Source of the DNA: Bacteroidota bacterium
GTDB lineage: Bacteria; Bacteroidota; Bacteroidia; JABEUT01
Length of the DNA: 64,000 bases
Assembly (NCBI GenBank): GCA_013289475.1
Contig: JABCZW010000003.1
Coordinates: 17,845-81,844 of the forward strand
Direction of reading: 5' to 3'
A program made the position numbers and the translations under genes. The notes under the pieces are model-generated. The model did no database searches and was not told the DNA's origin. It worked only from the letters and a program-made list of their open reading frames with translations. Positions 1 through 64,000 of this stretch are shown piece by piece (within the stretch, counting starts at the first letter, position 1; each line of letters opens with the position of its first letter).

Positions 1-130
1 CCTGCTCGATTTTTTAAGTGAAACCACTACTTATATTGATGGTAAGACTAACCTGATAAACCTACGCATGCAATATTTTAATGCCATTCACAACCTCAAT
101 TACACAACCGGTATAGATATAATTAAATAA
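1..130 (+). CDS. TolC-family outer membrane efflux protein, C-terminal fragment (5' end outside window)
   Basis: Frame 2 reads ...LLDFLSETTTYIDGKTNLINLRMQYFNAIHNLNYTTGIDIIK* with a stop at 128-130. This is a typical TolC/CzcC C-terminal sequence, and it sits directly upstream of an RND adaptor and pump. Confidence 0.55.
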   Translation, partial: LLDFLSETTTYIDGKTNLINLRMQYFNAIHNLNYTTGIDIIK

Positions 131-133
131 TAT

Positions 134-1231
134 ATGTTACGTAAAATACTCCCGATAATAGTATTGCTAACCTTTCTCTTTGACGGATGCAAAAGAGATG
201 TACCGATAGCAAGCGAACAGCCTACAGATTCAAATTTGGTTGAATTGAATCAAATTCAGATGAAGCAGATTACCATTGACACAGTAAAGATTCAGGAAGA
301 AACTACCGATCTTGTGCTAAGTGGTAAAGTATCTTTCGATAAAGATTATTTATCACCTGTTTACAGCCTTGTAAGCGGAAATGTAATCAAGGTAAATGTT
401 TCGCAAGGTGATTATGTAACCAAAGGGCAAACTCTTGCCATTCTGAAAAGTGGTGACGTTAGTAATTACGAAGGGCAGCATGCAATAGCAGAGGGCCAAT
501 TAAAAACAGCAAAAAGAAACCTGGATATTGCCAGGGAGCTTTATAGCACAAAGGTATATTCGGAGAAAGATGTTATGCAGGCACAAAATGATTATAATTC
601 TGCTGTTGCTAATCTTAAAACAGTAGAAACATATCTCAAAACATATAAAGTGTCCTCTACCGATACTAATGCTTTTTATTCTATCACTTCTCCAATTGAT
701 GGTTATGTGGTATCGAAAAGCATTAATGAAGGAATGAACATACGTCCTGATAACACTAATCCATTATTTACAATTTCATTCCTGAAAACTGTTTGGGTTC
801 TGGCCAATGTTTACGAAAACGACATTCCCCAGGTAGTTGAGGGCGATTCAGCAGATATAACCACAGTGGCATATCCTGATAAAAAGCTTAAGGGAACGAT
901 CTCAAAAATTGCCAATATGCTCGATTCATCTGCCAGTACCATGCAGGCAAGGATAGTACTTGACAACTCAAAAGGCCTTCTAAAATCGGGGATGTTTGCT
1001 ACTGTGAATGTTCATATTGATAAGCATAAAAAAGCAATAGCGGTTCCAAAGGAGGCCCTGGTATTTTACGATAATGATTATTACGTAATGGTATCGAAAG
1101 GCAATAACAAATTTGAAAAGCGAATGATATCTATTGAGGGGACGAACGAATCAATAGCATACGTAACCAAAGGATTACAGCCGAACGAAGTGGTGGTTTG
1201 TAAAAACAGCCTCTATGTATACGGACAATAA
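134..1231 (+). CDS. efflux RND transporter periplasmic adaptor subunit (membrane fusion protein, CzcB/CusB-like)
   Basis: 365 aa with an N-terminal signal/lipobox (LLTFLFDGC), a coiled-coil region and a beta-barrel region typical of HlyD-family adaptors. It lies 12 bp upstream of the RND pump gene. Confidence 0.85.
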   Translation: MLRKILPIIVLLTFLFDGCKRDVPIASEQPTDSNLVELNQIQMKQITIDTVKIQEETTDLVLSGKVSFDKDYLSPVYSLVSGNVIKVNVSQGDYVTKGQTLAILKSGDVSNYEGQHAIAEGQLKTAKRNLDIARELYSTKVYSEKDVMQAQNDYNSAVANLKTVETYLKTYKVSSTDTNAFYSITSPIDGYVVSKSINEGMNIRPDNTNPLFTISFLKTVWVLANVYENDIPQVVEGDSADITTVAYPDKKLKGTISKIANMLDSSASTMQARIVLDNSKGLLKSGMFATVNVHIDKHKKAIAVPKEALVFYDNDYYVMVSKGNNKFEKRMISIEGTNESIAYVTKGLQPNEVVVCKNSLYVYGQ

Positions 1232-1243
1232 TTGTCGCTTTAA

Positions 1244-4200
1244 ATGAACAAGATTGTAAAGAACATAGTTGCCTTCTCTTTAAAGAATAAAATATTTATT
1301 CTTTTCGCTACGGTTATTATTGGCATACTGGGAGCCATTGCATACAGCAGAACCCCTATTGAAGCATACCCGGATATTACCAATACACAAATAATTATAA
1401 TTACCCAATGGCAAGGAAGGGGTGCGCAGGAAGTTGAAAGACAGGTAACAATACCTATAGAGTTAGCCATGAACTCTGTTCAGGAAAAGACCTCCATTCA
1501 CTCTACCACCATGTTCGGGCTTTCTCAAATAACCATAATTTTTAACGATGGCGTTGATGACTATCACGCCCGCGCTCAAGTAATGGACCTGTTGGGCAAT
1601 GTTCAATTACCTACAGGCGTGCAACCTGAAGTTGAACCGCCCTATGGCCCTACTGATGAAATTTTCAGGTTTTCGGTTGAGAGCAAGTATAAATCAGCAA
1701 TGGAATTAAAGACCATTGAAAACTGGATAATAGAAAGGAATTTAAAATCTATTGAAGGCGTTGCCGATGTAAATACGTATGGGGGCCCGACTAAAACATA
1801 CGAGATTGATGTAAACCCAAATTTATTACGTAAATACAACATAACCGCATTGGATGTATATAATGCCGTTTCGAACAGTAACATAAATGCTGGGGGTGAT
1901 GTAATTGAGCAAGGAGAAATTTCTTTTGTAGTCAGGGGGATAGGATTGCTTAACAGTATTGACGAGATTAAAAATGTTATTGTTAAAAACATGGATGGCG
2001 TACCGCTACTTGTTAAGAACGTGGCAGATGTGCGCGTAAACTATATGCCTCGCCTGGGCCGGGTAGGTATGGATACTGCAAATGATATAGTGGAGGGGGT
2101 TATAGTAATGCGTAAAGGCAAAAATCCGCAGGAAGTATTAAAATCGGTAAGAGCTAAAATCGATGAATTAAATACTTCTATACTTCCGGCTGATGTTAAA
2201 ATTGTTCCGTTTTATGATCGCAATACACTTATAACTTATTGCACCAGTACAGTTTTACACAATTTATTCGAAGGAATTATTCTTGTAATAGCCCTTGTCT
2301 TTTTATTTATGGCCGATTGGAGAGCAACTTTAATTGTAGCCATTATTGTGCCACTTTCTCTCTTATTTGCATTTATATGCATGCTTATAAAAGGCATGCC
2401 TGTAAACCTGCTTTCACTTGGTGCGGTTGACTTTGGTATAATAATAGATGGGGCCGTCGTCCTGGTCGAAGGCTGTTTTGTTATGCTTGACCAGAAATAC
2501 AAGGAACTGGGTAAAGAGAAATTCAATAAGCGGGCAAAAATGGGTTGGATAAAAAACACCACCATGGAAATGGGGAAAGCCATACTCTTTGCGAAGCTTA
2601 TTATTATTACCGCATTAATACCAATCTTTTCTTTTGAAAATGTAGAGGGAAAAATATTTTCGCCTTTAGCTTATACCCTTGGCTTCGCATTATTAGGCGC
2701 CCTTATTTTTACACTCACACTGGTGCCCGTATTGATACATATGTTACTTAATAAAAATGTGTATGAAAAACATAACCCTATTGTTGGTGGCCTTGAGAAG
2801 GGATATATTAAGCTTTTCACCTACACATTTAAGCACAGGCGCACAAGCCTCGCCCTCGCCATATTATTATTGGGAGGAAGTTTATATATCGCTAAGTTTT
2901 TAGGCTCAGAATTTTTGCCGCACCTTGATGAAGGCGCACTTTGGGTAAAGGCGCAGACTCCGTTGGGAGTGGCGCTGGGAAATTCTTCAGCACTGGCAGA
3001 TAGCATGCGCAAAGAATTAAAAAGTTTCAAGGAGGTTAAGACTGTTGTGTCACAAACAGGCAGACCCGATGATGGAACAGATCCTGAATCATTCTCCGAC
3101 ATACAGTGCGATGTTATATTATACCCTAAAGAAGAATGGAAACGAGATATAAGTAAAGATTCGCTTATTGATGAAATGAATGCGCTGCTGGTCAATAAGC
3201 ATACTGGAGTAGTATTTAATTTCTCTCAACCTATACGTGATAATGTAGAGCAAGCTGTATCAGGTATGAATGCTTCACTGGGCTGTCAAATATCAGGCGC
3301 CGATTTTTCTGTATTAAATGAAAAAGCTGCACAGGTTTTTGACACACTAAAAAAAATAAGAGGTGTTGAAGATTTGGGAATACTTCGGAATCTTGGACAA
3401 CCTGAACTTGATATTGACCTTGAGCAGGATAAAATGGGCTTATACGGTGTAAATACAGCAAACGCTAATGCAGTTGTGCAAATGGCTATTGGCGGGCAAG
3501 CTGCAACCCAGGTATTTGAGGGCGAAAGATTATTTGAACTCAGGGTACGTTATGCCCCTGAATTCAGACGTACTCCGGAAGAATTAGGCAACCTTATGGT
3601 GCCAACACTTAATGGTGGCGAAGTGCCTTTGAAGCTTATTTCAACAATCACGCAAAAAACAGGTATAAGCTCAATATACAGGGCAAGTAATCAGCGTGTA
3701 ATTGCAGTGAAATTTTCGGTTCGAGACAGAGATATGGGAAGTGCCATTGCCGAAGCTCAATTAAGAACAAAAAATGTTACGGTTCCCAAGGGCTATAAAA
3801 TAGCCTGGATCGGAGAATTCGAAAGCCAGGTTAGGGCTGTAACCAGGCTTAAAGAGGTTGTTCCTGTAAGTCTGCTCTTAATTTTCCTCATTCTCTTCAT
3901 GACATTCGGCAATTTAAGGGACTCGACCATTATTTTATTAAATGTTCCCTTTGCATTAATCGGTGGAATATTTGCCCTTTTAGTAACCAGTACCAACTTT
4001 AGTATTTCTGCCGGTATTGGCTTTATTGCCTTATTCGGAGTCTGTATTCAGAATGGGGTAATACTTATTGTACAATTCAAACGAAATCTGCAGCAAAAAC
4101 AAAGTTTACTGGAATCAATACATAATGGTGTGCGTGAAAGGGTACGCCCGGTTGTAATGACTGCATTAATAGACATGGTGGGCCTATTCCCTGCGGCAGT

Positions 4201-4360
4201 AAGTACAGGTATAGGATCCGAAGCGCAGAAGCCACTTGCTATTGTAATGATAGGGGGACTTGTTTCAGCAACTATATTAGTCCTGTTAATTTTGCCGATA
4301 ATTTATTACATGGTGTATGCTCCAAAACATCCGCACCAGCCGCATCATACTGAGGCATAA
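1244..4360 (+). CDS. czcA: CusA/CzcA-family heavy-metal efflux RND permease
   Basis: 1038 aa with 12 predicted TM segments and two large periplasmic loops. Conserved RND/HME motifs are present (e.g. GAVDFGIIIDGAVV). Gene order is TolC-adaptor-pump. Confidence 0.88.
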   Translation: MNKIVKNIVAFSLKNKIFILFATVIIGILGAIAYSRTPIEAYPDITNTQIIIITQWQGRGAQEVERQVTIPIELAMNSVQEKTSIHSTTMFGLSQITIIFNDGVDDYHARAQVMDLLGNVQLPTGVQPEVEPPYGPTDEIFRFSVESKYKSAMELKTIENWIIERNLKSIEGVADVNTYGGPTKTYEIDVNPNLLRKYNITALDVYNAVSNSNINAGGDVIEQGEISFVVRGIGLLNSIDEIKNVIVKNMDGVPLLVKNVADVRVNYMPRLGRVGMDTANDIVEGVIVMRKGKNPQEVLKSVRAKIDELNTSILPADVKIVPFYDRNTLITYCTSTVLHNLFEGIILVIALVFLFMADWRATLIVAIIVPLSLLFAFICMLIKGMPVNLLSLGAVDFGIIIDGAVVLVEGCFVMLDQKYKELGKEKFNKRAKMGWIKNTTMEMGKAILFAKLIIITALIPIFSFENVEGKIFSPLAYTLGFALLGALIFTLTLVPVLIHMLLNKNVYEKHNPIVGGLEKGYIKLFTYTFKHRRTSLALAILLLGGSLYIAKFLGSEFLPHLDEGALWVKAQTPLGVALGNSSALADSMRKELKSFKEVKTVVSQTGRPDDGTDPESFSDIQCDVILYPKEEWKRDISKDSLIDEMNALLVNKHTGVVFNFSQPIRDNVEQAVSGMNASLGCQISGADFSVLNEKAAQVFDTLKKIRGVEDLGILRNLGQPELDIDLEQDKMGLYGVNTANANAVVQMAIGGQAATQVFEGERLFELRVRYAPEFRRTPEELGNLMVPTLNGGEVPLKLISTITQKTGISSIYRASNQRVIAVKFSVRDRDMGSAIAEAQLRTKNVTVPKGYKIAWIGEFESQVRAVTRLKEVVPVSLLLIFLILFMTFGNLRDSTIILLNVPFALIGGIFALLVTSTNFSISAGIGFIALFGVCIQNGVILIVQFKRNLQQKQSLLESIHNGVRERVRPVVMTALIDMVGLFPAAVSTGIGSEAQKPLAIVMIGGLVSATILVLLILPIIYYMVYAPKHPHQPHHTEA

Positions 4361-5547
4361 ATAGCTTTATAGACTTCTTCTGCAATAGTAAAATTACGGT
4401 ACTCTTCAGCCAATGGACGAATTTTAGCATATACTTCCGCCCTACTCTTAACTGAGATAATTGAATCAATCTGTTTTATGGCAGCTTCATATCCTGCATC
4501 GTCAAAAGTTCTAAGAATAGCGCCGGCATTATTTTCTGCAATTATTTCCGAATCGTTTGAAATGTTCTCGGTAATAACTACAGGCAAACCCAATGCCCAG
4601 TACTCTCCATCTTTAATAGGTGAACAATACAGTTTTGTAGGCACAGGTTTAACAGGGCAAATAGCAAAATCGGCAAGGCCTAAATATTTTGCAATTTGAT
4701 TGTGGGGTACAAACAACTTTGTAATTGTACCCGCCGAAATTCCTTGTTTATGAATGTTCTCATAAACATAATTATCCTCCACATTACTCAAAAGCAAGAA
4801 TCGGAATTTATCTTTCCCCCAATAATCCTCACACCTTTTAACAAACCTGAACGATTCTTCTTCCAGGTATATTCCGCCAAACTTACCTGCATACACACAA
4901 ACTATTTTGCCATTAAAGTTAAGCTCACTCATAAGTTGTGCACCCTTTATTGCTTTATCAGAAAAGGAATCAAGGTCAACACAAGCGGGTTTTACAAAGT
5001 AGTTTTTAGCTACGATGCCGTACCTCTTTTGAATATAGTCTTGCATTCCCGGAGCAGCAAAAACAAGATTATCGGCAATTTTGGCCTCTCGCTTCTCAAA
5101 ATAAGAAAGTACTTTATATTTCAGGCCCGACTTAGACCATGTACCATTTTCAACCATGGCTTCAGCATGTGGCTCATAACTGTCAATGGTAAGTTTAAGT
5201 TTCTTATTTAAGAATTTAAGAATTATACCTATTGCACCAGCAGGTGTACACCAGGGATGCAGATGCGTTATTTTTCTTTTTTTAATTAACCTTAAAAGCG
5301 AAAGAATATTTAATCCCCAACCCATAAACAGACCACCATTATTGGCTGGAAGGCTTATAACTATAACAGATCCTTTTTTACTTGCTTTAATCTTACTAAT
5401 ACTCTTATCGACACAAACCAAATAACAAGGCGCTGAAGTGATTTTTTGAATAATTTGTATGTAGGGCAAGGTATACGTCTGAATGAGAGCATCTTCAAAC
5501 TGCCACTGTGTAATAAACAATATCTTGCGCCTATCTCTGATTATCAA
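4345..5547 (-). CDS. glycosyltransferase family 4 (GT-B fold, GT1/GT4)
   Basis: 400 aa; the C-terminal half carries the GT4 signature region (...GLPVVITENISNDSEIIAENNAG...). It lies in a cluster of glycosyltransferases. Confidence 0.7.
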   Translation of the reverse strand: MIIRDRRKILFITQWQFEDALIQTYTLPYIQIIQKITSAPCYLVCVDKSISKIKASKKGSVIVISLPANNGGLFMGWGLNILSLLRLIKKRKITHLHPWCTPAGAIGIILKFLNKKLKLTIDSYEPHAEAMVENGTWSKSGLKYKVLSYFEKREAKIADNLVFAAPGMQDYIQKRYGIVAKNYFVKPACVDLDSFSDKAIKGAQLMSELNFNGKIVCVYAGKFGGIYLEEESFRFVKRCEDYWGKDKFRFLLLSNVEDNYVYENIHKQGISAGTITKLFVPHNQIAKYLGLADFAICPVKPVPTKLYCSPIKDGEYWALGLPVVITENISNDSEIIAENNAGAILRTFDDAGYEAAIKQIDSIISVKSRAEVYAKIRPLAEEYRNFTIAEEVYKAIYASV

Positions 5548-5626
5548 GCTAAAATGTTTATAATCTTTGGTGAAGATACGTATTTATAGCGGGCTCTTTG
5601 ATATTTTTGCTTCAGTACAAACAAGC

Positions 5627-6523
5627 ATGGAACCTGAAATTACAATTATAATTCCGGCCTACAATGCATCTGCCTACCTTACCGACAGTGTGTCTTCGGT
5701 TATTAAGCAAACATTTACTTCATGGGAACTCATAATTGTAAATGACGGTTCCACTGATAACACCAAAGAAATAGTCGGTACTTTTCTGACAGACAGTAGA
5801 ATTAAACTTATTGATCAGCAGAATAAGGGTGTATCTGCTGCACGAAATGCGGGCATTACAGATGCAACCGGGAAGTATATGGGTTTTCTGGATGCCGACG
5901 ATTATTTACTACCGAATGCTTTACAACGCAAATACGAAGTACTTAGCAACAATCCGATGATTGACTTTGTTTATTCGGACGTAATAAATTGTGATAGTAA
6001 GTTGAATGAAGTAAAAGTCCAGAAAGGTATTGATTCGGCAAACTTGCTTAAGGAAGCGCTATTATGGCAAAAGGAAGTAATACCTACCCTACCGTCAAAT
6101 GTAATAGGCAAGGCATCACTTTTTAAAGAAAAGCTAAAGTTTGATGTAAACCTGTCAAATTGTGCCGACAGGTATATGAAAATAGAATTAGCAGCTAATG
6201 CAATCGGTGCATATATACCGGAATCACTCGTGAAATACAGGGATACTCCGGGAAGTATGAGCAAAAAAATAGCACTGCTTGAGCATGATGAAGAATATAT
6301 AGCAAAGAAAATAATAGAGACCAATCTTGTCCCTAAAAGTGCTTTCCGAAGAAAAGTAATAGCGAATATTTATTTTACGGTTTCAGGAAGCTGGTACAAA
6401 GATGCCAAAAATCCAGGAAGAGCTATAAGATATTTTTTTAAGGCCTTTGCAGCTTCACCATTTTACATTTTAGGCAGAGCACTACAAAAAATCCCTGTAT
6501 TATTAGGTTTTAGCAGAAGTTGA
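5627..6523 (+). CDS. glycosyltransferase family 2
   Basis: Contains IIIPAYNASAYLTDSVSSVIKQTFTSWELIIVNDGSTDNT and a DADD motif. The track ORF starts at a TTG at 5567; the ATG at 5627 (MEPEITIII) is the more plausible start. Confidence 0.75.
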   Translation: MEPEITIIIPAYNASAYLTDSVSSVIKQTFTSWELIIVNDGSTDNTKEIVGTFLTDSRIKLIDQQNKGVSAARNAGITDATGKYMGFLDADDYLLPNALQRKYEVLSNNPMIDFVYSDVINCDSKLNEVKVQKGIDSANLLKEALLWQKEVIPTLPSNVIGKASLFKEKLKFDVNLSNCADRYMKIELAANAIGAYIPESLVKYRDTPGSMSKKIALLEHDEEYIAKKIIETNLVPKSAFRRKVIANIYFTVSGSWYKDAKNPGRAIRYFFKAFAASPFYILGRALQKIPVLLGFSRS

Positions 6524-6525
6524 AT

Positions 6526-7653
6526 CTATACCTTCAGATCTCCTTTATATAATAAAATATGTTTCTCAAGCATTTTATCTATATCGAAATTCTGCTCAGC
6601 TAATTGCTTTATCTCTCCTTTCATCTTTTCTCTTAACTCAGGATTATTAATCATCCACTCTATCCCATCAGCCAGGCTTTGCGGGCTTCTGTCTTCAGCA
6701 AAATAACATGTCTCTTTATGTTTCAACACATCGGCGGCGGCACCTGTTTTGGTTGTAACTATAGGCACTCCGTTCGCCATAGCCTCGCTTACAACAAAAC
6801 CAAATGGTTCCATAATAGCTGCATGCACGTATAAATCCATTACACCGTATAGCGATGGAATATCTTTCCTGTTTACCCACCCTGTGAAAACAATATGTTC
6901 ATTCAATTTATACTTATCCACCAAATCCTGCATCTCTTTCTTCTGTTCGCCCTCTCCTATCAATAAAAACTTGAAGTTTATATTTTTTGCTGCCAGAATT
7001 CTTGCTGCTTCAATAATGTACTTATATCCTTTCCATTCAATAAATCGGGCTATAGTACCCAATACAATTTTACCTTCAAGCTCAAATTTTTTCTTGAAAG
7101 ATTCTATAGTTTCCTTATCCTGCCTTGTAAACTCATCAAGCGGAATGCCATTATGTATCATGTATACCTTTGATGGTAAAGCTTTTTCCTTTTCAATTAC
7201 AAATTTCTTTGCCTCTTCACTAATTGCTATAATATGAGTTGCATTGTTATTATTGAATCTATCGGCCCATACCCACTGCGGCGCATATAACCAATGATAG
7301 GCGGTATCCTGTTTACGTATAACTCTGCGTTTTACCCCAGCAAACCTGGCTGCAAGTAAGGCAGGCAAGGAATCATCAAACAGGTGTGCATTTACTACAT
7401 CGGGATTAAGTTTTTTGAAAAGCTTGTATAGCTTAAATAAAGCCTTTATCATACCCGATTTTCTCTTATCACTGTCAAATTCCACCCAATAACATTCACA
7501 GCCACGCAATTCCATTTCCTTCATCATTTCCGGCTTTTCAGGATAAAGAACAATAAATGAAAACTTAATACCTGTATAGTTCTTTAGCCTGTCAGTAAAC
7601 CAGTTAAGGTACGGAACTGAAGAATTATTTGCAATAACATGAACTACATGCAT
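6526..7653 (-). CDS. glycosyltransferase family 4/1
   Basis: 375 aa; EPFGFVVSEAMANGVPIVTT is a GT-B donor-binding motif (E-x7-E). Confidence 0.75.
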   Translation of the reverse strand: MHVVHVIANNSSVPYLNWFTDRLKNYTGIKFSFIVLYPEKPEMMKEMELRGCECYWVEFDSDKRKSGMIKALFKLYKLFKKLNPDVVNAHLFDDSLPALLAARFAGVKRRVIRKQDTAYHWLYAPQWVWADRFNNNNATHIIAISEEAKKFVIEKEKALPSKVYMIHNGIPLDEFTRQDKETIESFKKKFELEGKIVLGTIARFIEWKGYKYIIEAARILAAKNINFKFLLIGEGEQKKEMQDLVDKYKLNEHIVFTGWVNRKDIPSLYGVMDLYVHAAIMEPFGFVVSEAMANGVPIVTTKTGAAADVLKHKETCYFAEDRSPQSLADGIEWMINNPELREKMKGEIKQLAEQNFDIDKMLEKHILLYKGDLKV

Positions 7654-7704
7654 ACTATATTATTTACGCTGACACCCAATCATTTTTAATATTTTTGCAG
7701 TATC

Positions 7705-8703
7705 ATGAATGTAAGTATAATTATTCCAACCAAGAACCGTGCTTCAATACTCGAAGAAACAGTTTCAAACATTTATGATAAGCAAAAATATCCACTAAAT
7801 AGTTTTGAGGTTATTATAGTAAATGATGGAGATAACTTACCCGAAAACTTAACACAAAGATACCCAAACCTTATAATAATCAAAAACAAAGGTAAGGGAG
7901 CCGCAAGTGCGAGAAATACAGGGGCGCAAGCCGCAAAAAATGAACTATTATTATTTATAGATGATGATATTTTAATTGGTGAAACTTGTATTGAGAAACA
8001 TATTGCACTTCATGCTCAATACCCACGATCGTTAATTTCAGGCTCGCGGCAATATAACCCGGACATACTCCCAATATTTAAAAATATTCCATTTGGCAGG
8101 TATCTTCTCATGCATGATTACAAAACCAAAGAGAATGATTACCAGGTTCAGAATGCCGGGACCAATAAAAAGACTGACAACATTTATTCTCCTGCGTCAT
8201 TAGCAAGTTTTAATTTAAGTATACTGACAAAAGATTTTAAGGAGATTGGCGGGTTTAATGAATCATTTCCATTTGCAGGATGTGAAGATCAGGAACTTAC
8301 TTTAAAGGTTAAAGGAATGGGGTTTCAACTACTATTCGACACATCTAATTTAAACCTTGATAATGACAAACATGTTATAGTAATGAAGAAATGGCTGGCC
8401 CGCCAATACACAGGCGTACAGGGTTTCGTATTGCTTTGTGAGCTTTTTCCCTTCAGAAAAGAAGAACGGCTATATTACGAAAACACTCCTGTAAATAAGA
8501 GTGATTCTTTTAATTTGAAGGTCAAGAAAACTATTAAACAACTTCTATCCGGTAATATCCCATTATCCGTTTTAGTAAATCTTACTTTTTTATTAGAGAA
8601 TTTGAAAGTAAAAGACTCTACCCTATTTAGCCTCTATAATATGTTATGCGGGCTATACCTAAATAAAGGGTTCAGGCATGCGTACAAAACATTAAAAAAT
8701 TAA
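7705..8703 (+). CDS. glycosyltransferase family 2
   Basis: N-terminus reads MNVSIIIPTKNRASILEETVSN...IIVNDGDN...IDDD, a GT-A fold with a DxD motif. Confidence 0.7.
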   Translation: MNVSIIIPTKNRASILEETVSNIYDKQKYPLNSFEVIIVNDGDNLPENLTQRYPNLIIIKNKGKGAASARNTGAQAAKNELLLFIDDDILIGETCIEKHIALHAQYPRSLISGSRQYNPDILPIFKNIPFGRYLLMHDYKTKENDYQVQNAGTNKKTDNIYSPASLASFNLSILTKDFKEIGGFNESFPFAGCEDQELTLKVKGMGFQLLFDTSNLNLDNDKHVIVMKKWLARQYTGVQGFVLLCELFPFRKEERLYYENTPVNKSDSFNLKVKKTIKQLLSGNIPLSVLVNLTFLLENLKVKDSTLFSLYNMLCGLYLNKGFRHAYKTLKN

Positions 8704-8718
8704 CATACGAACTGCCAG

Positions 8719-9606
8719 TTATTTACTTATTGCGTATTTCAAATATGTTTTACAGTACATAATTCTATTACTGCGTGAAGATGAAAATAAAACATTCAGA
8801 CTCTTAACTATGCTATAAAAAAAGGCATAGATACGATTATGGGTTTCGGCCACAAAATCCATTTCATTCTTTATTATACTATCTATTTTAAATATGCTTT
8901 CGCTCACTGATTGCCCCACTAAATGAATAACTTTGGTGCCGGCGTAATAATAAATAGTTTTTCCTATTTTCCAGAAATCATAGCACCACTTCATGTCCTC
9001 GCAATACATAAAATATTTTTCATTAAGTTTTTTACCGGGCAAACTTTTAATCACATCTCTTTTAAACATAAAGAAAGTACCCCAAACCCAATCGGGCATT
9101 ATATCCGTTTCATGGTTAAAATAAAACCCCAGCATAATCTTAGCTCTTTTTTGTCGGGAAAACAACTTATGTAATCTCGTTAATTCAAGTAAATTATTGG
9201 CAATGCCCGGAAAGCAGCTACACTGTCGTTGTACTAAACCATCCGGGTATATTAATTTGCAAGTAATTATTGCTGTCTCAGTACTTAAAAGTTTAAGCTT
9301 TTCATAACACATTAAAACTGAATTCTCTATTAATTCCGTATCACTATTTAGCAACAATATAGCATCTCCTTTCGATACCTCTATACCCATATTATTACCC
9401 TTAGCAAACCCCAAATTTTCGAGATTTTTAATCAAAGTAATACCCGGGAATTCCTTTTTAAATAAGTCAGCATCACATTCTGCGGAACGATTATCCACCA
9501 GAATAACTTCAAAATCTAACCCACTCGTATACCGGTAAACCGACCTGATACACCGGCTTGTTAAATAAAATGTATTATAATTAACTATTATTATAGATAC
9601 GTCCAT
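8719..9606 (-). CDS. glycosyltransferase family 2
   Basis: MDVSIIIVNYNTFYLTSRCIRSV...VDNRS...NSDTE is a classic GT2 N-terminus. Confidence 0.75.
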   Translation of the reverse strand: MDVSIIIVNYNTFYLTSRCIRSVYRYTSGLDFEVILVDNRSAECDADLFKKEFPGITLIKNLENLGFAKGNNMGIEVSKGDAILLLNSDTELIENSVLMCYEKLKLLSTETAIITCKLIYPDGLVQRQCSCFPGIANNLLELTRLHKLFSRQKRAKIMLGFYFNHETDIMPDWVWGTFFMFKRDVIKSLPGKKLNEKYFMYCEDMKWCYDFWKIGKTIYYYAGTKVIHLVGQSVSESIFKIDSIIKNEMDFVAETHNRIYAFFYSIVKSLNVLFSSSRSNRIMYCKTYLKYAISK

Positions 9607-9648
9607 AACACATTCAAAAGTCCTTAAAAGTAACTGAGAATATAATAC

Positions 9649-12600
9649 CTATTTCTGTAACACTATCTTTTTAATAACAGTGCCCTTATCGCTAGTTATC
9701 TTCAACGCATAAATACCATTAGGCAAGTAGTTCAGATTAATGCTTTCAGTATTATTTACAGCGCCGGCATTTATTTGCTTATTATACACCTTATTCCCAA
9801 GTTCATCAAAAATTGATATTACGGCCTGCTCCAATCGTGGTATCTGAATATTTACATACCCATTGCTAGGCACCGGGTAAACTTTTACCCCCTGAAGGGA
9901 ATTATTTAAATTTTGAATACCCACAACCACAATTGCGGTATCACAAGGTAAAGTTTCATCGCAATACCAACTTGTTACATTTACACAATATGTCCCTGTA
10001 TCAATACCGGTTGCCAGGGCCGTAGTTTGAACAGGAATTGTACTCCATGAATAATGATATTCAACAGTATCACCGGGAGGAACGCCACCCGAAACATATA
10101 CCTGTATCCAGCCATCATTGCAAGCGTTACACGATGCATCATGTACAACAAAACTGTCTATTTTCATTTTGCCGGCAGCACCAATATAAGGCACAGCAGA
10201 TGTATTACAGCCATTAAAGTCGGTAACTGTGCAAACATAACTGCCGGGACCCACGCCTGCTATTGAATCAGTTGTAGAGCCCGTACTCCAATTGTAAGTA
10301 TAGGGAGATGTACCACCTGAAGGATACACAATTGCAGCCCCCCCGCTTAATGAGCCAAAACAAACACCAATTGTCTGGGTAATTACATTCAGTTTTGCCG
10401 GCTGCATTATTGTAATTGCTGACTGTACTGTGCAGCCAGACGAATCGGTTACAGCACAGGTATAGGCACCGGCAGCAAGGTTTATAGCAAAGCTATTTGT
10501 TCCGGCACCTAAGGACCATTGGTATGTATACGGAGAAACTCCACCGGTTACATTTACAACAGCACTGCCTGTTTTCTGTCCGTAACAGGCAATTGAAGAA
10601 TTTGGTGTAATCACTACTTTGGGTCCGCCGGTATCGGCCACAACTATATTTACCGTATTTAAACAGTTTAAAGAATCAATCACTATACAAGTATATGTGC
10701 CCTCTGCCAGATTTGTAACAGAAGCCGATGTTTCGCCACCCGGAGACCATGAATAAGCATAAGGTGTTACGCCACCTGAAACAATAACTGTTGCGGCACC
10801 TGTATGTTTTCCGCATTTAGTAACTGTAGCTATTGTATCTATAACTATTGCTGCCGGGCTCGTAACTGATACCACAACCTGGCTTGCAGTGCATTTATTT
10901 ATATCGGTTATGGTGCATGTATATGTCCCAACAATAGCAGTATCCAGGAACATAGTTGTTCCGCCCGAAGGAGACCATGAATACGAGTAAGGTGTTGTGC
11001 CCCCGGTTACTCCTACTTTAGCATTACCATTATTACCACCATAACAACTAACATTATGCTGCATTGCAATACTGTCTCTTATCGGTAGAGGCTGAGTTAT
11101 GACTATGGCTACAATACCAGTACACCCTATACTATCGGTAGCGGTAAAAGTATAGGCACCTGCAATAAGCCCCGAGGCCATAAGACTACTTCCGCCAGAA
11201 GGAGACCAATTATAAGTATATGGCAACTTTCCACCAGAAACAAAAACAGTAGCAGTTCCGTTTGAACCACCATTACAACTTACGTTAGTAGAACTGCTCA
11301 AGCTGTCTTTAGGTCCACCTATATTGGGCACGGTCACCACCGGGCTCCTGGTACAACCAAGAGAATCAGTAACTATACACGTATATGAGCTTGCAGGTAA
11401 CGCAGTATCGAGTGCATTTGTATTACCATTAGACCAGGAATATATATAAGGCGATACGCCACCTGAAACACTGACACTTGCAGCACCAACATTCTTAGAA
11501 CAAGGTGTTGCAGTATACGATGTTATTGTATTAATTTTAGGGGGCTGAGTTATGGTTATGGTATCTGTAGTACTGCATTTATTAAAATCTTTTATTACAC
11601 AGGTATAAGTGCCAGCAATAATATTATTCGCAATGGCATTGGTTGCAATAGATGGCGACCATGTATATGAATAAGGAGTTGTGCCTCCAATAACACCAAC
11701 TATTGCCTTACCGCTATTAGACCCATTGCATTTTACATTCGTTGAACTTACAGTACTGTCTTTAAGCAGTGGCGGTTGAGTAATAGTAATTGTAACCGGA
11801 GTAATACAGCTATTTGAATCAGTAGCAGTAAAAGTATATGAGCCGGCAATTAAATTGCTTACCGAAGAACTTGTTCCCAGCCCTGCCGACCATGCGTAAA
11901 CATATGGCTTTGTACCGCCTTTAACTGCAATTGAAACATTACCGTTGTTACCACCATAGCATAGTATGTTAGTTTGTTTCTTAATACTATCTATTAATAG
12001 TGGTGGCTGCTTAATTGTAAAATTAAAGTTATAGGTTATACCCTTTAGGTCTATAACACTTGCTGAATAACTACCTGCCTTCAATCCTTTAATTGTATCG
12101 GTAGTTGCACCATTGCTCCATGAATATTTTAAAGGATAATGGCCACCTCTAACACGCATTATTGCCAAGCCTGCACTATCTCCAAAACATTTATTATCCT
12201 TTGTAATTAATGATGCCGTCATTACTTCTAAAAGATCTCCTCCCGGATTGACACCGCATGGGCCATTAACATCTAAATTAAAAAGCACCGTATCATGCTT
12301 CCCTGATGTATCGCAACGAAATATAACCCCGCTGTATGCAGCATTACTGCTGGTACCGCCTAAACTAGTCATCCCATATAACAAACCATCCGAAGCTTGT
12401 ATAAGGCTTCCTTTAGGGGAAGCTCCGTTATTTTGATTAAACACGAATAATACTGAATCTATAAGCGATACAGGATTGAAGCTGAACAAATTGCCGTAGG
12501 CACTGCTATTATTATAGACCATGCCATAGAGTAATCCGTTAGTTGCTTGCATTAAACTACCATAAGGGTTCCGGCCATGTATATCATCAAAATTATATAC

Positions 12601-13380
12601 TACCGTTTCAGTATTGCTTGTAGTATCAAACGTAAATATTACGCCATCATTACTTGCGCCACCCTGGTTAGCCATACCATAAAGCAATCCATTTGAAATT
12701 TGCACTAAACTACCATATGGATATGCTCCATTTGTACCATTAAAACTGCTTAGTAAAGTATATTGTGATGTGGTTATATTAAAAGAAAATATTACTCCGC
12801 CGTTGGATGCACCACCAAGATTGGTCATGCCATATAGCAATCCGTTTGATGCCTGTATAAGATTACCATAGGGGGTGGCTCCACTCGCACTATTGAAATC
12901 ATAAATATCTGTGTATTTTGACAACAGAGGATCAAAACTAAAGAGCACCCCGCCACCAAATTTGCCTCCGGCCGAAGTCATGCCATATAATATACCATTT
13001 GAAGCCTGTACTAAACTGCCATATGGTGTAGCTCCATGTGTCACATCAAAAGTAAACAATACGTTGCTTGTATTAGATGTTGGGTTATAATCAAACAACA
13101 CCCCCACATTACTCACACCTCCAGTCGATGTCATGCCATATAACAGGCCATTGGTTGCCTGCATCAGGTTGCCAAACGGGGTTTTACCCTGATTTCCCTG
13201 GAACCCTTCTTTAAAGTATATAGTATCCTTACCCGCTATGGTATCAATATCAAATATCGTTCCAAAATAAGTAGCCTGGTTAGATGTAAGCCCATACATC
13301 AGGCCATTAGTTTGTGACGAGCCTTTTTCAAATAGCCCAATAAGCAAAAATAAAAACAGAGTGATATTGATTCTTTTCAT
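9649..13380 (-). CDS. T9SS-secreted surface protein with N-terminal choice-of-anchor (GloVer-type) tandem repeats, SprB-type repeats and a C-terminal Por/T9SS sorting domain
   Basis: 1243 aa with a signal peptide. It has about 8 repeats of NGLLYGMT..GG..G.G.IFSF (Gloeo_Verruco type), then about 8 repeats of C.GG.NG...V.V.GGT.PY.Y.WS (SprB repeat), and a C-terminus VKVYPVPSNGYVNIQ...KIVLQK (type A sorting domain). Confidence 0.8.
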   Translation of the reverse strand: MKRINITLFLFLLIGLFEKGSSQTNGLMYGLTSNQATYFGTIFDIDTIAGKDTIYFKEGFQGNQGKTPFGNLMQATNGLLYGMTSTGGVSNVGVLFDYNPTSNTSNVLFTFDVTHGATPYGSLVQASNGILYGMTSAGGKFGGGVLFSFDPLLSKYTDIYDFNSASGATPYGNLIQASNGLLYGMTNLGGASNGGVIFSFNITTSQYTLLSSFNGTNGAYPYGSLVQISNGLLYGMANQGGASNDGVIFTFDTTSNTETVVYNFDDIHGRNPYGSLMQATNGLLYGMVYNNSSAYGNLFSFNPVSLIDSVLFVFNQNNGASPKGSLIQASDGLLYGMTSLGGTSSNAAYSGVIFRCDTSGKHDTVLFNLDVNGPCGVNPGGDLLEVMTASLITKDNKCFGDSAGLAIMRVRGGHYPLKYSWSNGATTDTIKGLKAGSYSASVIDLKGITYNFNFTIKQPPLLIDSIKKQTNILCYGGNNGNVSIAVKGGTKPYVYAWSAGLGTSSSVSNLIAGSYTFTATDSNSCITPVTITITQPPLLKDSTVSSTNVKCNGSNSGKAIVGVIGGTTPYSYTWSPSIATNAIANNIIAGTYTCVIKDFNKCSTTDTITITQPPKINTITSYTATPCSKNVGAASVSVSGGVSPYIYSWSNGNTNALDTALPASSYTCIVTDSLGCTRSPVVTVPNIGGPKDSLSSSTNVSCNGGSNGTATVFVSGGKLPYTYNWSPSGGSSLMASGLIAGAYTFTATDSIGCTGIVAIVITQPLPIRDSIAMQHNVSCYGGNNGNAKVGVTGGTTPYSYSWSPSGGTTMFLDTAIVGTYTCTITDINKCTASQVVVSVTSPAAIVIDTIATVTKCGKHTGAATVIVSGGVTPYAYSWSPGGETSASVTNLAEGTYTCIVIDSLNCLNTVNIVVADTGGPKVVITPNSSIACYGQKTGSAVVNVTGGVSPYTYQWSLGAGTNSFAINLAAGAYTCAVTDSSGCTVQSAITIMQPAKLNVITQTIGVCFGSLSGGAAIVYPSGGTSPYTYNWSTGSTTDSIAGVGPGSYVCTVTDFNGCNTSAVPYIGAAGKMKIDSFVVHDASCNACNDGWIQVYVSGGVPPGDTVEYHYSWSTIPVQTTALATGIDTGTYCVNVTSWYCDETLPCDTAIVVVGIQNLNNSLQGVKVYPVPSNGYVNIQIPRLEQAVISIFDELGNKVYNKQINAGAVNNTESINLNYLPNGIYALKITSDKGTVIKKIVLQK

Positions 13381-13455
13381 GTATGATATACGAAGGTCTT
13401 ACTATGCAAAGTTACTAAAAACCAGCCCATAAAAGAAATTTATTAATTTAACTTG

Positions 13456-13465
13456 CCCCCCCCCC
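13456..13465. repeat. homopolymeric C10 tract (G10 on the coding strand of the downstream gene) in the upstream region of the T9SS GloVer/SprB protein gene
   Basis: The sequence ...acttgCCCCCCCCCCttaac lies about 76 bp upstream of the ATG at 13380. A -7-like motif (TAACTTTG on the minus strand) is at 13407-13414. Confidence 0.9.
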
Positions 13466-13491
13466 TTAACACTTAGGATTAGAAGTACTTA

Positions 13492-14433
13492 TCAGTTTTT
13501 GCCTTGAGAATCGGCAAATCGTTTCTGTAAAACCTTTAATATATTTCTGCCGATTATATTTGGGGCTTTTAGCCTGTATAATAAAACAACAGCATTTATA
13601 TACTTACTTACCTTCTTATATTTCGTCAACAACTCAAGCGATTCTTTATCCCTATCTATATATGCAAGACGGGCAATATCCTCCATTCTTTTAATTACCA
13701 ATTGGCCATAGTCTATGTGCTTGGCATATATTTTTATTAATGAAGGGTACCATTTTTTCATGGTAAATGATAAACTGCTGGAACGCACCCTATATCTCAT
13801 CGAAACATAATCAGAAAATATAAATTTATATTCCCTCGCAAGCCTAAGCCACATATCGTAGTCTTCATAAGCCAGATTCTCATCAAATTGTCCAACTTTC
13901 TTATAAGCCTCCATTTTTATCAATACCGTGGGAGAAGGCATGAACAGATGCAGCAACAATAATGGCTCGTATATATTCCCGGTAGGAATATCTTCAAACC
14001 CCTTATAATAACGCTGTATAAACCAGCCATACATAGGGCTTCCGTCATCTTTCATAAGATAAGCATCCGAAAAAACCGCACAAACATCGCTTCCCGCTTT
14101 TTCAAGAATATTAACCTGCACACTGATTTTATCAGGCATCATTGCATCGTCGGTAGCTAAAAAAGCTACATACTTGCCATTTGCGTTATTTATTATTGCA
14201 TTGCATACAACGCAAACGCCCATGTTTTTTTCGTGCGCAATTAATTTAAATGGTTTATTATAGCTTTTCAGCCACTCCCTTATCATGCCCAGGCTCTCAT
14301 CTGTTGAGCAATCATCTATAATAACCAGTTCAATATTATCGTAAGTCTGCTCCTCAATACTTTTTAATGTATCAAGTACATACTTCGCATTATTATAATT
14401 GCCTACACCAATTGTAACCAGCGGTTGCGACAT
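13492..14433 (-). CDS. glycosyltransferase family 2
   Basis: GVGNYNNAKYVLDTLKSIEEQTYDNIELVIIDDCSTDES...ATDD is a GT2 signature. Confidence 0.75.
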   Translation of the reverse strand: MSQPLVTIGVGNYNNAKYVLDTLKSIEEQTYDNIELVIIDDCSTDESLGMIREWLKSYNKPFKLIAHEKNMGVCVVCNAIINNANGKYVAFLATDDAMMPDKISVQVNILEKAGSDVCAVFSDAYLMKDDGSPMYGWFIQRYYKGFEDIPTGNIYEPLLLLHLFMPSPTVLIKMEAYKKVGQFDENLAYEDYDMWLRLAREYKFIFSDYVSMRYRVRSSSLSFTMKKWYPSLIKIYAKHIDYGQLVIKRMEDIARLAYIDRDKESLELLTKYKKVSKYINAVVLLYRLKAPNIIGRNILKVLQKRFADSQGKN

Positions 14434-14441
14434 CCCACAAT

Positions 14442-15566
14442 CTATTTAAGGAAACCATTTATGCTATCAGCAATATACTTTACATTGCTGTTAATTAAAC
14501 CGGGATATATTGGTAAACTCAAACAAGTATCAGCTATTTCTTCTGCTATAGGAAAGTCGCCCAATTTAAACCCGAGGTTTTTGTAAGCCTTTTGTAAGTG
14601 AGGCGGAACCGGGTAATGTATCATGGTGCCAATACCACATTCTTCCAAATATTTCTTCAATTCATCCCTTCGTTTTGTTCTTACCACAAATTGATGGTAC
14701 GCATGATATGTTTCTGTTATAGTATAAGGTAATATAAGGCCCGGCGTATTTTTTAACAGAGACAAATAATGCTCTGCAATTACCTGTCGCTCCCTATTCC
14801 ATTTATCGAGATAGTTTAGTTTAACCATAAGAAAAGCTGCCTGTAATTCATCTAACCGACTATTAATACCCTTATATGTGTTATAATACTTTTCTTCGCT
14901 TCCGTAGTTCCTTAAAGCTCTTAATACTCTATTTAATTCTTCATTACTTGTTGTAATCATACCGCCATCACCCAATGCACCCAGGTTTTTACCCGGATAA
15001 AAACTGAAACCTGCTGCCTCAGCGAGTGATCCCGCCTTATTTCCTTTATATAATGCACCATGCGCCTGTGCAGCATCTTCAATAACAATTAAGCTATGTT
15101 TCAGGGCTATATTATTAACAGCCCCCATATCGACGCATTGACCATATAAGTGAACCGCAATGATGGCTTTAGTCCGCGATGATATTTTACTTTCTATATT
15201 TTTTGCATCAATATTGTAAGTTGCCATATCCGGTTCAACCAACACAGGCTTAAGCCCTACCCTGTCTATTGCTAGTACGGTGGCTATATATGTATTCGAT
15301 GGCACAATTACCTCATCACCATCCTTCAATGCACGCATTTCTTTATATGCCTCCAGGATAAGAATGAGCGCATCCAATCCGTTCGCAACTCCTATAGCAT
15401 GTTTAGCATCACAATAACCTGCAAATGCTTTTTCAAACTCCTCTAGCTGGCCACCAAGTATAAATTGTCCTTTATCAAGTACCTTCTTAAATGCACCTGT
15501 CAATTCATTCTCTAATACAGAATTGACACTTTGCAAATCAAGAAATGGTATTTTCATCTTATTCAT
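14442..15566 (-). CDS. DegT/DnrJ/EryC1/StrS-family PLP-dependent sugar aminotransferase
   Basis: 374 aa with ...[43 protein letters not shown], including the PLP lysine. It is canonical full length. Confidence 0.85.
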
Positions 15567-16514
15567 TTATTCCATTTCATCTATTACAGAAAGAAAAACC
15601 TTACTCATGTACTCTATATCTTTAGTTTCAATATCCTGGTGTATGGGAAAATTTAACATACTATTCGAAATATGATACGACAAAGGGAATGAGGCTCTAT
15701 CAATTTGCTCAATTAACCGATAATAAAGCGACATAACTGTTACACCCTTGTCTATCAATTTAAAATATACCTTTTCCCTGTTTTGGTTATGTATTAATAC
15801 TGGAAAATTAAGCGGCACAACTCCTTCGGGAACATTTGAATGCAAAATTGAATATTTTTTACCGGGCGACTTAAGCAAGCTCAGCATCATATTATAGTTC
15901 GCAATTCGCCTGGTTTTAATTGCATTATAATCAGCAGTATGGGCAATATACAAAGTCTCGTGCGAAATTTCCTCGCCATTACTTCCATCTTGGCCTTGTG
16001 TAACAGTACCAGTATAAGTATAAAACCCCCCGTCTTTTGTCGGCAGGTATTTATGGATTGAAAAAAAGGCATAATGCCCGACACTTCCAATCATCTTATG
16101 GCTCTCAACATACGCATTCATGGCATGTGCACAATCTTCAATCAATGCAATATTTTCAGCGTCACATAGCTGCTTTAGTTTTACTATATCTACCTGAAAA
16201 AAACTAAAATAATGAATCACCAGTATTGCCTTAATCTTTTTCTCTTTTACTTTCTTAACTATATCACTATAGTCCAGTTCCAGCTTCTCATTTATTTTAT
16301 AAAAATCATATTTAACGCCCGACGCTCTCACAGGGTCAAATACCCCAGAACCCTCTTTGTCTGTTATTCCAATATAGGCGGGAAGCAACAGAAATTCATT
16401 TTCCTTAAAATTTATTTGTTGTATAATCTGGCGAAAAGCTTCCCTGGCCGAAGGCTTATAACGGACAGGAAGAACGTTATGATTACTATTGGAAGCTTCT
16501 TTGGTTATTGCCAT
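15567..16514 (-). CDS. DegT/DnrJ/EryC1/StrS-family (PLP-dependent transferase fold) protein, divergent
   Basis: LIEDCAHAMNAYVESHKMIGSVGHYAFFSIHKYLPTKDGG resembles the DegT PLP-lysine region. The N-terminus is shorter than canonical. Confidence 0.5.
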   Translation of the reverse strand: MAITKEASNSNHNVLPVRYKPSAREAFRQIIQQINFKENEFLLLPAYIGITDKEGSGVFDPVRASGVKYDFYKINEKLELDYSDIVKKVKEKKIKAILVIHYFSFFQVDIVKLKQLCDAENIALIEDCAHAMNAYVESHKMIGSVGHYAFFSIHKYLPTKDGGFYTYTGTVTQGQDGSNGEEISHETLYIAHTADYNAIKTRRIANYNMMLSLLKSPGKKYSILHSNVPEGVVPLNFPVLIHNQNREKVYFKLIDKGVTVMSLYYRLIEQIDRASFPLSYHISNSMLNFPIHQDIETKDIEYMSKVFLSVIDEME

Positions 16515-16569
16515 TTACTAACCCGCTATTTGCGTATTAATTATAAAGCTCATTAAAAATTGAGCGATA

Positions 16570-17328
16570 TCAAATTTTAATCATTATTGCATGTCCGTTA
16601 AGATTGTGAATAAACACCCCATCTTTCAGGTTAAGCCCATTTACATACTTGGTAACTCCTTCACATCCCCAGGCAGAATAATCATCAAAAACTACCACAC
16701 CTTTCGATACCATCCTTGGCCATGCATATTCAAATACCCCTCGCGCCGATTCAAAAGTATCAACATCAATATGGCATATCTTTAATTTCTTTATATCCAG
16801 TTTGTTTTTAAAAGCATCCGGAAATATTCCCTTAAGTATTTTATATTTTGTCAGCCCAGCCTTTTGCATAAGCTTTTTTACAATTGTTTCACTGGTATCA
16901 GCATGCTCACCACCTTTATAAATGGTATCTTGTTTTCCCGCCTTAGCCACACCTTTAAATGTATCAGCCAGGTATAATGTTGATGAAGTTGCCTTTTTAT
17001 TGGCTTCACCCATTATAGCACCCGATCCTCCCTGCCAAACTCCAACTTCGAGTATATCACCCTGAAGCGCAACGGCCCTTTTAACCAAAGCCCATAATTC
17101 ATAACACCGGTAAATATCCACCAGCGTATTATTCCTGGCAATATCATATATCTTTTTAAACTCCTTATCTGTCTCCCATGGAGAATACGAAGCAGACGGC
17201 ACTACTTGTTTATGCACAATAGTGCTGTCTAATTGAGTGAAGCTGGTTTCTCTTAAGGCATTCAATATCCTTTTTCTCTCATTTCTCAGAAGCTCAAGAT
17301 ATTGGTCTTTATTTTTTTCGCTATTCAT
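16570..17328 (-). CDS. TylF/MycF-family SAM-dependent O-methyltransferase
   Basis: GDILEVGVWQGGS, LYLADTFKG and HIDVDTFESARGVFEYAWPRMVSKGVVVFDDY match macrocin-O-methyltransferase family motifs. Confidence 0.75.
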   Translation of the reverse strand: MNSEKNKDQYLELLRNERKRILNALRETSFTQLDSTIVHKQVVPSASYSPWETDKEFKKIYDIARNNTLVDIYRCYELWALVKRAVALQGDILEVGVWQGGSGAIMGEANKKATSSTLYLADTFKGVAKAGKQDTIYKGGEHADTSETIVKKLMQKAGLTKYKILKGIFPDAFKNKLDIKKLKICHIDVDTFESARGVFEYAWPRMVSKGVVVFDDYSAWGCEGVTKYVNGLNLKDGVFIHNLNGHAIMIKI

Positions 17329-17336
17329 GAAAACAG

Positions 17337-18296
17337 TTATTTTTTTTGCGTTAATACTTGAAAAATGTTCCGGTAAATATATTCAATGTCCTCATCCCTC
17401 AAATTCTGATGCGAAGGTATAAAAAAGCCGCCTCCGCCATAATATACCGTTGATTCTATTCCTTTATTGTTCAATTCAATTTTCAATCTGTCACTCAAAG
17501 GGGTTTGGGGCAATTGAAAAACAAAACAAGCAGGTACGTTGTTTTTATTCAATTTAAACCTGGGCCCGATTCCATGTTTGGCAAAAAGGTTCAAAAACTT
17601 GTTATAGTTCTCTTTTTTCTTTTTAACAAAGCCTTTATGTTTTTTAAAATAATAGTGCAACAGGGTTAACAGATAATTTTTTGAATACCGTGAAATAGCA
17701 GATGATGTACTAAGCTTGTTTCTTGACCGAACAAGCCCACCATACGATAAAGGGAACATTTTCGAAAAACTATATATAGCATAATCTCCAACCATTCCTA
17801 TATTCCCGGCTTCATTCTGCGATCCAAGGCAATATGCGCAATCTTCAATAATTGGTATACCTGAATTCAGCACACTTTCCGGTATACTGGCAGAGAAACC
17901 AAATTCGTGTATAATAAAAATGCATTTTGTTTTTTCGCAAATACTCCTGCCCCATTTGCATATCTTCTCAATCTCACTCGTTACCGAACTGCTTATATAT
18001 GGGCTGCCGGATGTGTTAAGAATACAAACCTCATCAAGCCTTTTGAGTTTAAGGTGCTGCAAAACCATCGAAATTCCTTCCTGTCCTCTTTTGGTAACAT
18101 AAGAAAACTTCTTAGCATCTTTAAAATACCGGTCAAGAGAACTGTCCTTATAATCGTCTTTTTTATTCTCGAGGTATATTTTATGGTTGATCGCCAGGTA
18201 TTCAGTATTAAAAGGACTTATTAAAAAATGAGGGAATACTCTTGGGTGAGAGTTAATAATATCATCAGGAAGTTCATGTAATTTACTTTTAGCCAT
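17337..18296 (-). CDS. DegT-like PLP-dependent transferase-fold protein, divergent
   Basis: IIEDCAYCLGSQNEAGNIGMVGDYAIYSFSKMFPLSYGG places a lysine around residue 179, the canonical DegT position. Confidence 0.45.
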   Translation of the reverse strand: MAKSKLHELPDDIINSHPRVFPHFLISPFNTEYLAINHKIYLENKKDDYKDSSLDRYFKDAKKFSYVTKRGQEGISMVLQHLKLKRLDEVCILNTSGSPYISSSVTSEIEKICKWGRSICEKTKCIFIIHEFGFSASIPESVLNSGIPIIEDCAYCLGSQNEAGNIGMVGDYAIYSFSKMFPLSYGGLVRSRNKLSTSSAISRYSKNYLLTLLHYYFKKHKGFVKKKKENYNKFLNLFAKHGIGPRFKLNKNNVPACFVFQLPQTPLSDRLKIELNNKGIESTVYYGGGGFFIPSHQNLRDEDIEYIYRNIFQVLTQKK

Positions 18297-18299
18297 TTG

Positions 18300-19061
18300 T
18301 TATTTTTTTTTACTGCTTTCCTTCATTAAGCATACATATACTTCGGCGCCCAGATCAGGCATATATTTTATCATCCTGCCTAATCCCTCTATAACATTCA
18401 TGTCAATTAGTTTTTCTTTCACCAGGCAATTCATTTGTTTATGGGTAAATGGCTTAATGAAGTATGAGCCAGAATCAACGACTGTAAATCCGGCAGACGA
18501 AACCATATCAATCATTGTTTGTTTGCTGAAAACATGAAACCGCTGAAACTTTATCTGTTCTTCCGAACGCTGGTTCAGGTCTTGTATCAAACCCGATTCT
18601 TTAGCTAATACCCTATGAAAAGAGAATTCATTCGGCGCGCTTATATACACATATGTTTTGTCACCCGCAATTCTATAAATGCTGTTAATAATCTCCATGG
18701 GGTCAGGAATTTCACCCAAAAGGCCTACACACATAATAAAATCAGGAACCTGTTCAAGTGCAACCACCTCTTGCGCGGTCTTTTGTACTATCTTAACTTT
18801 ATCCTTTAAATGATGGTATTCGTTGTTGAGCTTATCGGTAACAAAATCGCAAAAACCCTGCGCGGGTTCAATAATCGTAAGCATTTCAAAATCTTCAAAG
18901 TCAAGGAAAAGCGGGTTTATACCACAGCCTATTTCCACCAACCTCTTGGGCTTTAGCTTTTTTATTAATTCAATTTCAATATTTTTCTTTCTATAATCCG
19001 ACAGAATATGATCGAAATTATCTTCTACATATTCGCTATAATATTTATTCAGATCTCTCAT
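18300..19061 (-). CDS. class I SAM-dependent methyltransferase
   Basis: LVEIGCGINPLF is motif I (GxGxG-like), followed by a Rossmann-type pattern. Confidence 0.6.
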   Translation of the reverse strand: MRDLNKYYSEYVEDNFDHILSDYRKKNIEIELIKKLKPKRLVEIGCGINPLFLDFEDFEMLTIIEPAQGFCDFVTDKLNNEYHHLKDKVKIVQKTAQEVVALEQVPDFIMCVGLLGEIPDPMEIINSIYRIAGDKTYVYISAPNEFSFHRVLAKESGLIQDLNQRSEEQIKFQRFHVFSKQTMIDMVSSAGFTVVDSGSYFIKPFTHKQMNCLVKEKLIDMNVIEGLGRMIKYMPDLGAEVYVCLMKESSKKK

Positions 19062-19063
19062 TC

Positions 19064-20008
19064 TTATATTTCCTTTTCAAAAGTTAATTTAGGTGATACA
19101 TCGCAACCAATGCTTCGTTTAAATTCAACAAGGCCGTAATTGGGAATACTATTTTCAGTTGATGGCCCTATATCCACATATTCCATTCCCATTTTTTTAT
19201 AATAGTCGAATAAATTGTATGATAGAAAATTTACCGGCTTAAAGGATGAAAACTCTGCCAAATGCCCCCAATAAACCACTTGTACTATTTTATCGGTAAC
19301 CTTAAAAACCATTGCAGCTGCAGCATTTTTCCCTGCGTTATCGGTTACAATAAAAAAATCGGCATCAATTATACTATTTGTTTCCAGGATATTATCGAAA
19401 CTCATCTTTAATGGGAACCCACGCTGTTTGCGATTTTCAGAGATAATATCATATGCTTCCTTTATCTTTTCCGGTTCACTTACTTTATAAAAGCAAAGCC
19501 CGGCACGCATGCCGGCGTTATAATTTTTCCTGGCATTATAAGCAACATCCTGAAGGTAGTTTTCAGTGAAATTACCCAGGTTGAATTGAAAATTAAGATC
19601 GTTACTTACTATAGAGTATTTCTTCCGGTGAAAAACATTCCAAATAACCGATATTTCAGATTCATTATAAAACAAGGGAGGCATCGTAATTCTTATCCCT
19701 TTAACCTGCTTAGCTGATAAATAGTTTTCAAGTGCATCGTAAGCCAACTCAAGTTCTTCAATATCAACACCACCCTTATAACACCATCCCCCAAAAGGCG
19801 CAGAGAACGGGGATCTGAATTGATTATTACTCACACCCCCAATAATTCCGATATTACTTTTATTGTTATTTGAAAAAGCAAGAAACAATACCTCACTAAC
19901 CTTCGCTTTATTCAGCAGGTTAAATTCAGGCTTGTTAAATACATGATTGGGCTCCGGAAACCTTTTACCAAATTCAATACTATCTAATTCCTCAACTTTC
20001 ATTCCCAT
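19064..20008 (-). CDS. FemAB-like / BioF2-like acyltransferase-fold protein (GNAT superfamily), function unknown
   Basis: 314 aa with distant resemblance to Acetyltransf_6/FemAB proteins. The call is an inference from overall pattern and its position in a sugar-modification operon. Confidence 0.35.
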   Translation of the reverse strand: MGMKVEELDSIEFGKRFPEPNHVFNKPEFNLLNKAKVSEVLFLAFSNNNKSNIGIIGGVSNNQFRSPFSAPFGGWCYKGGVDIEELELAYDALENYLSAKQVKGIRITMPPLFYNESEISVIWNVFHRKKYSIVSNDLNFQFNLGNFTENYLQDVAYNARKNYNAGMRAGLCFYKVSEPEKIKEAYDIISENRKQRGFPLKMSFDNILETNSIIDADFFIVTDNAGKNAAAAMVFKVTDKIVQVVYWGHLAEFSSFKPVNFLSYNLFDYYKKMGMEYVDIGPSTENSIPNYGLVEFKRSIGCDVSPKLTFEKEI

Positions 20009-20027
20009 TACAGGTTTTGCAGTTTAT

Positions 20028-20423
20028 TTATTTAGCCTGTTTAAATTCATCATAATCCCGTATATAATCATCTTCATTATATTCAGAAGATGACAGGCAT
20101 AGTAAAACGGCTCCGTCAGTAAATTTAATAGTTCTCCAATACCCGCCCGGTATATAAAGTGCAATGGACGGGCTATCAAGAATAAATTCAAGTTTCCTGC
20201 CACCACGGTCTTCAAGTTCAAAAACTATTTTACCATTAAGTGCGCAAATTACCTGGCTTGAATTTTTATGGGCATGGTGCCCTCTTATAATATCGGCAGG
20301 GGTATTGTATGTCCAGTAAGCTCTTTTTATGTCAAACGGCACCTTTCCGCATTCCTCGGCAACAGTAAGATAGCCGATAGATGCATTACCAATTTTTCCT
20401 AAATCAATTATATAAGGCTCCAT
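20028..20423 (-). CDS. WxcM/FdtA-like sugar 3,4-ketoisomerase (cupin)
   Basis: 131 aa with ...RGHHAHKNSSQVICALNGKIVFELEDRGG...YIPGGYWR, the conserved His pair of FdtA-type TDP-4-keto-6-deoxyhexose 3,4-isomerases. Confidence 0.7.
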   Translation of the reverse strand: MEPYIIDLGKIGNASIGYLTVAEECGKVPFDIKRAYWTYNTPADIIRGHHAHKNSSQVICALNGKIVFELEDRGGRKLEFILDSPSIALYIPGGYWRTIKFTDGAVLLCLSSSEYNEDDYIRDYDEFKQAK

Positions 20424-20425
20424 TA

Positions 20426-21316
20426 TTAATTTAATTTAAAATCATGCCATTCATCAAATTTTTGCCCCGTAATTTCTCTCAACTTCGCTACCTCATCAAC
20501 TAACATTTGCTTTAGCCATTCTCTCTGGTCAGCAGTAATACCGGGTAACTCTTCGCGTTTTATAAAAAACTTCTCTACTACCTTATTTTTAGCCCGGCCA
20601 AAAAGTTTGTTTGGAAGGATAAAAGAAATACTTTTCATGAAACCGGGTGTTACATTAACTTTTTTTTCTGTTATACCGGCAAAAGTTTCTTTAATATCAT
20701 TTATATTGGACAAATTCAGAAAAGCAAAACATTCATTTAAGGTAGAAAGCGGTGCCGATTTCAATTGTTCAGTAGTAATAACATAAAGGTTCTCCCTGCC
20801 AAAAGCCTTTATATATTCCGCAACAGCACTTCCATAAAAACTTTCCTGCAAATAATTTTTGTAAGCACCGCCCTTTAATGGCTTGTTTGCATCAAACACC
20901 GCATTTCTGTCACTCATAATCTCGGCTTCAAAAGAGAGTGTTTCAAGTCCCATATTATTACGTATCCATGAAAAGTGAGAAAAAATCCGGTCAATGGGGT
21001 TACGCAATATAAATATAAATCTGGGGGCGGACAGGTCTTTTTTTATCCTTTCAACCGCAGCTTTAGAGATAAAGTAAGTAGTACTTGATTCGCCATAATA
21101 AACAATATCCTTTTTGGTATTGCATGTAAACAAAGCATTATGATAACCAATACCCTTGTTATATTCAGTATCTATTGCAAAATAATGAGGCTCTTTGTTT
21201 TCCGACATGCATATATTCGGGTGCTGGTTCAAATAAGCATGCAAGCTTGTAGTTCCCGATTTTCCTGCACCCGGAATAAGCAAATTGACTTTATATTCAG
21301 ATATATTCATTAGCAC
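20426..21316 (-). CDS. sulfotransferase-family protein (PAPS-dependent)
   Basis: The 5'-PSB-like motif IPGAGKSGTTSL and the 3'-PB-like motif ILRNPIDRIFSHF are both present. Overall length is 296 aa. Its 3' end overlaps the wzt start (ATGA). Confidence 0.75.
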   Translation of the reverse strand: MLMNISEYKVNLLIPGAGKSGTTSLHAYLNQHPNICMSENKEPHYFAIDTEYNKGIGYHNALFTCNTKKDIVYYGESSTTYFISKAAVERIKKDLSAPRFIFILRNPIDRIFSHFSWIRNNMGLETLSFEAEIMSDRNAVFDANKPLKGGAYKNYLQESFYGSAVAEYIKAFGRENLYVITTEQLKSAPLSTLNECFAFLNLSNINDIKETFAGITEKKVNVTPGFMKSISFILPNKLFGRAKNKVVEKFFIKREELPGITADQREWLKQMLVDEVAKLREITGQKFDEWHDFKLN

Positions 21317-22551
21317 CTGGCTGAACGGACTTCAAATTCACTGTACACTTTGTCTTGCCTCAAGTTAGGTATAACGCCTCTCCCGAAATAGTCAGCTTCT
21401 TCAATATTAAGCCTGAACGCATCTTGAAGAGAATCAATAATTACTCCGCCTATTTTACTCTCGTAAATATTAATATGACAACTGTATTCACCCGGAGCAA
21501 GCTGGCACCGGGGCCAAATCCATGTGATCGTAGAGTCACCGGATAATTCAATCTCCTGCCTGTAATAGGCTGATGCTAATCCAAAAATTCGGTTACCGTT
21601 TAAATCGTTAATAACCAATGTTGCAAATGCGTTTGCCTGCCGTGACGGGTCTGAAGCTTTTACAGCAACCTGTATTCTTGCCTCTTCTCCACTCTTATAA
21701 ACTGCAACAGGTTCATTATCCTTGTTCAACAGCATATACGATGCTATGTGGAATTGTCCGTTTCCATACCTGTCTTTGCGGCTTAATAGTTCATCGCCGT
21801 TTTTATTAATATTTGAAAGGTTAAAATAAAACTGCACAGCTTTATCAGACGTATCGGCAAATACTAACTTACCCGATTGTAAAACAACGGCATTTTTACA
21901 TAATTGCGCCATTATGCCCAGGTTATGGCTTACAAACAAAATAGTTCTTCCTTCCCTGCCCACTTCTTCCATCTTACCCATGCATTTTTTCTGAAACTCC
22001 ATATCTCCAACTGCCAATACCTCGTCAATAACCAATATTTCGGGCTCAAGGAAAGCAGCCACGGAAAAAGCAAGGCGCAGTTGCATGCCACTGCTAAAAT
22101 GTTTTAACGGTGTGTCGAGGAATTTTTCAACTCCGCTAAAATCAACAATGGCATCAAACTTCGACTCTATTTCCTTTTTCTTCATTCCCAAAATAGAGCC
22201 ATTCAAAAAAATATTTTCCCTACCTGTAAGCTCGGGATGAAAACCCGTACCGACCTCGAGTAAACTTGCAATTCTTCCTCTCGATATAATTCTTCCTGAT
22301 GAAGGAGGTGTAATTTTTGAAAGTATTTTAAGCAATGTAGACTTCCCCGCCCCATTTTTACCAATTATACCAACACTTTCGCCAAGATTTACATTAAAGC
22401 TTATATCATTAAGTGCATAAAACTCCTCTACCGAAGATGAGTTGCGCTTAAATACAGATGTTACAGAATCGCGCAAGCTTAAATAAGGTTGTTTTTCGTG
22501 ATTTATACGAAATGTTTTGGATACATTTTTTATTTCCAGTATGGGCTTCAT
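21310..22551 (-). CDS. wzt: ABC transporter ATP-binding protein, Wzt/KpsT type, with a C-terminal ~160-aa extension (putative glycan-terminus-binding module)
   Basis: Walker A GKNGAGKST, the signature FSSGMQLRL, Walker B ILVIDE and an H-loop are present. The 413-aa length, against about 250 aa for the ATPase core, indicates a Wzt_C-like extension. Confidence 0.85.
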   Translation of the reverse strand: MKPILEIKNVSKTFRINHEKQPYLSLRDSVTSVFKRNSSSVEEFYALNDISFNVNLGESVGIIGKNGAGKSTLLKILSKITPPSSGRIISRGRIASLLEVGTGFHPELTGRENIFLNGSILGMKKKEIESKFDAIVDFSGVEKFLDTPLKHFSSGMQLRLAFSVAAFLEPEILVIDEVLAVGDMEFQKKCMGKMEEVGREGRTILFVSHNLGIMAQLCKNAVVLQSGKLVFADTSDKAVQFYFNLSNINKNGDELLSRKDRYGNGQFHIASYMLLNKDNEPVAVYKSGEEARIQVAVKASDPSRQANAFATLVINDLNGNRIFGLASAYYRQEIELSGDSTITWIWPRCQLAPGEYSCHINIYESKIGGVIIDSLQDAFRLNIEEADYFGRGVIPNLRQDKVYSEFEVRSARC

Positions 22552-22553
22552 CG

Positions 22554-23366
22554 CTATGCCAGATCAGCAAAATAAACTTCTGTTTTTCTAAAATAAAATA
22601 AGCCCACTATAAAAAAGAATAAAGCAGAACCGAAGCTTATATATAACAAGTTAAACTGCAACGCCTGTTCATTGAACCCTGAACGGAATAATTCAATAGC
22701 GCTGTACATTGGATTTACTGCCAATGCATATTGTATCCACCCGTTTGAAATTTTTGAAACCGGGTATATAACGGGGGTCAGAAACAATAAAGCCTGTACC
22801 ATAAAGGGAATTACATACCTGAAATCGCGATACTTTACGTTTAAGGCAGCCAACAATGAGCCCACTCCAAAGGTTGAAATAGAAGTAATGAATATACTTA
22901 CGACTAACATTACAGGGAACCAAACCAATGAAACATGAACCTGGTAGTAAATAAGTATTACAATAAAAATAACAAAGGCCATAATAAAATCGAACAAGGC
23001 AACAAGTATTGACGATATAGGTATAATAAGGCGTGGAAAATATATCTTCTTAATTATATTGGCATTGGTTACCATACTATTACCTGCATTTGTTAACCCC
23101 GTGGAAAACACAGTCCATAAAATAAGGCCCGAAAGTGCAAAAACAGGGTAAGGCAATCCTTCCTGAGGGCCACCCTTGCCAAAAAAGACTGTGAAAATTG
23201 CCATGAGTAATAATGGCTGAAAAATAGCCCAGGCAAACCCGAAAAAAGTCTGTTTGTATTTAACCTTAATATCACGCAGGGTAAAGAAAAAGAATAGCTC
23301 GCGGTATTGCCAGAGTTCTTTTACTCCAAGGCTCAGTTTTTCATGCGGCTTTATTTCATATTCCAT
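22554..23366 (-). CDS. wzm: ABC-2 type polysaccharide export permease (Wzm)
   Basis: 270 aa with 6 TM segments, lying immediately upstream of wzt. A TATATTTG -7-like motif (minus strand) is at 23373-23380. Confidence 0.8.
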   Translation of the reverse strand: MEYEIKPHEKLSLGVKELWQYRELFFFFTLRDIKVKYKQTFFGFAWAIFQPLLLMAIFTVFFGKGGPQEGLPYPVFALSGLILWTVFSTGLTNAGNSMVTNANIIKKIYFPRLIIPISSILVALFDFIMAFVIFIVILIYYQVHVSLVWFPVMLVVSIFITSISTFGVGSLLAALNVKYRDFRYVIPFMVQALLFLTPVIYPVSKISNGWIQYALAVNPMYSAIELFRSGFNEQALQFNLLYISFGSALFFFIVGLFYFRKTEVYFADLA

Positions 23367-23472
23367 ATTTTACAAATATACAGATATCCTATGTAATCTC
23401 TTTATAAACAGGGCTAAAACATTAATTTAATACTACGCTGTTTTCGTGTATTCCTTATTTATTAAAATAGTA

Positions 23473-23480
23473 TACTTTTG
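23473..23480 (+). promoter_or_regulatory. Bacteroidota sigma-A -7-like element (TACTTTTG)
   Basis: Matches the TAnnTTTG consensus, about 25 bp upstream of the ATG at 23505. Confidence 0.35.
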
Positions 23481-23504
23481 TGTCAATCATTAAACCTCCT
23501 TTAC

Positions 23505-24041
23505 ATGTATAAAAAATATATTATAGCCGGGCTTGTATGCGGCCTGTTTTCATTTACTTCATGCAAACACGCTAACGATGACGCTGAACCTGAATTGGGT
23601 GCAGGAATGATACGGATGGACCTTACCCCCCTTGGTATACCTGCCACTATTGACATACCTGATACAACAAAAAAACCGCATGCTATTGAAGCGTTGCCTT
23701 CTGGCGATATACATGTATCTGTTGATAGAGGATTTAATATGCTTATTAATGTATCGGGTATGGATATGGACCGCAAGAAAAAGGACATAGCCGGTAATGA
23801 TGTAGATAAATTCCAGAGTTGGGTAGTACAGGATAGCAATGCTATTTTATACAAAACCCAAATGGTTAACGAAGAATTCCATTTTTATTCAATAATAAAG
23901 AAAGGCGGTAAAGCTTTTTATGCTTACGACCAAACCCAGGGCAGCGATGGTAATGTAACCAACTTTAGTCAGAAGCAAGCGCATGACATGCTTGATGCTG
24001 CAAAGACATTACATATGCTTAAACCGGCTGCAAAGAGCTAA
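23505..24041 (+). CDS. hypothetical lipoprotein
   Basis: MYKKYIIAGLVCGLFSFTSC carries a lipobox Cys. I recognise no other domain. Confidence 0.5.
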   Translation: MYKKYIIAGLVCGLFSFTSCKHANDDAEPELGAGMIRMDLTPLGIPATIDIPDTTKKPHAIEALPSGDIHVSVDRGFNMLINVSGMDMDRKKKDIAGNDVDKFQSWVVQDSNAILYKTQMVNEEFHFYSIIKKGGKAFYAYDQTQGSDGNVTNFSQKQAHDMLDAAKTLHMLKPAAKS

Positions 24042-24052
24042 AGAAGTAAAAT

Positions 24053-24346
24053 TTATTTCTTATCAATAACCTTAGGGGCTTTGATATAGTCAGAGTCCCT
24101 TTTAGGTGCATTTTTCAATGCTTCCTGCTGCGTAATTACTTGCTTCACTTCGTCGTCGCGCATTACGTTCGTGGTATCATTCAAGTACACCAGTGGCTCA
24201 ACAGATGTGGTATCGATCTCGTTTAGTTTTTCTACAAACCCTACGATACGGTTAAGGTCGTTTACAATCTCGTTGCGCGAAGCATCATCGAATTCAAGCT
24301 TGGCTAAATCAGCAAGTTTATCAACTGTTTTCGAATCAATTTTCAT
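24053..24346 (-). CDS. gatC: Asp-tRNA(Asn)/Glu-tRNA(Gln) amidotransferase subunit C
   Basis: 97 aa with MKIDSKTVDKLADLAKLEFDDASRNEIVNDLNRIVGFVEKLNEIDT, a typical GatC. Confidence 0.85.
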   Translation of the reverse strand: MKIDSKTVDKLADLAKLEFDDASRNEIVNDLNRIVGFVEKLNEIDTTSVEPLVYLNDTTNVMRDDEVKQVITQQEALKNAPKRDSDYIKAPKVIDKK

Positions 24347-24363
24347 ACCTCAAAATTAGTTTT

Positions 24364-25533
24364 TTAGTTAACAACCATATACGGGTAGCGCACACTGTAC
24401 TGCTTTCTTACTTCACTCAACAAAACCGAACGTAATTCCTCAACATTGGTCCTGTTAGCCGCAGATACAAATACACAGGGCTCATGAGATTTTTGAATGA
24501 ATGAGTTCTTAAACCCTTCTAAAGAAAGCGGAACCATTTCATCTTCTTCCTCGTTTTGTATACGGTACAGGTCCATTTTATTAAAAACAGTTAGCATAGG
24601 CTTATCGGCACATTTAAGTTCGGTAAGGGTTTGCTTAACAATCTTTATATGCTCTTCAAATGAAGGATGCGAAACATCTACCACATGCAATAACAAATCG
24701 GCTTCCCTAACCTCATCCAGCGTTGACTTAAAAGACTCGATTAAGAATGTAGGTAGTTTCCTGATAAAACCTACTGTATCAGAAAGCAGGAATGTTGTAT
24801 TATCAAATGTCACTTTGCGCACTGTTGTATCCAATGTTGCAAAAAGAGCGTTTTCGGCAAATACGTTTGAATGGCTCAACATATTCATTATTGTTGACTT
24901 ACCGGCATTGGTATAACCAACCAATGAAACGCGAATGAGCTGCCCCCTGTTTCTGCGTTGTGTTGTCATCTGTCTGTCAACATCCACAAGCCTGTCTCTT
25001 AACAAGGCAATACGCTTACGTATACGCCTTCTGTCAGTTTCTATTTCCGACTCACCGGGGCCACGTAAACCAATACCACCACGTTGTTTTTCCAAGTGTG
25101 TCCACATACCCATTAGGCGTGGTAACAGATATTCGTATTGTGCTAATTCTACCTGCGTTTTGGCATAAGCTGTTTGTGCCCGGTCGGCAAAAATATCGAG
25201 GATAAGGCCAGTACGGTCAAGTATCTTGCGTTTAAACTCAGCTTCTAAGTTACGCTGCTGCGAAGGAGAAAGTTCATCATCAAAAATTACCAGATCAACT
25301 TCCTTATGTTCCTCTATATATGCTTGTATCTCCTTTACCTTGCCGCTGCCAATAAGAAAAGCAGGATCGAAACGGCTAAGGTTTTGGGTGAATATTTTAA
25401 CCGGGGTTGCTCCTGCTGTATGGCAGAGCATGGTAAGTTCATCTAAATATTCGGTAAGCTGTTCTTTAGGCTGATCTTTATGACCAATGCCTACCAGTAT
25501 TGCTTTCTCCTTACCTCTTACGCGCTCAATCAT
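24364..25533 (-). CDS. hflX: GTPase HflX
   Basis: 389 aa with the HflX N-domain, G1 GYTNAGKST, G3 DTVGF and G4 NKMD. Confidence 0.9.
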   Translation of the reverse strand: MIERVRGKEKAILVGIGHKDQPKEQLTEYLDELTMLCHTAGATPVKIFTQNLSRFDPAFLIGSGKVKEIQAYIEEHKEVDLVIFDDELSPSQQRNLEAEFKRKILDRTGLILDIFADRAQTAYAKTQVELAQYEYLLPRLMGMWTHLEKQRGGIGLRGPGESEIETDRRRIRKRIALLRDRLVDVDRQMTTQRRNRGQLIRVSLVGYTNAGKSTIMNMLSHSNVFAENALFATLDTTVRKVTFDNTTFLLSDTVGFIRKLPTFLIESFKSTLDEVREADLLLHVVDVSHPSFEEHIKIVKQTLTELKCADKPMLTVFNKMDLYRIQNEEEDEMVPLSLEGFKNSFIQKSHEPCVFVSAANRTNVEELRSVLLSEVRKQYSVRYPYMVVN

Positions 25534-25544
25534 GTACTATGCTA

Positions 25545-25982
25545 TTAAAACCAAGGGCGGTGTACCATCATGAACGGCCAAGGGATGGCCGCAAATATCA
25601 CCACTAAAGCTATAAGAAAAAACCAAAATGCTTTTTTAAACTTGGCCGAATCGGTAGCTGCTTTTTTGCTGCTTATGCGGCCAATTGTAATAAGTGCAAT
25701 GGCTATTAACATCATTACTGAGTGTTCCATAGTAAAGAAACGCAACTGGTCATCTTTCATGGCTGCACCTGTAAACATTACCATTGGGCTAATAAAGTAA
25801 AGTACTATACCAACCAGTAATTGGGTATGGGTGGATATTAACAGGAACAAACTTATTTTATTATCGGAAGGAGCATAGGCGCGCTTCGACATCATGCCGT
25901 TTAGCGATTTGAATATGGCTGCCAACAGCAATAAAAGAACGATCCAACGGAGGAAAGAGTGAATTTGTATTAATAAGCCCAT
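25545..25982 (-). CDS. hypothetical membrane protein (4 TM)
   Basis: 145 aa and hydrophobic throughout; no recognised family. Confidence 0.45.
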   Translation of the reverse strand: MGLLIQIHSFLRWIVLLLLLAAIFKSLNGMMSKRAYAPSDNKISLFLLISTHTQLLVGIVLYFISPMVMFTGAAMKDDQLRFFTMEHSVMMLIAIALITIGRISSKKAATDSAKFKKAFWFFLIALVVIFAAIPWPFMMVHRPWF

Positions 25983-26065
25983 TATAAATAAGATTTAGAT
26001 AGCAAAATTAGCAAAATTGCCATAGCCTTGCTTACTTTGCGCCCGAATTAGCTCACCTTGACCCT

Positions 26066-29000
26066 ATGAAAAAATTACTTCCCTTATTAAGTATCTCATT
26101 TTTACTGACTACCTATGTTGTAGCGCAGCAAACAATGCCTCTTAACGGCACGCACGATGTACGTCATAGCTATTATGCATTTACTCATGCGCATATTTAC
26201 CAGGACTATGCTACTGTGCTTGACGATGCCACACTTTTAATAAAAGATGGCAACATTATAGACATTGGCACCAATGTTACCCTTCCGAAAGGAACGGTTG
26301 TTTACGATTGCAAAGGCAAAACTATTTATCCTTCTTTTATTGACTTATATACAAGTTACGGCATGCCCGCAATACCAGCAGATAAACGCCCGCACAGGGG
26401 TTATTTCCCGCAAATGACAAGCACTACTCCGGGTGCCTTCGATGCCAACCAAGCCATCCGCCCGGAAGAGAATGCCGAACAGTCGTTCAACACCAATTCT
26501 GCCGATGCTGCACAATACAGGAATTTAGGGTTTGGGGTTGCACTAACATCTTACCACGATGGAATTGCGCAAGGTTCTTTTGCCTTGGTAACATTAGCTG
26601 ACACCAACGACCACGAGGCCATACTTAGCGGTAAAGCAGCAGCCGGTTATTCTTTAAGCAAAGGATCTTCAACCCAGGAGTATCCGTCTTCGTTAATGGG
26701 ATCTATTGGTGTTTTGCGCCAGGCATATTATGATGCGGCGTGGTACAAAACCAGCAAACATAAAACCGAATACAATATTTCGTTAGAGGCTTTCAATAAC
26801 CTGCAGTCATTACCGCAGATATTTAAGGTAGATAATAAGCTATCTATTTTAAGGGCAGATAAAATTGCCCGCGAGTTTAATGTAAACTACATTATTAAGG
26901 GCGATGGCGACGAATACCAATTGCTTGATGCCATTAAAAACACAAACAGGCAATTTATTGTTCCGCTCAACTTCCCCGACAAACCCAATGTGCAGGACCC
27001 TTATGATGCATTGATGGTAAGTAGCACTGCACTCATGAGCTGGCAAATGGCTGCACTTAACCCAGGCGCTATGGAAAAAGCGGGCATGACCTTTGCACTT
27101 ACAACCGATGGACTTAAAGATAAAAATGCTTTTTGGGTTAACCTGCGTAAGGCAGTAAAATTAGGGCTATCGGTGCAGGGAGCATTAAAAGCGCTGACCT
27201 ATACGCCAGCACAAATGATGCATATGCAGGATAAAATCGGTTCACTGAAAAAAGGAATGATGGCCAACTTTATTATCACTTCGGGTGATATGTTTAAGCC
27301 GGGCACCGTTATTTATTCTAACTGGATACGTGGTAACCCTAACCAGGTAAATGATACTACCAATGTTGATCTGCATGGTAATTACACCCTTACCATTAAT
27401 GGCAACCAAACGTATACCCTGCAAATAAAAGGCGATATAACCAATGCGAATGCCACAGTATTTGATGCACAGAGGCACAACATTGTTACATACATACATG
27501 TTTCAAACCCGATGGTTACTATTTCCTTCAGGTCGAGAACAGATAGTATTTATGCATTCAGGTTAAATGGTACGTTGTCGAATGATAATAAAACCATGAG
27601 CGGTACAGGTATGGAAGGCATGCAGCCCTTAACATGGCAGGCAACATACACAAGTCCTGTTTCGGCCGACACTATTCATGAACCCATATTAACTATACCA
27701 ACATTGGATGATGTGAGATATCCCTTCCAGGCTTATGGCAGGACAAAAGATGAACAGGATTCTATACAAAAGGTTGACAAAGAATTTGTAATACGCAATG
27801 CAACCGTTTGGACCGGCGAAGGCGACAGCGCTTTGCTGAATACCGATGTGTATGTAAAAGACGGCAAGATAGAAGCAGTAGGTAAAAAACTTACCGTACC
27901 TAAAGATGCAACTGTAATTGATGGGACAGGTAAATATTTAACCGCAGGTATTATTGACGAACATTCGCATATTGCTATTGAAGGCGGAGTAAATGAAGGT
28001 TCCGAAGCCTGCAGTTCTGAAGTACGCATAGGCGATGTAATTAATTCGGAAGATATAAGCATATACAGGAGTTTGGCCGGCGGTGTTGTGGCTGCACAAC
28101 TATTGCATGGCTCAGCAAACCCTATTGGCGGGCAAAGCGGAATTGTAAAACTCCGCTGGGGAGTTATACCCGAACAAATGAAAATACAATACGCAGTTCC
28201 GTTTATAAAATTTGCTTTAGGCGAAAACGTAAAGCAAGCCAACTGGGGCGACCAGTTTGTGGTGCGCTACCCGCAAACACGCATGGGTGTTGAGCAGTTT
28301 TATTACGACAGGTTTATACATGCCCGTGAATACGAAGCAGCATGGAAGGCATACAATTCTGCAAAAGACAAAAATGCAATGGATGAGCCACGCAGAGATT
28401 TAGAAATGGATGCGCTTGTACAGATATTAAATGGAGAACGTTTTATTACCTGCCACTCTTATGTGCAGTCTGAAATTAATATGCTAATGCATGTGGCTGA
28501 CTCTATGCACTTCCAGTTCAATACATTCACACACGGGCTTGAAGCATATAAGGTAGCTGATAAAATTGCAACACGCCATATTGGTGTTTCATGCTTTGCT
28601 GACTGGTGGGCATATAAAATAGAAGTTATGGAAGCCATACCATATAATGCTGCCATTACAACTAAAATGGGAATCGTTACAGCCATCAATTCAGATGATG
28701 ATGAAATGCAGCGCCGCCTGAACCAAGAAGCTGCCAAGACAGTAAAATATGGAGGATTAACTGAACAACAGGCATGGAGAACAGTAACACTTAACCCTGC
28801 TAAACTTTTGCACCTCGATGCACATACCGGCAGTATTAAAGTAGGTAAAGATGCTGACCTTGTTCTCTGGTCTGCCGACCCATTATCGGTTTATGCAATG
28901 GCAGAAAAAACTTTTGTGGATGGTATTTGCGAGTTTGACAGAGCAGATGATGCTAACATGCGTAAAGAAATTGCTGAAGTGAGAGCAGATATTATTAACC

Positions 29001-29071
29001 AGGTATTGAAGGACCCAAGCAAACCACTACCTCCATCAAAACCTGTTGGCCAAAGAAGAAAGATAAAATAG
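26066..29071 (+). CDS. amidohydrolase-family protein, large two-domain periplasmic form
   Basis: 1001 aa with a signal peptide. Metal-dependent hydrolase motifs are present (IDEHSHIAIEGG, HG...NP). Confidence 0.8.
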   Translation: MKKLLPLLSISFLLTTYVVAQQTMPLNGTHDVRHSYYAFTHAHIYQDYATVLDDATLLIKDGNIIDIGTNVTLPKGTVVYDCKGKTIYPSFIDLYTSYGMPAIPADKRPHRGYFPQMTSTTPGAFDANQAIRPEENAEQSFNTNSADAAQYRNLGFGVALTSYHDGIAQGSFALVTLADTNDHEAILSGKAAAGYSLSKGSSTQEYPSSLMGSIGVLRQAYYDAAWYKTSKHKTEYNISLEAFNNLQSLPQIFKVDNKLSILRADKIAREFNVNYIIKGDGDEYQLLDAIKNTNRQFIVPLNFPDKPNVQDPYDALMVSSTALMSWQMAALNPGAMEKAGMTFALTTDGLKDKNAFWVNLRKAVKLGLSVQGALKALTYTPAQMMHMQDKIGSLKKGMMANFIITSGDMFKPGTVIYSNWIRGNPNQVNDTTNVDLHGNYTLTINGNQTYTLQIKGDITNANATVFDAQRHNIVTYIHVSNPMVTISFRSRTDSIYAFRLNGTLSNDNKTMSGTGMEGMQPLTWQATYTSPVSADTIHEPILTIPTLDDVRYPFQAYGRTKDEQDSIQKVDKEFVIRNATVWTGEGDSALLNTDVYVKDGKIEAVGKKLTVPKDATVIDGTGKYLTAGIIDEHSHIAIEGGVNEGSEACSSEVRIGDVINSEDISIYRSLAGGVVAAQLLHGSANPIGGQSGIVKLRWGVIPEQMKIQYAVPFIKFALGENVKQANWGDQFVVRYPQTRMGVEQFYYDRFIHAREYEAAWKAYNSAKDKNAMDEPRRDLEMDALVQILNGERFITCHSYVQSEINMLMHVADSMHFQFNTFTHGLEAYKVADKIATRHIGVSCFADWWAYKIEVMEAIPYNAAITTKMGIVTAINSDDDEMQRRLNQEAAKTVKYGGLTEQQAWRTVTLNPAKLLHLDAHTGSIKVGKDADLVLWSADPLSVYAMAEKTFVDGICEFDRADDANMRKEIAEVRADIINQVLKDPSKPLPPSKPVGQRRKIK

Positions 29072-29151
29072 TATTAGGTAATGAGAATTGAGTATAGAGA
29101 AATAGTAAAGCGTATTTAATTATTGAACGAGTTTATTTAAACAGATATATC

Positions 29152-30465
29152 ATGAAAAATTTAGCCCTAACCTTTTCACTTTTAGTTTTTAGCTTTTCAC
29201 TCTCTTTAGCTCAGCAGCCTACGCCTGCACCCAAAGAATCAAAAAGTATTTTGCTGATGAACGGCACTGTGCATATTGGTAATGGTAAAGTGATACAAAA
29301 TGGAGTAGTTGGCATAAAAGATGGCAAGATCATACTTGTTGGCGATGCAACAACAACCATGGTAAAGAAGGATGCTTACGATACCACCATTAACTGTTTT
29401 GGCAAGCAAATTTACCCCGGCTTTATTGCACCCGATTGTACACTAGGTTTAGTAGAAACAGAATCGGTACGTGCTGAAACAGATGTAGCAGATATTGGAC
29501 AGTTGAACCCTGAACTACGTACCTTGACAACGTATAATACCGATTCGAAAATTACTCCCGTAGTAAGAATCAATGGGGTACTTACTGCACAAATAACTCC
29601 ACGCGGAGAACTTATTACCGGCACTTCTTCTGTAATGAATTTAGATGGATGGAACTGGGAAGATGCACAGTACAAAGCCGATGACGGTGTACACATGAAC
29701 TGGCCGAAAATAATGAGCAGGATACGCCTGAATGAGGATGAACTGGGCGGATATGTTGACAATAAGAACTATGACAAACAGGTGCAGGTTCTGCAAAAAT
29801 TCTTTGCCGATGCGCAGGCATATAACCAGCAGACTACGCATGACGAAAACAATACCAAGTTCGAAGCTATGAAGGGTATATTCAGCGGTAGCCAAACCCT
29901 GTTTATACATACTGATTATGTGAAAGAAATATTGGCAGCCATTACCATGATAAAAGGTTTTAACATTCCTAAAATAGTGTTGGTTGGTGGCCGCGATTCA
30001 TGGATGATAACAGGCTTTTTAAAACAAAACAATATCTCGGTTATTGTAAGAAGGTTACACAGCCAACCCGGTACACCTGAAGGAGATGTGGATGAAACCT
30101 ACAAACTGCCTGCCGAATTGCAAAAAGCAGGAATTTTATTCTGCCTTGGAACAGCAGGCGATATGGAACAAAATGCTACCCGTAATTTGCCCTTTTTAGC
30201 AGGCACCGCTGCCACCTATGGGTTAACACAGGAAGAAGCCATACAATCTATAACCCTGAATGCCGCTAAAATATTGGGCATTGATAACCAATTGGGCTCG
30301 GTAGAAGAAGGGAAAGATGCCAACATAATTATATCATCGGGTGATGCACTTGATATGCGAACCAATAATATTATTTGGGCATGTATCAAAGGCAAAGCAT
30401 TGCAATTAACCAGTGTGCAGACTGCCCTTTATAATAAGTACATGAATAAGTACGGGCTGAAATAA
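29152..30465 (+). CDS. amidohydrolase-family protein
   Basis: 437 aa with a signal peptide, paired with the upstream amidohydrolase (a conserved Bacteroidota gene pair). Confidence 0.8.
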   Translation: MKNLALTFSLLVFSFSLSLAQQPTPAPKESKSILLMNGTVHIGNGKVIQNGVVGIKDGKIILVGDATTTMVKKDAYDTTINCFGKQIYPGFIAPDCTLGLVETESVRAETDVADIGQLNPELRTLTTYNTDSKITPVVRINGVLTAQITPRGELITGTSSVMNLDGWNWEDAQYKADDGVHMNWPKIMSRIRLNEDELGGYVDNKNYDKQVQVLQKFFADAQAYNQQTTHDENNTKFEAMKGIFSGSQTLFIHTDYVKEILAAITMIKGFNIPKIVLVGGRDSWMITGFLKQNNISVIVRRLHSQPGTPEGDVDETYKLPAELQKAGILFCLGTAGDMEQNATRNLPFLAGTAATYGLTQEEAIQSITLNAAKILGIDNQLGSVEEGKDANIIISSGDALDMRTNNIIWACIKGKALQLTSVQTALYNKYMNKYGLK

Positions 30466-30503
30466 TAGGATTATTAGGAATCCGACCACTTAAAAATAGA
30501 GGT

Positions 30504-30776
30504 ATGTTTCGTATTATAATTATTTCGTTATATATTTTAGTTCCGCTAATTTCAACGCTAGTTTTTAAGCAATTGAGAATTAAGTGGTGGAAATACTTAA
30601 CTTATATTTTTACCCTTATATTGCTATTCTTTTGCCCATCCATTGTTTTTTATTTACATCCTATGCCTCATATGGAGTGTGGTATGTTTTATGGTGCAAT
30701 ATTCTTAGGTAATACATTTATTGGCTTACCAATTGCCGCTTTAATACAATTTCTATTTAATAACCTATTAGTGTAA
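30504..30776 (+). CDS. small hypothetical membrane protein
   Basis: 90 aa with 3 hydrophobic helices; no homology recognised. Confidence 0.3.
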   Translation: MFRIIIISLYILVPLISTLVFKQLRIKWWKYLTYIFTLILLFFCPSIVFYLHPMPHMECGMFYGAIFLGNTFIGLPIAALIQFLFNNLLV

Positions 30777-30909
30777 ATAGGTATATCATTGCAAAAATCC
30801 ATTTCGAATAAAAAGTATTTGCCACTATCCACCAAAATTATTTACTGTCAAGTTTTTAGACTGTTCAAAAATTAATAAACATTTTATTCCATATATTATA
30901 TTTATTGAC

Positions 30910-31329
30910 TATATTTGTAAGCCCTAAGGGATTAAGTAAAAGTTCTATGGAAAATCTGCGTAATCTGTGGCAAAAACAACCGACAAAAACCGACACTTGT
31001 ACATCTACTGATGGGGGTACCAAAAGGTAACACTTTTTGGGCATTTTAAAAATGTAAATGGTTAATTATCAAGGCATTAAATAAAACCAAGAAGCAAAAA
31101 GTGTCACCCCATTTAAGCATCTGATTATCAATAACAAATCAAAATAAGGGGTAAATACAAAAATCGCTTAAAATATCATATTATTTCCGCCAAAACCGAC
31201 ACTTAGCAATTAAAACTGAGACTGCCACATCCCATATTTGATAGGAGATGGGATTCGCAGTGACGGTGCTTCGTTCAATGACTTACCCCTTATCCCTTAC
31301 GACTTTTCTAATGATTTTCATTACTTTTG
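30910..31329 (+). promoter_or_regulatory. long AT-rich non-coding leader/regulatory region with two -7-like motifs (TATATTTG at 30910-30917; TACTTTTG at 31322-31329), direct repeats AAAACCGACACTT (30985-30997 and 31193-31205), an inverted repeat ACACTTTTTGG / CAAAAAGTGT (31029-31040 and 31097-31107) and a hairpin ATCCCAT-N12-ATGGGAT (31229-31254)
   Basis: All elements are read directly from the sequence. The tract 30777-31349 has no ORF of 60 aa or more. Confidence 0.4.
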
Positions 31330-31349
31330 CACACCTATAAAAAAGACGA

Positions 31350-31937
31350 GTGAGTAATACAGCTAATATAACCATCCACCCCAGCGCTATTGTAGACGAA
31401 GGCTGCAAAATTGGCGAAGGAACCAAAGTGTGGCACTTCAGCCATATAATGCCCGATTGCGTTATTGGAAAAAACTGCAACATAGGGCAGAACGTAGTGG
31501 TATCTCCTGGTGTTGTATTGGGCAATAATGTTAAGATTCAAAATAACGTATCGATATATACAGGAGTTATTTGCGAAGATGATGTTTTCCTGGGACCATC
31601 AATGGTATTTACCAATGTGGTTAACCCACGCAGTGCCATTAACCGCAGGGGGCAATACGCTAAAACAACGGTAAAAAAAGGTGCTACTATCGGTGCCAAC
31701 TCAACCATAGTTTGCGGGCATGATATTGGCGAGTTTGCATTCATTGGCGCCGGTGCTGTAGTAACTAAGCATATTAAACCTTATGCATTGGTAGTAGGCA
31801 ACCCTGCCAAACAAATAGGCTGGATGAGCGAATATGGTCACCGCCTGAGTTTTGATAAGAACGGTATTGCAGAATGCCCTGAAAGCAAAGAAAAATACAA
31901 ATTGGAAAACGGAGAAGTACATAAAATAAAAGCATAA
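31350..31937 (+). CDS. hexapeptide-repeat N-acetyltransferase, WbpD/WlbB-like (UDP-2-acetamido-3-amino-2,3-dideoxy-D-glucuronate N-acetyltransferase)
   Basis: GTG start. It has left-handed beta-helix hexapeptide repeats, and ...[19 protein letters not shown] resembles the WbpD/WlbB tail. Confidence 0.7.
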
Positions 31938-32959
31938 TGAGCGGCAACAAAATAAAGTTCGGGGTAATAGGATGCGGCCACATTGGCAAGCGCCATGCTG
32001 AAATGATCACCAGAAACGAAGATTGTGAACTTGTTGCCCTTTGCGATGTATTACCTAAAGAAAAACTTGGCCTCGATGCATATCCTAATGTTCCATTCTT
32101 TCCTTCGGTAGAAGCTATGCTTTCATCAGGTATTGATATGGATGTGGTTTCGGTTTGCAGCCCTAACGGCTTGCATGCTACCCATGCATTGAATGTATTG
32201 GAAGCGAAGAAACATGTGGTTTGTGAAAAACCTATGGCACTTAAAAAATCAGATTGCGAAGAGGTGATACATAAATCGATGCAGGTGCACCGCCAGGTAT
32301 TTTGTGTAATGCAAAACCGTTACTCTCCACCAGCAGAATGGTTGAAGGAATTGATAGAGTCGAAAAAACTGGGCGATATATATATGGTTCAGCTCAACTG
32401 CTACTGGAACCGTGATGAGCGCTATTATAAGGCAGGAACATGGAAGGGCAAAAAAGATATGGATGGTGGAGTATTGTTCACACAGTTCTCTCACTTTATA
32501 GATATGATGTATTGGCTCTTTGGCGATATAGATAAAGTAAAAGCGCACTTCTTCAACTTTAACCATCAGAAGAATACAGAGTTTGATGATAGTGGTGTAG
32601 TGAGTTTCCATTTCACAAAACAGGGAATGGGTTGCATTAACTTCTCTACCTCGGTATGGGATACCAATTTTGAAAGCAGCTTGACTATTATTGGACAAAA
32701 CGGAACTGTAAAAGTAGGTGGCCAATACATGGACAAGATAGAGTATTGCCACATTAAGGACTATAATATGCCAACATTAGCTCCAACCAATCCTGCCAAT
32801 GATTATGGTTCATACAAAGGCTCTGCGGCTAACCATCATTATATTATTGAAAACGTAGTAAAAACGTTGAAAGGAGATTCATCGGTTACTACCAATGCCC
32901 TTGAAGGAATGAAGGTGGTAGATATGATTGAAAGGATATACGCCGCCAAAAAAAAATAA
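31937..32959 (+). CDS. Gfo/Idh/MocA-family oxidoreductase, WbpB/WlbA-like (UDP-GlcNAcA 3-dehydrogenase)
   Basis: N-terminus KFGVIGCGHIGKRHAEMI is a Rossmann fold. Overlapping start and stop with the flanking genes indicate an operon. Confidence 0.75.
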   Translation: MSGNKIKFGVIGCGHIGKRHAEMITRNEDCELVALCDVLPKEKLGLDAYPNVPFFPSVEAMLSSGIDMDVVSVCSPNGLHATHALNVLEAKKHVVCEKPMALKKSDCEEVIHKSMQVHRQVFCVMQNRYSPPAEWLKELIESKKLGDIYMVQLNCYWNRDERYYKAGTWKGKKDMDGGVLFTQFSHFIDMMYWLFGDIDKVKAHFFNFNHQKNTEFDDSGVVSFHFTKQGMGCINFSTSVWDTNFESSLTIIGQNGTVKVGGQYMDKIEYCHIKDYNMPTLAPTNPANDYGSYKGSAANHHYIIENVVKTLKGDSSVTTNALEGMKVVDMIERIYAAKKK

Positions 32960-32962
32960 AAA

Positions 32963-34252
32963 ATGCAACAAGAGATTCTTAACAAAAAAGCGAAGATTGC
33001 CCTTATCGGCTTAGGCTATGTGGGCCTGCCCATTGCACTCGCTTTTGCACGTAAAGTAAAAGTAATTGGTTTCGATATTAACGCGAAGAGGGTTGATATG
33101 ATGAAACATGGCATTGACCCGAGTGGTGAACTGCCTAAAAGCGATTTTGAAGGCTGCGATATTGAGTTTACTGATTCATTGGAAGTATTGAAACAGGCAT
33201 CCTTCTTTATTGTTGCAGTACCTACCCCAATAGATAATTCAAACAAGCCCGACCTTACACCTGTTATTAAAGCCAGCGAAAGCATTGGTAAAGTAATTAA
33301 GAAAGGTGACTATGTTGTTTATGAATCGACCGTTTACCCGGGCTGTACCGAAGAAGACTGTGTACCTATAATAGAAAAGCTTTCCGGCCTGAAAATGGGC
33401 AAGGACTTTAAAGTAGGTTATTCTCCTGAGCGTATTAACCCGGGAGATAAGGAACATACTATTACCAAGATCTTAAAAATAGTATCGGGTTGCGATAAGG
33501 AAGCGCTTGATACCATTGCTGATGTATATTCTATTATTGTTGAGCCGGGAGTGCACAAAGCTCCATCAATCAAAGTTGCTGAAGCAGCTAAAATTATTGA
33601 GAACACCCAGCGCGACGTGAACATTGCACTGATGAATGAGCTGTCTATCATCTTTAATCGTATGGATATAAATACATACGATGTATTAGCAGCAGCAGGC
33701 ACCAAATGGAATTTCTTAAATTTCTCACCGGGACTTGTAGGCGGCCACTGTATAGGCGTTGACCCATACTATCTCATACACAAAGCTGAAGCTTTGGGTT
33801 ACCATACACACGTTATTAATTCGGGGCGTTATGTAAATGACTCGATGGGGTTTTATGTCGCCAAGAATGCAGTAAAGAAAATAATTGCAACCGGTAAAGA
33901 CATATCAAAAGCCAAGGTATTGGTAATGGGCGCTACATTTAAAGAAAATGTAATGGATATACGCAACTCGCGTATTGCAGATGTAGTAAAGGAATTGAAA
34001 TCTTTTTCACTGACAGTAGATGTTACAGACCCCCTTGCTGATTCAGAAGAACTGAAAGAAGAATATGGTTTTGAATTAGTGAAAGAAGTGGGTAAAAACT
34101 ACGATGCGGTAATTATTGCTGTAAATCACAAACAATACACCGCACTAAACGAAGATTACTTTGCATCTATACTAACCTCTCAGGGTGTAGTAGTTGATGT
34201 TAAAGGCATATACAGAAACAAGATTCACAAATTTGCTTACTGGAGTTTATAA
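32963..34252 (+). CDS. nucleotide-sugar dehydrogenase, WbpA/WecC-like (UDP-N-acetyl-D-glucosamine/mannosamine 6-dehydrogenase)
   Basis: 429 aa with KIALIGLGYVGLPIALAF and a catalytic region GGHCIGVDPYYL. Confidence 0.85.
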   Translation: MQQEILNKKAKIALIGLGYVGLPIALAFARKVKVIGFDINAKRVDMMKHGIDPSGELPKSDFEGCDIEFTDSLEVLKQASFFIVAVPTPIDNSNKPDLTPVIKASESIGKVIKKGDYVVYESTVYPGCTEEDCVPIIEKLSGLKMGKDFKVGYSPERINPGDKEHTITKILKIVSGCDKEALDTIADVYSIIVEPGVHKAPSIKVAEAAKIIENTQRDVNIALMNELSIIFNRMDINTYDVLAAAGTKWNFLNFSPGLVGGHCIGVDPYYLIHKAEALGYHTHVINSGRYVNDSMGFYVAKNAVKKIIATGKDISKAKVLVMGATFKENVMDIRNSRIADVVKELKSFSLTVDVTDPLADSEELKEEYGFELVKEVGKNYDAVIIAVNHKQYTALNEDYFASILTSQGVVVDVKGIYRNKIHKFAYWSL

Positions 34253-34255
34253 AAA

Positions 34256-35320
34256 ATGAAACGCGATTTTAAAACCATACTTATTACGGGCGGTGCAGGC
34301 TTTATCGGCTCGCATGTTGTAAGGAGATTTGTCAATAATTATCCCGACAGCAAAATCATTAACCTCGATAAGCTTACGTATGCAGGCAACCTGCAAAACC
34401 TTACCGATGTTGAGAATAAACCTAACTATACTTTTGTAAAAGGAGATATTACCGACAAGAACTTTATTGACGAGCTTTTTATTAAATATAATTTTGATGC
34501 AGTTGTCCACCTGGCTGCTGAATCACATGTGGACCGTTCGATTTCAAACCCAACTGAGTTTGCTATTACCAATGTTATAGGAACCATTAATATGTTAAAT
34601 GCTGCAAAAAAGAGCTGGGCAAATAGTATGGAAGGCAAGCTTTTCTATCACATATCTACAGATGAAGTTTTTGGTTCACTGGGCGCAACAGGGTTCTTTA
34701 CTGAAACGACCGCTTATGATCCGCGCAGCCCCTACTCTGCTTCTAAGGCCAGCTCCGACCATTTTGTAATGGCTTATTACCATACTTATAAATTACCGGT
34801 AGTAATATCAAACTGTTCAAATAATTATGGTTCGCACCATTTCCCTGAAAAGCTTATTCCGCTTGCTATACATAACATTAAGGACAATAAGCCGGTGCCT
34901 GTTTATGGCAAAGGCGAAAACATTCGCGACTGGCTATTTGTAGAAGACCATGCTTCAGCCATTGATGTAATTGTGTATAGAGGAACCATTGGCAACACTT
35001 ATAATATTGGCGGGCATAACGAATGGAAGAATATTGACCTTATCAATTTGCTCTGCAAAATCATGGATAAGAAACTGAACCGTGCAACTGGCACATCAGC
35101 AAAGCTTATAACCTTTGTAAAAGACCGCGCCGGCCACGATATGCGCTACGCTATTGATTCAACCAAGATTCAAAAAGAACTGGGCTGGAAACCTTCATTA
35201 CAATTTGAAGAAGGGCTTGAAAAAACAGTTGACTGGTACCTTGCCAATGAAGCCTGGTTAAACAATGTTACATCGGGTGACTACCAGAAATACTACGAGA
35301 AACAATACGTTCAGAGGTAA
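34256..35320 (+). CDS. rfbB: dTDP-glucose 4,6-dehydratase
   Basis: TILITGGAGFIGSH..., the YSASKASSDH catalytic YxxxK, and a 354-aa length. Confidence 0.9.
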   Translation: MKRDFKTILITGGAGFIGSHVVRRFVNNYPDSKIINLDKLTYAGNLQNLTDVENKPNYTFVKGDITDKNFIDELFIKYNFDAVVHLAAESHVDRSISNPTEFAITNVIGTINMLNAAKKSWANSMEGKLFYHISTDEVFGSLGATGFFTETTAYDPRSPYSASKASSDHFVMAYYHTYKLPVVISNCSNNYGSHHFPEKLIPLAIHNIKDNKPVPVYGKGENIRDWLFVEDHASAIDVIVYRGTIGNTYNIGGHNEWKNIDLINLLCKIMDKKLNRATGTSAKLITFVKDRAGHDMRYAIDSTKIQKELGWKPSLQFEEGLEKTVDWYLANEAWLNNVTSGDYQKYYEKQYVQR

Positions 35321-35328
35321 ATAAAAAA

Positions 35329-35354
35329 GCTTACCTATTCGAAAACAGGTAAGC
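35329..35354. terminator. putative bidirectional intrinsic terminator hairpin (GCTTACCT-N10-AGGTAAGC)
   Basis: A perfect 8-bp inverted repeat sits between convergent rfbB (+) and the PPIase gene (-), flanked by an A-run and a T-rich stretch. Confidence 0.5.
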
Positions 35355-35374
35355 CTTCTTAAAATATTAAACTA

Positions 35375-35809
35375 CTACTCAGTAATAATTATCTTATTAA
35401 TAACATCACCTGCAACTATCTGATCAATCACATCAAGGCCTTCAACCACTTTACCAAAGCAAGTATGCTTTCTGTCAAGATGTTTAGTGTTGGTACGGCT
35501 ATGGCAGATAAAGAATTGTGAGCCACCGGTATTAGGCCCTGCATGTGCCATGCTTAACACACCTCTGTCGTGGTATTGGTTATTGCCTGAAGTCTCGCAA
35601 CGTATTTGGTATCCCGGTCCCCCGGTACCAGTGCCTGTAGGGCAACCGCCTTGTATAACAAAGTCAGGTATAACCCTGTGGAACTTAAGTCCATCGTAAA
35701 AACCGGCCTTTGCAAGTTTCACAAAATTCTCTACTGTTCCCGGTGCATCCTGCTCGTAGAACTCTACTTTCATAGTGCCCTTTACTGTTTGAATCTCTGC
35801 TTTTTTCAT
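35375..35809 (-). CDS. ppiB: cyclophilin-type peptidyl-prolyl cis-trans isomerase
   Basis: 144 aa with ...[13 protein letters not shown]...GGPGY...[14 protein letters not shown]. Confidence 0.9.
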
Positions 35810-35841
35810 TGTTCTTTGTTTATTAAAATTTTAAATATTGG

Positions 35842-36627
35842 TTATAAGCAACCCATCCTGCCACCATCCACGGGCATATTGGTACCATTGATGTATGAAG
35901 CTTCAGGCGAAGCAAGAAAAGCAACTGCATAAGCAATCTCCTCAGGCTTGGCAAAACGCCCCGCAGGTATCTTGCTCAGCATATCGGCTTTAACCTGTTC
36001 TTCGCTCTTGCCTGTCTTCTTTGATGTATTGGAAACTATATCGGTAATACGCGCTGTTTCAGTTGCTCCCGGCAATACGTTATTTACCGTTATACCAAAA
36101 AGGCCAAGTTCAAATGACATGGTCTTTGACCAGTTAGCCACCGCAGCACGTATAGTATTTGATACACCCAGGCCTTTTATTGGTTCCTTAACTGAAGTAG
36201 AAATAATATTAATAATGCGGCCATACCTGTTCTTCTTCATTCCAGGAATTACTAATTGGGTCAATAGGTGATTGCATATCAAATGCCTTTGGAATGTATT
36301 GATAAAGTCCTCAGGCTTGGCTTGTGTTATTTCTCCACCGCTAGGCCCTCCACTATTATTCACTAATATGTGGAACTCATTCCCACCTATAAGATACTTT
36401 TCTACACTGGCTTTTAACTCTTCGGGCTTATCAAAATTGGCAACTATATAATCGTGCTTTTGGCCTGCATTTGTTGCTAATTCTTTCAATGTTGTTTTAA
36501 GTGCATCTTCGTTGCGTGCAACCAGTGTAACACTTGCACCAAGGCTTGATAATTGCAATGCCGAGGCTTTACCTATACCCTGTGTACTGCCACACACCAA
36601 TGCTCTTTTACCTGTTAAGTTTAACAT
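35842..36627 (-). CDS. SDR-family oxidoreductase (3-oxoacyl-ACP reductase-like)
   Basis: ALVCGSTQGIGKA (TGxxxGIG) and NNSG; a catalytic YxxxK is expected but was not counted rigorously. Confidence 0.8.
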   Translation of the reverse strand: MLNLTGKRALVCGSTQGIGKASALQLSSLGASVTLVARNEDALKTTLKELATNAGQKHDYIVANFDKPEELKASVEKYLIGGNEFHILVNNSGGPSGGEITQAKPEDFINTFQRHLICNHLLTQLVIPGMKKNRYGRIINIISTSVKEPIKGLGVSNTIRAAVANWSKTMSFELGLFGITVNNVLPGATETARITDIVSNTSKKTGKSEEQVKADMLSKIPAGRFAKPEEIAYAVAFLASPEASYINGTNMPVDGGRMGCL

Positions 36628-36632
36628 GAATA

Positions 36633-37772
36633 TTATTCTAATGCTTGTTTCAAATCTGCAATAAGGTCGTCAGCATCTTCAATACCTACACTTAAACGGA
36701 TAAGTGAATCTACCACTCCAGTTTTTTCACGTTCTTCTTTAGGTATTGATGCATGTGTCATACTTGCAGGATGTCCACAAAGTGATTCTACACCACCTAA
36801 TGACTCGGCCAGTGAAAATATCTTGAACTTAGAAAGTACCTTGTGAGCTGCTTCCAGCTTATCTTCTTTTAATGTGAATGACATCATACCACCAAAGCCC
36901 CTCATTTGCTTTTTAGCAACATCGTGGTTAGGATGTGTAGGAAAACCAGGCCAGTAAATCTTGTTAACTTTAGGATGAGTCTTGAGATATTCCGCAACCT
37001 TTATTCCATTTTCGCAATGCCTGTCCATACGGATGTGAAGAGTTTTAGTTCCTCTCAACACCAGGAAACAATCGTGTGGTGAAGGTATTCCGCCGCAACT
37101 ATTCTGAATAAAGGCAAGCCTTTCTGCAAGCTTATCATCGTTGCAAACAATAGCCCCCATTACCACATCAGAGTGCCCGCCAAGGTATTTAGTTACTGAG
37201 TGAACAACTATATCAGCACCAAGATTCAATGGGTTTTGCAGGTAAGGAGAAGCAAAAGTATTATCAACACCGAGTAAAACATTGTTCTTTTTAGCTACTT
37301 CGGCAACCGCTTTAATATCAATAATATTAAGCATTGGGTTGGTAGGTGTTTCAACCCAAATAAGTTTGGTGTTCTTATTTACCAACTTCGCCACATCACT
37401 TGCATTTGCCATGGGTATAAAATGAAACTTAATACCATAGTTAGCGAATATCTTGGTAAAGAGTCTGTATGAACCACCGTACAGATCGTTAGTAGAAATG
37501 ACTTCATCACCAGGGCTAAGGAGCTTTATAATACAATCTTCTGCTGCCATACCACTGCTGAAACAAAGACCGTGTTTTCCATCCTCAAGTGCAGCAAGGT
37601 TCTGTTCTAATGCTTTACGGGTAGGGTTATGTGTGCGTGAATATTCATAACCTTTGTGCTTACCCGGTGCAGACTGAACATAAGTAGATGTTTGGTAAAT
37701 AGGAGTCATAATTGCTCCTGTTGTTGGGTCGGGCTCTTGCCCTGCATGTATAGCTTTAGTAGCGAATTTCAT
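36633..37772 (-). CDS. trans-sulfuration PLP enzyme (cystathionine gamma-synthase / beta-lyase / O-acylhomoserine sulfhydrylase family)
   Basis: 379 aa with the PLP-lysine region ...HSVTKYLGGHSDVVMGA... Confidence 0.85.
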   Translation of the reverse strand: MKFATKAIHAGQEPDPTTGAIMTPIYQTSTYVQSAPGKHKGYEYSRTHNPTRKALEQNLAALEDGKHGLCFSSGMAAEDCIIKLLSPGDEVISTNDLYGGSYRLFTKIFANYGIKFHFIPMANASDVAKLVNKNTKLIWVETPTNPMLNIIDIKAVAEVAKKNNVLLGVDNTFASPYLQNPLNLGADIVVHSVTKYLGGHSDVVMGAIVCNDDKLAERLAFIQNSCGGIPSPHDCFLVLRGTKTLHIRMDRHCENGIKVAEYLKTHPKVNKIYWPGFPTHPNHDVAKKQMRGFGGMMSFTLKEDKLEAAHKVLSKFKIFSLAESLGGVESLCGHPASMTHASIPKEEREKTGVVDSLIRLSVGIEDADDLIADLKQALE

Positions 37773-37902
37773 AATAGTAAATTAAGGGTAGCAAAGATAG
37801 GGTTATTCTTTAGTTTTTTAAGGGCTATATTTTTTAGTAAATACACACGAAAATCAATAAGTTTGTATCTTTAACGTTAATCTATTTACAAACGTATCAT
37901 TT

Positions 37903-38769
37903 ATGAAAGGAATTATACTTGCAGGTGGCTCTGGCACACGTTTACACCCACTTACACTCGCTACCAGTAAGCAGCTTATGCCTATCTATAATAAGCCCAT
38001 GATATACTACCCATTATCGGTACTTATGATGACGGGAATTAATGAGATACTTATCATATCTACACCACAGGATACTCCAAACTTTAAACGCTTGCTGGGA
38101 GATGGTAAAAGCCTGGGCTGCAGAATTGAATATGCGGTACAAGAAGTACCTAATGGTCTGGCACAAGCATTTGTAATAGGTGAAAAATTTATAGGAAAAG
38201 ATAAAGTAGCTCTTGTACTGGGTGATAACATATTTTATGGTACAGGACTAGGAAGACTGCTCCAGTCGAACCAAAACCCGGATGGCGGAATTGTATTTGC
38301 CTACCACGTATCGGACCCTGAACGCTACGGTGTTGTTGAATTTGATAAAGAAAATCACGTAATATCGATAGAGGAAAAACCTAAACAGCCCCGTTCTAAT
38401 TATGCTGTACCCGGCCTTTATTTTTATGATAACAGCGTGGTTGAAATTGCGAAAAATTTAAAACCAAGCGCCCGTGGTGAATATGAAATAACAGACGTAA
38501 ATAAAGAATACCTGAAGCAGGGAAAACTTAAAGTAAGTATACTGGAACGAGGCACTGCATGGTTCGATACAGGTACATTTGCATCACTAATGCAGGCTTC
38601 TCAATTTGTGCAAGTAATTGAAGAACGTCAGGGCATGAATATTGGCTGTATTGAAGAAGTTGCCTTCCGTATGGGCTTTATTAATAAGGAACAACTTAAG
38701 AAATTAGCCGAACCATTATTAAAAAGTGGCTATGGCAATTACCTTATGAATATTGTAAATGCTGCTTAA
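37903..38769 (+). CDS. rfbA: glucose-1-phosphate thymidylyltransferase
   Basis: [39 protein letters not shown]..., a canonical RmlA. Confidence 0.9.
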
Positions 38770-38777
38770 CAAGATAA

Positions 38778-41249
38778 ATGACGGGAAATAAAATTATAGT
38801 AAGGTGTTTTTGGGGAGCGATATTTTTCGTTTTGCCTGTTATTGCATTTACCCAAACTGTTATAACCGGAAAAATATACGACTCGCAAACCCGGGAGCCT
38901 ATGCCCTTTGTCAATGTATTGCTTAGAAATACAACAATAGGTGCATCGAGTGACTTTGAAGGTAATTATAAAATTGTGACCACTGCATCTTCCGATTCTA
39001 TTCTTGTATCTTACATCGGGTATAAGCATACCTCCAAGGCTATTAGGAATCACCAAACGCAAGAAATAAATATTTTTCTTGATCCTGAATCTACTTCATT
39101 GACTGAGGCTACTATTCACCCTGGCGAAAACCCTGCCTGGAAAATAATGCGGAAGGTAATGGAGCACAAAGAACATAATGACCCCAGTTATATTGAGGCT
39201 TACCAGTATGAGATATATAACAAACTCGAATTTGATCTGAACAATATTTCAAAATCTGCTGAGAACAAAAAAATACTCAAACCTGTCAATTTTGTCTTTA
39301 AAAACATTGACAGTAGCAATGTAAAAGAAAAACCATATCTGCCTGTATTTATATCCGAAGCTGTTTCTGATTACTATTACCGCAACAGTCCGAGGTTTAA
39401 AAAAGAAGTTATTAAGGCGACCAAGTTCTCGGGATTTAAGAACCAAAGTGTTGGACAGTTTACAGGAGATATGTACCAGAACGTTGACCTGTACAAAAAC
39501 ACTTTCCTCATTTTTGGTCAGGAATTTAATAGCCCTATTTCGTATAACTGGAATGTCTTTTATAAATACTACCTTATTGACAGTTTGAATCTTGATGGAC
39601 ACTGGTGTTATCAAATTCAGTTTAAGCCAAAGCACAAACAAGAGTTTGCCTTTTCAGGCAATATGTGGATTGCCGATAGCAGCTATGCACTGCAGCGATT
39701 AGAAATGACTATGCCAAGTGATGTGAATATCAACTTTGTACAAGCATTTAGTGTAATACAGGAGTATGTTGAGGTTGACAAAAAGTATTGGATGCAGAGC
39801 AAGAACAAACTGATTATAGATTTTGCACTTGACAAGAAGGGGACGGGTTTTTATGGCAGAAAGACAAGTCTCTATAAGAATTTCGTGCTTAACCAGCCTA
39901 AAGAAGATAAGTTTTATGATATAACTTCTAACATAGCAGTGGAAGATAGCGCTGAGAGCCGTTCAATTAAATATTGGGATTCGATACGACAAGAACCACT
40001 CTCAAAAAACGAAAAAAGCATTTACAAAATGGTTGATACAGTTCAATCATTGCCTATATACCACCATGCTTATAACGCAACCGTATTACTTCTTACAGGC
40101 TACCATACATATGGAAATTTTGACTTAGGACCTATAACTAACTTTTATAGTTATAATACCGTCGAAGGCTCAAGGCTAAAGTTTAGTGGACGAACCAGTG
40201 ATAAATTCAGTACATGGTATGAATTAAGCGGATACACCGCGTACGGTTTCCAGGATATGAAAATGAAATATGGCCTGGGTTTTAAAACTTTTATAACCAA
40301 AACTCCATGGCAGCAAATAGAGTTACATTATAGTGATGATTTGCAAATATTGGGCCGCTCTGATGATATATTCGGACGAGATAATATCCTCACCTCATTG
40401 CTTGCCCGTGCCCCGGTAAGTAATCTGACGCGTGTGCAGGAAACCCGATTTTCATATGATAGGGACATATTCACGGGACTTGAACTCAAACTATCATATA
40501 TAGATCGCATTTTCTCACCACTGCAAAATAACCAATACGAATTTCTTGGCGATTACGGGCAACATTTCACCAAGCCCAATATACATGCACCTGCCCTACA
40601 GCTTTATTTGAATTTTTCTTACGATGATAAATATATCGTGTACAGTATGAGCCGCAGTGATGTAGGAACAAGGTATCCAACCCTCATATTACAATATACT
40701 GCAGGGCTGCAAGGGATTTTCCAGGGAGATTATTTGTATCACAAAATAGTACTTGGCATTAGCGAAGTTTTGCACATTAATCCTTTTGGTGATACGCATT
40801 ATTATATTGAAGGTGGAAAGATATTTGGCACCGTTCCATACCCGCTTATGCAATTACATCCCGGTAACGAAACTTATGTATATGATGACAACTCGTATAA
40901 TATGATGAATTATTATGAGTTTGCGAGTGATGAGTATCTTGGATTAAATATTGAGCATCACTTCGAAGGCTATTTCTTTAATAAAATACCACTCTTCAGA
41001 AAACTGAAATGGAGAGAAGTTGCAGGCTGCAAATTATTGATAGGCTCTATCAACCCTAAAAATGAGCAATTGCTTGTTTTCCCTTCTACACTAAGAAGCC
41101 TGAACAGCGGGCCATATTCAGAAGCAGACCTTGGAGTTGAAAACATATTCAAGTTCGTACGCATTGATGCACTATGGCGGCTTTCATATCTTAATGACCC
41201 AAATATTTCACGATTTGCGATTATGGGAACCCTTCAACTTATATTTTAA
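38778..41249 (+). CDS. DUF5686 / carboxypeptidase-regulatory-like domain protein
   Basis: 823 aa with a signal sequence followed by [22 protein letters not shown]...GNY (CarboxypepD_reg-like). It is commonly found upstream of lptB in Bacteroidota. Confidence 0.65.
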
Positions 41250-41251
41250 CT

Positions 41252-41980
41252 ATGATTTTACGCACAACCCAGCTTATAAAAAAATACAAACGACGCACTG
41301 TTGTAAATAAGGTTTCTATTGAGGTTAGCCGGGGTGAAATTGTTGGATTACTTGGCCCTAATGGTGCCGGAAAAACCACATCATTTTATATGATAGTAGG
41401 ATTGGTAAAACCCAATGAAGGAGAAATTTTTCTTGATAACGCTGATATTACTAATGAGCCCATGTATAAAAGGGCTAAAAGAGGAATAACATACCTGCCA
41501 CAGGAAGCATCAATTTTCCGCAAACTGAGCGTACAAGACAACCTAAAGCTGGTGCTTGAAATGACGGGATTGAGTAAAGAAAAACAAAAAGAAAAACTCG
41601 AAAACCTCTTGGATGAATTCGGGCTGCAACACATACGTGATTCAAGGGGAGATGTGTTATCAGGCGGTGAGCGCAGAAGAACGGAAATAGCACGTTGCCT
41701 TGCCGTTGACCCAAGCTTTATATTACTGGATGAGCCTTTTGCCGGGATTGACCCAATTGCAGTTGAAGACATTCAAAAAATTATTGCTCAACTGAAAAAG
41801 AAAGATATAGGCATACTAATTACCGACCACAACGTACACGAAACGCTTTCCATAACTGACAGGGCATATCTTCTATACGAAGGAAGAATACTAAAAGCTG
41901 GTTCCGCATCTCAGCTGGCCGATGACCCTGAAGCACGTAAATTGTATTTAGGAGAAAACTTTGAGCTGAGGCAGCACTAA
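41252..41980 (+). CDS. lptB: LPS export ABC transporter ATP-binding protein
   Basis: 242 aa with GPNGAGKTT and [15 protein letters not shown]. Confidence 0.9.
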
Positions 41981-41982
41981 AA

Positions 41983-44900
41983 ATGAGTTCTACCAAGTCA
42001 AAATATGATATAGCTTTTAATGAGGCTTTTGTGAAGCTTAACAAAGCTCAAAGTGAAGCCATAGAAGCTATTGAAGGACCGGTATTGGTAATTGCAGGGC
42101 CGGGAACAGGCAAAACGCAAATACTTGCTACCCGTATTGGCAAAATATTACAAAATACCGATACCCCACCTCACTGTATATTGTGTCTGACATATACTGA
42201 TACCGGAAGAATAGAAATGCGGAACAGGCTCTTTTCACTCATAGGCCCTGCTGCACATAGGGTAAACATACATACATTTCATTCCTTTTGTAATGAAGTA
42301 ATACAGGACAACTTGTCCTATTTCGGCAAGCAAAACCTGGAAGCTATTTCAGAACTGGAAGAAGTGGAATTATTCCAGAAACTTCTTGATTCATTACCTA
42401 AAGAAAGTCCATTAAAGAAATTTAAAGGCGATATTTCTTTTGAGACGTTCAGGGTAAGGAACCTTTTCTCACTCATGAAACGTGAGGCATGGAGCATTCA
42501 ATTCCTGAATGAACGAATTGATGCATATATAAACGAACTACCCGCAAAAGATGGCTTTGTTTATAAAAGAAAATACAAAACCTTTAATGCAGGTGATCCG
42601 AATATTGTCAAAATAAAAGAGGAGACGGAGAATATGGAAAAACTCCGGGCTGCTGTTAATTTATATCCGCAATATGTGGATATGATGAACGAAATGGCAC
42701 GCTACACATTTGATGATATGATACTATGGGTATTGGCAGCATTTAAAGAAAACCCCAATATGCTGCTCACCTACCAGGAACGCTTTCTTTATTTTTTGGT
42801 TGATGAGTTCCAGGATACAAGCGGTTCTCAAAACTTATTGTTAAGGTATTTAATTGACTATTGGGATGTGCCCAATGTATTTGTTGTTGGCGATGATGAC
42901 CAATCCATATTTTCTTTCCAGGATGCCAATGTAGAAAATATCAGGCATTTTGCCACTCAGTACGAAAAGGATATAAAGAAGATTGTTCTTACCGAAAATT
43001 ATCGCTCCACCCAAGTTATACTTGATGTTGCTAAAAAACTTATTGAACATAATAAGGAAAGGGTTGTAAATACAGATAAGAGTCTTGATAAAAATCTTAT
43101 TGCATCAAATGTCAAACTACAGGCTATAAATAACATTCCCGCAATAGTAGAATATCCTAATACAGGGCATGAAGCAGTTTATATTGCAAATGAAATAACA
43201 GAACTCATAGCCAGCGGGGTTTCGCCTAAAGAGATTGCTGTAATATACCGTAACCATAAGCAAGTAGAGGATCTGGCAACTTATCTTGAACAGAAGAAGG
43301 TAGGCGTAAATATGAAGCGGAATGTAAACCTGCTTGAGATGCCATTCATCCACAAAATATTGAAAATACTGAAGTATGTCGCTTCAGAAAATGATACTGC
43401 ATATAGTGGGGATGAGCTGTTATTCGAAATACTGCATTTCGATTTCTTCAATATTCCACCATTAGATATTGCAAAAATTAGCCTAGAGGTCTCGCAGAAG
43501 AAATATGGAAACAGGAAAGAAACTTATTCGATACGGCGTGCTATAAGTGAACAGGCCGATGGCGTGTCGGACTTATTTACACAAGCCGAAGTAAACGAAA
43601 TAAAAAGAGTAAGTAAAGTTTTAGAGTACTTGGTTGGGAAGTTAAACAACCTTACACTGCAGGAATTATTTGAGGAAGTAGTGCGTGAAGCAGGCATTTT
43701 AAATTACATTATAAACTCTTCCGAAAAAGCCTGGTTAATGCAGGTATTAACCGCCCTGTTCAATTTCGTAAAAGTGGAAACACGTAAAGATCCCGGAATT
43801 TCATTACAGCGCATACTCGATATGATAGATACTATGCAGAAACATTACATCCGCATAGGCATGCAAAAGATCTCTGCAGTGGAGAACGGTGTAAACCTTA
43901 TGACGGCACATGGATCTAAAGGGACAGAGTTTGAATATGTATTTATTATAGGGTGCAACCGAGGTGTGTGGGACGAGAAAAATGCTGCCGGTTCACGCAC
44001 GTTCAGGCTACCTGATAATCTTTCCACAAGCAAACATGAAGTGGATGACCTGGAAGAATCGAGAAGACTATTTTACGTTGCTATAACCAGAGCAAAAACG
44101 CACCTCACCATATCTTACCCTGTTAAAGATGCAAATGGAAAAAACCTGGAACGTTCTGAATTTATTGGAGAACTATTAGAAGGCAGTAACCTTACTGAAA
44201 TTAAAAAGCAGGTGGAGGAAAGTATGCTTACTGAATACCTGGAACTTCAATACACCGATAAAGTTGCACCGGAAATAGAACTCGTAGACAAGCAATACAT
44301 AAACAAGTTGCTTGAAAACTACTCACTAAGTGTCACACACCTTAACAATTACCTGGATTGCCCTATAAAGTTCTATTACCAAAATTTGATAAGGGTACCC
44401 GCTGCTAAAAGTGAATCAATGGCATTTGGTAGTGCCATTCACCTGACCTTGCAAGCGCTGTTTGAGAAAATGAAGGCAAACAATAATACTTTTCCTGGCA
44501 AGCAAACCATGGTAGATGATTTTACCCTTTACATGCACCGGAACAGGGAATCATTTACTAAGGAGCAGTTTAAGCGCAGGCTGGAATATGGAGAGAAAAT
44601 ATTGCCCGCTTATTACGACTTCTATATAAACAAATGGAACAGGATAGTTAGCCTTGAAGTAAACATACGGAATGTAGAAGTTCAGGGCGTGCCACTTAAT
44701 GGCAAGCTTGATAAGCTAGAGTTTGATGGCAAAATGGTAAATGTGGTGGATTACAAAACAGGAAGATATGATAATGCAAAGAAAAAACTGAATCCGCCAA
44801 ATGAAGTAGACTTAATTGGGGGAGATTACTGGAGACAGGCTGTATTTTATAAGATATTATTGGATAATAACCGGCGTAACGACTGGCAGGCTGAAAGCTC

Positions 44901-45126
44901 GGAATTTGACTTTATTGAGCCGGTGAAAGATGAATATAAAAAGGAAAAACTGCCCATATCGGAGCGCGATATTGAAATTGTAACTGCACAGATTACCGAT
45001 ACATGGCAAAAGATTCAAAATCACGAATTTAAAAAGGGATGTGGCAAGGAAGATTGCCACTGGTGTAATTTTGTACGGGACAATCACTTACATGTAGCCC
45101 TGCATGAAGCAGCCGATGAAGAATAG
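41983..45126 (+). CDS. UvrD/AddA-family ATP-dependent helicase with C-terminal PD-(D/E)XK nuclease and Cys cluster
   Basis: VIAGPGTGKT (Walker A) and DEFQDTS; the C-terminus CGKEDCHWCNF is a Cas4/AddB-like Cys motif. Length is 1047 aa. Confidence 0.8.
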   Translation: MSSTKSKYDIAFNEAFVKLNKAQSEAIEAIEGPVLVIAGPGTGKTQILATRIGKILQNTDTPPHCILCLTYTDTGRIEMRNRLFSLIGPAAHRVNIHTFHSFCNEVIQDNLSYFGKQNLEAISELEEVELFQKLLDSLPKESPLKKFKGDISFETFRVRNLFSLMKREAWSIQFLNERIDAYINELPAKDGFVYKRKYKTFNAGDPNIVKIKEETENMEKLRAAVNLYPQYVDMMNEMARYTFDDMILWVLAAFKENPNMLLTYQERFLYFLVDEFQDTSGSQNLLLRYLIDYWDVPNVFVVGDDDQSIFSFQDANVENIRHFATQYEKDIKKIVLTENYRSTQVILDVAKKLIEHNKERVVNTDKSLDKNLIASNVKLQAINNIPAIVEYPNTGHEAVYIANEITELIASGVSPKEIAVIYRNHKQVEDLATYLEQKKVGVNMKRNVNLLEMPFIHKILKILKYVASENDTAYSGDELLFEILHFDFFNIPPLDIAKISLEVSQKKYGNRKETYSIRRAISEQADGVSDLFTQAEVNEIKRVSKVLEYLVGKLNNLTLQELFEEVVREAGILNYIINSSEKAWLMQVLTALFNFVKVETRKDPGISLQRILDMIDTMQKHYIRIGMQKISAVENGVNLMTAHGSKGTEFEYVFIIGCNRGVWDEKNAAGSRTFRLPDNLSTSKHEVDDLEESRRLFYVAITRAKTHLTISYPVKDANGKNLERSEFIGELLEGSNLTEIKKQVEESMLTEYLELQYTDKVAPEIELVDKQYINKLLENYSLSVTHLNNYLDCPIKFYYQNLIRVPAAKSESMAFGSAIHLTLQALFEKMKANNNTFPGKQTMVDDFTLYMHRNRESFTKEQFKRRLEYGEKILPAYYDFYINKWNRIVSLEVNIRNVEVQGVPLNGKLDKLEFDGKMVNVVDYKTGRYDNAKKKLNPPNEVDLIGGDYWRQAVFYKILLDNNRRNDWQAESSEFDFIEPVKDEYKKEKLPISERDIEIVTAQITDTWQKIQNHEFKKGCGKEDCHWCNFVRDNHLHVALHEAADEE

Positions 45127-45162
45127 CACTTAAAAATTCTTTCTACTTTTACCAGCACTTAT

Positions 45163-45234
45163 GGCTCTGTAGTACAACGGATAGTATGGAAGTTTCCGGA
45201 ACTTCTGATCCAGGTTCGATTCCTGGCGGGGCCA
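45163..45234 (+). tRNA. tRNA-Arg (anticodon CCG)
   Basis: Folded by hand: acceptor GGCTCTG/CGGGGCC; D-arm GTAC-AACGGATA-GTAT; anticodon arm GAAGT-TTCCGGA-ACTTC (CCG with G37); T-arm CCAGG-TTCGATT-CCTGG; discriminator A. No encoded CCA. Confidence 0.8.
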
Positions 45235-45469
45235 CAGCTTTACGTTCATTAGCGCTCGTTATCGTTCATTTCATTGCAAAGGGCACTAAAATCAAATACT
45301 TTCCTCGTTCATCTACGTTCATTCCGGAGGCAAAATGCTTCACCCATGTTTCACCAAAAGGCCATGTTTCACCAAATCCAGAAAAAACACATGTAACCAC
45401 TTATTACGATATTTGTGTCGCAAATAATTGCTTTTTTTCATCCTATCCATATATCAAAGATAATTAATC

Positions 45470-45530
45470 GGGGTAAAATATGGTCCACTGCTATAACCGT
45501 CTGAGCTACGGCATAGTTTGTCTGTTTAAT
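45470..45530. repeat. tRNA-like repeat, copy A
   Basis: Shares about 38/43 identity with copy B (46286-46345). On the minus strand it contains a tRNA D-arm-like GCCGTAGCTCAGACGGTTATAGC with no T-arm or 3' half. Confidence 0.6.
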
Positions 45531-45600
45531 GTGTAAAACAGAATAATAAAACGATAATAAATCCGTTTATCAATCTTACAACATATTAATTAGTACCACT

Positions 45601-46290
45601 ATGAAAAATCTCTGCATCTTACTTATACTCATTAACTTTAATGTGAGCCATGGACAGGATACCACTAAAAGTTTAAATCGAAGTTCCATTTCACTTAATG
45701 GCGGAATAAATGTTATAACTGGTTTTTCACCACTATCAATTTCAACAGGTCCTTGGTTTAGTCCTATACAACCCAGTACAAGTGTGCAGCCTTGTTTTTC
45801 GTTTTCATATAACTATGTATTGGCTGAAACCAAGCATTTTTCATATGGATTAAACCTTGGAATCGGATATTCGCAAAACATGTACATGGGAGAGGTTTGT
45901 TGGGAAGTTGCATATGGCCCTCCCGAACCTATTGAGCAGATAAACACTGGAGAATTTTGCATTGGTGCATTTATAAATACAACAAAAAAACATACGCTAG
46001 GCTGGTATAATGAGTTAGATTTTATTGGGAATGTTCAACTATATTCCGAACAAAAAGAATCCTTTTTTATTCAGGGTGCATTTGAGAATAAGCATGAAAT
46101 TGATTTACGTTTATTTTATCAAACTGGAATAAGTATTCGCATTAATAGAAATTTCACAGTAATTCCCATGATAGGTTATTCTATAATAGATTTATCTGCC
46201 TTATTTAATGGAGTTAATTCATATGGCATATATGTGTACAGGTATCTTAGCGGAGGAGTAACGCTGACTTATGACCTCAATAAAGGGTAA
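45601..46290 (+). CDS. hypothetical secreted protein
   Basis: 229 aa with a signal peptide (MKNLCILLILINFNVSHGQ). It is Gly/Tyr-rich and could be a beta-barrel. No homology recognised. Confidence 0.4.
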   Translation: MKNLCILLILINFNVSHGQDTTKSLNRSSISLNGGINVITGFSPLSISTGPWFSPIQPSTSVQPCFSFSYNYVLAETKHFSYGLNLGIGYSQNMYMGEVCWEVAYGPPEPIEQINTGEFCIGAFINTTKKHTLGWYNELDFIGNVQLYSEQKESFFIQGAFENKHEIDLRLFYQTGISIRINRNFTVIPMIGYSIIDLSALFNGVNSYGIYVYRYLSGGVTLTYDLNKG

Positions 46291-46345
46291 TTTCAGGTCC
46301 GCTGCTCTAACCATCTGAGCTACGGCGTAGTTTGGCTGGTTATCG
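46286..46345. repeat. tRNA-like repeat, copy B
   Basis: ggtccgctgctctaaccatctgagctacggcgtagtttggctg; its reverse complement contains TAGCTCAGATGGTTAGAGCAGCGGACC (tRNA 5'-half-like). It starts immediately after the stop of the 229-aa ORF. Confidence 0.6.
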
Positions 46346-46367
46346 CTTTTTGATTAAATTTACCACT

Positions 46368-46976
46368 ATGAAAAGCAAAACCACTACCCTACTTATAGCC
46401 TTTGCATCATTTGTCTTTTCATCTTGTATAAAGCCCCATGCAATAACTGTGCATAATCTTGACCCAGCAACCATACCTTATTTTGGAATTTTGAAGGAAG
46501 GAAACTGGTGGGTATATTCATCATCCAACCACGAAAGAGATTCTATTTATGTTTCAAGTATCGATGCCACTTTTATGGGTGGTCCTAAATACCCTTCTTT
46601 CCCTAACGATGAATTTCAGGATTATGTATATACTATAAATACAGCCTATTATTTTGTTCCAATACCACCTGATGCTTTTGAAAGTGCATATTGGATAATT
46701 AACCCAAATGGCCAAAGCAGTCAAACCGATTTTACAATGGGGGCGTTTTCAGTATTATATAATAACACAACAAATACATTTGATAAATTTAATAGTGCGC
46801 TTGCCTATCAAATAGATTCAGTAATAATTAATAGTACGGTTTATAAAAATGTAATATTTAGTGAAGACAGCACTGGGTATGATAAAAAAGTCTATTGGGC
46901 AAAAAATGTAGGCATGGTACGTTGGATAACAAACACTGCGGATACGTTTAATTTGGTGAAATACTACATAAAATGA
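46368..46976 (+). CDS. hypothetical lipoprotein
   Basis: MKSKTTTLLIAFASFVFSSC has a lipobox. The ATG at 46368 is preferred over the upstream TTG. It shares the TACCACTATGAAAA start context with the 45601 gene. Confidence 0.4.
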   Translation: MKSKTTTLLIAFASFVFSSCIKPHAITVHNLDPATIPYFGILKEGNWWVYSSSNHERDSIYVSSIDATFMGGPKYPSFPNDEFQDYVYTINTAYYFVPIPPDAFESAYWIINPNGQSSQTDFTMGAFSVLYNNTTNTFDKFNSALAYQIDSVIINSTVYKNVIFSEDSTGYDKKVYWAKNVGMVRWITNTADTFNLVKYYIK

Positions 46977-47006
46977 ATCTGGTACTGTTACATCTGTCAT
47001 GATAAC

Positions 47007-47339
47007 ATGAAGGCATTCTTACTCATACTTATATCCTTGTTAGCTTGTTTCTTTTATGGCTGTATCAATTCTACCCCTAGGGTAATTGATTATAAAGACA
47101 GTAAGGGGAGAATTACCAAACATATCGTTGTACTCTACTATCTTTCCAATGATGAGAATGATACCTTGACTGATTATAAAGATACTAATGGAAGAACAAT
47201 GAAAGAGGTTGATATAGGTCATTTTGTTAAGGATGAGAATATCTATGACACTGTGAGAGAAGTATCGATAACAACCAGATACTTTGATACGTTGGGTAGA
47301 ATTAAAATTACTAAAGACACAATTTTCAGATATAGATAA
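47007..47339 (+). CDS. hypothetical small lipoprotein
   Basis: 110 aa with MKAFLLILISLLACFFYGC. Confidence 0.35.
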   Translation: MKAFLLILISLLACFFYGCINSTPRVIDYKDSKGRITKHIVVLYYLSNDENDTLTDYKDTNGRTMKEVDIGHFVKDENIYDTVREVSITTRYFDTLGRIKITKDTIFRYR

Positions 47340-47363
47340 ACTATATGACCAATAAGCAATAGC

Positions 47364-48425
47364 ATGAAGCCCATCTTAATCATACTTGTATCATTTTGCT
47401 TCACCCTAACAGTTTTGGGGCAACAAAGCGGTGTAGATGATAGTAACGGGTTTACCAATAAGGCTGAGGCCAAGAATTTACATGGAAACATAAATGAAAC
47501 AGATACTTCCTTTCTTTTCCATTCTGTAAGGTTTGAAAAAGTAGAGCAATGGTATAATAGCGGGAATAAAAAAACACTGGAGATACGATATTACCTTCAC
47601 TTCCCAAATAATAGAAATTATCCTGTAGATAGTATTTATACCCGATGGTATAAGAATGGAGCACTCGCAGAAAAATCTGTTTTTACCTCTACAAATGATT
47701 CAGTCAATAAGAAGTCACATACGCTGATATACTATAATGACGGCAAAATAAATTCCGACTACCACTACAAGGTAAATGTTCTTAAAGGCGGAACAGCTTA
47801 TAATTGGGATGGCCGTATAACTGATAGTGTTTGTAAAGAATGGTATGATAATGGTAATTTGAAAAGCATAAAGACATATTCTGGTATGCTTACAGGCAAG
47901 TGTACAGAATGGTATGATAATGGAAGGAAAAGCTTTGAAACTACTTATAAGGTAATACGGACAGAAAAATTTGACCATCTTACTATGGGTGGTATGGTAG
48001 GTGATTCTCTTGCCTCGATATATTGCGACAATTGCACATATTGGTATGAAGACGGCAAAGTGCGGTTGAAAATGTTTTATTCAAAAGACGGAATAGAAAA
48101 CCCTGGAAAACAACTGGAATATTACCCCAATGGGCAATTAAAGTGTCAAGGACGAGCTTATTACAGTAATTACAAAGAATGGTATGACAATGGAATAAAG
48201 AAAACAGTTCAATATTTGAAGAACAAAAAACAGTCGGGTAGATGGAAGACCTATTGGAGCAATGGCAAAATGCAATATGTTGCATCATACAAAAATGGGC
48301 AAATGAATGGAGAATCAAAAGAATATTATGAGAATGGCAAGCTAAAGTCTGAAACTAATTATGTCAATGGTAAAGCTGGACCCACTAAAGATTATGATAA
48401 AAACGGCACCAAAATAAAGCAATAA
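47364..48425 (+). CDS. secreted MORN-variant repeat protein (YwqK-like repeats)
   Basis: It has a signal peptide and many repeats of the form EWYDNGxxK..., YWSNGKMQY and EYYENGKLKSE. Confidence 0.6.
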   Translation: MKPILIILVSFCFTLTVLGQQSGVDDSNGFTNKAEAKNLHGNINETDTSFLFHSVRFEKVEQWYNSGNKKTLEIRYYLHFPNNRNYPVDSIYTRWYKNGALAEKSVFTSTNDSVNKKSHTLIYYNDGKINSDYHYKVNVLKGGTAYNWDGRITDSVCKEWYDNGNLKSIKTYSGMLTGKCTEWYDNGRKSFETTYKVIRTEKFDHLTMGGMVGDSLASIYCDNCTYWYEDGKVRLKMFYSKDGIENPGKQLEYYPNGQLKCQGRAYYSNYKEWYDNGIKKTVQYLKNKKQSGRWKTYWSNGKMQYVASYKNGQMNGESKEYYENGKLKSETNYVNGKAGPTKDYDKNGTKIKQ

Positions 48426-48506
48426 CGTTATATCAGATGTTTGATTTATTATATAATGTACCTATTCTTATAACTATTGGGACTGCAATAATCCTATGGT
48501 TGATTT

Positions 48507-48782
48507 TTAAGTTATTCCTAAAGGGTATGCTCCATCTGTACCATCGAAATCATAAAGTTTTCGATATCCAATACCATTCGTATCGATAGAAAAAATACAG
48601 CCTTCATTATATGCCCCCCCTAGCTCAGTCATACCATAAAGCATATTACCGGAAATAATTAATGAGCCGTTGGGATGTGTACCTCCTATTCCACTGAAAT
48701 TATGCAAAACAGTATATTGTGCATTGGAAATCCCACTGCCAAAACCAAGCAACGCAAATATTAAAAAATAAATTCGTTTCAT
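48507..48782 (-). CDS. GloVer-type choice-of-anchor repeat protein, short N-terminal fragment (possible gene remnant)
   Basis: 91 aa with a signal peptide and 2 GloVer repeats (GSLIISGNMLYGMTELGGAYNEGCIFSI). It lacks the SprB and T9SS domains seen in the 1243-aa paralogue. Confidence 0.45.
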   Translation of the reverse strand: MKRIYFLIFALLGFGSGISNAQYTVLHNFSGIGGTHPNGSLIISGNMLYGMTELGGAYNEGCIFSIDTNGIGYRKLYDFDGTDGAYPLGIT

Positions 48783-48793
48783 AAGACTGTATT

Positions 48794-50239
48794 CTACTTC
48801 TGGATAATAAATTTACCGCTTGAGATTAAATTAAGATTTCCTGAAATGACTCTATATAAATATATCCCTGGGGGCTGACTAGTGATATTGATACTTTTAT
48901 AAGCAGAGTGAAGTTCTCTTTTATAAATACTTTGTCCAAGCATATCAAAAATCTCTATTTGAGTCCCACCAGTTTCAACTTGTAATGCAACGGTAAAAAT
49001 ACCATTGTTTGGATTGGGATAAATTTTAACATTTTCACTTTCATCCAGTTTCTCTGGTAAAGAAGTTATAACTGATGAACAATGACCAATGGAATCACAT
49101 CCATTACTATCCAGCTTTATAACCCATACATCTTGCTTGCCTGTATCGGGAGCAGAAGGGATACAGAACCCACTTGCAATAAAACCGCCATCCAAAGTGG
49201 ATTTAACATCCCTCAAATAATTTTGGCTATTCGGTGCCTTTAATTTCTTATAATTCCTATACCACAGCAAATTACCGGTACTATCGATTAGTAACAAAGA
49301 ACCGTCTACTGTATTGCCATCTGTAACTTGTCCTACGTCTAAAAAATGCCCATTGTTCAATTCAATAAGTGTACTTGGGCCTGTTGAGGTTCCTGTATCA
49401 TTATAGTGATTAGACATAAGCAATTTGCCAGAATCAGAAACTTCAAAAAATCCTGTTTCTTTATGAACCGTTCCCCAAGCACTAATAAATACAAATTTTC
49501 CCTTTTTCGTTGTAATGACACCGCCTGCAAGTCCAGTTGCCGAAGAGTAATTATATTGCCATATCATCTTGCCCGAACTATCAATTTTTGTTAGTTGTGC
49601 ATTGTTCCACCCTGACCCTACAATGTATCCTCCATCTCTACATGTATCCACGCTGTATCCCCAATCATTGCTGGAACTTGTAAATATTTTTTTCCATTGC
49701 TGTTTGCCGGAGGAATCAGCTTTAAGCAGAAGGATTTGCCTTAACCCAGTTTTTTTTTCCTGGGCTAATCCGACAACTATTATTCCTTTATCTCGTGTAA
49801 GCTGGCAAGTTGAACTACTTAAATAGTATAGTGTATCATAATAGGTTCTTGTCCATAGCGTGTCACCATTTTTGTCGAACTTCCATAGAATCAAGGCACT
49901 GTCTTTATACCCCGCTAATAAATAATTATTATCATTTGATAAGAGTAAGGCTTTTATTCCAATTCCATAAGAATGTATGCCAGTTCCATATTTTCTTTCA
50001 AAAACTTTATTACCTAACGAGTCTACTTTCAATAGGCCTACTCTCCCCCAATTGCATAAACTATCTACCTCTGCTGCTGCAATATATCCACCCGAAACCC
50101 CAAAAATAGAATTAGATGCGCTACAAGTGTAGACATGGTCGTTCCCTAAATCATACCGGTTATTAAAATATACTGGCTGAGCCCAAAGAAAATGAGAAAG
50201 CATCAGGCTAGTTATAAATATAACCCAATGTTTTCTCAT
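48794..50239 (-). CDS. T9SS C-terminal sorting domain protein, predicted beta-propeller surface protein
   Basis: 481 aa with a signal peptide, repeated ...GG.I..G... blades and the C-terminus VKIYPNPNNGIFTVALQ...GKFIIQK. An internal A9 tract lies at 49750-49758. Confidence 0.7.
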   Translation of the reverse strand: MRKHWVIFITSLMLSHFLWAQPVYFNNRYDLGNDHVYTCSASNSIFGVSGGYIAAAEVDSLCNWGRVGLLKVDSLGNKVFERKYGTGIHSYGIGIKALLLSNDNNYLLAGYKDSALILWKFDKNGDTLWTRTYYDTLYYLSSSTCQLTRDKGIIVVGLAQEKKTGLRQILLLKADSSGKQQWKKIFTSSSNDWGYSVDTCRDGGYIVGSGWNNAQLTKIDSSGKMIWQYNYSSATGLAGGVITTKKGKFVFISAWGTVHKETGFFEVSDSGKLLMSNHYNDTGTSTGPSTLIELNNGHFLDVGQVTDGNTVDGSLLLIDSTGNLLWYRNYKKLKAPNSQNYLRDVKSTLDGGFIASGFCIPSAPDTGKQDVWVIKLDSNGCDSIGHCSSVITSLPEKLDESENVKIYPNPNNGIFTVALQVETGGTQIEIFDMLGQSIYKRELHSAYKSINITSQPPGIYLYRVISGNLNLISSGKFIIQK

Positions 50240-50250
50240 ATTTATTTTTT

Positions 50251-53200
50251 TTATCTAGCAACAATAAACTTACCTCTCTGGGCAATTTTATCGGAAGTTT
50301 CAACGCAATATACGTAAAATCCAGCAGAAAGGTTCGATATATCTTCAGTAATAATGGTCTGAGAAGTAGGTAAATCATAGCTCTGAATCTTATTACCTAA
50401 TAAGTCATATACAACTAAAGTAGACATTGAATTATTATTAAGATTGTATTCAATTGTGAGCCTATTATTGGCAGGATTTGGATATAATTTAACATTACCT
50501 TGGGCAATAACATTCTCATTAGAACCATTTTGTTGATTGTTTTGCGATATAATGGCTCTATGACCACTACCACTATCAAGAATTGGCAATATAGTATCAT
50601 GGAAGCTTAACCCGTATACCTGCATTAGAATTGCTTGTGCATTTTTCGTACTCTGAGCCTGTATCGTCCTGTAAGCAATATTTGTCACAGTATCTATTTG
50701 CACACTATCCATTTGATAAACAGTTTTGCCTGAGTTCCCCAATTGAATTAAGACATTTGAAAGGGAGCAGAAATCATTCATAAGGCCGGTAGTTTGAATT
50801 TCACTAACTAAGCTTGAAGCAGCACTATATTGGCCCATGGATATATTAATATCAGCCTGTTCCGACATTGATTCAACCCCAGGAATTGTTGCAAGAAATA
50901 CTAAAGCACTATCCTGTCCATTTATCGTAGTATCTGCTAGGTAGGAACGAATAAGTCCATTGGCTGATATATCTTCCTGGAAAGCGTAATAACCAATGGC
51001 ATGTTCAAGTTGCCGTCTTCCTGATGGGCCACCGTCCTGAGCCGCTTCTATCTGTTCACGTACTGTGCCAGGGAGACTTAGAGCAAGTGCAGCCTGTATT
51101 ACCTGACCTGTAAGAGGAGAGTTAGGGATTAAAATATTCCTAAGTGTATCAGCTGGTAAAGAATCATGAATAGTTGCTAATAATAAGCTGTCGGAAAGAT
51201 AAGGGCTATGCGCTAATAAAGAATCTTGTATTTGTGCCGGTGTACCAGTGTGTAAAATACTGAATAACCTTGTGGCATTTCCGCTATCTATAACTGATTG
51301 CATTGAATCATGTTTTAGTTTTAAAGCCGAGTGATTACTAATACAGCATGAATAATGACCGCCACCACAACAGCTTACTAGTTGATCAGGACATGCATCC
51401 GTCGACCAATTAGTATATGTAACGCCAGCACAAGATGTCGGGGTAACCGGGGAGTTATAACAGCTCGCACCAGGTGTTGTCGCCGAATTAGTATGGTGAG
51501 TATAAGTAAAACTGTATGAACTACTATAGATATCAAAATCTCCACTGCAAGTTGATGTTGAAGGATAACTGAAAATATTTCCAGCTGGCGCTGATTCACA
51601 CAGAGTTGGGTAAGTAATACAACTTAGACAAGTACCTTGCTGATTTGCTACAGGAAATGTTGGATAGCCAATTTGTGGCATTGCTGAAATATCAATATTA
51701 TTGGTACTATTTGTATTACAACGTACCTGTAAGTATTGATTATCTCCTTGTGGTTGAATTGCAACACCGCCTGCTCGGTATTTATTCCCAATTAAATAAT
51801 AAGTCTGGAATGGAGTATAGTTACTTAATGTATTATTATTTACCACTTCATTTTCTGTAAATGAACCGTAATTCGAGTTTGTCACTACAATTCCGTATGC
51901 CCATATAGCTGATGTAGAAGTAAGAGAATTATCTTGCACACTATAATGGTGACAATTATTAAGAACAATCCCTGAAGGTGACCAACCTAATGGAGCAGGG
52001 CTAGAAGGTTGATGCAGCGCCTTATTAATAACAAACGTATTTGAATTTACCGACGAGTAAGAACTTCCAGATAATGTTACACTGGTATAATCATTGGTAA
52101 AGGTGTTAGCAGATATTGTTACGTTAATTGTAGGTATGGAAGTAGTTTGATAAATTGCTGTATATAAATCTGTAAAAGTATTATTGGTGGGGCTCAGATT
52201 ACTATTGTTGAGACTAATTCCGCTTGCAAGAGCATTAGATGCATTTAATGTACCCCAATACGTATTATCGACTAAAAATTTATTATTATTAATTGTCGCA
52301 GAATTACCCGTAATGCTCACAGAGTAATAAGGAAGCAGATGGTGCCCAATTGCGGCATTTTGAAGAAATTGGCTATTGGCTAAATTACTATTGCCACCGT
52401 ATGTTCCTCTTGGCATTATTTGTATCGATCTCCAATTATTTTGGAAAAGGGCACTATTGCTTGAAACCACGCTGCTTCCTGAAGTAGTTAGATCAGGGAT
52501 GTATTCAGCATTAAATCTAGCTGTTGTTACTCCATTTATAGCATTGGAAATCTGAGGAATTGTATTTGTTCCTCCAGGTCCGGTTATGGTTACTTTCCCT
52601 TGCACGGCTGCTGGAGGAATTTTCGTCACATCTCCACCAACCTCTATGCCTTGCCACATTGTGCCACCATTAACATTACCTGGTATTGCTGTAACGGTTC
52701 CAAAGATTTGAAGTTTACCACCGTTGGGATTAGATGGATTCACAATACTGCCACCCTGCTCTACTACAATTTTGCTGTCAAGGCCAGTTTCCAGTTTATC
52801 GGCAAAATAAGTTGTCGAGAGATTATCAACTATGACAGTAGCCCCTGGCTCAACGTCAACAACTCCTTCAATATTTCCAGTCAAATGGTATGGAGACATT
52901 GCAGGAGTTATTTGAATGTCCAATAGTGGGTCTATGGTCGACTCATTAATTTGAGATACAGCTGTGGTGCCTGTTGGAGGATATAATTTTAAAATTGCAT
53001 AGTCTTCATCATTCAGTTCATTATTCCCAGATAGAATAAATCCACCATCTGAAGTTACAGCAAATCCCCAATTACATTCTACAGCAGCATTAGGAGGGGT
53101 TGATGAATTATGACCCGCCCAAGCCCTATATTGTTGATTCCAAATTACATTAAGATTCTGATCTAATTTTACGATATCAACATTTACTCCAAACAATGTG

Positions 53201-56200
53201 GGTGATAATGTATTATGGGGGTTACCTGATCCACCTACAGATTGTGTCGGGCTTGGAAAATCAGGCGAAGCATACGACAGATTACCTGATACAGCTATTC
53301 CGTTATCAGATGGGGTATAAACAATTCGAGGCGTAAAGTCAATTCCATCAAATGGACCAACGTTAGCAATAGCTTCTAAATCTCCATAATAATCAACAAG
53401 CAAAAGAGCATCAGAAAATGTTTGATAGCTATCCGCATGTAAACCTGTTGGGTTTATCTGGGAGTAAAAAGTCCCACCATAACCACTGTAAACTTGCTGA
53501 AAATCACAAGCAGCATTTATGACCAAAATACTATATGAGGGAACCCACATTATATTCATTCCCCAATCTACATTAGATGCTGTATTAGATATGCCATTAT
53601 CAGATTTGTATCTTGTTTTGCTTGGGTCATATCCCATTCCCAATATGGTAGAGTGAGGATAAACAAACTGCTGAGGAGAGTTACCATGTTGATCGGTTAT
53701 TAATAAATAAATTTCATCAGTCGGATTAGGATTAAATCTAGTTGGAGAAGGTTTTACCCAGCCTGTTAAAGCATATTGATTGTATGTAAATGTTCCCGTT
53801 GGGGGAATAACTTCAACATCACTAGGAGTTGTCGGATATCCATTATACTGATATGTTTGATAGCCATTATTACCAAATGATGCATCCAGATTAAGAGTAG
53901 CATCTAATTTTAATAAACCTGCTTTCCCTCCTTGTTCATTAGTGGCTATAATAAATCCATCAAGAGTGCCACTATTGTAAACGGCCCTTAATCCTTGATA
54001 TTCACCAAAACCAGTATTATAGCTAGAGTTAAATGAAGAACTTCGCTGAATTCCAGATGAAGTATTATAGTAGTAATAAGGACTTCCATTTAAAACTGTA
54101 CCATCTGTCGTACTAACTTCAACTACAAATACATTTTGATTGTATATTGAGGGTGAGGGGTTATAGACTTTCTCTCCTGCTATCAATATAGTATGTGAAG
54201 CATCAGTAGATTCAGTTGTTCTCCAAAAATATCCTTGATTACTACCGGTCTCACCTTGCTGATACACTTGCTCCCAAAGCCATTTGCCATTTGCGTCAAA
54301 TTTAGCTGCTACTGGTTCCCACGTATAATAAGGATTGGTTTCCGTATAACCACATGCTATGTACCCTCCCTCAGCAAGAGGAACAATGTCGTAGAACCAG
54401 TTCTCTCCACCCGTTGTAGAAGCTGCATTAGGAAATAACAGACCCGAAGCATTTGTGTATTGAGGAATATTTGTATACTGCCATTGTATAATAGGCACGT
54501 TTGCAGTACCTAAACCAGTTGCTCTATGAGTTCCATAAATTGAGACTCCGAAATATTTATTGGCCAGTGAGCAACTATTGCAACCTGTCACGTTTCCATT
54601 CTTAATATTAATGGTATAGGTTTGCCCAGGAGTTAATCCAGATGCTTTCACTGAAGGGTTTAAACCAATAATTGCGGGTACCGTATCCGAAGCAATAAGG
54701 CTTAAGCCGCCACAACTACCACTATATAGTTGCAATACATTAATATTTGCAACTGGAGTATCTGCTGCATTAAAGGGGTGGGTAAAATCAATAATCATAT
54801 TAGCAGAGTCGGCCGTAAAGGAAAACCACTCATTACTCTGACCAGGTGAGAAAGAATAATCTACTGGAGAGAATGAAGCAGTAGGGCTAATTATGTTAGC
54901 GCTTGCACATGTATTAGCTTGGCAATTACTTACTAATAATGACTGCGAAGCAGTTGCAGTACAGCCGTAACTATTTGTACCAGTTATCGAATATGTAGTG
55001 GTTGAAGTAGGAGAAACAACAATTGGGTTAGATGTTGCACTTGTACTCCATAAATATGTTGAAGCACCACTGGCAGTTAATGAATCAGAACTACCTGAAC
55101 ATATTCCATATAATGAAGGCGTTATTGTCACAGTAGGAGTAGGATTTACTGTCACCACAACCGTTTGTTGATAGGTACAACCATTCGAGAGAGTTCCTGT
55201 TACAGTATATGTTGTAGTTGAAGTAGGATTAGCCGTGACAGTTGCACCTATTGTTGTATTCAATCCTGTTGATGGTACCCATGAATAAGTACTCGATCCA
55301 CTTGCAGTAAGCGTGGTTGAGTTCCCGCTACAGATAGTTGCAGAACTTGGCGATATAACTGGTTTTGCTCCACTATATGCTGCTACGTAATTTACGCCTG
55401 ATGGAGGAGGCGCAAATTGCCCGCCTGCATAGAGAACTCCATTGGTTGCAGTTAATGCAAAAACATCGCTATTAAGTACACCGCTGCCTGTTGATAAGGC
55501 TGACCAGGCTGAACCGTTCCACTCGGCAGTAAAGTTAACACTAACCCCGCCAGCATCCTGGAAATCGCCGCCCGCTATAATGTTGCCGTTAAAATTCGTC
55601 AGTGCATATACGTTGGCATTATCTCCATTATTGACTGTCATCCCACTGTTGCCACCATTACTTAATTTACTCCATGCTGAACCCGTTGTACTCCATGAGG
55701 CTATGTTATTAAAGCCTGATGAGCCTCCTGCATTATTAAAATCACCTCCTACATATAAAGTAGTTCCATTTGAAGTTAATGCCATAACAGGTGCATCATA
55801 AGCAGCAGAAGCAACACCTGCCGGGCTTATTATAGTCGTACTGCTAACTCCTGTATTGCCCCCTGATGTCAGGGTTGTCCAGTTGGAGCCCGTCCATTCC
55901 ACGATATTGTTTACTGTTGTTCCATTTGCTGTATTAAACTTTCCACCTGCATATAAATTACCATTGCACATTGTTAATGCATAAACTGGTCCGCTTACCC
56001 CTGCACTGCCACCTGATGGTGTTAAAGTTGACCATGCAGATGAACCGGTATTCCATGAAGCGATGTAATTAGAAGTAGTCCCATTTGCGGTTGTAAATTG
56101 TCCACCTGCATATAGTGTTGAGCCATTAATGGTTAAAGCATTTACTGTTCCATTGGTACCGGAGCCCATTGCTGACCAAGAAGATGAACTTGTGTTCCAC

Positions 56201-58815
56201 ACTGCTATATTATTAACTGTAGTGGTACCTGCTTTGGTAAAGCTTCCACCTACATAAATGTTTGAACCACTAACTGCTATGGCATAAATTGTTCCATTAA
56301 CGTACCCAAGATTTGACCAAGCAGAACCGTTCCATTTCAATACATAATTATTTGCTCCACAGTTACCGTAGTTAATACCAACATACAAATTGGAACCATC
56401 AGGACATAATGCATATGCCATATCGCAAGTTCCTCCGTTCATCTGTGTCCATTGCGCCGCCGGCTGGGTTATTGTTTCTGAAGCAGTGGTTGTGCAACCT
56501 ACATTATCGGTTACTGTAGCAATATAAATTCCCGCAGCAAGACTTGTCGCGGTAGCGTTTGTCTGAACAGGTGATGTATTCCATGAATAGGTATAAGGTG
56601 ATGTTCCTCCACTTGGGGTAGCTGTTGCACTTCCATTATTACTTCCTGCACAGGTTACATTAGTACCTGAAGCACTTGCTGAAAAAGAAGGATCAACAGT
56701 TACAATAACGGATGCAGTATTTACACAACCGTTAGCGTTTGTTCCGGTTACTGTATATGTTTTAGTCGATGTAGGATTTGCTGTTACAGTAGCTCCTGTT
56801 GTTGCGCTCAATCCGGTAGAGGGGCTCCAGGTATATGTGCTGGCTCCGGATGCCGTTAGTGAACTTGAACTACCATAACATATTGTGGGTGCTGATGGAG
56901 ACACAGATATTGTTGGCAATAGGTTTACTGTTACAACAACAGTTTGTGTGTTTACACAACCATTTGAGTTTGTTCCTGTTACTGTATAAGTTATCGTCGA
57001 AGAAGGATTCGCAGTCACCGTTGCACCTGTTGTAGCCGTAAGATTAGTATTTGATGCCCATGTATAAGTACTTGCTCCTGATGCTGTCAACGAAGTTGAG
57101 CTTCCTATACATATAGAAGGAGCAGAAGGAGATACAGATACAGTTGGTAATGAGTTTACTGTTACTACAACTGTTTGTGTATTTGTACAACCATTAGAAG
57201 CTGTACCGGTTACTGTATATGTTTTAGTTGAAGTAGGGTTTGCGGTTACAGTTGCTCCGGTAGTTGCACTTAGATTAGTATTCGGTGCCCATGTATATGT
57301 ACTTGCTCCGCTTGCAGTAAGTGAGGTTGATCCTCCGATACAATATGCTGCAGAGGAAGGAGATATTGATACTGTAGGTGATGTGTTTATAGTTACGCTT
57401 ACTGAAAGCCTTGATGTGCTTTCACATCCACTTACAGTTTGGCTGGCATAATATGTAGTTCCATTGGTTAAAGCGGTTGAAGTTGCCAATGATGAGCCGC
57501 CACTGGATGCAGCATACCATAAAATAGAAGAACCTGTTGCAGTTAAACTTGAAATTGTAGCACTTGTTGCGCTACAAAAAACTTGTGGCGTACTGCCGGT
57601 TGGTGCAGAAGGTATCGCATTGATAATAATTGCACCTGATACCGCACTAGTTGCTGCTGAGCAAGGTGAAGCTCCGCTTACAATACAATAGTAATATAGT
57701 GTGCCTGCTGTTGACGTCGAAGGTGTATAATTGCTTGAGGTTGCTCCACTGATAGATGTGCCACCACTATTTGAACTGGATGTATTTTTGTACCATTGGT
57801 AAGTTAATGAAGTACCTGTTGCGGTTACTGACATAACTGATGCTGTGGCATTCTGACATATAGTTTGTGTGCCTGTGGACTGAGAACTTATGGATGGTGG
57901 TGCATTTATAACTATTGCTCCCGATACACTACTGGTAACAGGACAGCCTCCTTGTGATTCAACTATACAATAATAATACAGTGTGCCTGCTGTCGAAGTT
58001 GAAGGTGTATAACTGCTTGAAGTTGCTCCGCTAATTGATGTTCCTCCGCTATTGGAATTACTGGTATTGCTATACCACTGATATGTTAAGGTTGTTCCTG
58101 TTGCAGTTACTGAAAGTGCTGTTGCAGAACCACTCTGGCATATAGTTTGTGTTGAGGCAGATGGTTGAGTGGTAATATTTGGATTTGAACAAGCTGGGGT
58201 AACTGTTACCTGAACTGCCATTGGAAGTTTATCAATGGTTCCGGTTTCGCTACCCAAGGCTGAAGATGTGTTTGCTGTGGATTCCCAGTATTCATCTGCA
58301 TTTCCAGATACAGTATAATAATAGAGTATTGGATTATTTGCACAAGTAACTGTAGTACCCCAATCACATTCAACTAAAATTTCTAAGTTGTTAGATGAGT
58401 ATGTAAAATTAGTACCCAATGTTACAGTATGCCAGCCACTACTTGTAAATGAAACATTACCGGAATAAACCAATGTCGCCCCTGAAGTTGCACTTGTCCA
58501 GCTACCTGCACTTAAAGTACTTGATGAAGTAGATTTCATGTATATCTTAACCGGAATACTGGTTTGCGATCCTGATATTTGATCGAATGCAACTGTTGAG
58601 ATAGTACCAAAAGCAAGTGAACTGCTAGGATAAATACATGCTTCTGCGGTATACTTTGCATCGCAAATATCTACTGGCGCATAGGTACCATTTGAGCACG
58701 AACTGCATGAAGAACTTGGAAGGGAATAAGTTGTTTGAGCAAAATCTGTTTTGCTAAATAATAAGCTGCATAGGGCTAAGCTTATGGAAATAAATCTTAA
58801 TGTGGAGTTCTTCAT
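50251..58815 (-). CDS. giant (2854 aa) T9SS-secreted multidomain adhesin-like protein
   Basis: It has a signal peptide; Ig-like repeats (TLTYQWY..N...[22 protein letters not shown]); PKD/Ig-like repeats ([30 protein letters not shown]); an SprB repeat; about 8 propeller-like repeats of roughly 45 aa (N.IA.W...W...G.G.NG.V.AL...G..LY.GG.F); and a beta-helix-like region. The C-terminal type A sorting domain is [16 protein letters not shown]...GKFIVAR. Confidence 0.8.
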
Positions 58816-59250
58816 GGTGATGGTTTTAATTGGTAGCTATTAAATATGAATTTGTGGTTGCTTTGGAAATGCAGAAGGTGTTTTTAGGCAAAAAGATTGC
58901 AGATTCCTGCTGTGAATGCGCACAACAGAGCAAAAGCTGTAAGGCAATCTTTTATTAGTTCTTTCTTTTAACAAAATTAAGCGTGGTCAAGCTTGTCCTA
59001 TCCAAAAATTAAAACCAAGCCTGTAGATTTCTAGGAGTTAATTTTTACAAGTATAGGAAAGAAATTTGAAATAAAGATGAAGTGACGGTTATTTCTTTCA
59101 AAACATCCATTAAGTACGTCAAATTTGTATTATCCTTAATAGAGAATTACTATTAAAGCATAGTTACGGACGGGCCAGCCCTACTATTAGCTCATCGGGG
59201 CTTATTTATAAATCTTATTTTTTACATCTATAGCGCGGAAAAACAGAATT

Positions 59251-59277
59251 GGTGTGCACTTTTGGTGTGCGCTTTTG
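59251..59277. repeat. direct repeat GGTGTGCACTTTT / GGTGTGCGCTTTT in the upstream region of the giant T9SS gene
   Basis: Two adjacent 13-nt units with palindromic GTGCAC/GTGCGC cores, about 440 bp upstream of the 58815 start. Confidence 0.5.
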
Positions 59278-59325
59278 TATGGTTTTTGCTCTCTTTTGCA
59301 TAATTTTGTCTTGAATTCATTGATA

Positions 59326-59345
59326 ATGAGTAGAATTGATTCTAC
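59326..59345. terminator. perfect hairpin GAGTAGAAT-TG-ATTCTACTC downstream of the alpha/beta hydrolase gene
   Basis: A 9-bp perfect inverted repeat sits 17 bp past the stop of the minus-strand gene, with a weak U-tract. Confidence 0.35.
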
Positions 59346-59361
59346 TCAGAGATGACATCTA

Positions 59362-60510
59362 TTATTTTTTCAGAAGTTCAGCTAATACCTTTTTGCCATT
59401 TTCATTTTTAGGGTTTAGCTCAACTGATTTTTGGTACATTTTAATAGCTTCACCCTTTTGGTTGCTCTGTAGAAGAGCATCCCCATAGCTATCATAAGCA
59501 TTCCAACTCGAAGGATATAAAGTAACAAGCAGTTTAAACATTTCTAAGGCCTTTGCATAATTCCCTCTTGCTAATAACATATATCCCCAATTATTCAGAC
59601 TGTATTCCGAATGGTCAGCTTCTACCATCGTACTTGATGCGTTAATGGCATAATCCAATGCGCGTTTATCAATCTTGCTTTTCTTATCATCATCACAGGT
59701 TTCAGCATACGACCTTGCAACAGTGCATATTATTAAACCTGGATTATCGCCCCATATATAATGTCCGCACCCGTGAGCAGTAATCTCAATGCTTTTATGA
59801 CGATTAGCAACAAATTTTTTGTGGCATTCTCTCCATCTCTCCATATCTGCTGTATCATCTTGGGGTGGTACTCCGCTTGTGAAAAGTACCACCGGGATAC
59901 TTTGAGGTATGGTCATAGTGCTCATCAGTTTTGACGTTTTTGGGAAATTTACTGCTGTATAATACTGCCACCAATCATGGCTTGCTTTGCTTTCTTTTGC
60001 CGCTTCCTCACCTTCTATGGTATCTTTTTTTGTTAGTTTATCGTAAAAATTCAGATTGACATCAATCAGCACAATAGATTTTACAAGGTCAGGGTGTTTA
60101 ACGGAATAAAGGGTTGAATAATATCCCCCATACGAATGCGAAACCAACATTATTTGCTTGTCATAACCCAATTTTTTCAGTGCATTCTCCAAATCAGCAA
60201 ATTCGTCAAGTATTCCGTGTTTCATTGAATCTGCCGGCAAGGTGTCAATAGTGCTTTTACCACAACCTGCCCTGTCATAAGTAATTAATGTGGCGCCGAT
60301 TATTTCTGAAATGGGCTTTATAAGCGTATCCCAACGCGACCCATCATCGCCCGCACCCGATTCAAATAGGATAGGCATTCCCTGTCCTTTAGTTATTCTA
60401 AAATGCAGGCTGTGGTTCCCGACATTCACTAACGTGTCAATAGTTTGTGATTTGCTTTCTTGAACATACAAGAGCAAGGAAATTAAGAAGACATTCAATA
60501 GTAATTTCAT
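59362..60510 (-). CDS. secreted alpha/beta hydrolase with C-terminal TPR repeats
   Basis: It has a signal peptide, a GxSxG nucleophile elbow (VSHSYGGY) and C-terminal TPR-like helices (...YAKALEMFKLL...GEAIKMYQKSVELNP). Confidence 0.7.
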   Translation of the reverse strand: MKLLLNVFLISLLLYVQESKSQTIDTLVNVGNHSLHFRITKGQGMPILFESGAGDDGSRWDTLIKPISEIIGATLITYDRAGCGKSTIDTLPADSMKHGILDEFADLENALKKLGYDKQIMLVSHSYGGYYSTLYSVKHPDLVKSIVLIDVNLNFYDKLTKKDTIEGEEAAKESKASHDWWQYYTAVNFPKTSKLMSTMTIPQSIPVVLFTSGVPPQDDTADMERWRECHKKFVANRHKSIEITAHGCGHYIWGDNPGLIICTVARSYAETCDDDKKSKIDKRALDYAINASSTMVEADHSEYSLNNWGYMLLARGNYAKALEMFKLLVTLYPSSWNAYDSYGDALLQSNQKGEAIKMYQKSVELNPKNENGKKVLAELLKK

Positions 60511-60602
60511 TTTCCTGATTTTTATTTTTACAAGTGCCGAATTACTCCGAAAAAGGAAGGAGCAAGAATTGTAAAATTAACTTTTCTAAAATAGTGCAAT
60601 CG

Positions 60603-61433
60603 TTATACTACAATGTACTGGATTATCCCCATCCCCTGAAAATTCTTATTATAACCAGTGGCTTCCAGTTTCAGAAAAAAACCGCACCCCGGAGGAACTT
60701 GGATTTCTTCTGTCAGGGTATTAGAAGAGATATTAGCATTGTATGGGCCGGCGTCTATAAATATAGGACTTTCCGATGCTACACCTGTCAGGCTATTTAC
60801 TATTCTATATCTTAGATTGAAGTCAGCGAGATTATTATTTTGGATAGTGATGCGTTGGAGGCGAATTGTTTTTCCCGCCACATTTTTAATTTCTGTTTCC
60901 TGAAACCCTTTGAGTTCATCACGTGCGTTTATTTTCAGTGCACCGGCAGTTGGCTCTTTGAACGCGTCGCATTCTTCCAGGTAGCTTCTCATTTCTTTAA
61001 AATCATCACCAAATATATTCCTGCTGAATTCATGTGCCCGTTGCAGCATCTTTATATATGGCAGGGGATCGGATTTTCTTGAGAGGCTTCTCAAGGCAAC
61101 TATATAATCCTCTCTAAATACAGTAGGAATAATAATCTTAGCCTGATACTGCGCGGACAATTCAGCATTCATCATGATTCTTGCCAGACGCCCATTACCA
61201 TCAAGGAAAGGATGCACCTCACTTATCAGGAACATCATGTATGCTGCTTTTGCGAAAGGATGGCGCAGAGCCACATAATAATCAAAGCCCTTTATCAATG
61301 TTCCAGTTACCAGGTTAAAATCCACAAACTGTGTTCCACCGGCAAAATTGTTCTTGTCCTTAAATTGCCCACCTAAGTACCTTAAAACAACTTCTGGCAA
61401 TAGGCTGAAGGCTTTGTGACTTAATGGAAACAT
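60603..61433 (-). CDS. Fic/DOC-family protein (AMPylase-type motif)
   Basis: The canonical Fic motif HPFLDGNGRLARIM is present at about residue 75. I found no intrinsic inhibitory (S/T)xxxE(G/N) helix. Confidence 0.75.
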   Translation of the reverse strand: MFPLSHKAFSLLPEVVLRYLGGQFKDKNNFAGGTQFVDFNLVTGTLIKGFDYYVALRHPFAKAAYMMFLISEVHPFLDGNGRLARIMMNAELSAQYQAKIIIPTVFREDYIVALRSLSRKSDPLPYIKMLQRAHEFSRNIFGDDFKEMRSYLEECDAFKEPTAGALKINARDELKGFQETEIKNVAGKTIRLQRITIQNNNLADFNLRYRIVNSLTGVASESPIFIDAGPYNANISSNTLTEEIQVPPGCGFFLKLEATGYNKNFQGMGIIQYIVV

Positions 61434-61692
61434 TATTATACACCGCAGATGAATGGCTCGTATAGTATCAAGGAAGTTTTACCAGCATTAGTGCCATTGT
61501 TATCCTAAGAGCATTTACAGATTGGTAACGGGGCTCAAGTACCACCTTTTATAATCTACGATTTGAAAAGGATATGGAAAAGGTAAAAGAAATACGAAAG
61601 AACCTTCTTGGCTACTGCGAGTTGGATACTCTTGCTATGGCAAAGTTACTTGATAAGCTTTATAATGTTTACAGCTTAAGGTAATATTCCAA

Positions 61693-62004
61693 TTATCGAT
61701 TGAATTTGTATGGAGACTGTTGGTAAAGCTCGTGAATTAGCATTGCGAGTAGAAAATTAGACCATTTATATAGCCAGTATTCATTGCAGATTATATACTC
61801 ATACATTTCATGAGGGCTATCAAGTGTTAACCAGTCGTCCGGATTTTCATCATAAGGAGAGAGATCTAATGTTTCCTTAACATACGAAGCAAAATGTTCA
61901 ACTGCTTGGGGCAGGATAAAGTCCCATTGTTCGGTTTTCATAATATTTACAATTTTAGGATTTTGATAGATTTGATTTTCTCTTGAATTCAAAGTGTTGC
62001 TCAA
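61693..62004 (-). CDS. small hypothetical protein; candidate Fic antitoxin-like (contains SPYDEN = SxxxE[GN])
   Basis: 103 aa, on the same strand upstream of the Fic gene across a 260-bp gap. The motif match is short, so this is weak evidence. Confidence 0.3.
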   Translation of the reverse strand: MSNTLNSRENQIYQNPKIVNIMKTEQWDFILPQAVEHFASYVKETLDLSPYDENPDDWLTLDSPHEMYEYIICNEYWLYKWSNFLLAMLIHELYQQSPYKFNR

Positions 62005-62230
62005 CCAGTTCTCCTACCTGAAATTTGAATAAAAACTTCGCAGCATCTTCATCATCATCAACATTCATATCTTGATATTCTCCTGCTAATGCTACGGTTC
62101 CATCTAATAAAATACATACCCATTCATCTCCTCGAACCATCTCCATATACCAAGGATCATACAACCTATCGACTTTATCAATCGCTAATTCTAAGGCTTC
62201 CTTCTCTGTCAACGTGACTTTGTTTTTCAT
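61955..62230 (-). CDS. small acidic hypothetical protein
   Basis: 91 aa. Its end overlaps the downstream gene, within a tandem same-strand array. Confidence 0.3.
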   Translation of the reverse strand: MKNKVTLTEKEALELAIDKVDRLYDPWYMEMVRGDEWVCILLDGTVALAGEYQDMNVDDDEDAAKFLFKFQVGELVEQHFEFKRKSNLSKS

Positions 62231-62406
62231 GATATGTTTGTTTATCAGTTACTATAGTTAAATTCCCTTTAAGCGCCTTTATGCCACGTGACAATCTATT
62301 TGCTCGACTGTATGACCGGGATACTTCTTGTAAATGCCCATAACAATCTTTTCCCACTCCTTCATCGGGCATTTCATCCCTCATCATGGCACACCATCTG
62401 GATTAA

Positions 62407-62895
62407 TTAACTGTGCATACTTATAAATACTACATACAATTGACCTTCTTCCTCCTTGTTAACCATATTAGTTACTCCGAATTCGTCATACTTGTAACCG
62501 TAATATGAGTTCTCTAACACATTAAAGGTTTCTTTAGGTATATCGCAGAGTTCATATAATTGGTCCGCATACTTCTTAAGTAGCCATATTTCATGGCGGT
62601 CCCACTTAGTGAAATCAGTTTCTCCATTGGCTATTATCTCTTTGACGGCCAATATGTAATCATCAACGTTAAACCATCCTTTTACCATAGAGTTTATACT
62701 TTCAATCGTTTCTGTGGCCTCGGGAGGGTAAGACCCGTCCTTGTCGTTGATAAAAACTTCGTTGGCTTCGGAGACCGCCCCGCAAATAGTACGCCAATTA
62801 TTGTCGTCACCATATTCCGAAATTTCGCTTTCTACGTAGTCGCAAGCCTCTTTTGGACTTTTTGCTTTTACTACTGCTAAATGTAGGTTATACAT
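62407..62895 (-). CDS. hypothetical protein (162 aa), first gene of a tandem small-gene array
   Basis: Coding-like composition and acidic; it superficially resembles immunity-protein-type small cytoplasmic proteins. No family recognised. Confidence 0.4.
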   Translation of the reverse strand: MYNLHLAVVKAKSPKEACDYVESEISEYGDDNNWRTICGAVSEANEVFINDKDGSYPPEATETIESINSMVKGWFNVDDYILAVKEIIANGETDFTKWDRHEIWLLKKYADQLYELCDIPKETFNVLENSYYGYKYDEFGVTNMVNKEEEGQLYVVFISMHS

Positions 62896-63558
62896 GATTT
62901 GTTGGTTTTAAGATGTTTGCTAACTCTAAAGCCTCTGCTTATAAATAAGTCAAAATAAAATCTATTGCAATTGTTTATCTGTTAGTTGTTGCTTCTTTAC
63001 GATTATAGAAGTATTCCCTTTTATTGTTGCGGCTTCCCAAGAGAATACTTTCTAGCGAATGTTAGCAACCCAAGTTCTGTGTTATACTTGCCCAGGATTG
63101 ATTAGGGAGCTTTCAATAAGGTGCTTCTATGTAAATTCCTTCCTAATCCATTTAATGAGGCGCAGACAGCTCACTCCTTACTTAATATCACAGAGCATAT
63201 CCACAACCTCTATTCCAGGGAATAAAAGTTTACCGAAACAAAAGTTACCTACGTGCCATATAATTCTTGTCGTTTTCACCTGCACATTTTTTCATGTTTA
63301 CTTGTTAACTGAGTCACACGCGAAAATGAGTTACACCGTGAACCCCGTTTACTCACCTCTACACACTCTTCCTTGTATTCAGAAACATATGCAGAGGGGG
63401 AGCGGGAGCTTTTCTTCTTATTTTACTTTACATAAAGTTAACTGACGTAACTGCGTGACCCGTGAACTGTCGTTAACCCCGTGACATGTCACTCCCCTGT
63501 TTCTCTAAGAAAGAGAATACTGGATGGTGAGGGGGTCAACGTGGTAAAGTATAAAATT

Positions 63559-64000
63559 CTACTCCCCAGGTACCCACAGTTTCGTTTTGAGCGGAGGGAT
63601 AGCACCAACCCAGGTAGAAAACTCCTCTGCGAAAACGTCCTTACAGAACTCTATTTCTGTTGCCGGCAGCACGATAGAGTCATGTAATGTGTAAACCGGC
63701 ATATCTATTTTGCGTTTACACAGCCCTCTGGCCACTCCGGACAGCATAACCTGAGCCTCTACATGCTGGAGAAGCACCGGAAGCGCCTTGTGCGTCCGTA
63801 CCTTGTAGGCCTCTAAAAGGGCATAGACTGTCGGGTAAATGGCCTTAAATACCCTCTTGAGCAGCGCACCATCCTGTGAGAAGTACCCGTTCTTGGAGTA
63901 AAGTATCATGTAGGTTGCCTCCTTCATTATCTCCCTGTCGAGGTACATCCCTATGCCTGCCTGTTTGATCCTCTCAATGAAAGCGGTATAAAAATCAACT
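63559..64000 (-). CDS. hypothetical protein, 5' end beyond the window
   Basis: The ORF continues upstream of the annotated Met with no stop up to 64000 (...VDFYTAFIERIKQAGIGMYLDREIMKE...). The stop is at 63559. Family not recognised; it is vaguely polymerase/RT-like around YTLHDSIV, which is not supported. Confidence 0.4.
   Translation of the reverse strand, partial: VDFYTAFIERIKQAGIGMYLDREIMKEATYMILYSKNGYFSQDGALLKRVFKAIYPTVYALLEAYKVRTHKALPVLLQHVEAQVMLSGVARGLCKRKIDMPVYTLHDSIVLPATEIEFCKDVFAEEFSTWVGAIPPLKTKLWVPGE

Follow-up and report, generated by a model that had tools for sequence, protein, structure and literature searches.

An ABC-transporter-dependent glycan operon of a Bacteroidota bacterium with a putative sulfated, N-aminoacylated amino-sugar cassette

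In characterised Wzm/Wzt systems, the carbohydrate-binding domain (CBD) of Wzt accompanies a terminator at the non-reducing end of the glycan, and the terminators known so far comprise small anionic groups, methyl groups and Kdo (PMC11231755). The CBD-gated O-polysaccharide systems considered here are E. coli O8/O9a, equivalent to K. pneumoniae O5/O3, and K. pneumoniae O12, O4 and O7. Sulfated bacterial polysaccharides with ABC-transporter export have already been described (PMC11641403). In the O-antigen cluster of Aeromonas salmonicida A450, wzt is followed by a 216-aa ORF with a sulfotransferase domain and then by wbbB, and no sulfate was found in the O-antigen despite this wzt-adjacent gene (PMC4483657). 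The dTDP-Fuc3NAc/Qui3NAc pathways are represented by FdtA-FdtB-FdtC of Aneurinibacillus thermoaerophilus and QdtA-QdtB-QdtC of Thermoanaerobacterium thermosaccharolyticum. Glycans are known to contain Qui3N that carries an N-acetyl-alanyl group (PMC3210612).

Operon layout and exporter

The locus lies in a 64-kb stretch of DNA from a Bacteroidota bacterium (64,000 nucleotides, hereafter the window). A glycan export operon of 11 genes occupies positions 13492-23366 of the minus strand:

22554..23366, minus strand: Wzm, ABC-2 type permease, 270 aa (Pfam ABC2_membrane, E 2.8e-18, 66.7 bits)
21310..22551, minus strand: Wzt, ABC ATPase with a C-terminal Wzt_C domain (ABC_tran 81.3 bits; Wzt_C 54.7 bits)
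20426..21316, minus strand: PAPS-dependent sulfotransferase, 296 aa (Sulfotransfer_1, heparan-sulfate-sulfotransferase-like, E 2e-10)
20028..20423, minus strand: FdtA/QdtA-type dTDP-4-keto-6-deoxyglucose 3,4-ketoisomerase, 131 aa (Pfam FdtA over the full length, E 1e-38, 132.5 bits)
19064..20008, minus strand: FemX-fold double-GNAT transferase, 314 aa (assigned by fold)
18300..19061, minus strand: SAM-dependent methyltransferase, 253 aa (Methyltransf_23, E 4.3e-12)
17337..18296, minus strand: short DegT-fold PLP protein, 319 aa (partial DegT match, E 7e-10)
16570..17328, minus strand: TylF/MycF/NovP-like deoxysugar O-methyltransferase, 252 aa (Pfam TylF, 71.2 bits)
15567..16514, minus strand: short DegT-fold PLP protein, 315 aa, paralogue of 17337-18296 (DegT, E 4.9e-18)
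14442..15566, minus strand: QdtB/FdtB-type dTDP-3-keto-6-deoxyhexose C3 aminotransferase, 374 aa (DegT, 376 bits)
13492..14433, minus strand: GT2 glycosyltransferase, 313 aa (Glycos_transf_2, 97.7 bits)

An earlier note on this DNA had described twelve co-directional genes with gaps of 0-8 bp. The operon is real, but it comprises 11 genes by our count, with neighbours overlapping by up to 7 bp or lying up to 55 bp apart. Nearly all of the note's family assignments were upheld by Pfam, PDB matches, motifs and fold: Wzm, a Wzt extended by a carbohydrate-binding module, a PAPS-type sulfotransferase, an FdtA-like ketoisomerase, a FemAB-like acyltransferase (the FemX fold was confirmed), a SAM methyltransferase, a TylF-type O-methyltransferase, a GT2, and three DegT-fold proteins, which are a QdtB-like aminotransferase and two short PLP-fold paralogues. 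Direct evidence covers the genes present, their domain families and folds, the conservation of motifs, and the statistics of gene neighbourhoods. The sequence supports the reading of the operon as an ABC-transporter-dependent glycan locus, which probably exports a surface glycan via Wzm/Wzt and builds for it an amino-acylated, probably sulfated and methylated sugar.

Wzm and the Wzt-type nucleotide-binding subunit are encoded together in the operon. Wzm matched the NCBIfam galactan Wzm/RfbD and KpsM models weakly, far under their cut-offs. In Wzt, the ATPase part (residues 1-245) is followed by Wzt_C at residues 259-386 (nt 21394-21777, E 1.4e-14), which scores well above the Pfam gathering score of 30.4. 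The top PDB match of Wzt is the full-length A. aeolicus protein (8dku/7k2t, E 1.6e-67, residues 27-363); the CBD by itself matched the solved CBDs 8dku/8dky/6o14 marginally (E 0.02-0.04), and its predicted fold model has a pLDDT of 39. Between relatives, identity is 29-55% for the CBD versus 59-79% for the ATPase domain, a faster divergence that is expected under serotype-specific recognition. Because a Wzt CBD accompanies a non-reducing-end terminator in characterised systems (PMC11231755), gated export can fairly be inferred by analogy, and a non-reducing-end epitope probably gates export here, since this Wzt carries a CBD.

Judged by size and domain coverage, none of the operon products is a multidomain terminator with a coiled-coil ruler (WbdD/WbbB/ORF6-O7 type). 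The products range from 131 to 413 aa; seven are spanned almost entirely by a single catalytic domain and Wzt by two domains, and the remaining three are the two short DegT-fold proteins, which Pfam matches in part, and the FemX-like protein, assigned by fold. The five glycosyltransferases encoded nearby measure 295-400 aa.

Amino-sugar, sulfation and accessory genes

The ketoisomerase contains an RGHHAHK motif, which presumably matches the catalytic His pair of FdtA. The C3 aminotransferase matched QdtB best among solved structures (3frk, E 8.5e-132, residues 4-372; next 7n63, 5u1z and 2oga), and within this QdtB/FdtB-type assignment the gluco and galacto configurations are indistinguishable by sequence. 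Pfam found no Hexapep protein in the operon, and hence no left-handed beta-helix N-acetyltransferase of the FdtC/QdtC kind; the FemX-fold protein fills that slot. A Hexapep gene is present at 31350-31937, adjoining Wbp-like genes that lie within the window at 31350-34252.

The double-GNAT fold of the 314-aa transferase is nearest to FemA, FemX and aaPGS, and we predict that the protein is an N-aminoacyl transferase that uses aminoacyl-tRNA to modify the 3-amino sugar; the donor could instead be an acyl-CoA. F296-K297 is invariant within a G-x-x-E-F-K-x-S-I-G motif near the C-terminus, whose Lys is a candidate equivalent of the catalytic Lys305 of FemX. The nearest solved FemX-fold analogues, Sba18/Sbb17, aminoacylate an amino-sugar amine, and the related enzyme Orf11 uses Gly-tRNA as donor and streptothrisamine as acceptor (PMC12945691).

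The first 7 bp of the sulfotransferase gene overlap the end of wzt. The PDB matches of the enzyme are 3rnl (E 5.5e-20), NDST1 (E 3e-14) and 3-OSTs (E 1e-9 to 1e-12), and, compared with 35 homologues, it retains every PAPS-binding and catalytic residue. The 5'-phosphosulfate-binding loop (G-x-x-K-x-G-T-T/S) is found as PGAGKSGTTSL at residues 15-25, where it aligns with the same loop in 3rnl, NDST1 and the 3-OSTs; K19 and G21 are invariant, and S20 and T22 are kept in at least 90% of the homologues. Also invariant are R105 and S113 of the 3'-phosphate-binding motif LRNPIDRIFSH, and K41 and E42 of KEPHYF, the counterpart of the catalytic K-E-x-H-F motif. By the PDB alignment, E42 presumably corresponds to Glu90 of 3-OST-1 and Glu642 of NDST1. 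The 64-kb window yielded no PAPS-synthesis genes.

The Methyltransf_23 protein has 2p7h (E 4e-4) as its top PDB match and no match to WbdD; its gene is present in the related loci L002, L003 and L005 and absent from L007. The TylF-like protein matches the sugar O-methyltransferases MycF (a 3''-O-methyltransferase, E 3e-10) and NovP (E 9e-8). The 319-aa DegT-fold protein retains the Lys (SFSK) and Asp (IEDCA) motifs, and its orthologue adjoins a FemX-like gene in Rhodonellum (L088, E 7e-56). The 315-aa paralogue belongs to a family of ~310-aa proteins with 360 matches in Bacteroidota; its orthologue in L088 matches at E 8e-81 and that in L089 at E 3e-74. The GT2, probably the transferase for the decorated dideoxyhexose, has a homologue directly after DegT in L002, L004, L005 and L007 (in L007, E 1e-95).

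Four further features of the window are of note:

4345..9606, both strands: five glycosyltransferase genes (Pfam Glycos_transf_1, Glycos_transf_2, Glyco_transf_4), namely GT4-like 400 aa, GT2 318 aa, GT4 375 aa, GT2 332 aa and GT2 295 aa; candidate backbone builders
9649..13380, minus strand: neighbouring gene for a 1243-aa protein with SprB repeats (239 bits) and, at its C-terminus, a type IX secretion sorting domain (Por_Secre_tail, 47 bits); found after the GT2 in L002 and L007, not in L005
34256..35320, plus strand: RmlB-like NDP-sugar 4,6-dehydratase, 354 aa (GDP_Man_Dehyd 321 bits, Epimerase 215 bits; family level only); candidate source of the dTDP-4-keto-6-deoxyglucose precursor
37903..38769, plus strand: RmlA-like sugar-1-phosphate nucleotidylyltransferase, 288 aa (NTP_transferase 253 bits; family level only)

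Genomic company of the sulfotransferase and the question of capping

Among well-flanked loci (at least 4 kb on both sides of the sulfotransferase) scoring at least 108 bits against the window's sulfotransferase, 17/18 have FdtA within 6 kb, compared with 0/7 lower-scoring loci; orthology among many of the FdtA-positive loci (marine Flavobacteriia-type) means that 17/18 overstates independence and represents about three independent architectures, not 17 events. In an NJ tree, this FdtA-linked clade covers contigs of 23-71% GC, and the Wzt-linked sulfotransferases form one sub-branch inside it. The sulfotransferase adjoins Wzt only in this sub-branch, the closest to the window protein (6/6 Wzt-linked loci, where it is equally adjacent to FdtA); elsewhere it sits in Wzx-flippase loci, with FdtA-DegT-sulfotransferase-Wzx strings joined by overlapping stop/start codons in L009, L013, L015 and L038. 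The cassette is necessarily in-chain in Wzx loci, which counts against a terminal position for its residue. Syntenic relative L007 has the window's flanks, and L004, L005 and L007 all keep a core of Wzm, Wzt_C, sulfotransferase, FdtA, acyltransferase, DegT and GT2; the methyltransferases vary, L007 having none and L005 lacking the TylF-like gene.

The sulfotransferase clade is linked to FdtA/QdtB amino-sugar genes, and the enzyme is therefore better read as a component of a decoration cassette than as a stand-alone chain terminator. With a probability of about 0.5, we propose that the sugar made and transferred by the operon is a sulfated, N-aminoacylated 3-amino-3,6-dideoxyhexose. The RmlA/RmlB-like genes ~11-15 kb away would probably supply dTDP-4-keto-6-deoxyglucose, which the FdtA/QdtA enzyme would isomerise and the QdtB-like enzyme would then aminate at C3. 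The FemX-fold transferase, probably aminoacyl-tRNA-dependent, would N-acylate the 3-amino sugar with an amino acid, and the GT2 would move the sugar onto the lipid-linked glycan. The sulfotransferase would place an O-sulfate on this sugar or on its immediate neighbour, a placement suggested by co-location with FdtA/QdtB. Canonical N-acetyltransferases occur in L013 (an LbH-FdtA fusion) and L004 (Hexapep), so there the amine would be occupied and a sulfate on that sugar O-linked. The two methyltransferases and two short PLP-fold proteins would contribute lineage-specific decoration. We infer in what order these steps run, on which acceptor and where the sulfate is placed, which amino acid is attached and whether the residue is terminal or in-chain. 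The decorated residue may itself be the terminal export tag and is the most plausible candidate epitope; in that case the GT2 would add it once to a backbone that the other five glycosyltransferases build.

The earlier note had read the product as a candidate capped glycan, with the sulfotransferase and methyltransferases as candidate capping enzymes. The CBD makes terminal-epitope gating plausible; sulfate or methyl as that epitope fared less well. We think it unlikely that sulfate, alone or with methyl, is a dedicated non-reducing-end terminator that sets chain length and binds the CBD. Such a role would fit the presence of Wzt_C, the start/stop overlap with wzt and the adjacency in all Wzt-linked loci, and L007, where the sulfotransferase is kept and the methyltransferases are absent, leaves sulfate as the sole conserved small-group candidate; an anionic group would also be in keeping with known terminators (PMC11231755). 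However, the clade keeps its tie to FdtA/QdtB in Wzx-dependent loci, which lack Wzt and to which capping does not apply, the Wzt-linked enzymes adjoin FdtA just as closely, a coiled-coil terminator protein is absent, and A. salmonicida has a wzt-adjacent sulfotransferase-domain gene, yet its reported O-antigen has no matching sulfate. Since the sulfotransferase travels with the sugar-building genes and not with the pump, a sulfate chain stopper is unsupported.

Similarly doubtful is a methyl cap as in E. coli O8, in which one methyltransferase acts terminally, the CBD reads the methyl group and the sulfate is in-chain. Methyl is a proven terminator (PMC11231755), and the TylF-like enzyme resembles MycF and NovP, but L007 carries Wzt_C with neither methyltransferase and L005 does without the TylF-like gene. 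Both enzymes are small and single-domain without a ruler, the Methyltransf_23 protein has no WbdD match, and a large coiled-coil terminator of the WbdD/WbbB kind is missing from the operon.

Still less probable, in our judgement, is N-sulfation, which would give a sulfamate at either the 3-amino group or the aminoacyl substituent's free alpha-amine. The NDST1 N-sulfotransferase domain outscores the 3-O-sulfotransferases among solved structures, but the two families are too close for sequence to separate N- from O-sulfation. DegT and sulfotransferase genes are apparently translationally coupled in several loci, and a FemX-type product would leave a free amine exposed; against this, an amine acyltransferase or ligase is encoded in every locus examined. 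Canonical N-acetyltransferases occur in L013 (an LbH-FdtA fusion) and L004 (Hexapep), so there the amine would be occupied and a sulfate on that sugar O-linked.

Finally, we give very little weight to the glycan anchoring type IX secretion cargo through an aminoacylated terminal sugar like the P. gingivalis 'linking sugar', which carries Ser/Gly installed by VimA at the distal end of the O-polysaccharide (PMC7468200, PMC13086638): that precedent, the aminoacyl-transferase-fold enzyme with its predicted amino-sugar substrate, the Wbp-like genes and the cargo gene after the operon in the window, L002 and L007 are set against a SprB adjacency limited to close syntenic relatives and a sulfated, methylated residue unprecedented as a sortase acceptor.

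Comparison with known systems

Like the CBD-gated O-polysaccharide systems, the operon encodes Wzm/Wzt with a C-terminal Wzt_C-type CBD, and its glycan is presumably completed in the cytoplasm. Unlike them, it has no WbdD/WbbB-like coiled-coil terminator, kinase or Kdo transferase; its candidate small-group enzymes are free-standing and single-domain, and its host is a member of the Bacteroidota.

The 3,4-ketoisomerase (FdtA, 132 bits) and C3 aminotransferase (QdtB) are shared with the Fdt/Qdt pathways, whereas a FemX-fold transferase replaces the FdtC/QdtC N-acetyltransferase, and the operon has in addition a sulfotransferase, two methyltransferases and the pair of short PLP-fold proteins. 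The FemX-like protein is just 10-15% identical to Orf11/Sba18/Sbb17, which serve streptothricin-type antibiotic pathways; ours would serve a nucleotide-sugar pathway for a surface glycan.

By gene order, the locus resembles that of A. salmonicida A450: both depend on an ABC transporter and have a sulfotransferase-domain gene directly after the one for a long Wzt. The A450 ORF is shorter than the 296-aa protein here, and the terminator there is presumably the Kdo-transferase domain of WbbB. The sulfated capsules of marine Vibrio and Cobetia likewise combine sulfotransferase genes beside a deoxysugar operon with ABC-transporter export, but their clusters, unlike the window, carry the PAPS-synthesis genes cysDNC and sulfate rhamnose or backbone residues, and neither a Wzt CBD nor a Qui3N/Fuc3N pathway is described for them (PMC11641403, PMC11766843). 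With sulfated, ABC-exported bacterial polysaccharides already known, a 3-amino-sugar and sulfate cassette paired with a CBD-bearing exporter is a variant combination.

Layout and surroundings of the operon

The earlier note's observation of a glycan-export operon proved essentially correct: 11 co-directional minus-strand ORFs fill positions 13492-23366, where that note had counted 12 genes while itself naming 11. Nearly all of its family calls were upheld by Pfam and NCBIfam, and the C-terminal extension it had seen on Wzt matches Wzt_C (54.7 bits, the gathering score being 30.4), a predicted carbohydrate-binding domain (CBD). The intergenic spacings along the operon are 2, -7, 2, 19, 2, 3, 8, 55, 0 and 8 bp. 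Thus the operon is tight, as had been claimed, although two gaps (19 and 55 bp) exceed the 0-8 bp given earlier and one is an overlap of 7 bp. Over its whole length the GC content stays at 36-38%, and GC skew is likewise even. The features are as follows.

13492-23366, minus strand: the operon, with Wzm, the permease (ABC2_membrane in Pfam); Wzt, the ABC ATPase (ABC_tran, with Wzt_C at residues 259-386); enzymes matching Sulfotransfer_1, FdtA (132.5 bits), Methyltransf_23, TylF (71.2 bits) and GT2; and three DegT-fold proteins
14442-15566, minus strand: the one full-length DegT-fold protein (374 aa, 376 bits)
15567-16514 and 17337-18296, minus strand: the two short DegT-fold paralogues
19064-20008, minus strand: a 314-aa protein with no Pfam match, earlier called FemAB-like and here FemX-like
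Directly after the operon: an SprB-repeat protein (1243 aa) carrying a sorting domain for type IX secretion (T9SS)
4345-9606, both strands: five further glycosyltransferase genes, beyond the SprB gene
Other flank of the operon: a divergent 187-aa ORF, gatC and hflX
34256-35320: an RmlB-like gene
37903-38769: an RmlA-like gene

The RmlB-like and RmlA-like genes could supply dTDP-4-keto-6-deoxyglucose; PAPS-synthesis genes were not found among the window ORFs scanned. The T9SS domains and the nearest named relatives, MAGs of Chitinophagaceae and Chitinophagales, put the source in Bacteroidota, probably close to Chitinophagaceae. A promoter and terminator scan of 9400-24100 was uninformative: promoter-like sites were fewer than in shuffles, the tool's models omitting Bacteroidota promoters, and the GT2-SprB interval held no convincing terminator. 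A motif of the form TAnnTTTG (TATATTTG), the pattern of the Bacteroidota -7 promoter element, lies at 23373-23380 on the minus strand, where 6 nt separate it from the downstream wzm ATG; in AT-rich DNA it could easily be a chance match.

Several neighbouring genes deserve mention in their own right. The 187-aa ORF divergent from wzm (23478-24041, plus strand) is without a Pfam match and has a lipoprotein-like N-terminus (LVCGLFSFTSC); ORFs of 180-184 aa, likewise without a Pfam match, share its position and orientation in three related loci (L002, L003 and L007). HlyD-family membrane-fusion and AcrB-family RND efflux genes (134-4360, plus strand) border the glycosyltransferase block and probably have no connection with the glycan locus. 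At 31350-34252 (plus strand), three genes in a row resemble those of the Wbp route to 2,3-diacetamido uronic acids, which in P. gingivalis supplies the "linking sugar" of T9SS cargo (PMC7468200); their products are a 195-aa Hexapep acetyltransferase, a 340-aa oxidoreductase of the GFO/IDH/MocA family and a 429-aa UDP-sugar dehydrogenase. Two further T9SS cargo genes, both on the minus strand with Por_Secre_tail, encode a protein of 481 aa that weakly matches the arylsulfotransferase (ASST) beta-propeller (48794-50239) and a 2854-aa protein with Ig_7 repeats and a Rax2-like propeller (50251-58815).

The sulfotransferase and its gene neighbourhoods

Among solved structures, the sulfotransferase matches 3rnl (E 5.5e-20), the NDST1 N-sulfotransferase domain (E 3e-14) and heparan sulfate 3-O-sulfotransferases. 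The PAPS-binding residues, on which the earlier call hung, are retained in an alignment of 35 homologues: the 5'-phosphosulfate loop PGAGKSGTTS (K19), the KEPH motif (K41, E42) and the 3'-phosphate motif LRNPIDRxxSH (R105, S113) are all invariant or nearly so. Judged by its sequence, the protein is a genuine sulfotransferase.

We found 807 homologues at E <= 1e-5 and surveyed neighbourhoods for 6 of them by look-up and for 80 loci from a metagenome scan, whose ORFs were searched with the window proteins. Three architectures emerged. In (i), seen in the window, L002, L003, L004, L005 and L007, the genes encode Wzm, Wzt (Wzt_C), sulfotransferase, FdtA, acyltransferase, variably the methyltransferases, DegT and GT2. 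Architecture (ii) comprises marine low-GC Wzx loci with FdtA, sulfotransferase, Wzx and DegT (L006, L010, L012, L014, L025, L036 and others), a FemX-like gene being confirmed in L006 only. In (iii), on contigs of 37-59% GC (L009, L013, L015 and L038), the order is FdtA, DegT, sulfotransferase, Wzx, with overlapping stop and start codons.

The linkage count was restricted to the 25 loci with at least 4 kb on each side. FdtA lay within 6 kb in 17 of the 18 whose sulfotransferase scored at least 108 bits against that of the window, which are not 17 independent events but, fairly counted, about three independent architectures. The single exception, L021, has a truncated sulfotransferase ORF (151 aa), and none of the seven loci scoring below 108 bits had FdtA. 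In a neighbour-joining tree, one sulfotransferase clade, on contigs of 23-71% GC, is linked to FdtA/DegT, and the Wzt-linked enzymes form a single sub-branch within it. Because both linkage and tree extend to Wzx/Wzy-type loci, we conclude from these gene neighbourhoods that the predicted sulfotransferase goes with 3-amino-3,6-dideoxyhexose genes regardless of export route. Terminal capping is no part of the mechanism in Wzx/Wzy-type loci. Literature searches for sulfated Fuc3N/Qui3N returned nothing relevant, and a full-text search found no paper naming a sulfotransferase together with FdtA.

N-sulfation owing to a missing acyltransferase was rejected as the main model, since an acyltransferase or ligase is present in every related locus examined. 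In one relative (L004, GCA_038237845), a second sulfotransferase of the Sulfotransfer_2 family (9181-10008) sits between Wzt and the orthologous sulfotransferase; together with the PylC-like protein at the place of the FemX-like one, this suggests a glycan variant with two sulfates and different acylation.

Acylation slot, variable genes and the Wzt CBD

The 374-aa DegT protein is a C3 aminotransferase of the QdtB type (3frk, E 8.5e-132). The FemX-like protein was modelled with 39 homologues (pLDDT 95.8). Its best Foldseek matches are Sba18/Sbb17, peptide synthases that depend on aminoacyl-tRNA, in complex with the amino sugar streptothrisamine (E 1e-15); FemX, FemA and aminoacyl-phosphatidylglycerol synthases come next. 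A related enzyme, Orf11, aminoacylates streptothrisamine from Gly-tRNA (PMC12945691). Members of the FemX-like family occur commonly in Flavobacterium, at 43-48% identity, and in F. psychrotolerans (L087) the gene lies between FdtA and DegT, adjoining Wzm/Wzt. Taken together, the fold matches, the Orf11 precedent and the FdtA/DegT neighbourhood suggest that the FemX-like protein N-acylates the 3-amino sugar, probably with an amino acid as the transferred group. Pseudoalteromonas and Aeromonas glycans contain Qui3N with N-acetyl-alanyl (PMC3210612); a literature search for P. gingivalis VimA together with FemX returned nothing.

The amide-forming enzyme in the slot between FdtA and DegT differs by lineage. 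The slot holds a FemX-like gene in the window, L002, L003 and L087; in L006 and L088 (Rhodonellum), a homologue lies at another place in the locus. In L005 and L007 the slot has weak matches to Acetyltransf_6, and a similar gene sits just upstream of FdtA in L009. L004 has a PylC-like ATP-grasp protein (11688-12752; a weak N-terminal match below the Pfam cut-off), and, a few genes further downstream, a Hexapep protein; in L013 an LbH-FdtA fusion is preceded by a GNAT.

The TylF-like protein resembles the deoxysugar O-methyltransferases MycF and NovP. A PDB search with the Methyltransf_23 protein gave no informative solved relative, and its identification as a WbdD-like cap enzyme was rejected since similarity to WbdD was absent. 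L007 has the window's flanks (hflX-gatC and SprB) and retains Wzm, Wzt_C, sulfotransferase, FdtA, acyltransferase, DegT and GT2, with neither methyltransferase nor short DegT genes; L005 has the Methyltransf_23 gene and lacks the TylF/short-DegT cassette. Given these absences, the putative methyltransferases are accessory. The conserved core comprises the exporter and its CBD, the sulfotransferase, the genes of the amino-sugar pathway and a single GT2.

Both short DegT-fold proteins retain the PLP lysine and aspartate motifs, and they belong to a widespread Bacteroidota family of about 310 aa (360 matches). In Rhodonellum psychrophilum (L088, 7204-9890), a FemX-like homologue (E 6e-68) is followed directly by both short DegT orthologues (E 8e-81 and 7e-56), and because of this shared grouping the FemX-like gene and the two short PLP-fold paralogues look like a conserved three-gene cassette. 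In Saccharicrinis (L089, 6304-8936), a short DegT gene is preceded by a WbqC-family gene and a Sulfotransfer_1 gene.

Wzt residues 27-363 match full-length Aquifex aeolicus Wzt (8dku/7k2t, E 1.6e-67). The CBD assignment follows the Pfam profile, since the isolated domain matched the solved A. aeolicus CBD marginally (E 0.02-0.04) and a single-sequence AlphaFold2 model of residues 245-413 was discarded at pLDDT 39. Between the window and L002, L003, L005 and L007, the ATPase domain is 59-79% identical whereas the CBD is 29-55% identical, by analogy the serotype-like pattern of characterised systems. Over the length of its contig L003 has the window's gene set, but its CBD is only 36% identical; CBD divergence therefore does not simply map onto gene content and was dropped as a guide to the ligand. 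A 3.9-kb JGI contig (sample 3300050821) encodes an identical sulfotransferase, but gene calling divides the same 1242 nt of wzt into two genes, one of 215 aa (ABC_tran) and one of 175 aa (Wzt_C), which points to either a nonsense variant or an error of assembly. Wzt is likewise split in L004 (7868-9161), into separate ATPase and Wzt_C ORFs.

A possible export tag and comparison with known systems

In the pathway we propose, dTDP-4-keto-6-deoxyglucose would be made by the RmlA/RmlB-like enzymes, isomerised by FdtA/QdtA, aminated at C3 by the QdtB-like enzyme and aminoacylated on the amine by the FemX-like enzyme. GT2 would transfer the sugar, which the sulfotransferase would then O-sulfate; we favour O- over N-sulfation because the amine is predicted to be acylated in all related loci too. 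The methyltransferases and short PLP proteins would add lineage-specific decoration, the five other glycosyltransferases would build the rest of the glycan, and the CBD would recognise a terminal epitope, whereupon Wzm/Wzt would export the product.

The decorated residue itself would be the most plausible CBD epitope, because its building and decorating enzymes and glycosyltransferase are inherited with the exporter as one module. In its strongest form, to which we give about a one-in-five chance, the operon's GT2 would add, a single time, a 3-amino-3,6-dideoxyhexose bearing sulfate and an N-aminoacyl group, and the Wzt CBD would read this residue as an export tag at the non-reducing end. It would then be the first chain terminator of an ABC-transporter-dependent glycan pathway to contain sulfate, and the first to contain an amino acid, working without a coiled-coil ruler protein.

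Two useful predictions are a sulfotransferase clade dedicated to sugars of the Qui3N/Fuc3N type and a Bacteroidota FemX-like aminoacyl transferase for amino sugars. If they hold, a widespread uncharacterised sulfotransferase clade, whose linkage to FdtA/QdtB is seen on contigs of 23-59% GC, would gain a substrate class, Qui3N/Fuc3N-type residues, and a common Bacteroidota family without a Pfam model would be the enzyme that puts amino acids on 3-amino sugars, accounting for the N-acetyl-alanyl-Qui3N type residues long known in glycan chemistry. Sulfated surface glycans are also relevant to phage/host interactions and biotechnology.

The earlier note had proposed capping by the sulfotransferase and methyltransferases, read by the extended Wzt. 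Half of that interpretation stands: export gated by the CBD is plausible, and the enzyme called a sulfotransferase is a genuine one, but comparative evidence does not support a sulfate or methyl terminator, and literature searches for a sulfate terminator returned nothing relevant. In Aeromonas salmonicida A450 a sulfotransferase-domain ORF directly follows wzt, and no sulfate is reported in the O-antigen (PMC4483657); in Vibrio, sulfated ABC-exported capsules are known, with sulfotransferases adjoining the rhamnose operon (PMC11641403). A sulfotransferase in an ABC-export locus is not in itself evidence of capping, and the Vibrio capsules make the claimed rarity of sulfated bacterial glycans only partly true. 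In characterised ABC-dependent O-antigen systems, the Wzt CBD is always paired with a terminator (methyl, methyl-phosphate, or beta- or alpha-Kdo) borne on a coiled-coil ruler protein (PMC11231755). Unlike these systems, the operon encodes no terminator protein of this kind, its products being small and none having WbdD/WbbB-type multidomain architecture; like them, it has the CBD feature. If our predictions hold, it would offer a tractable non-enterobacterial system for Wzt CBD recognition without a WbdD/WbbB-type terminator.
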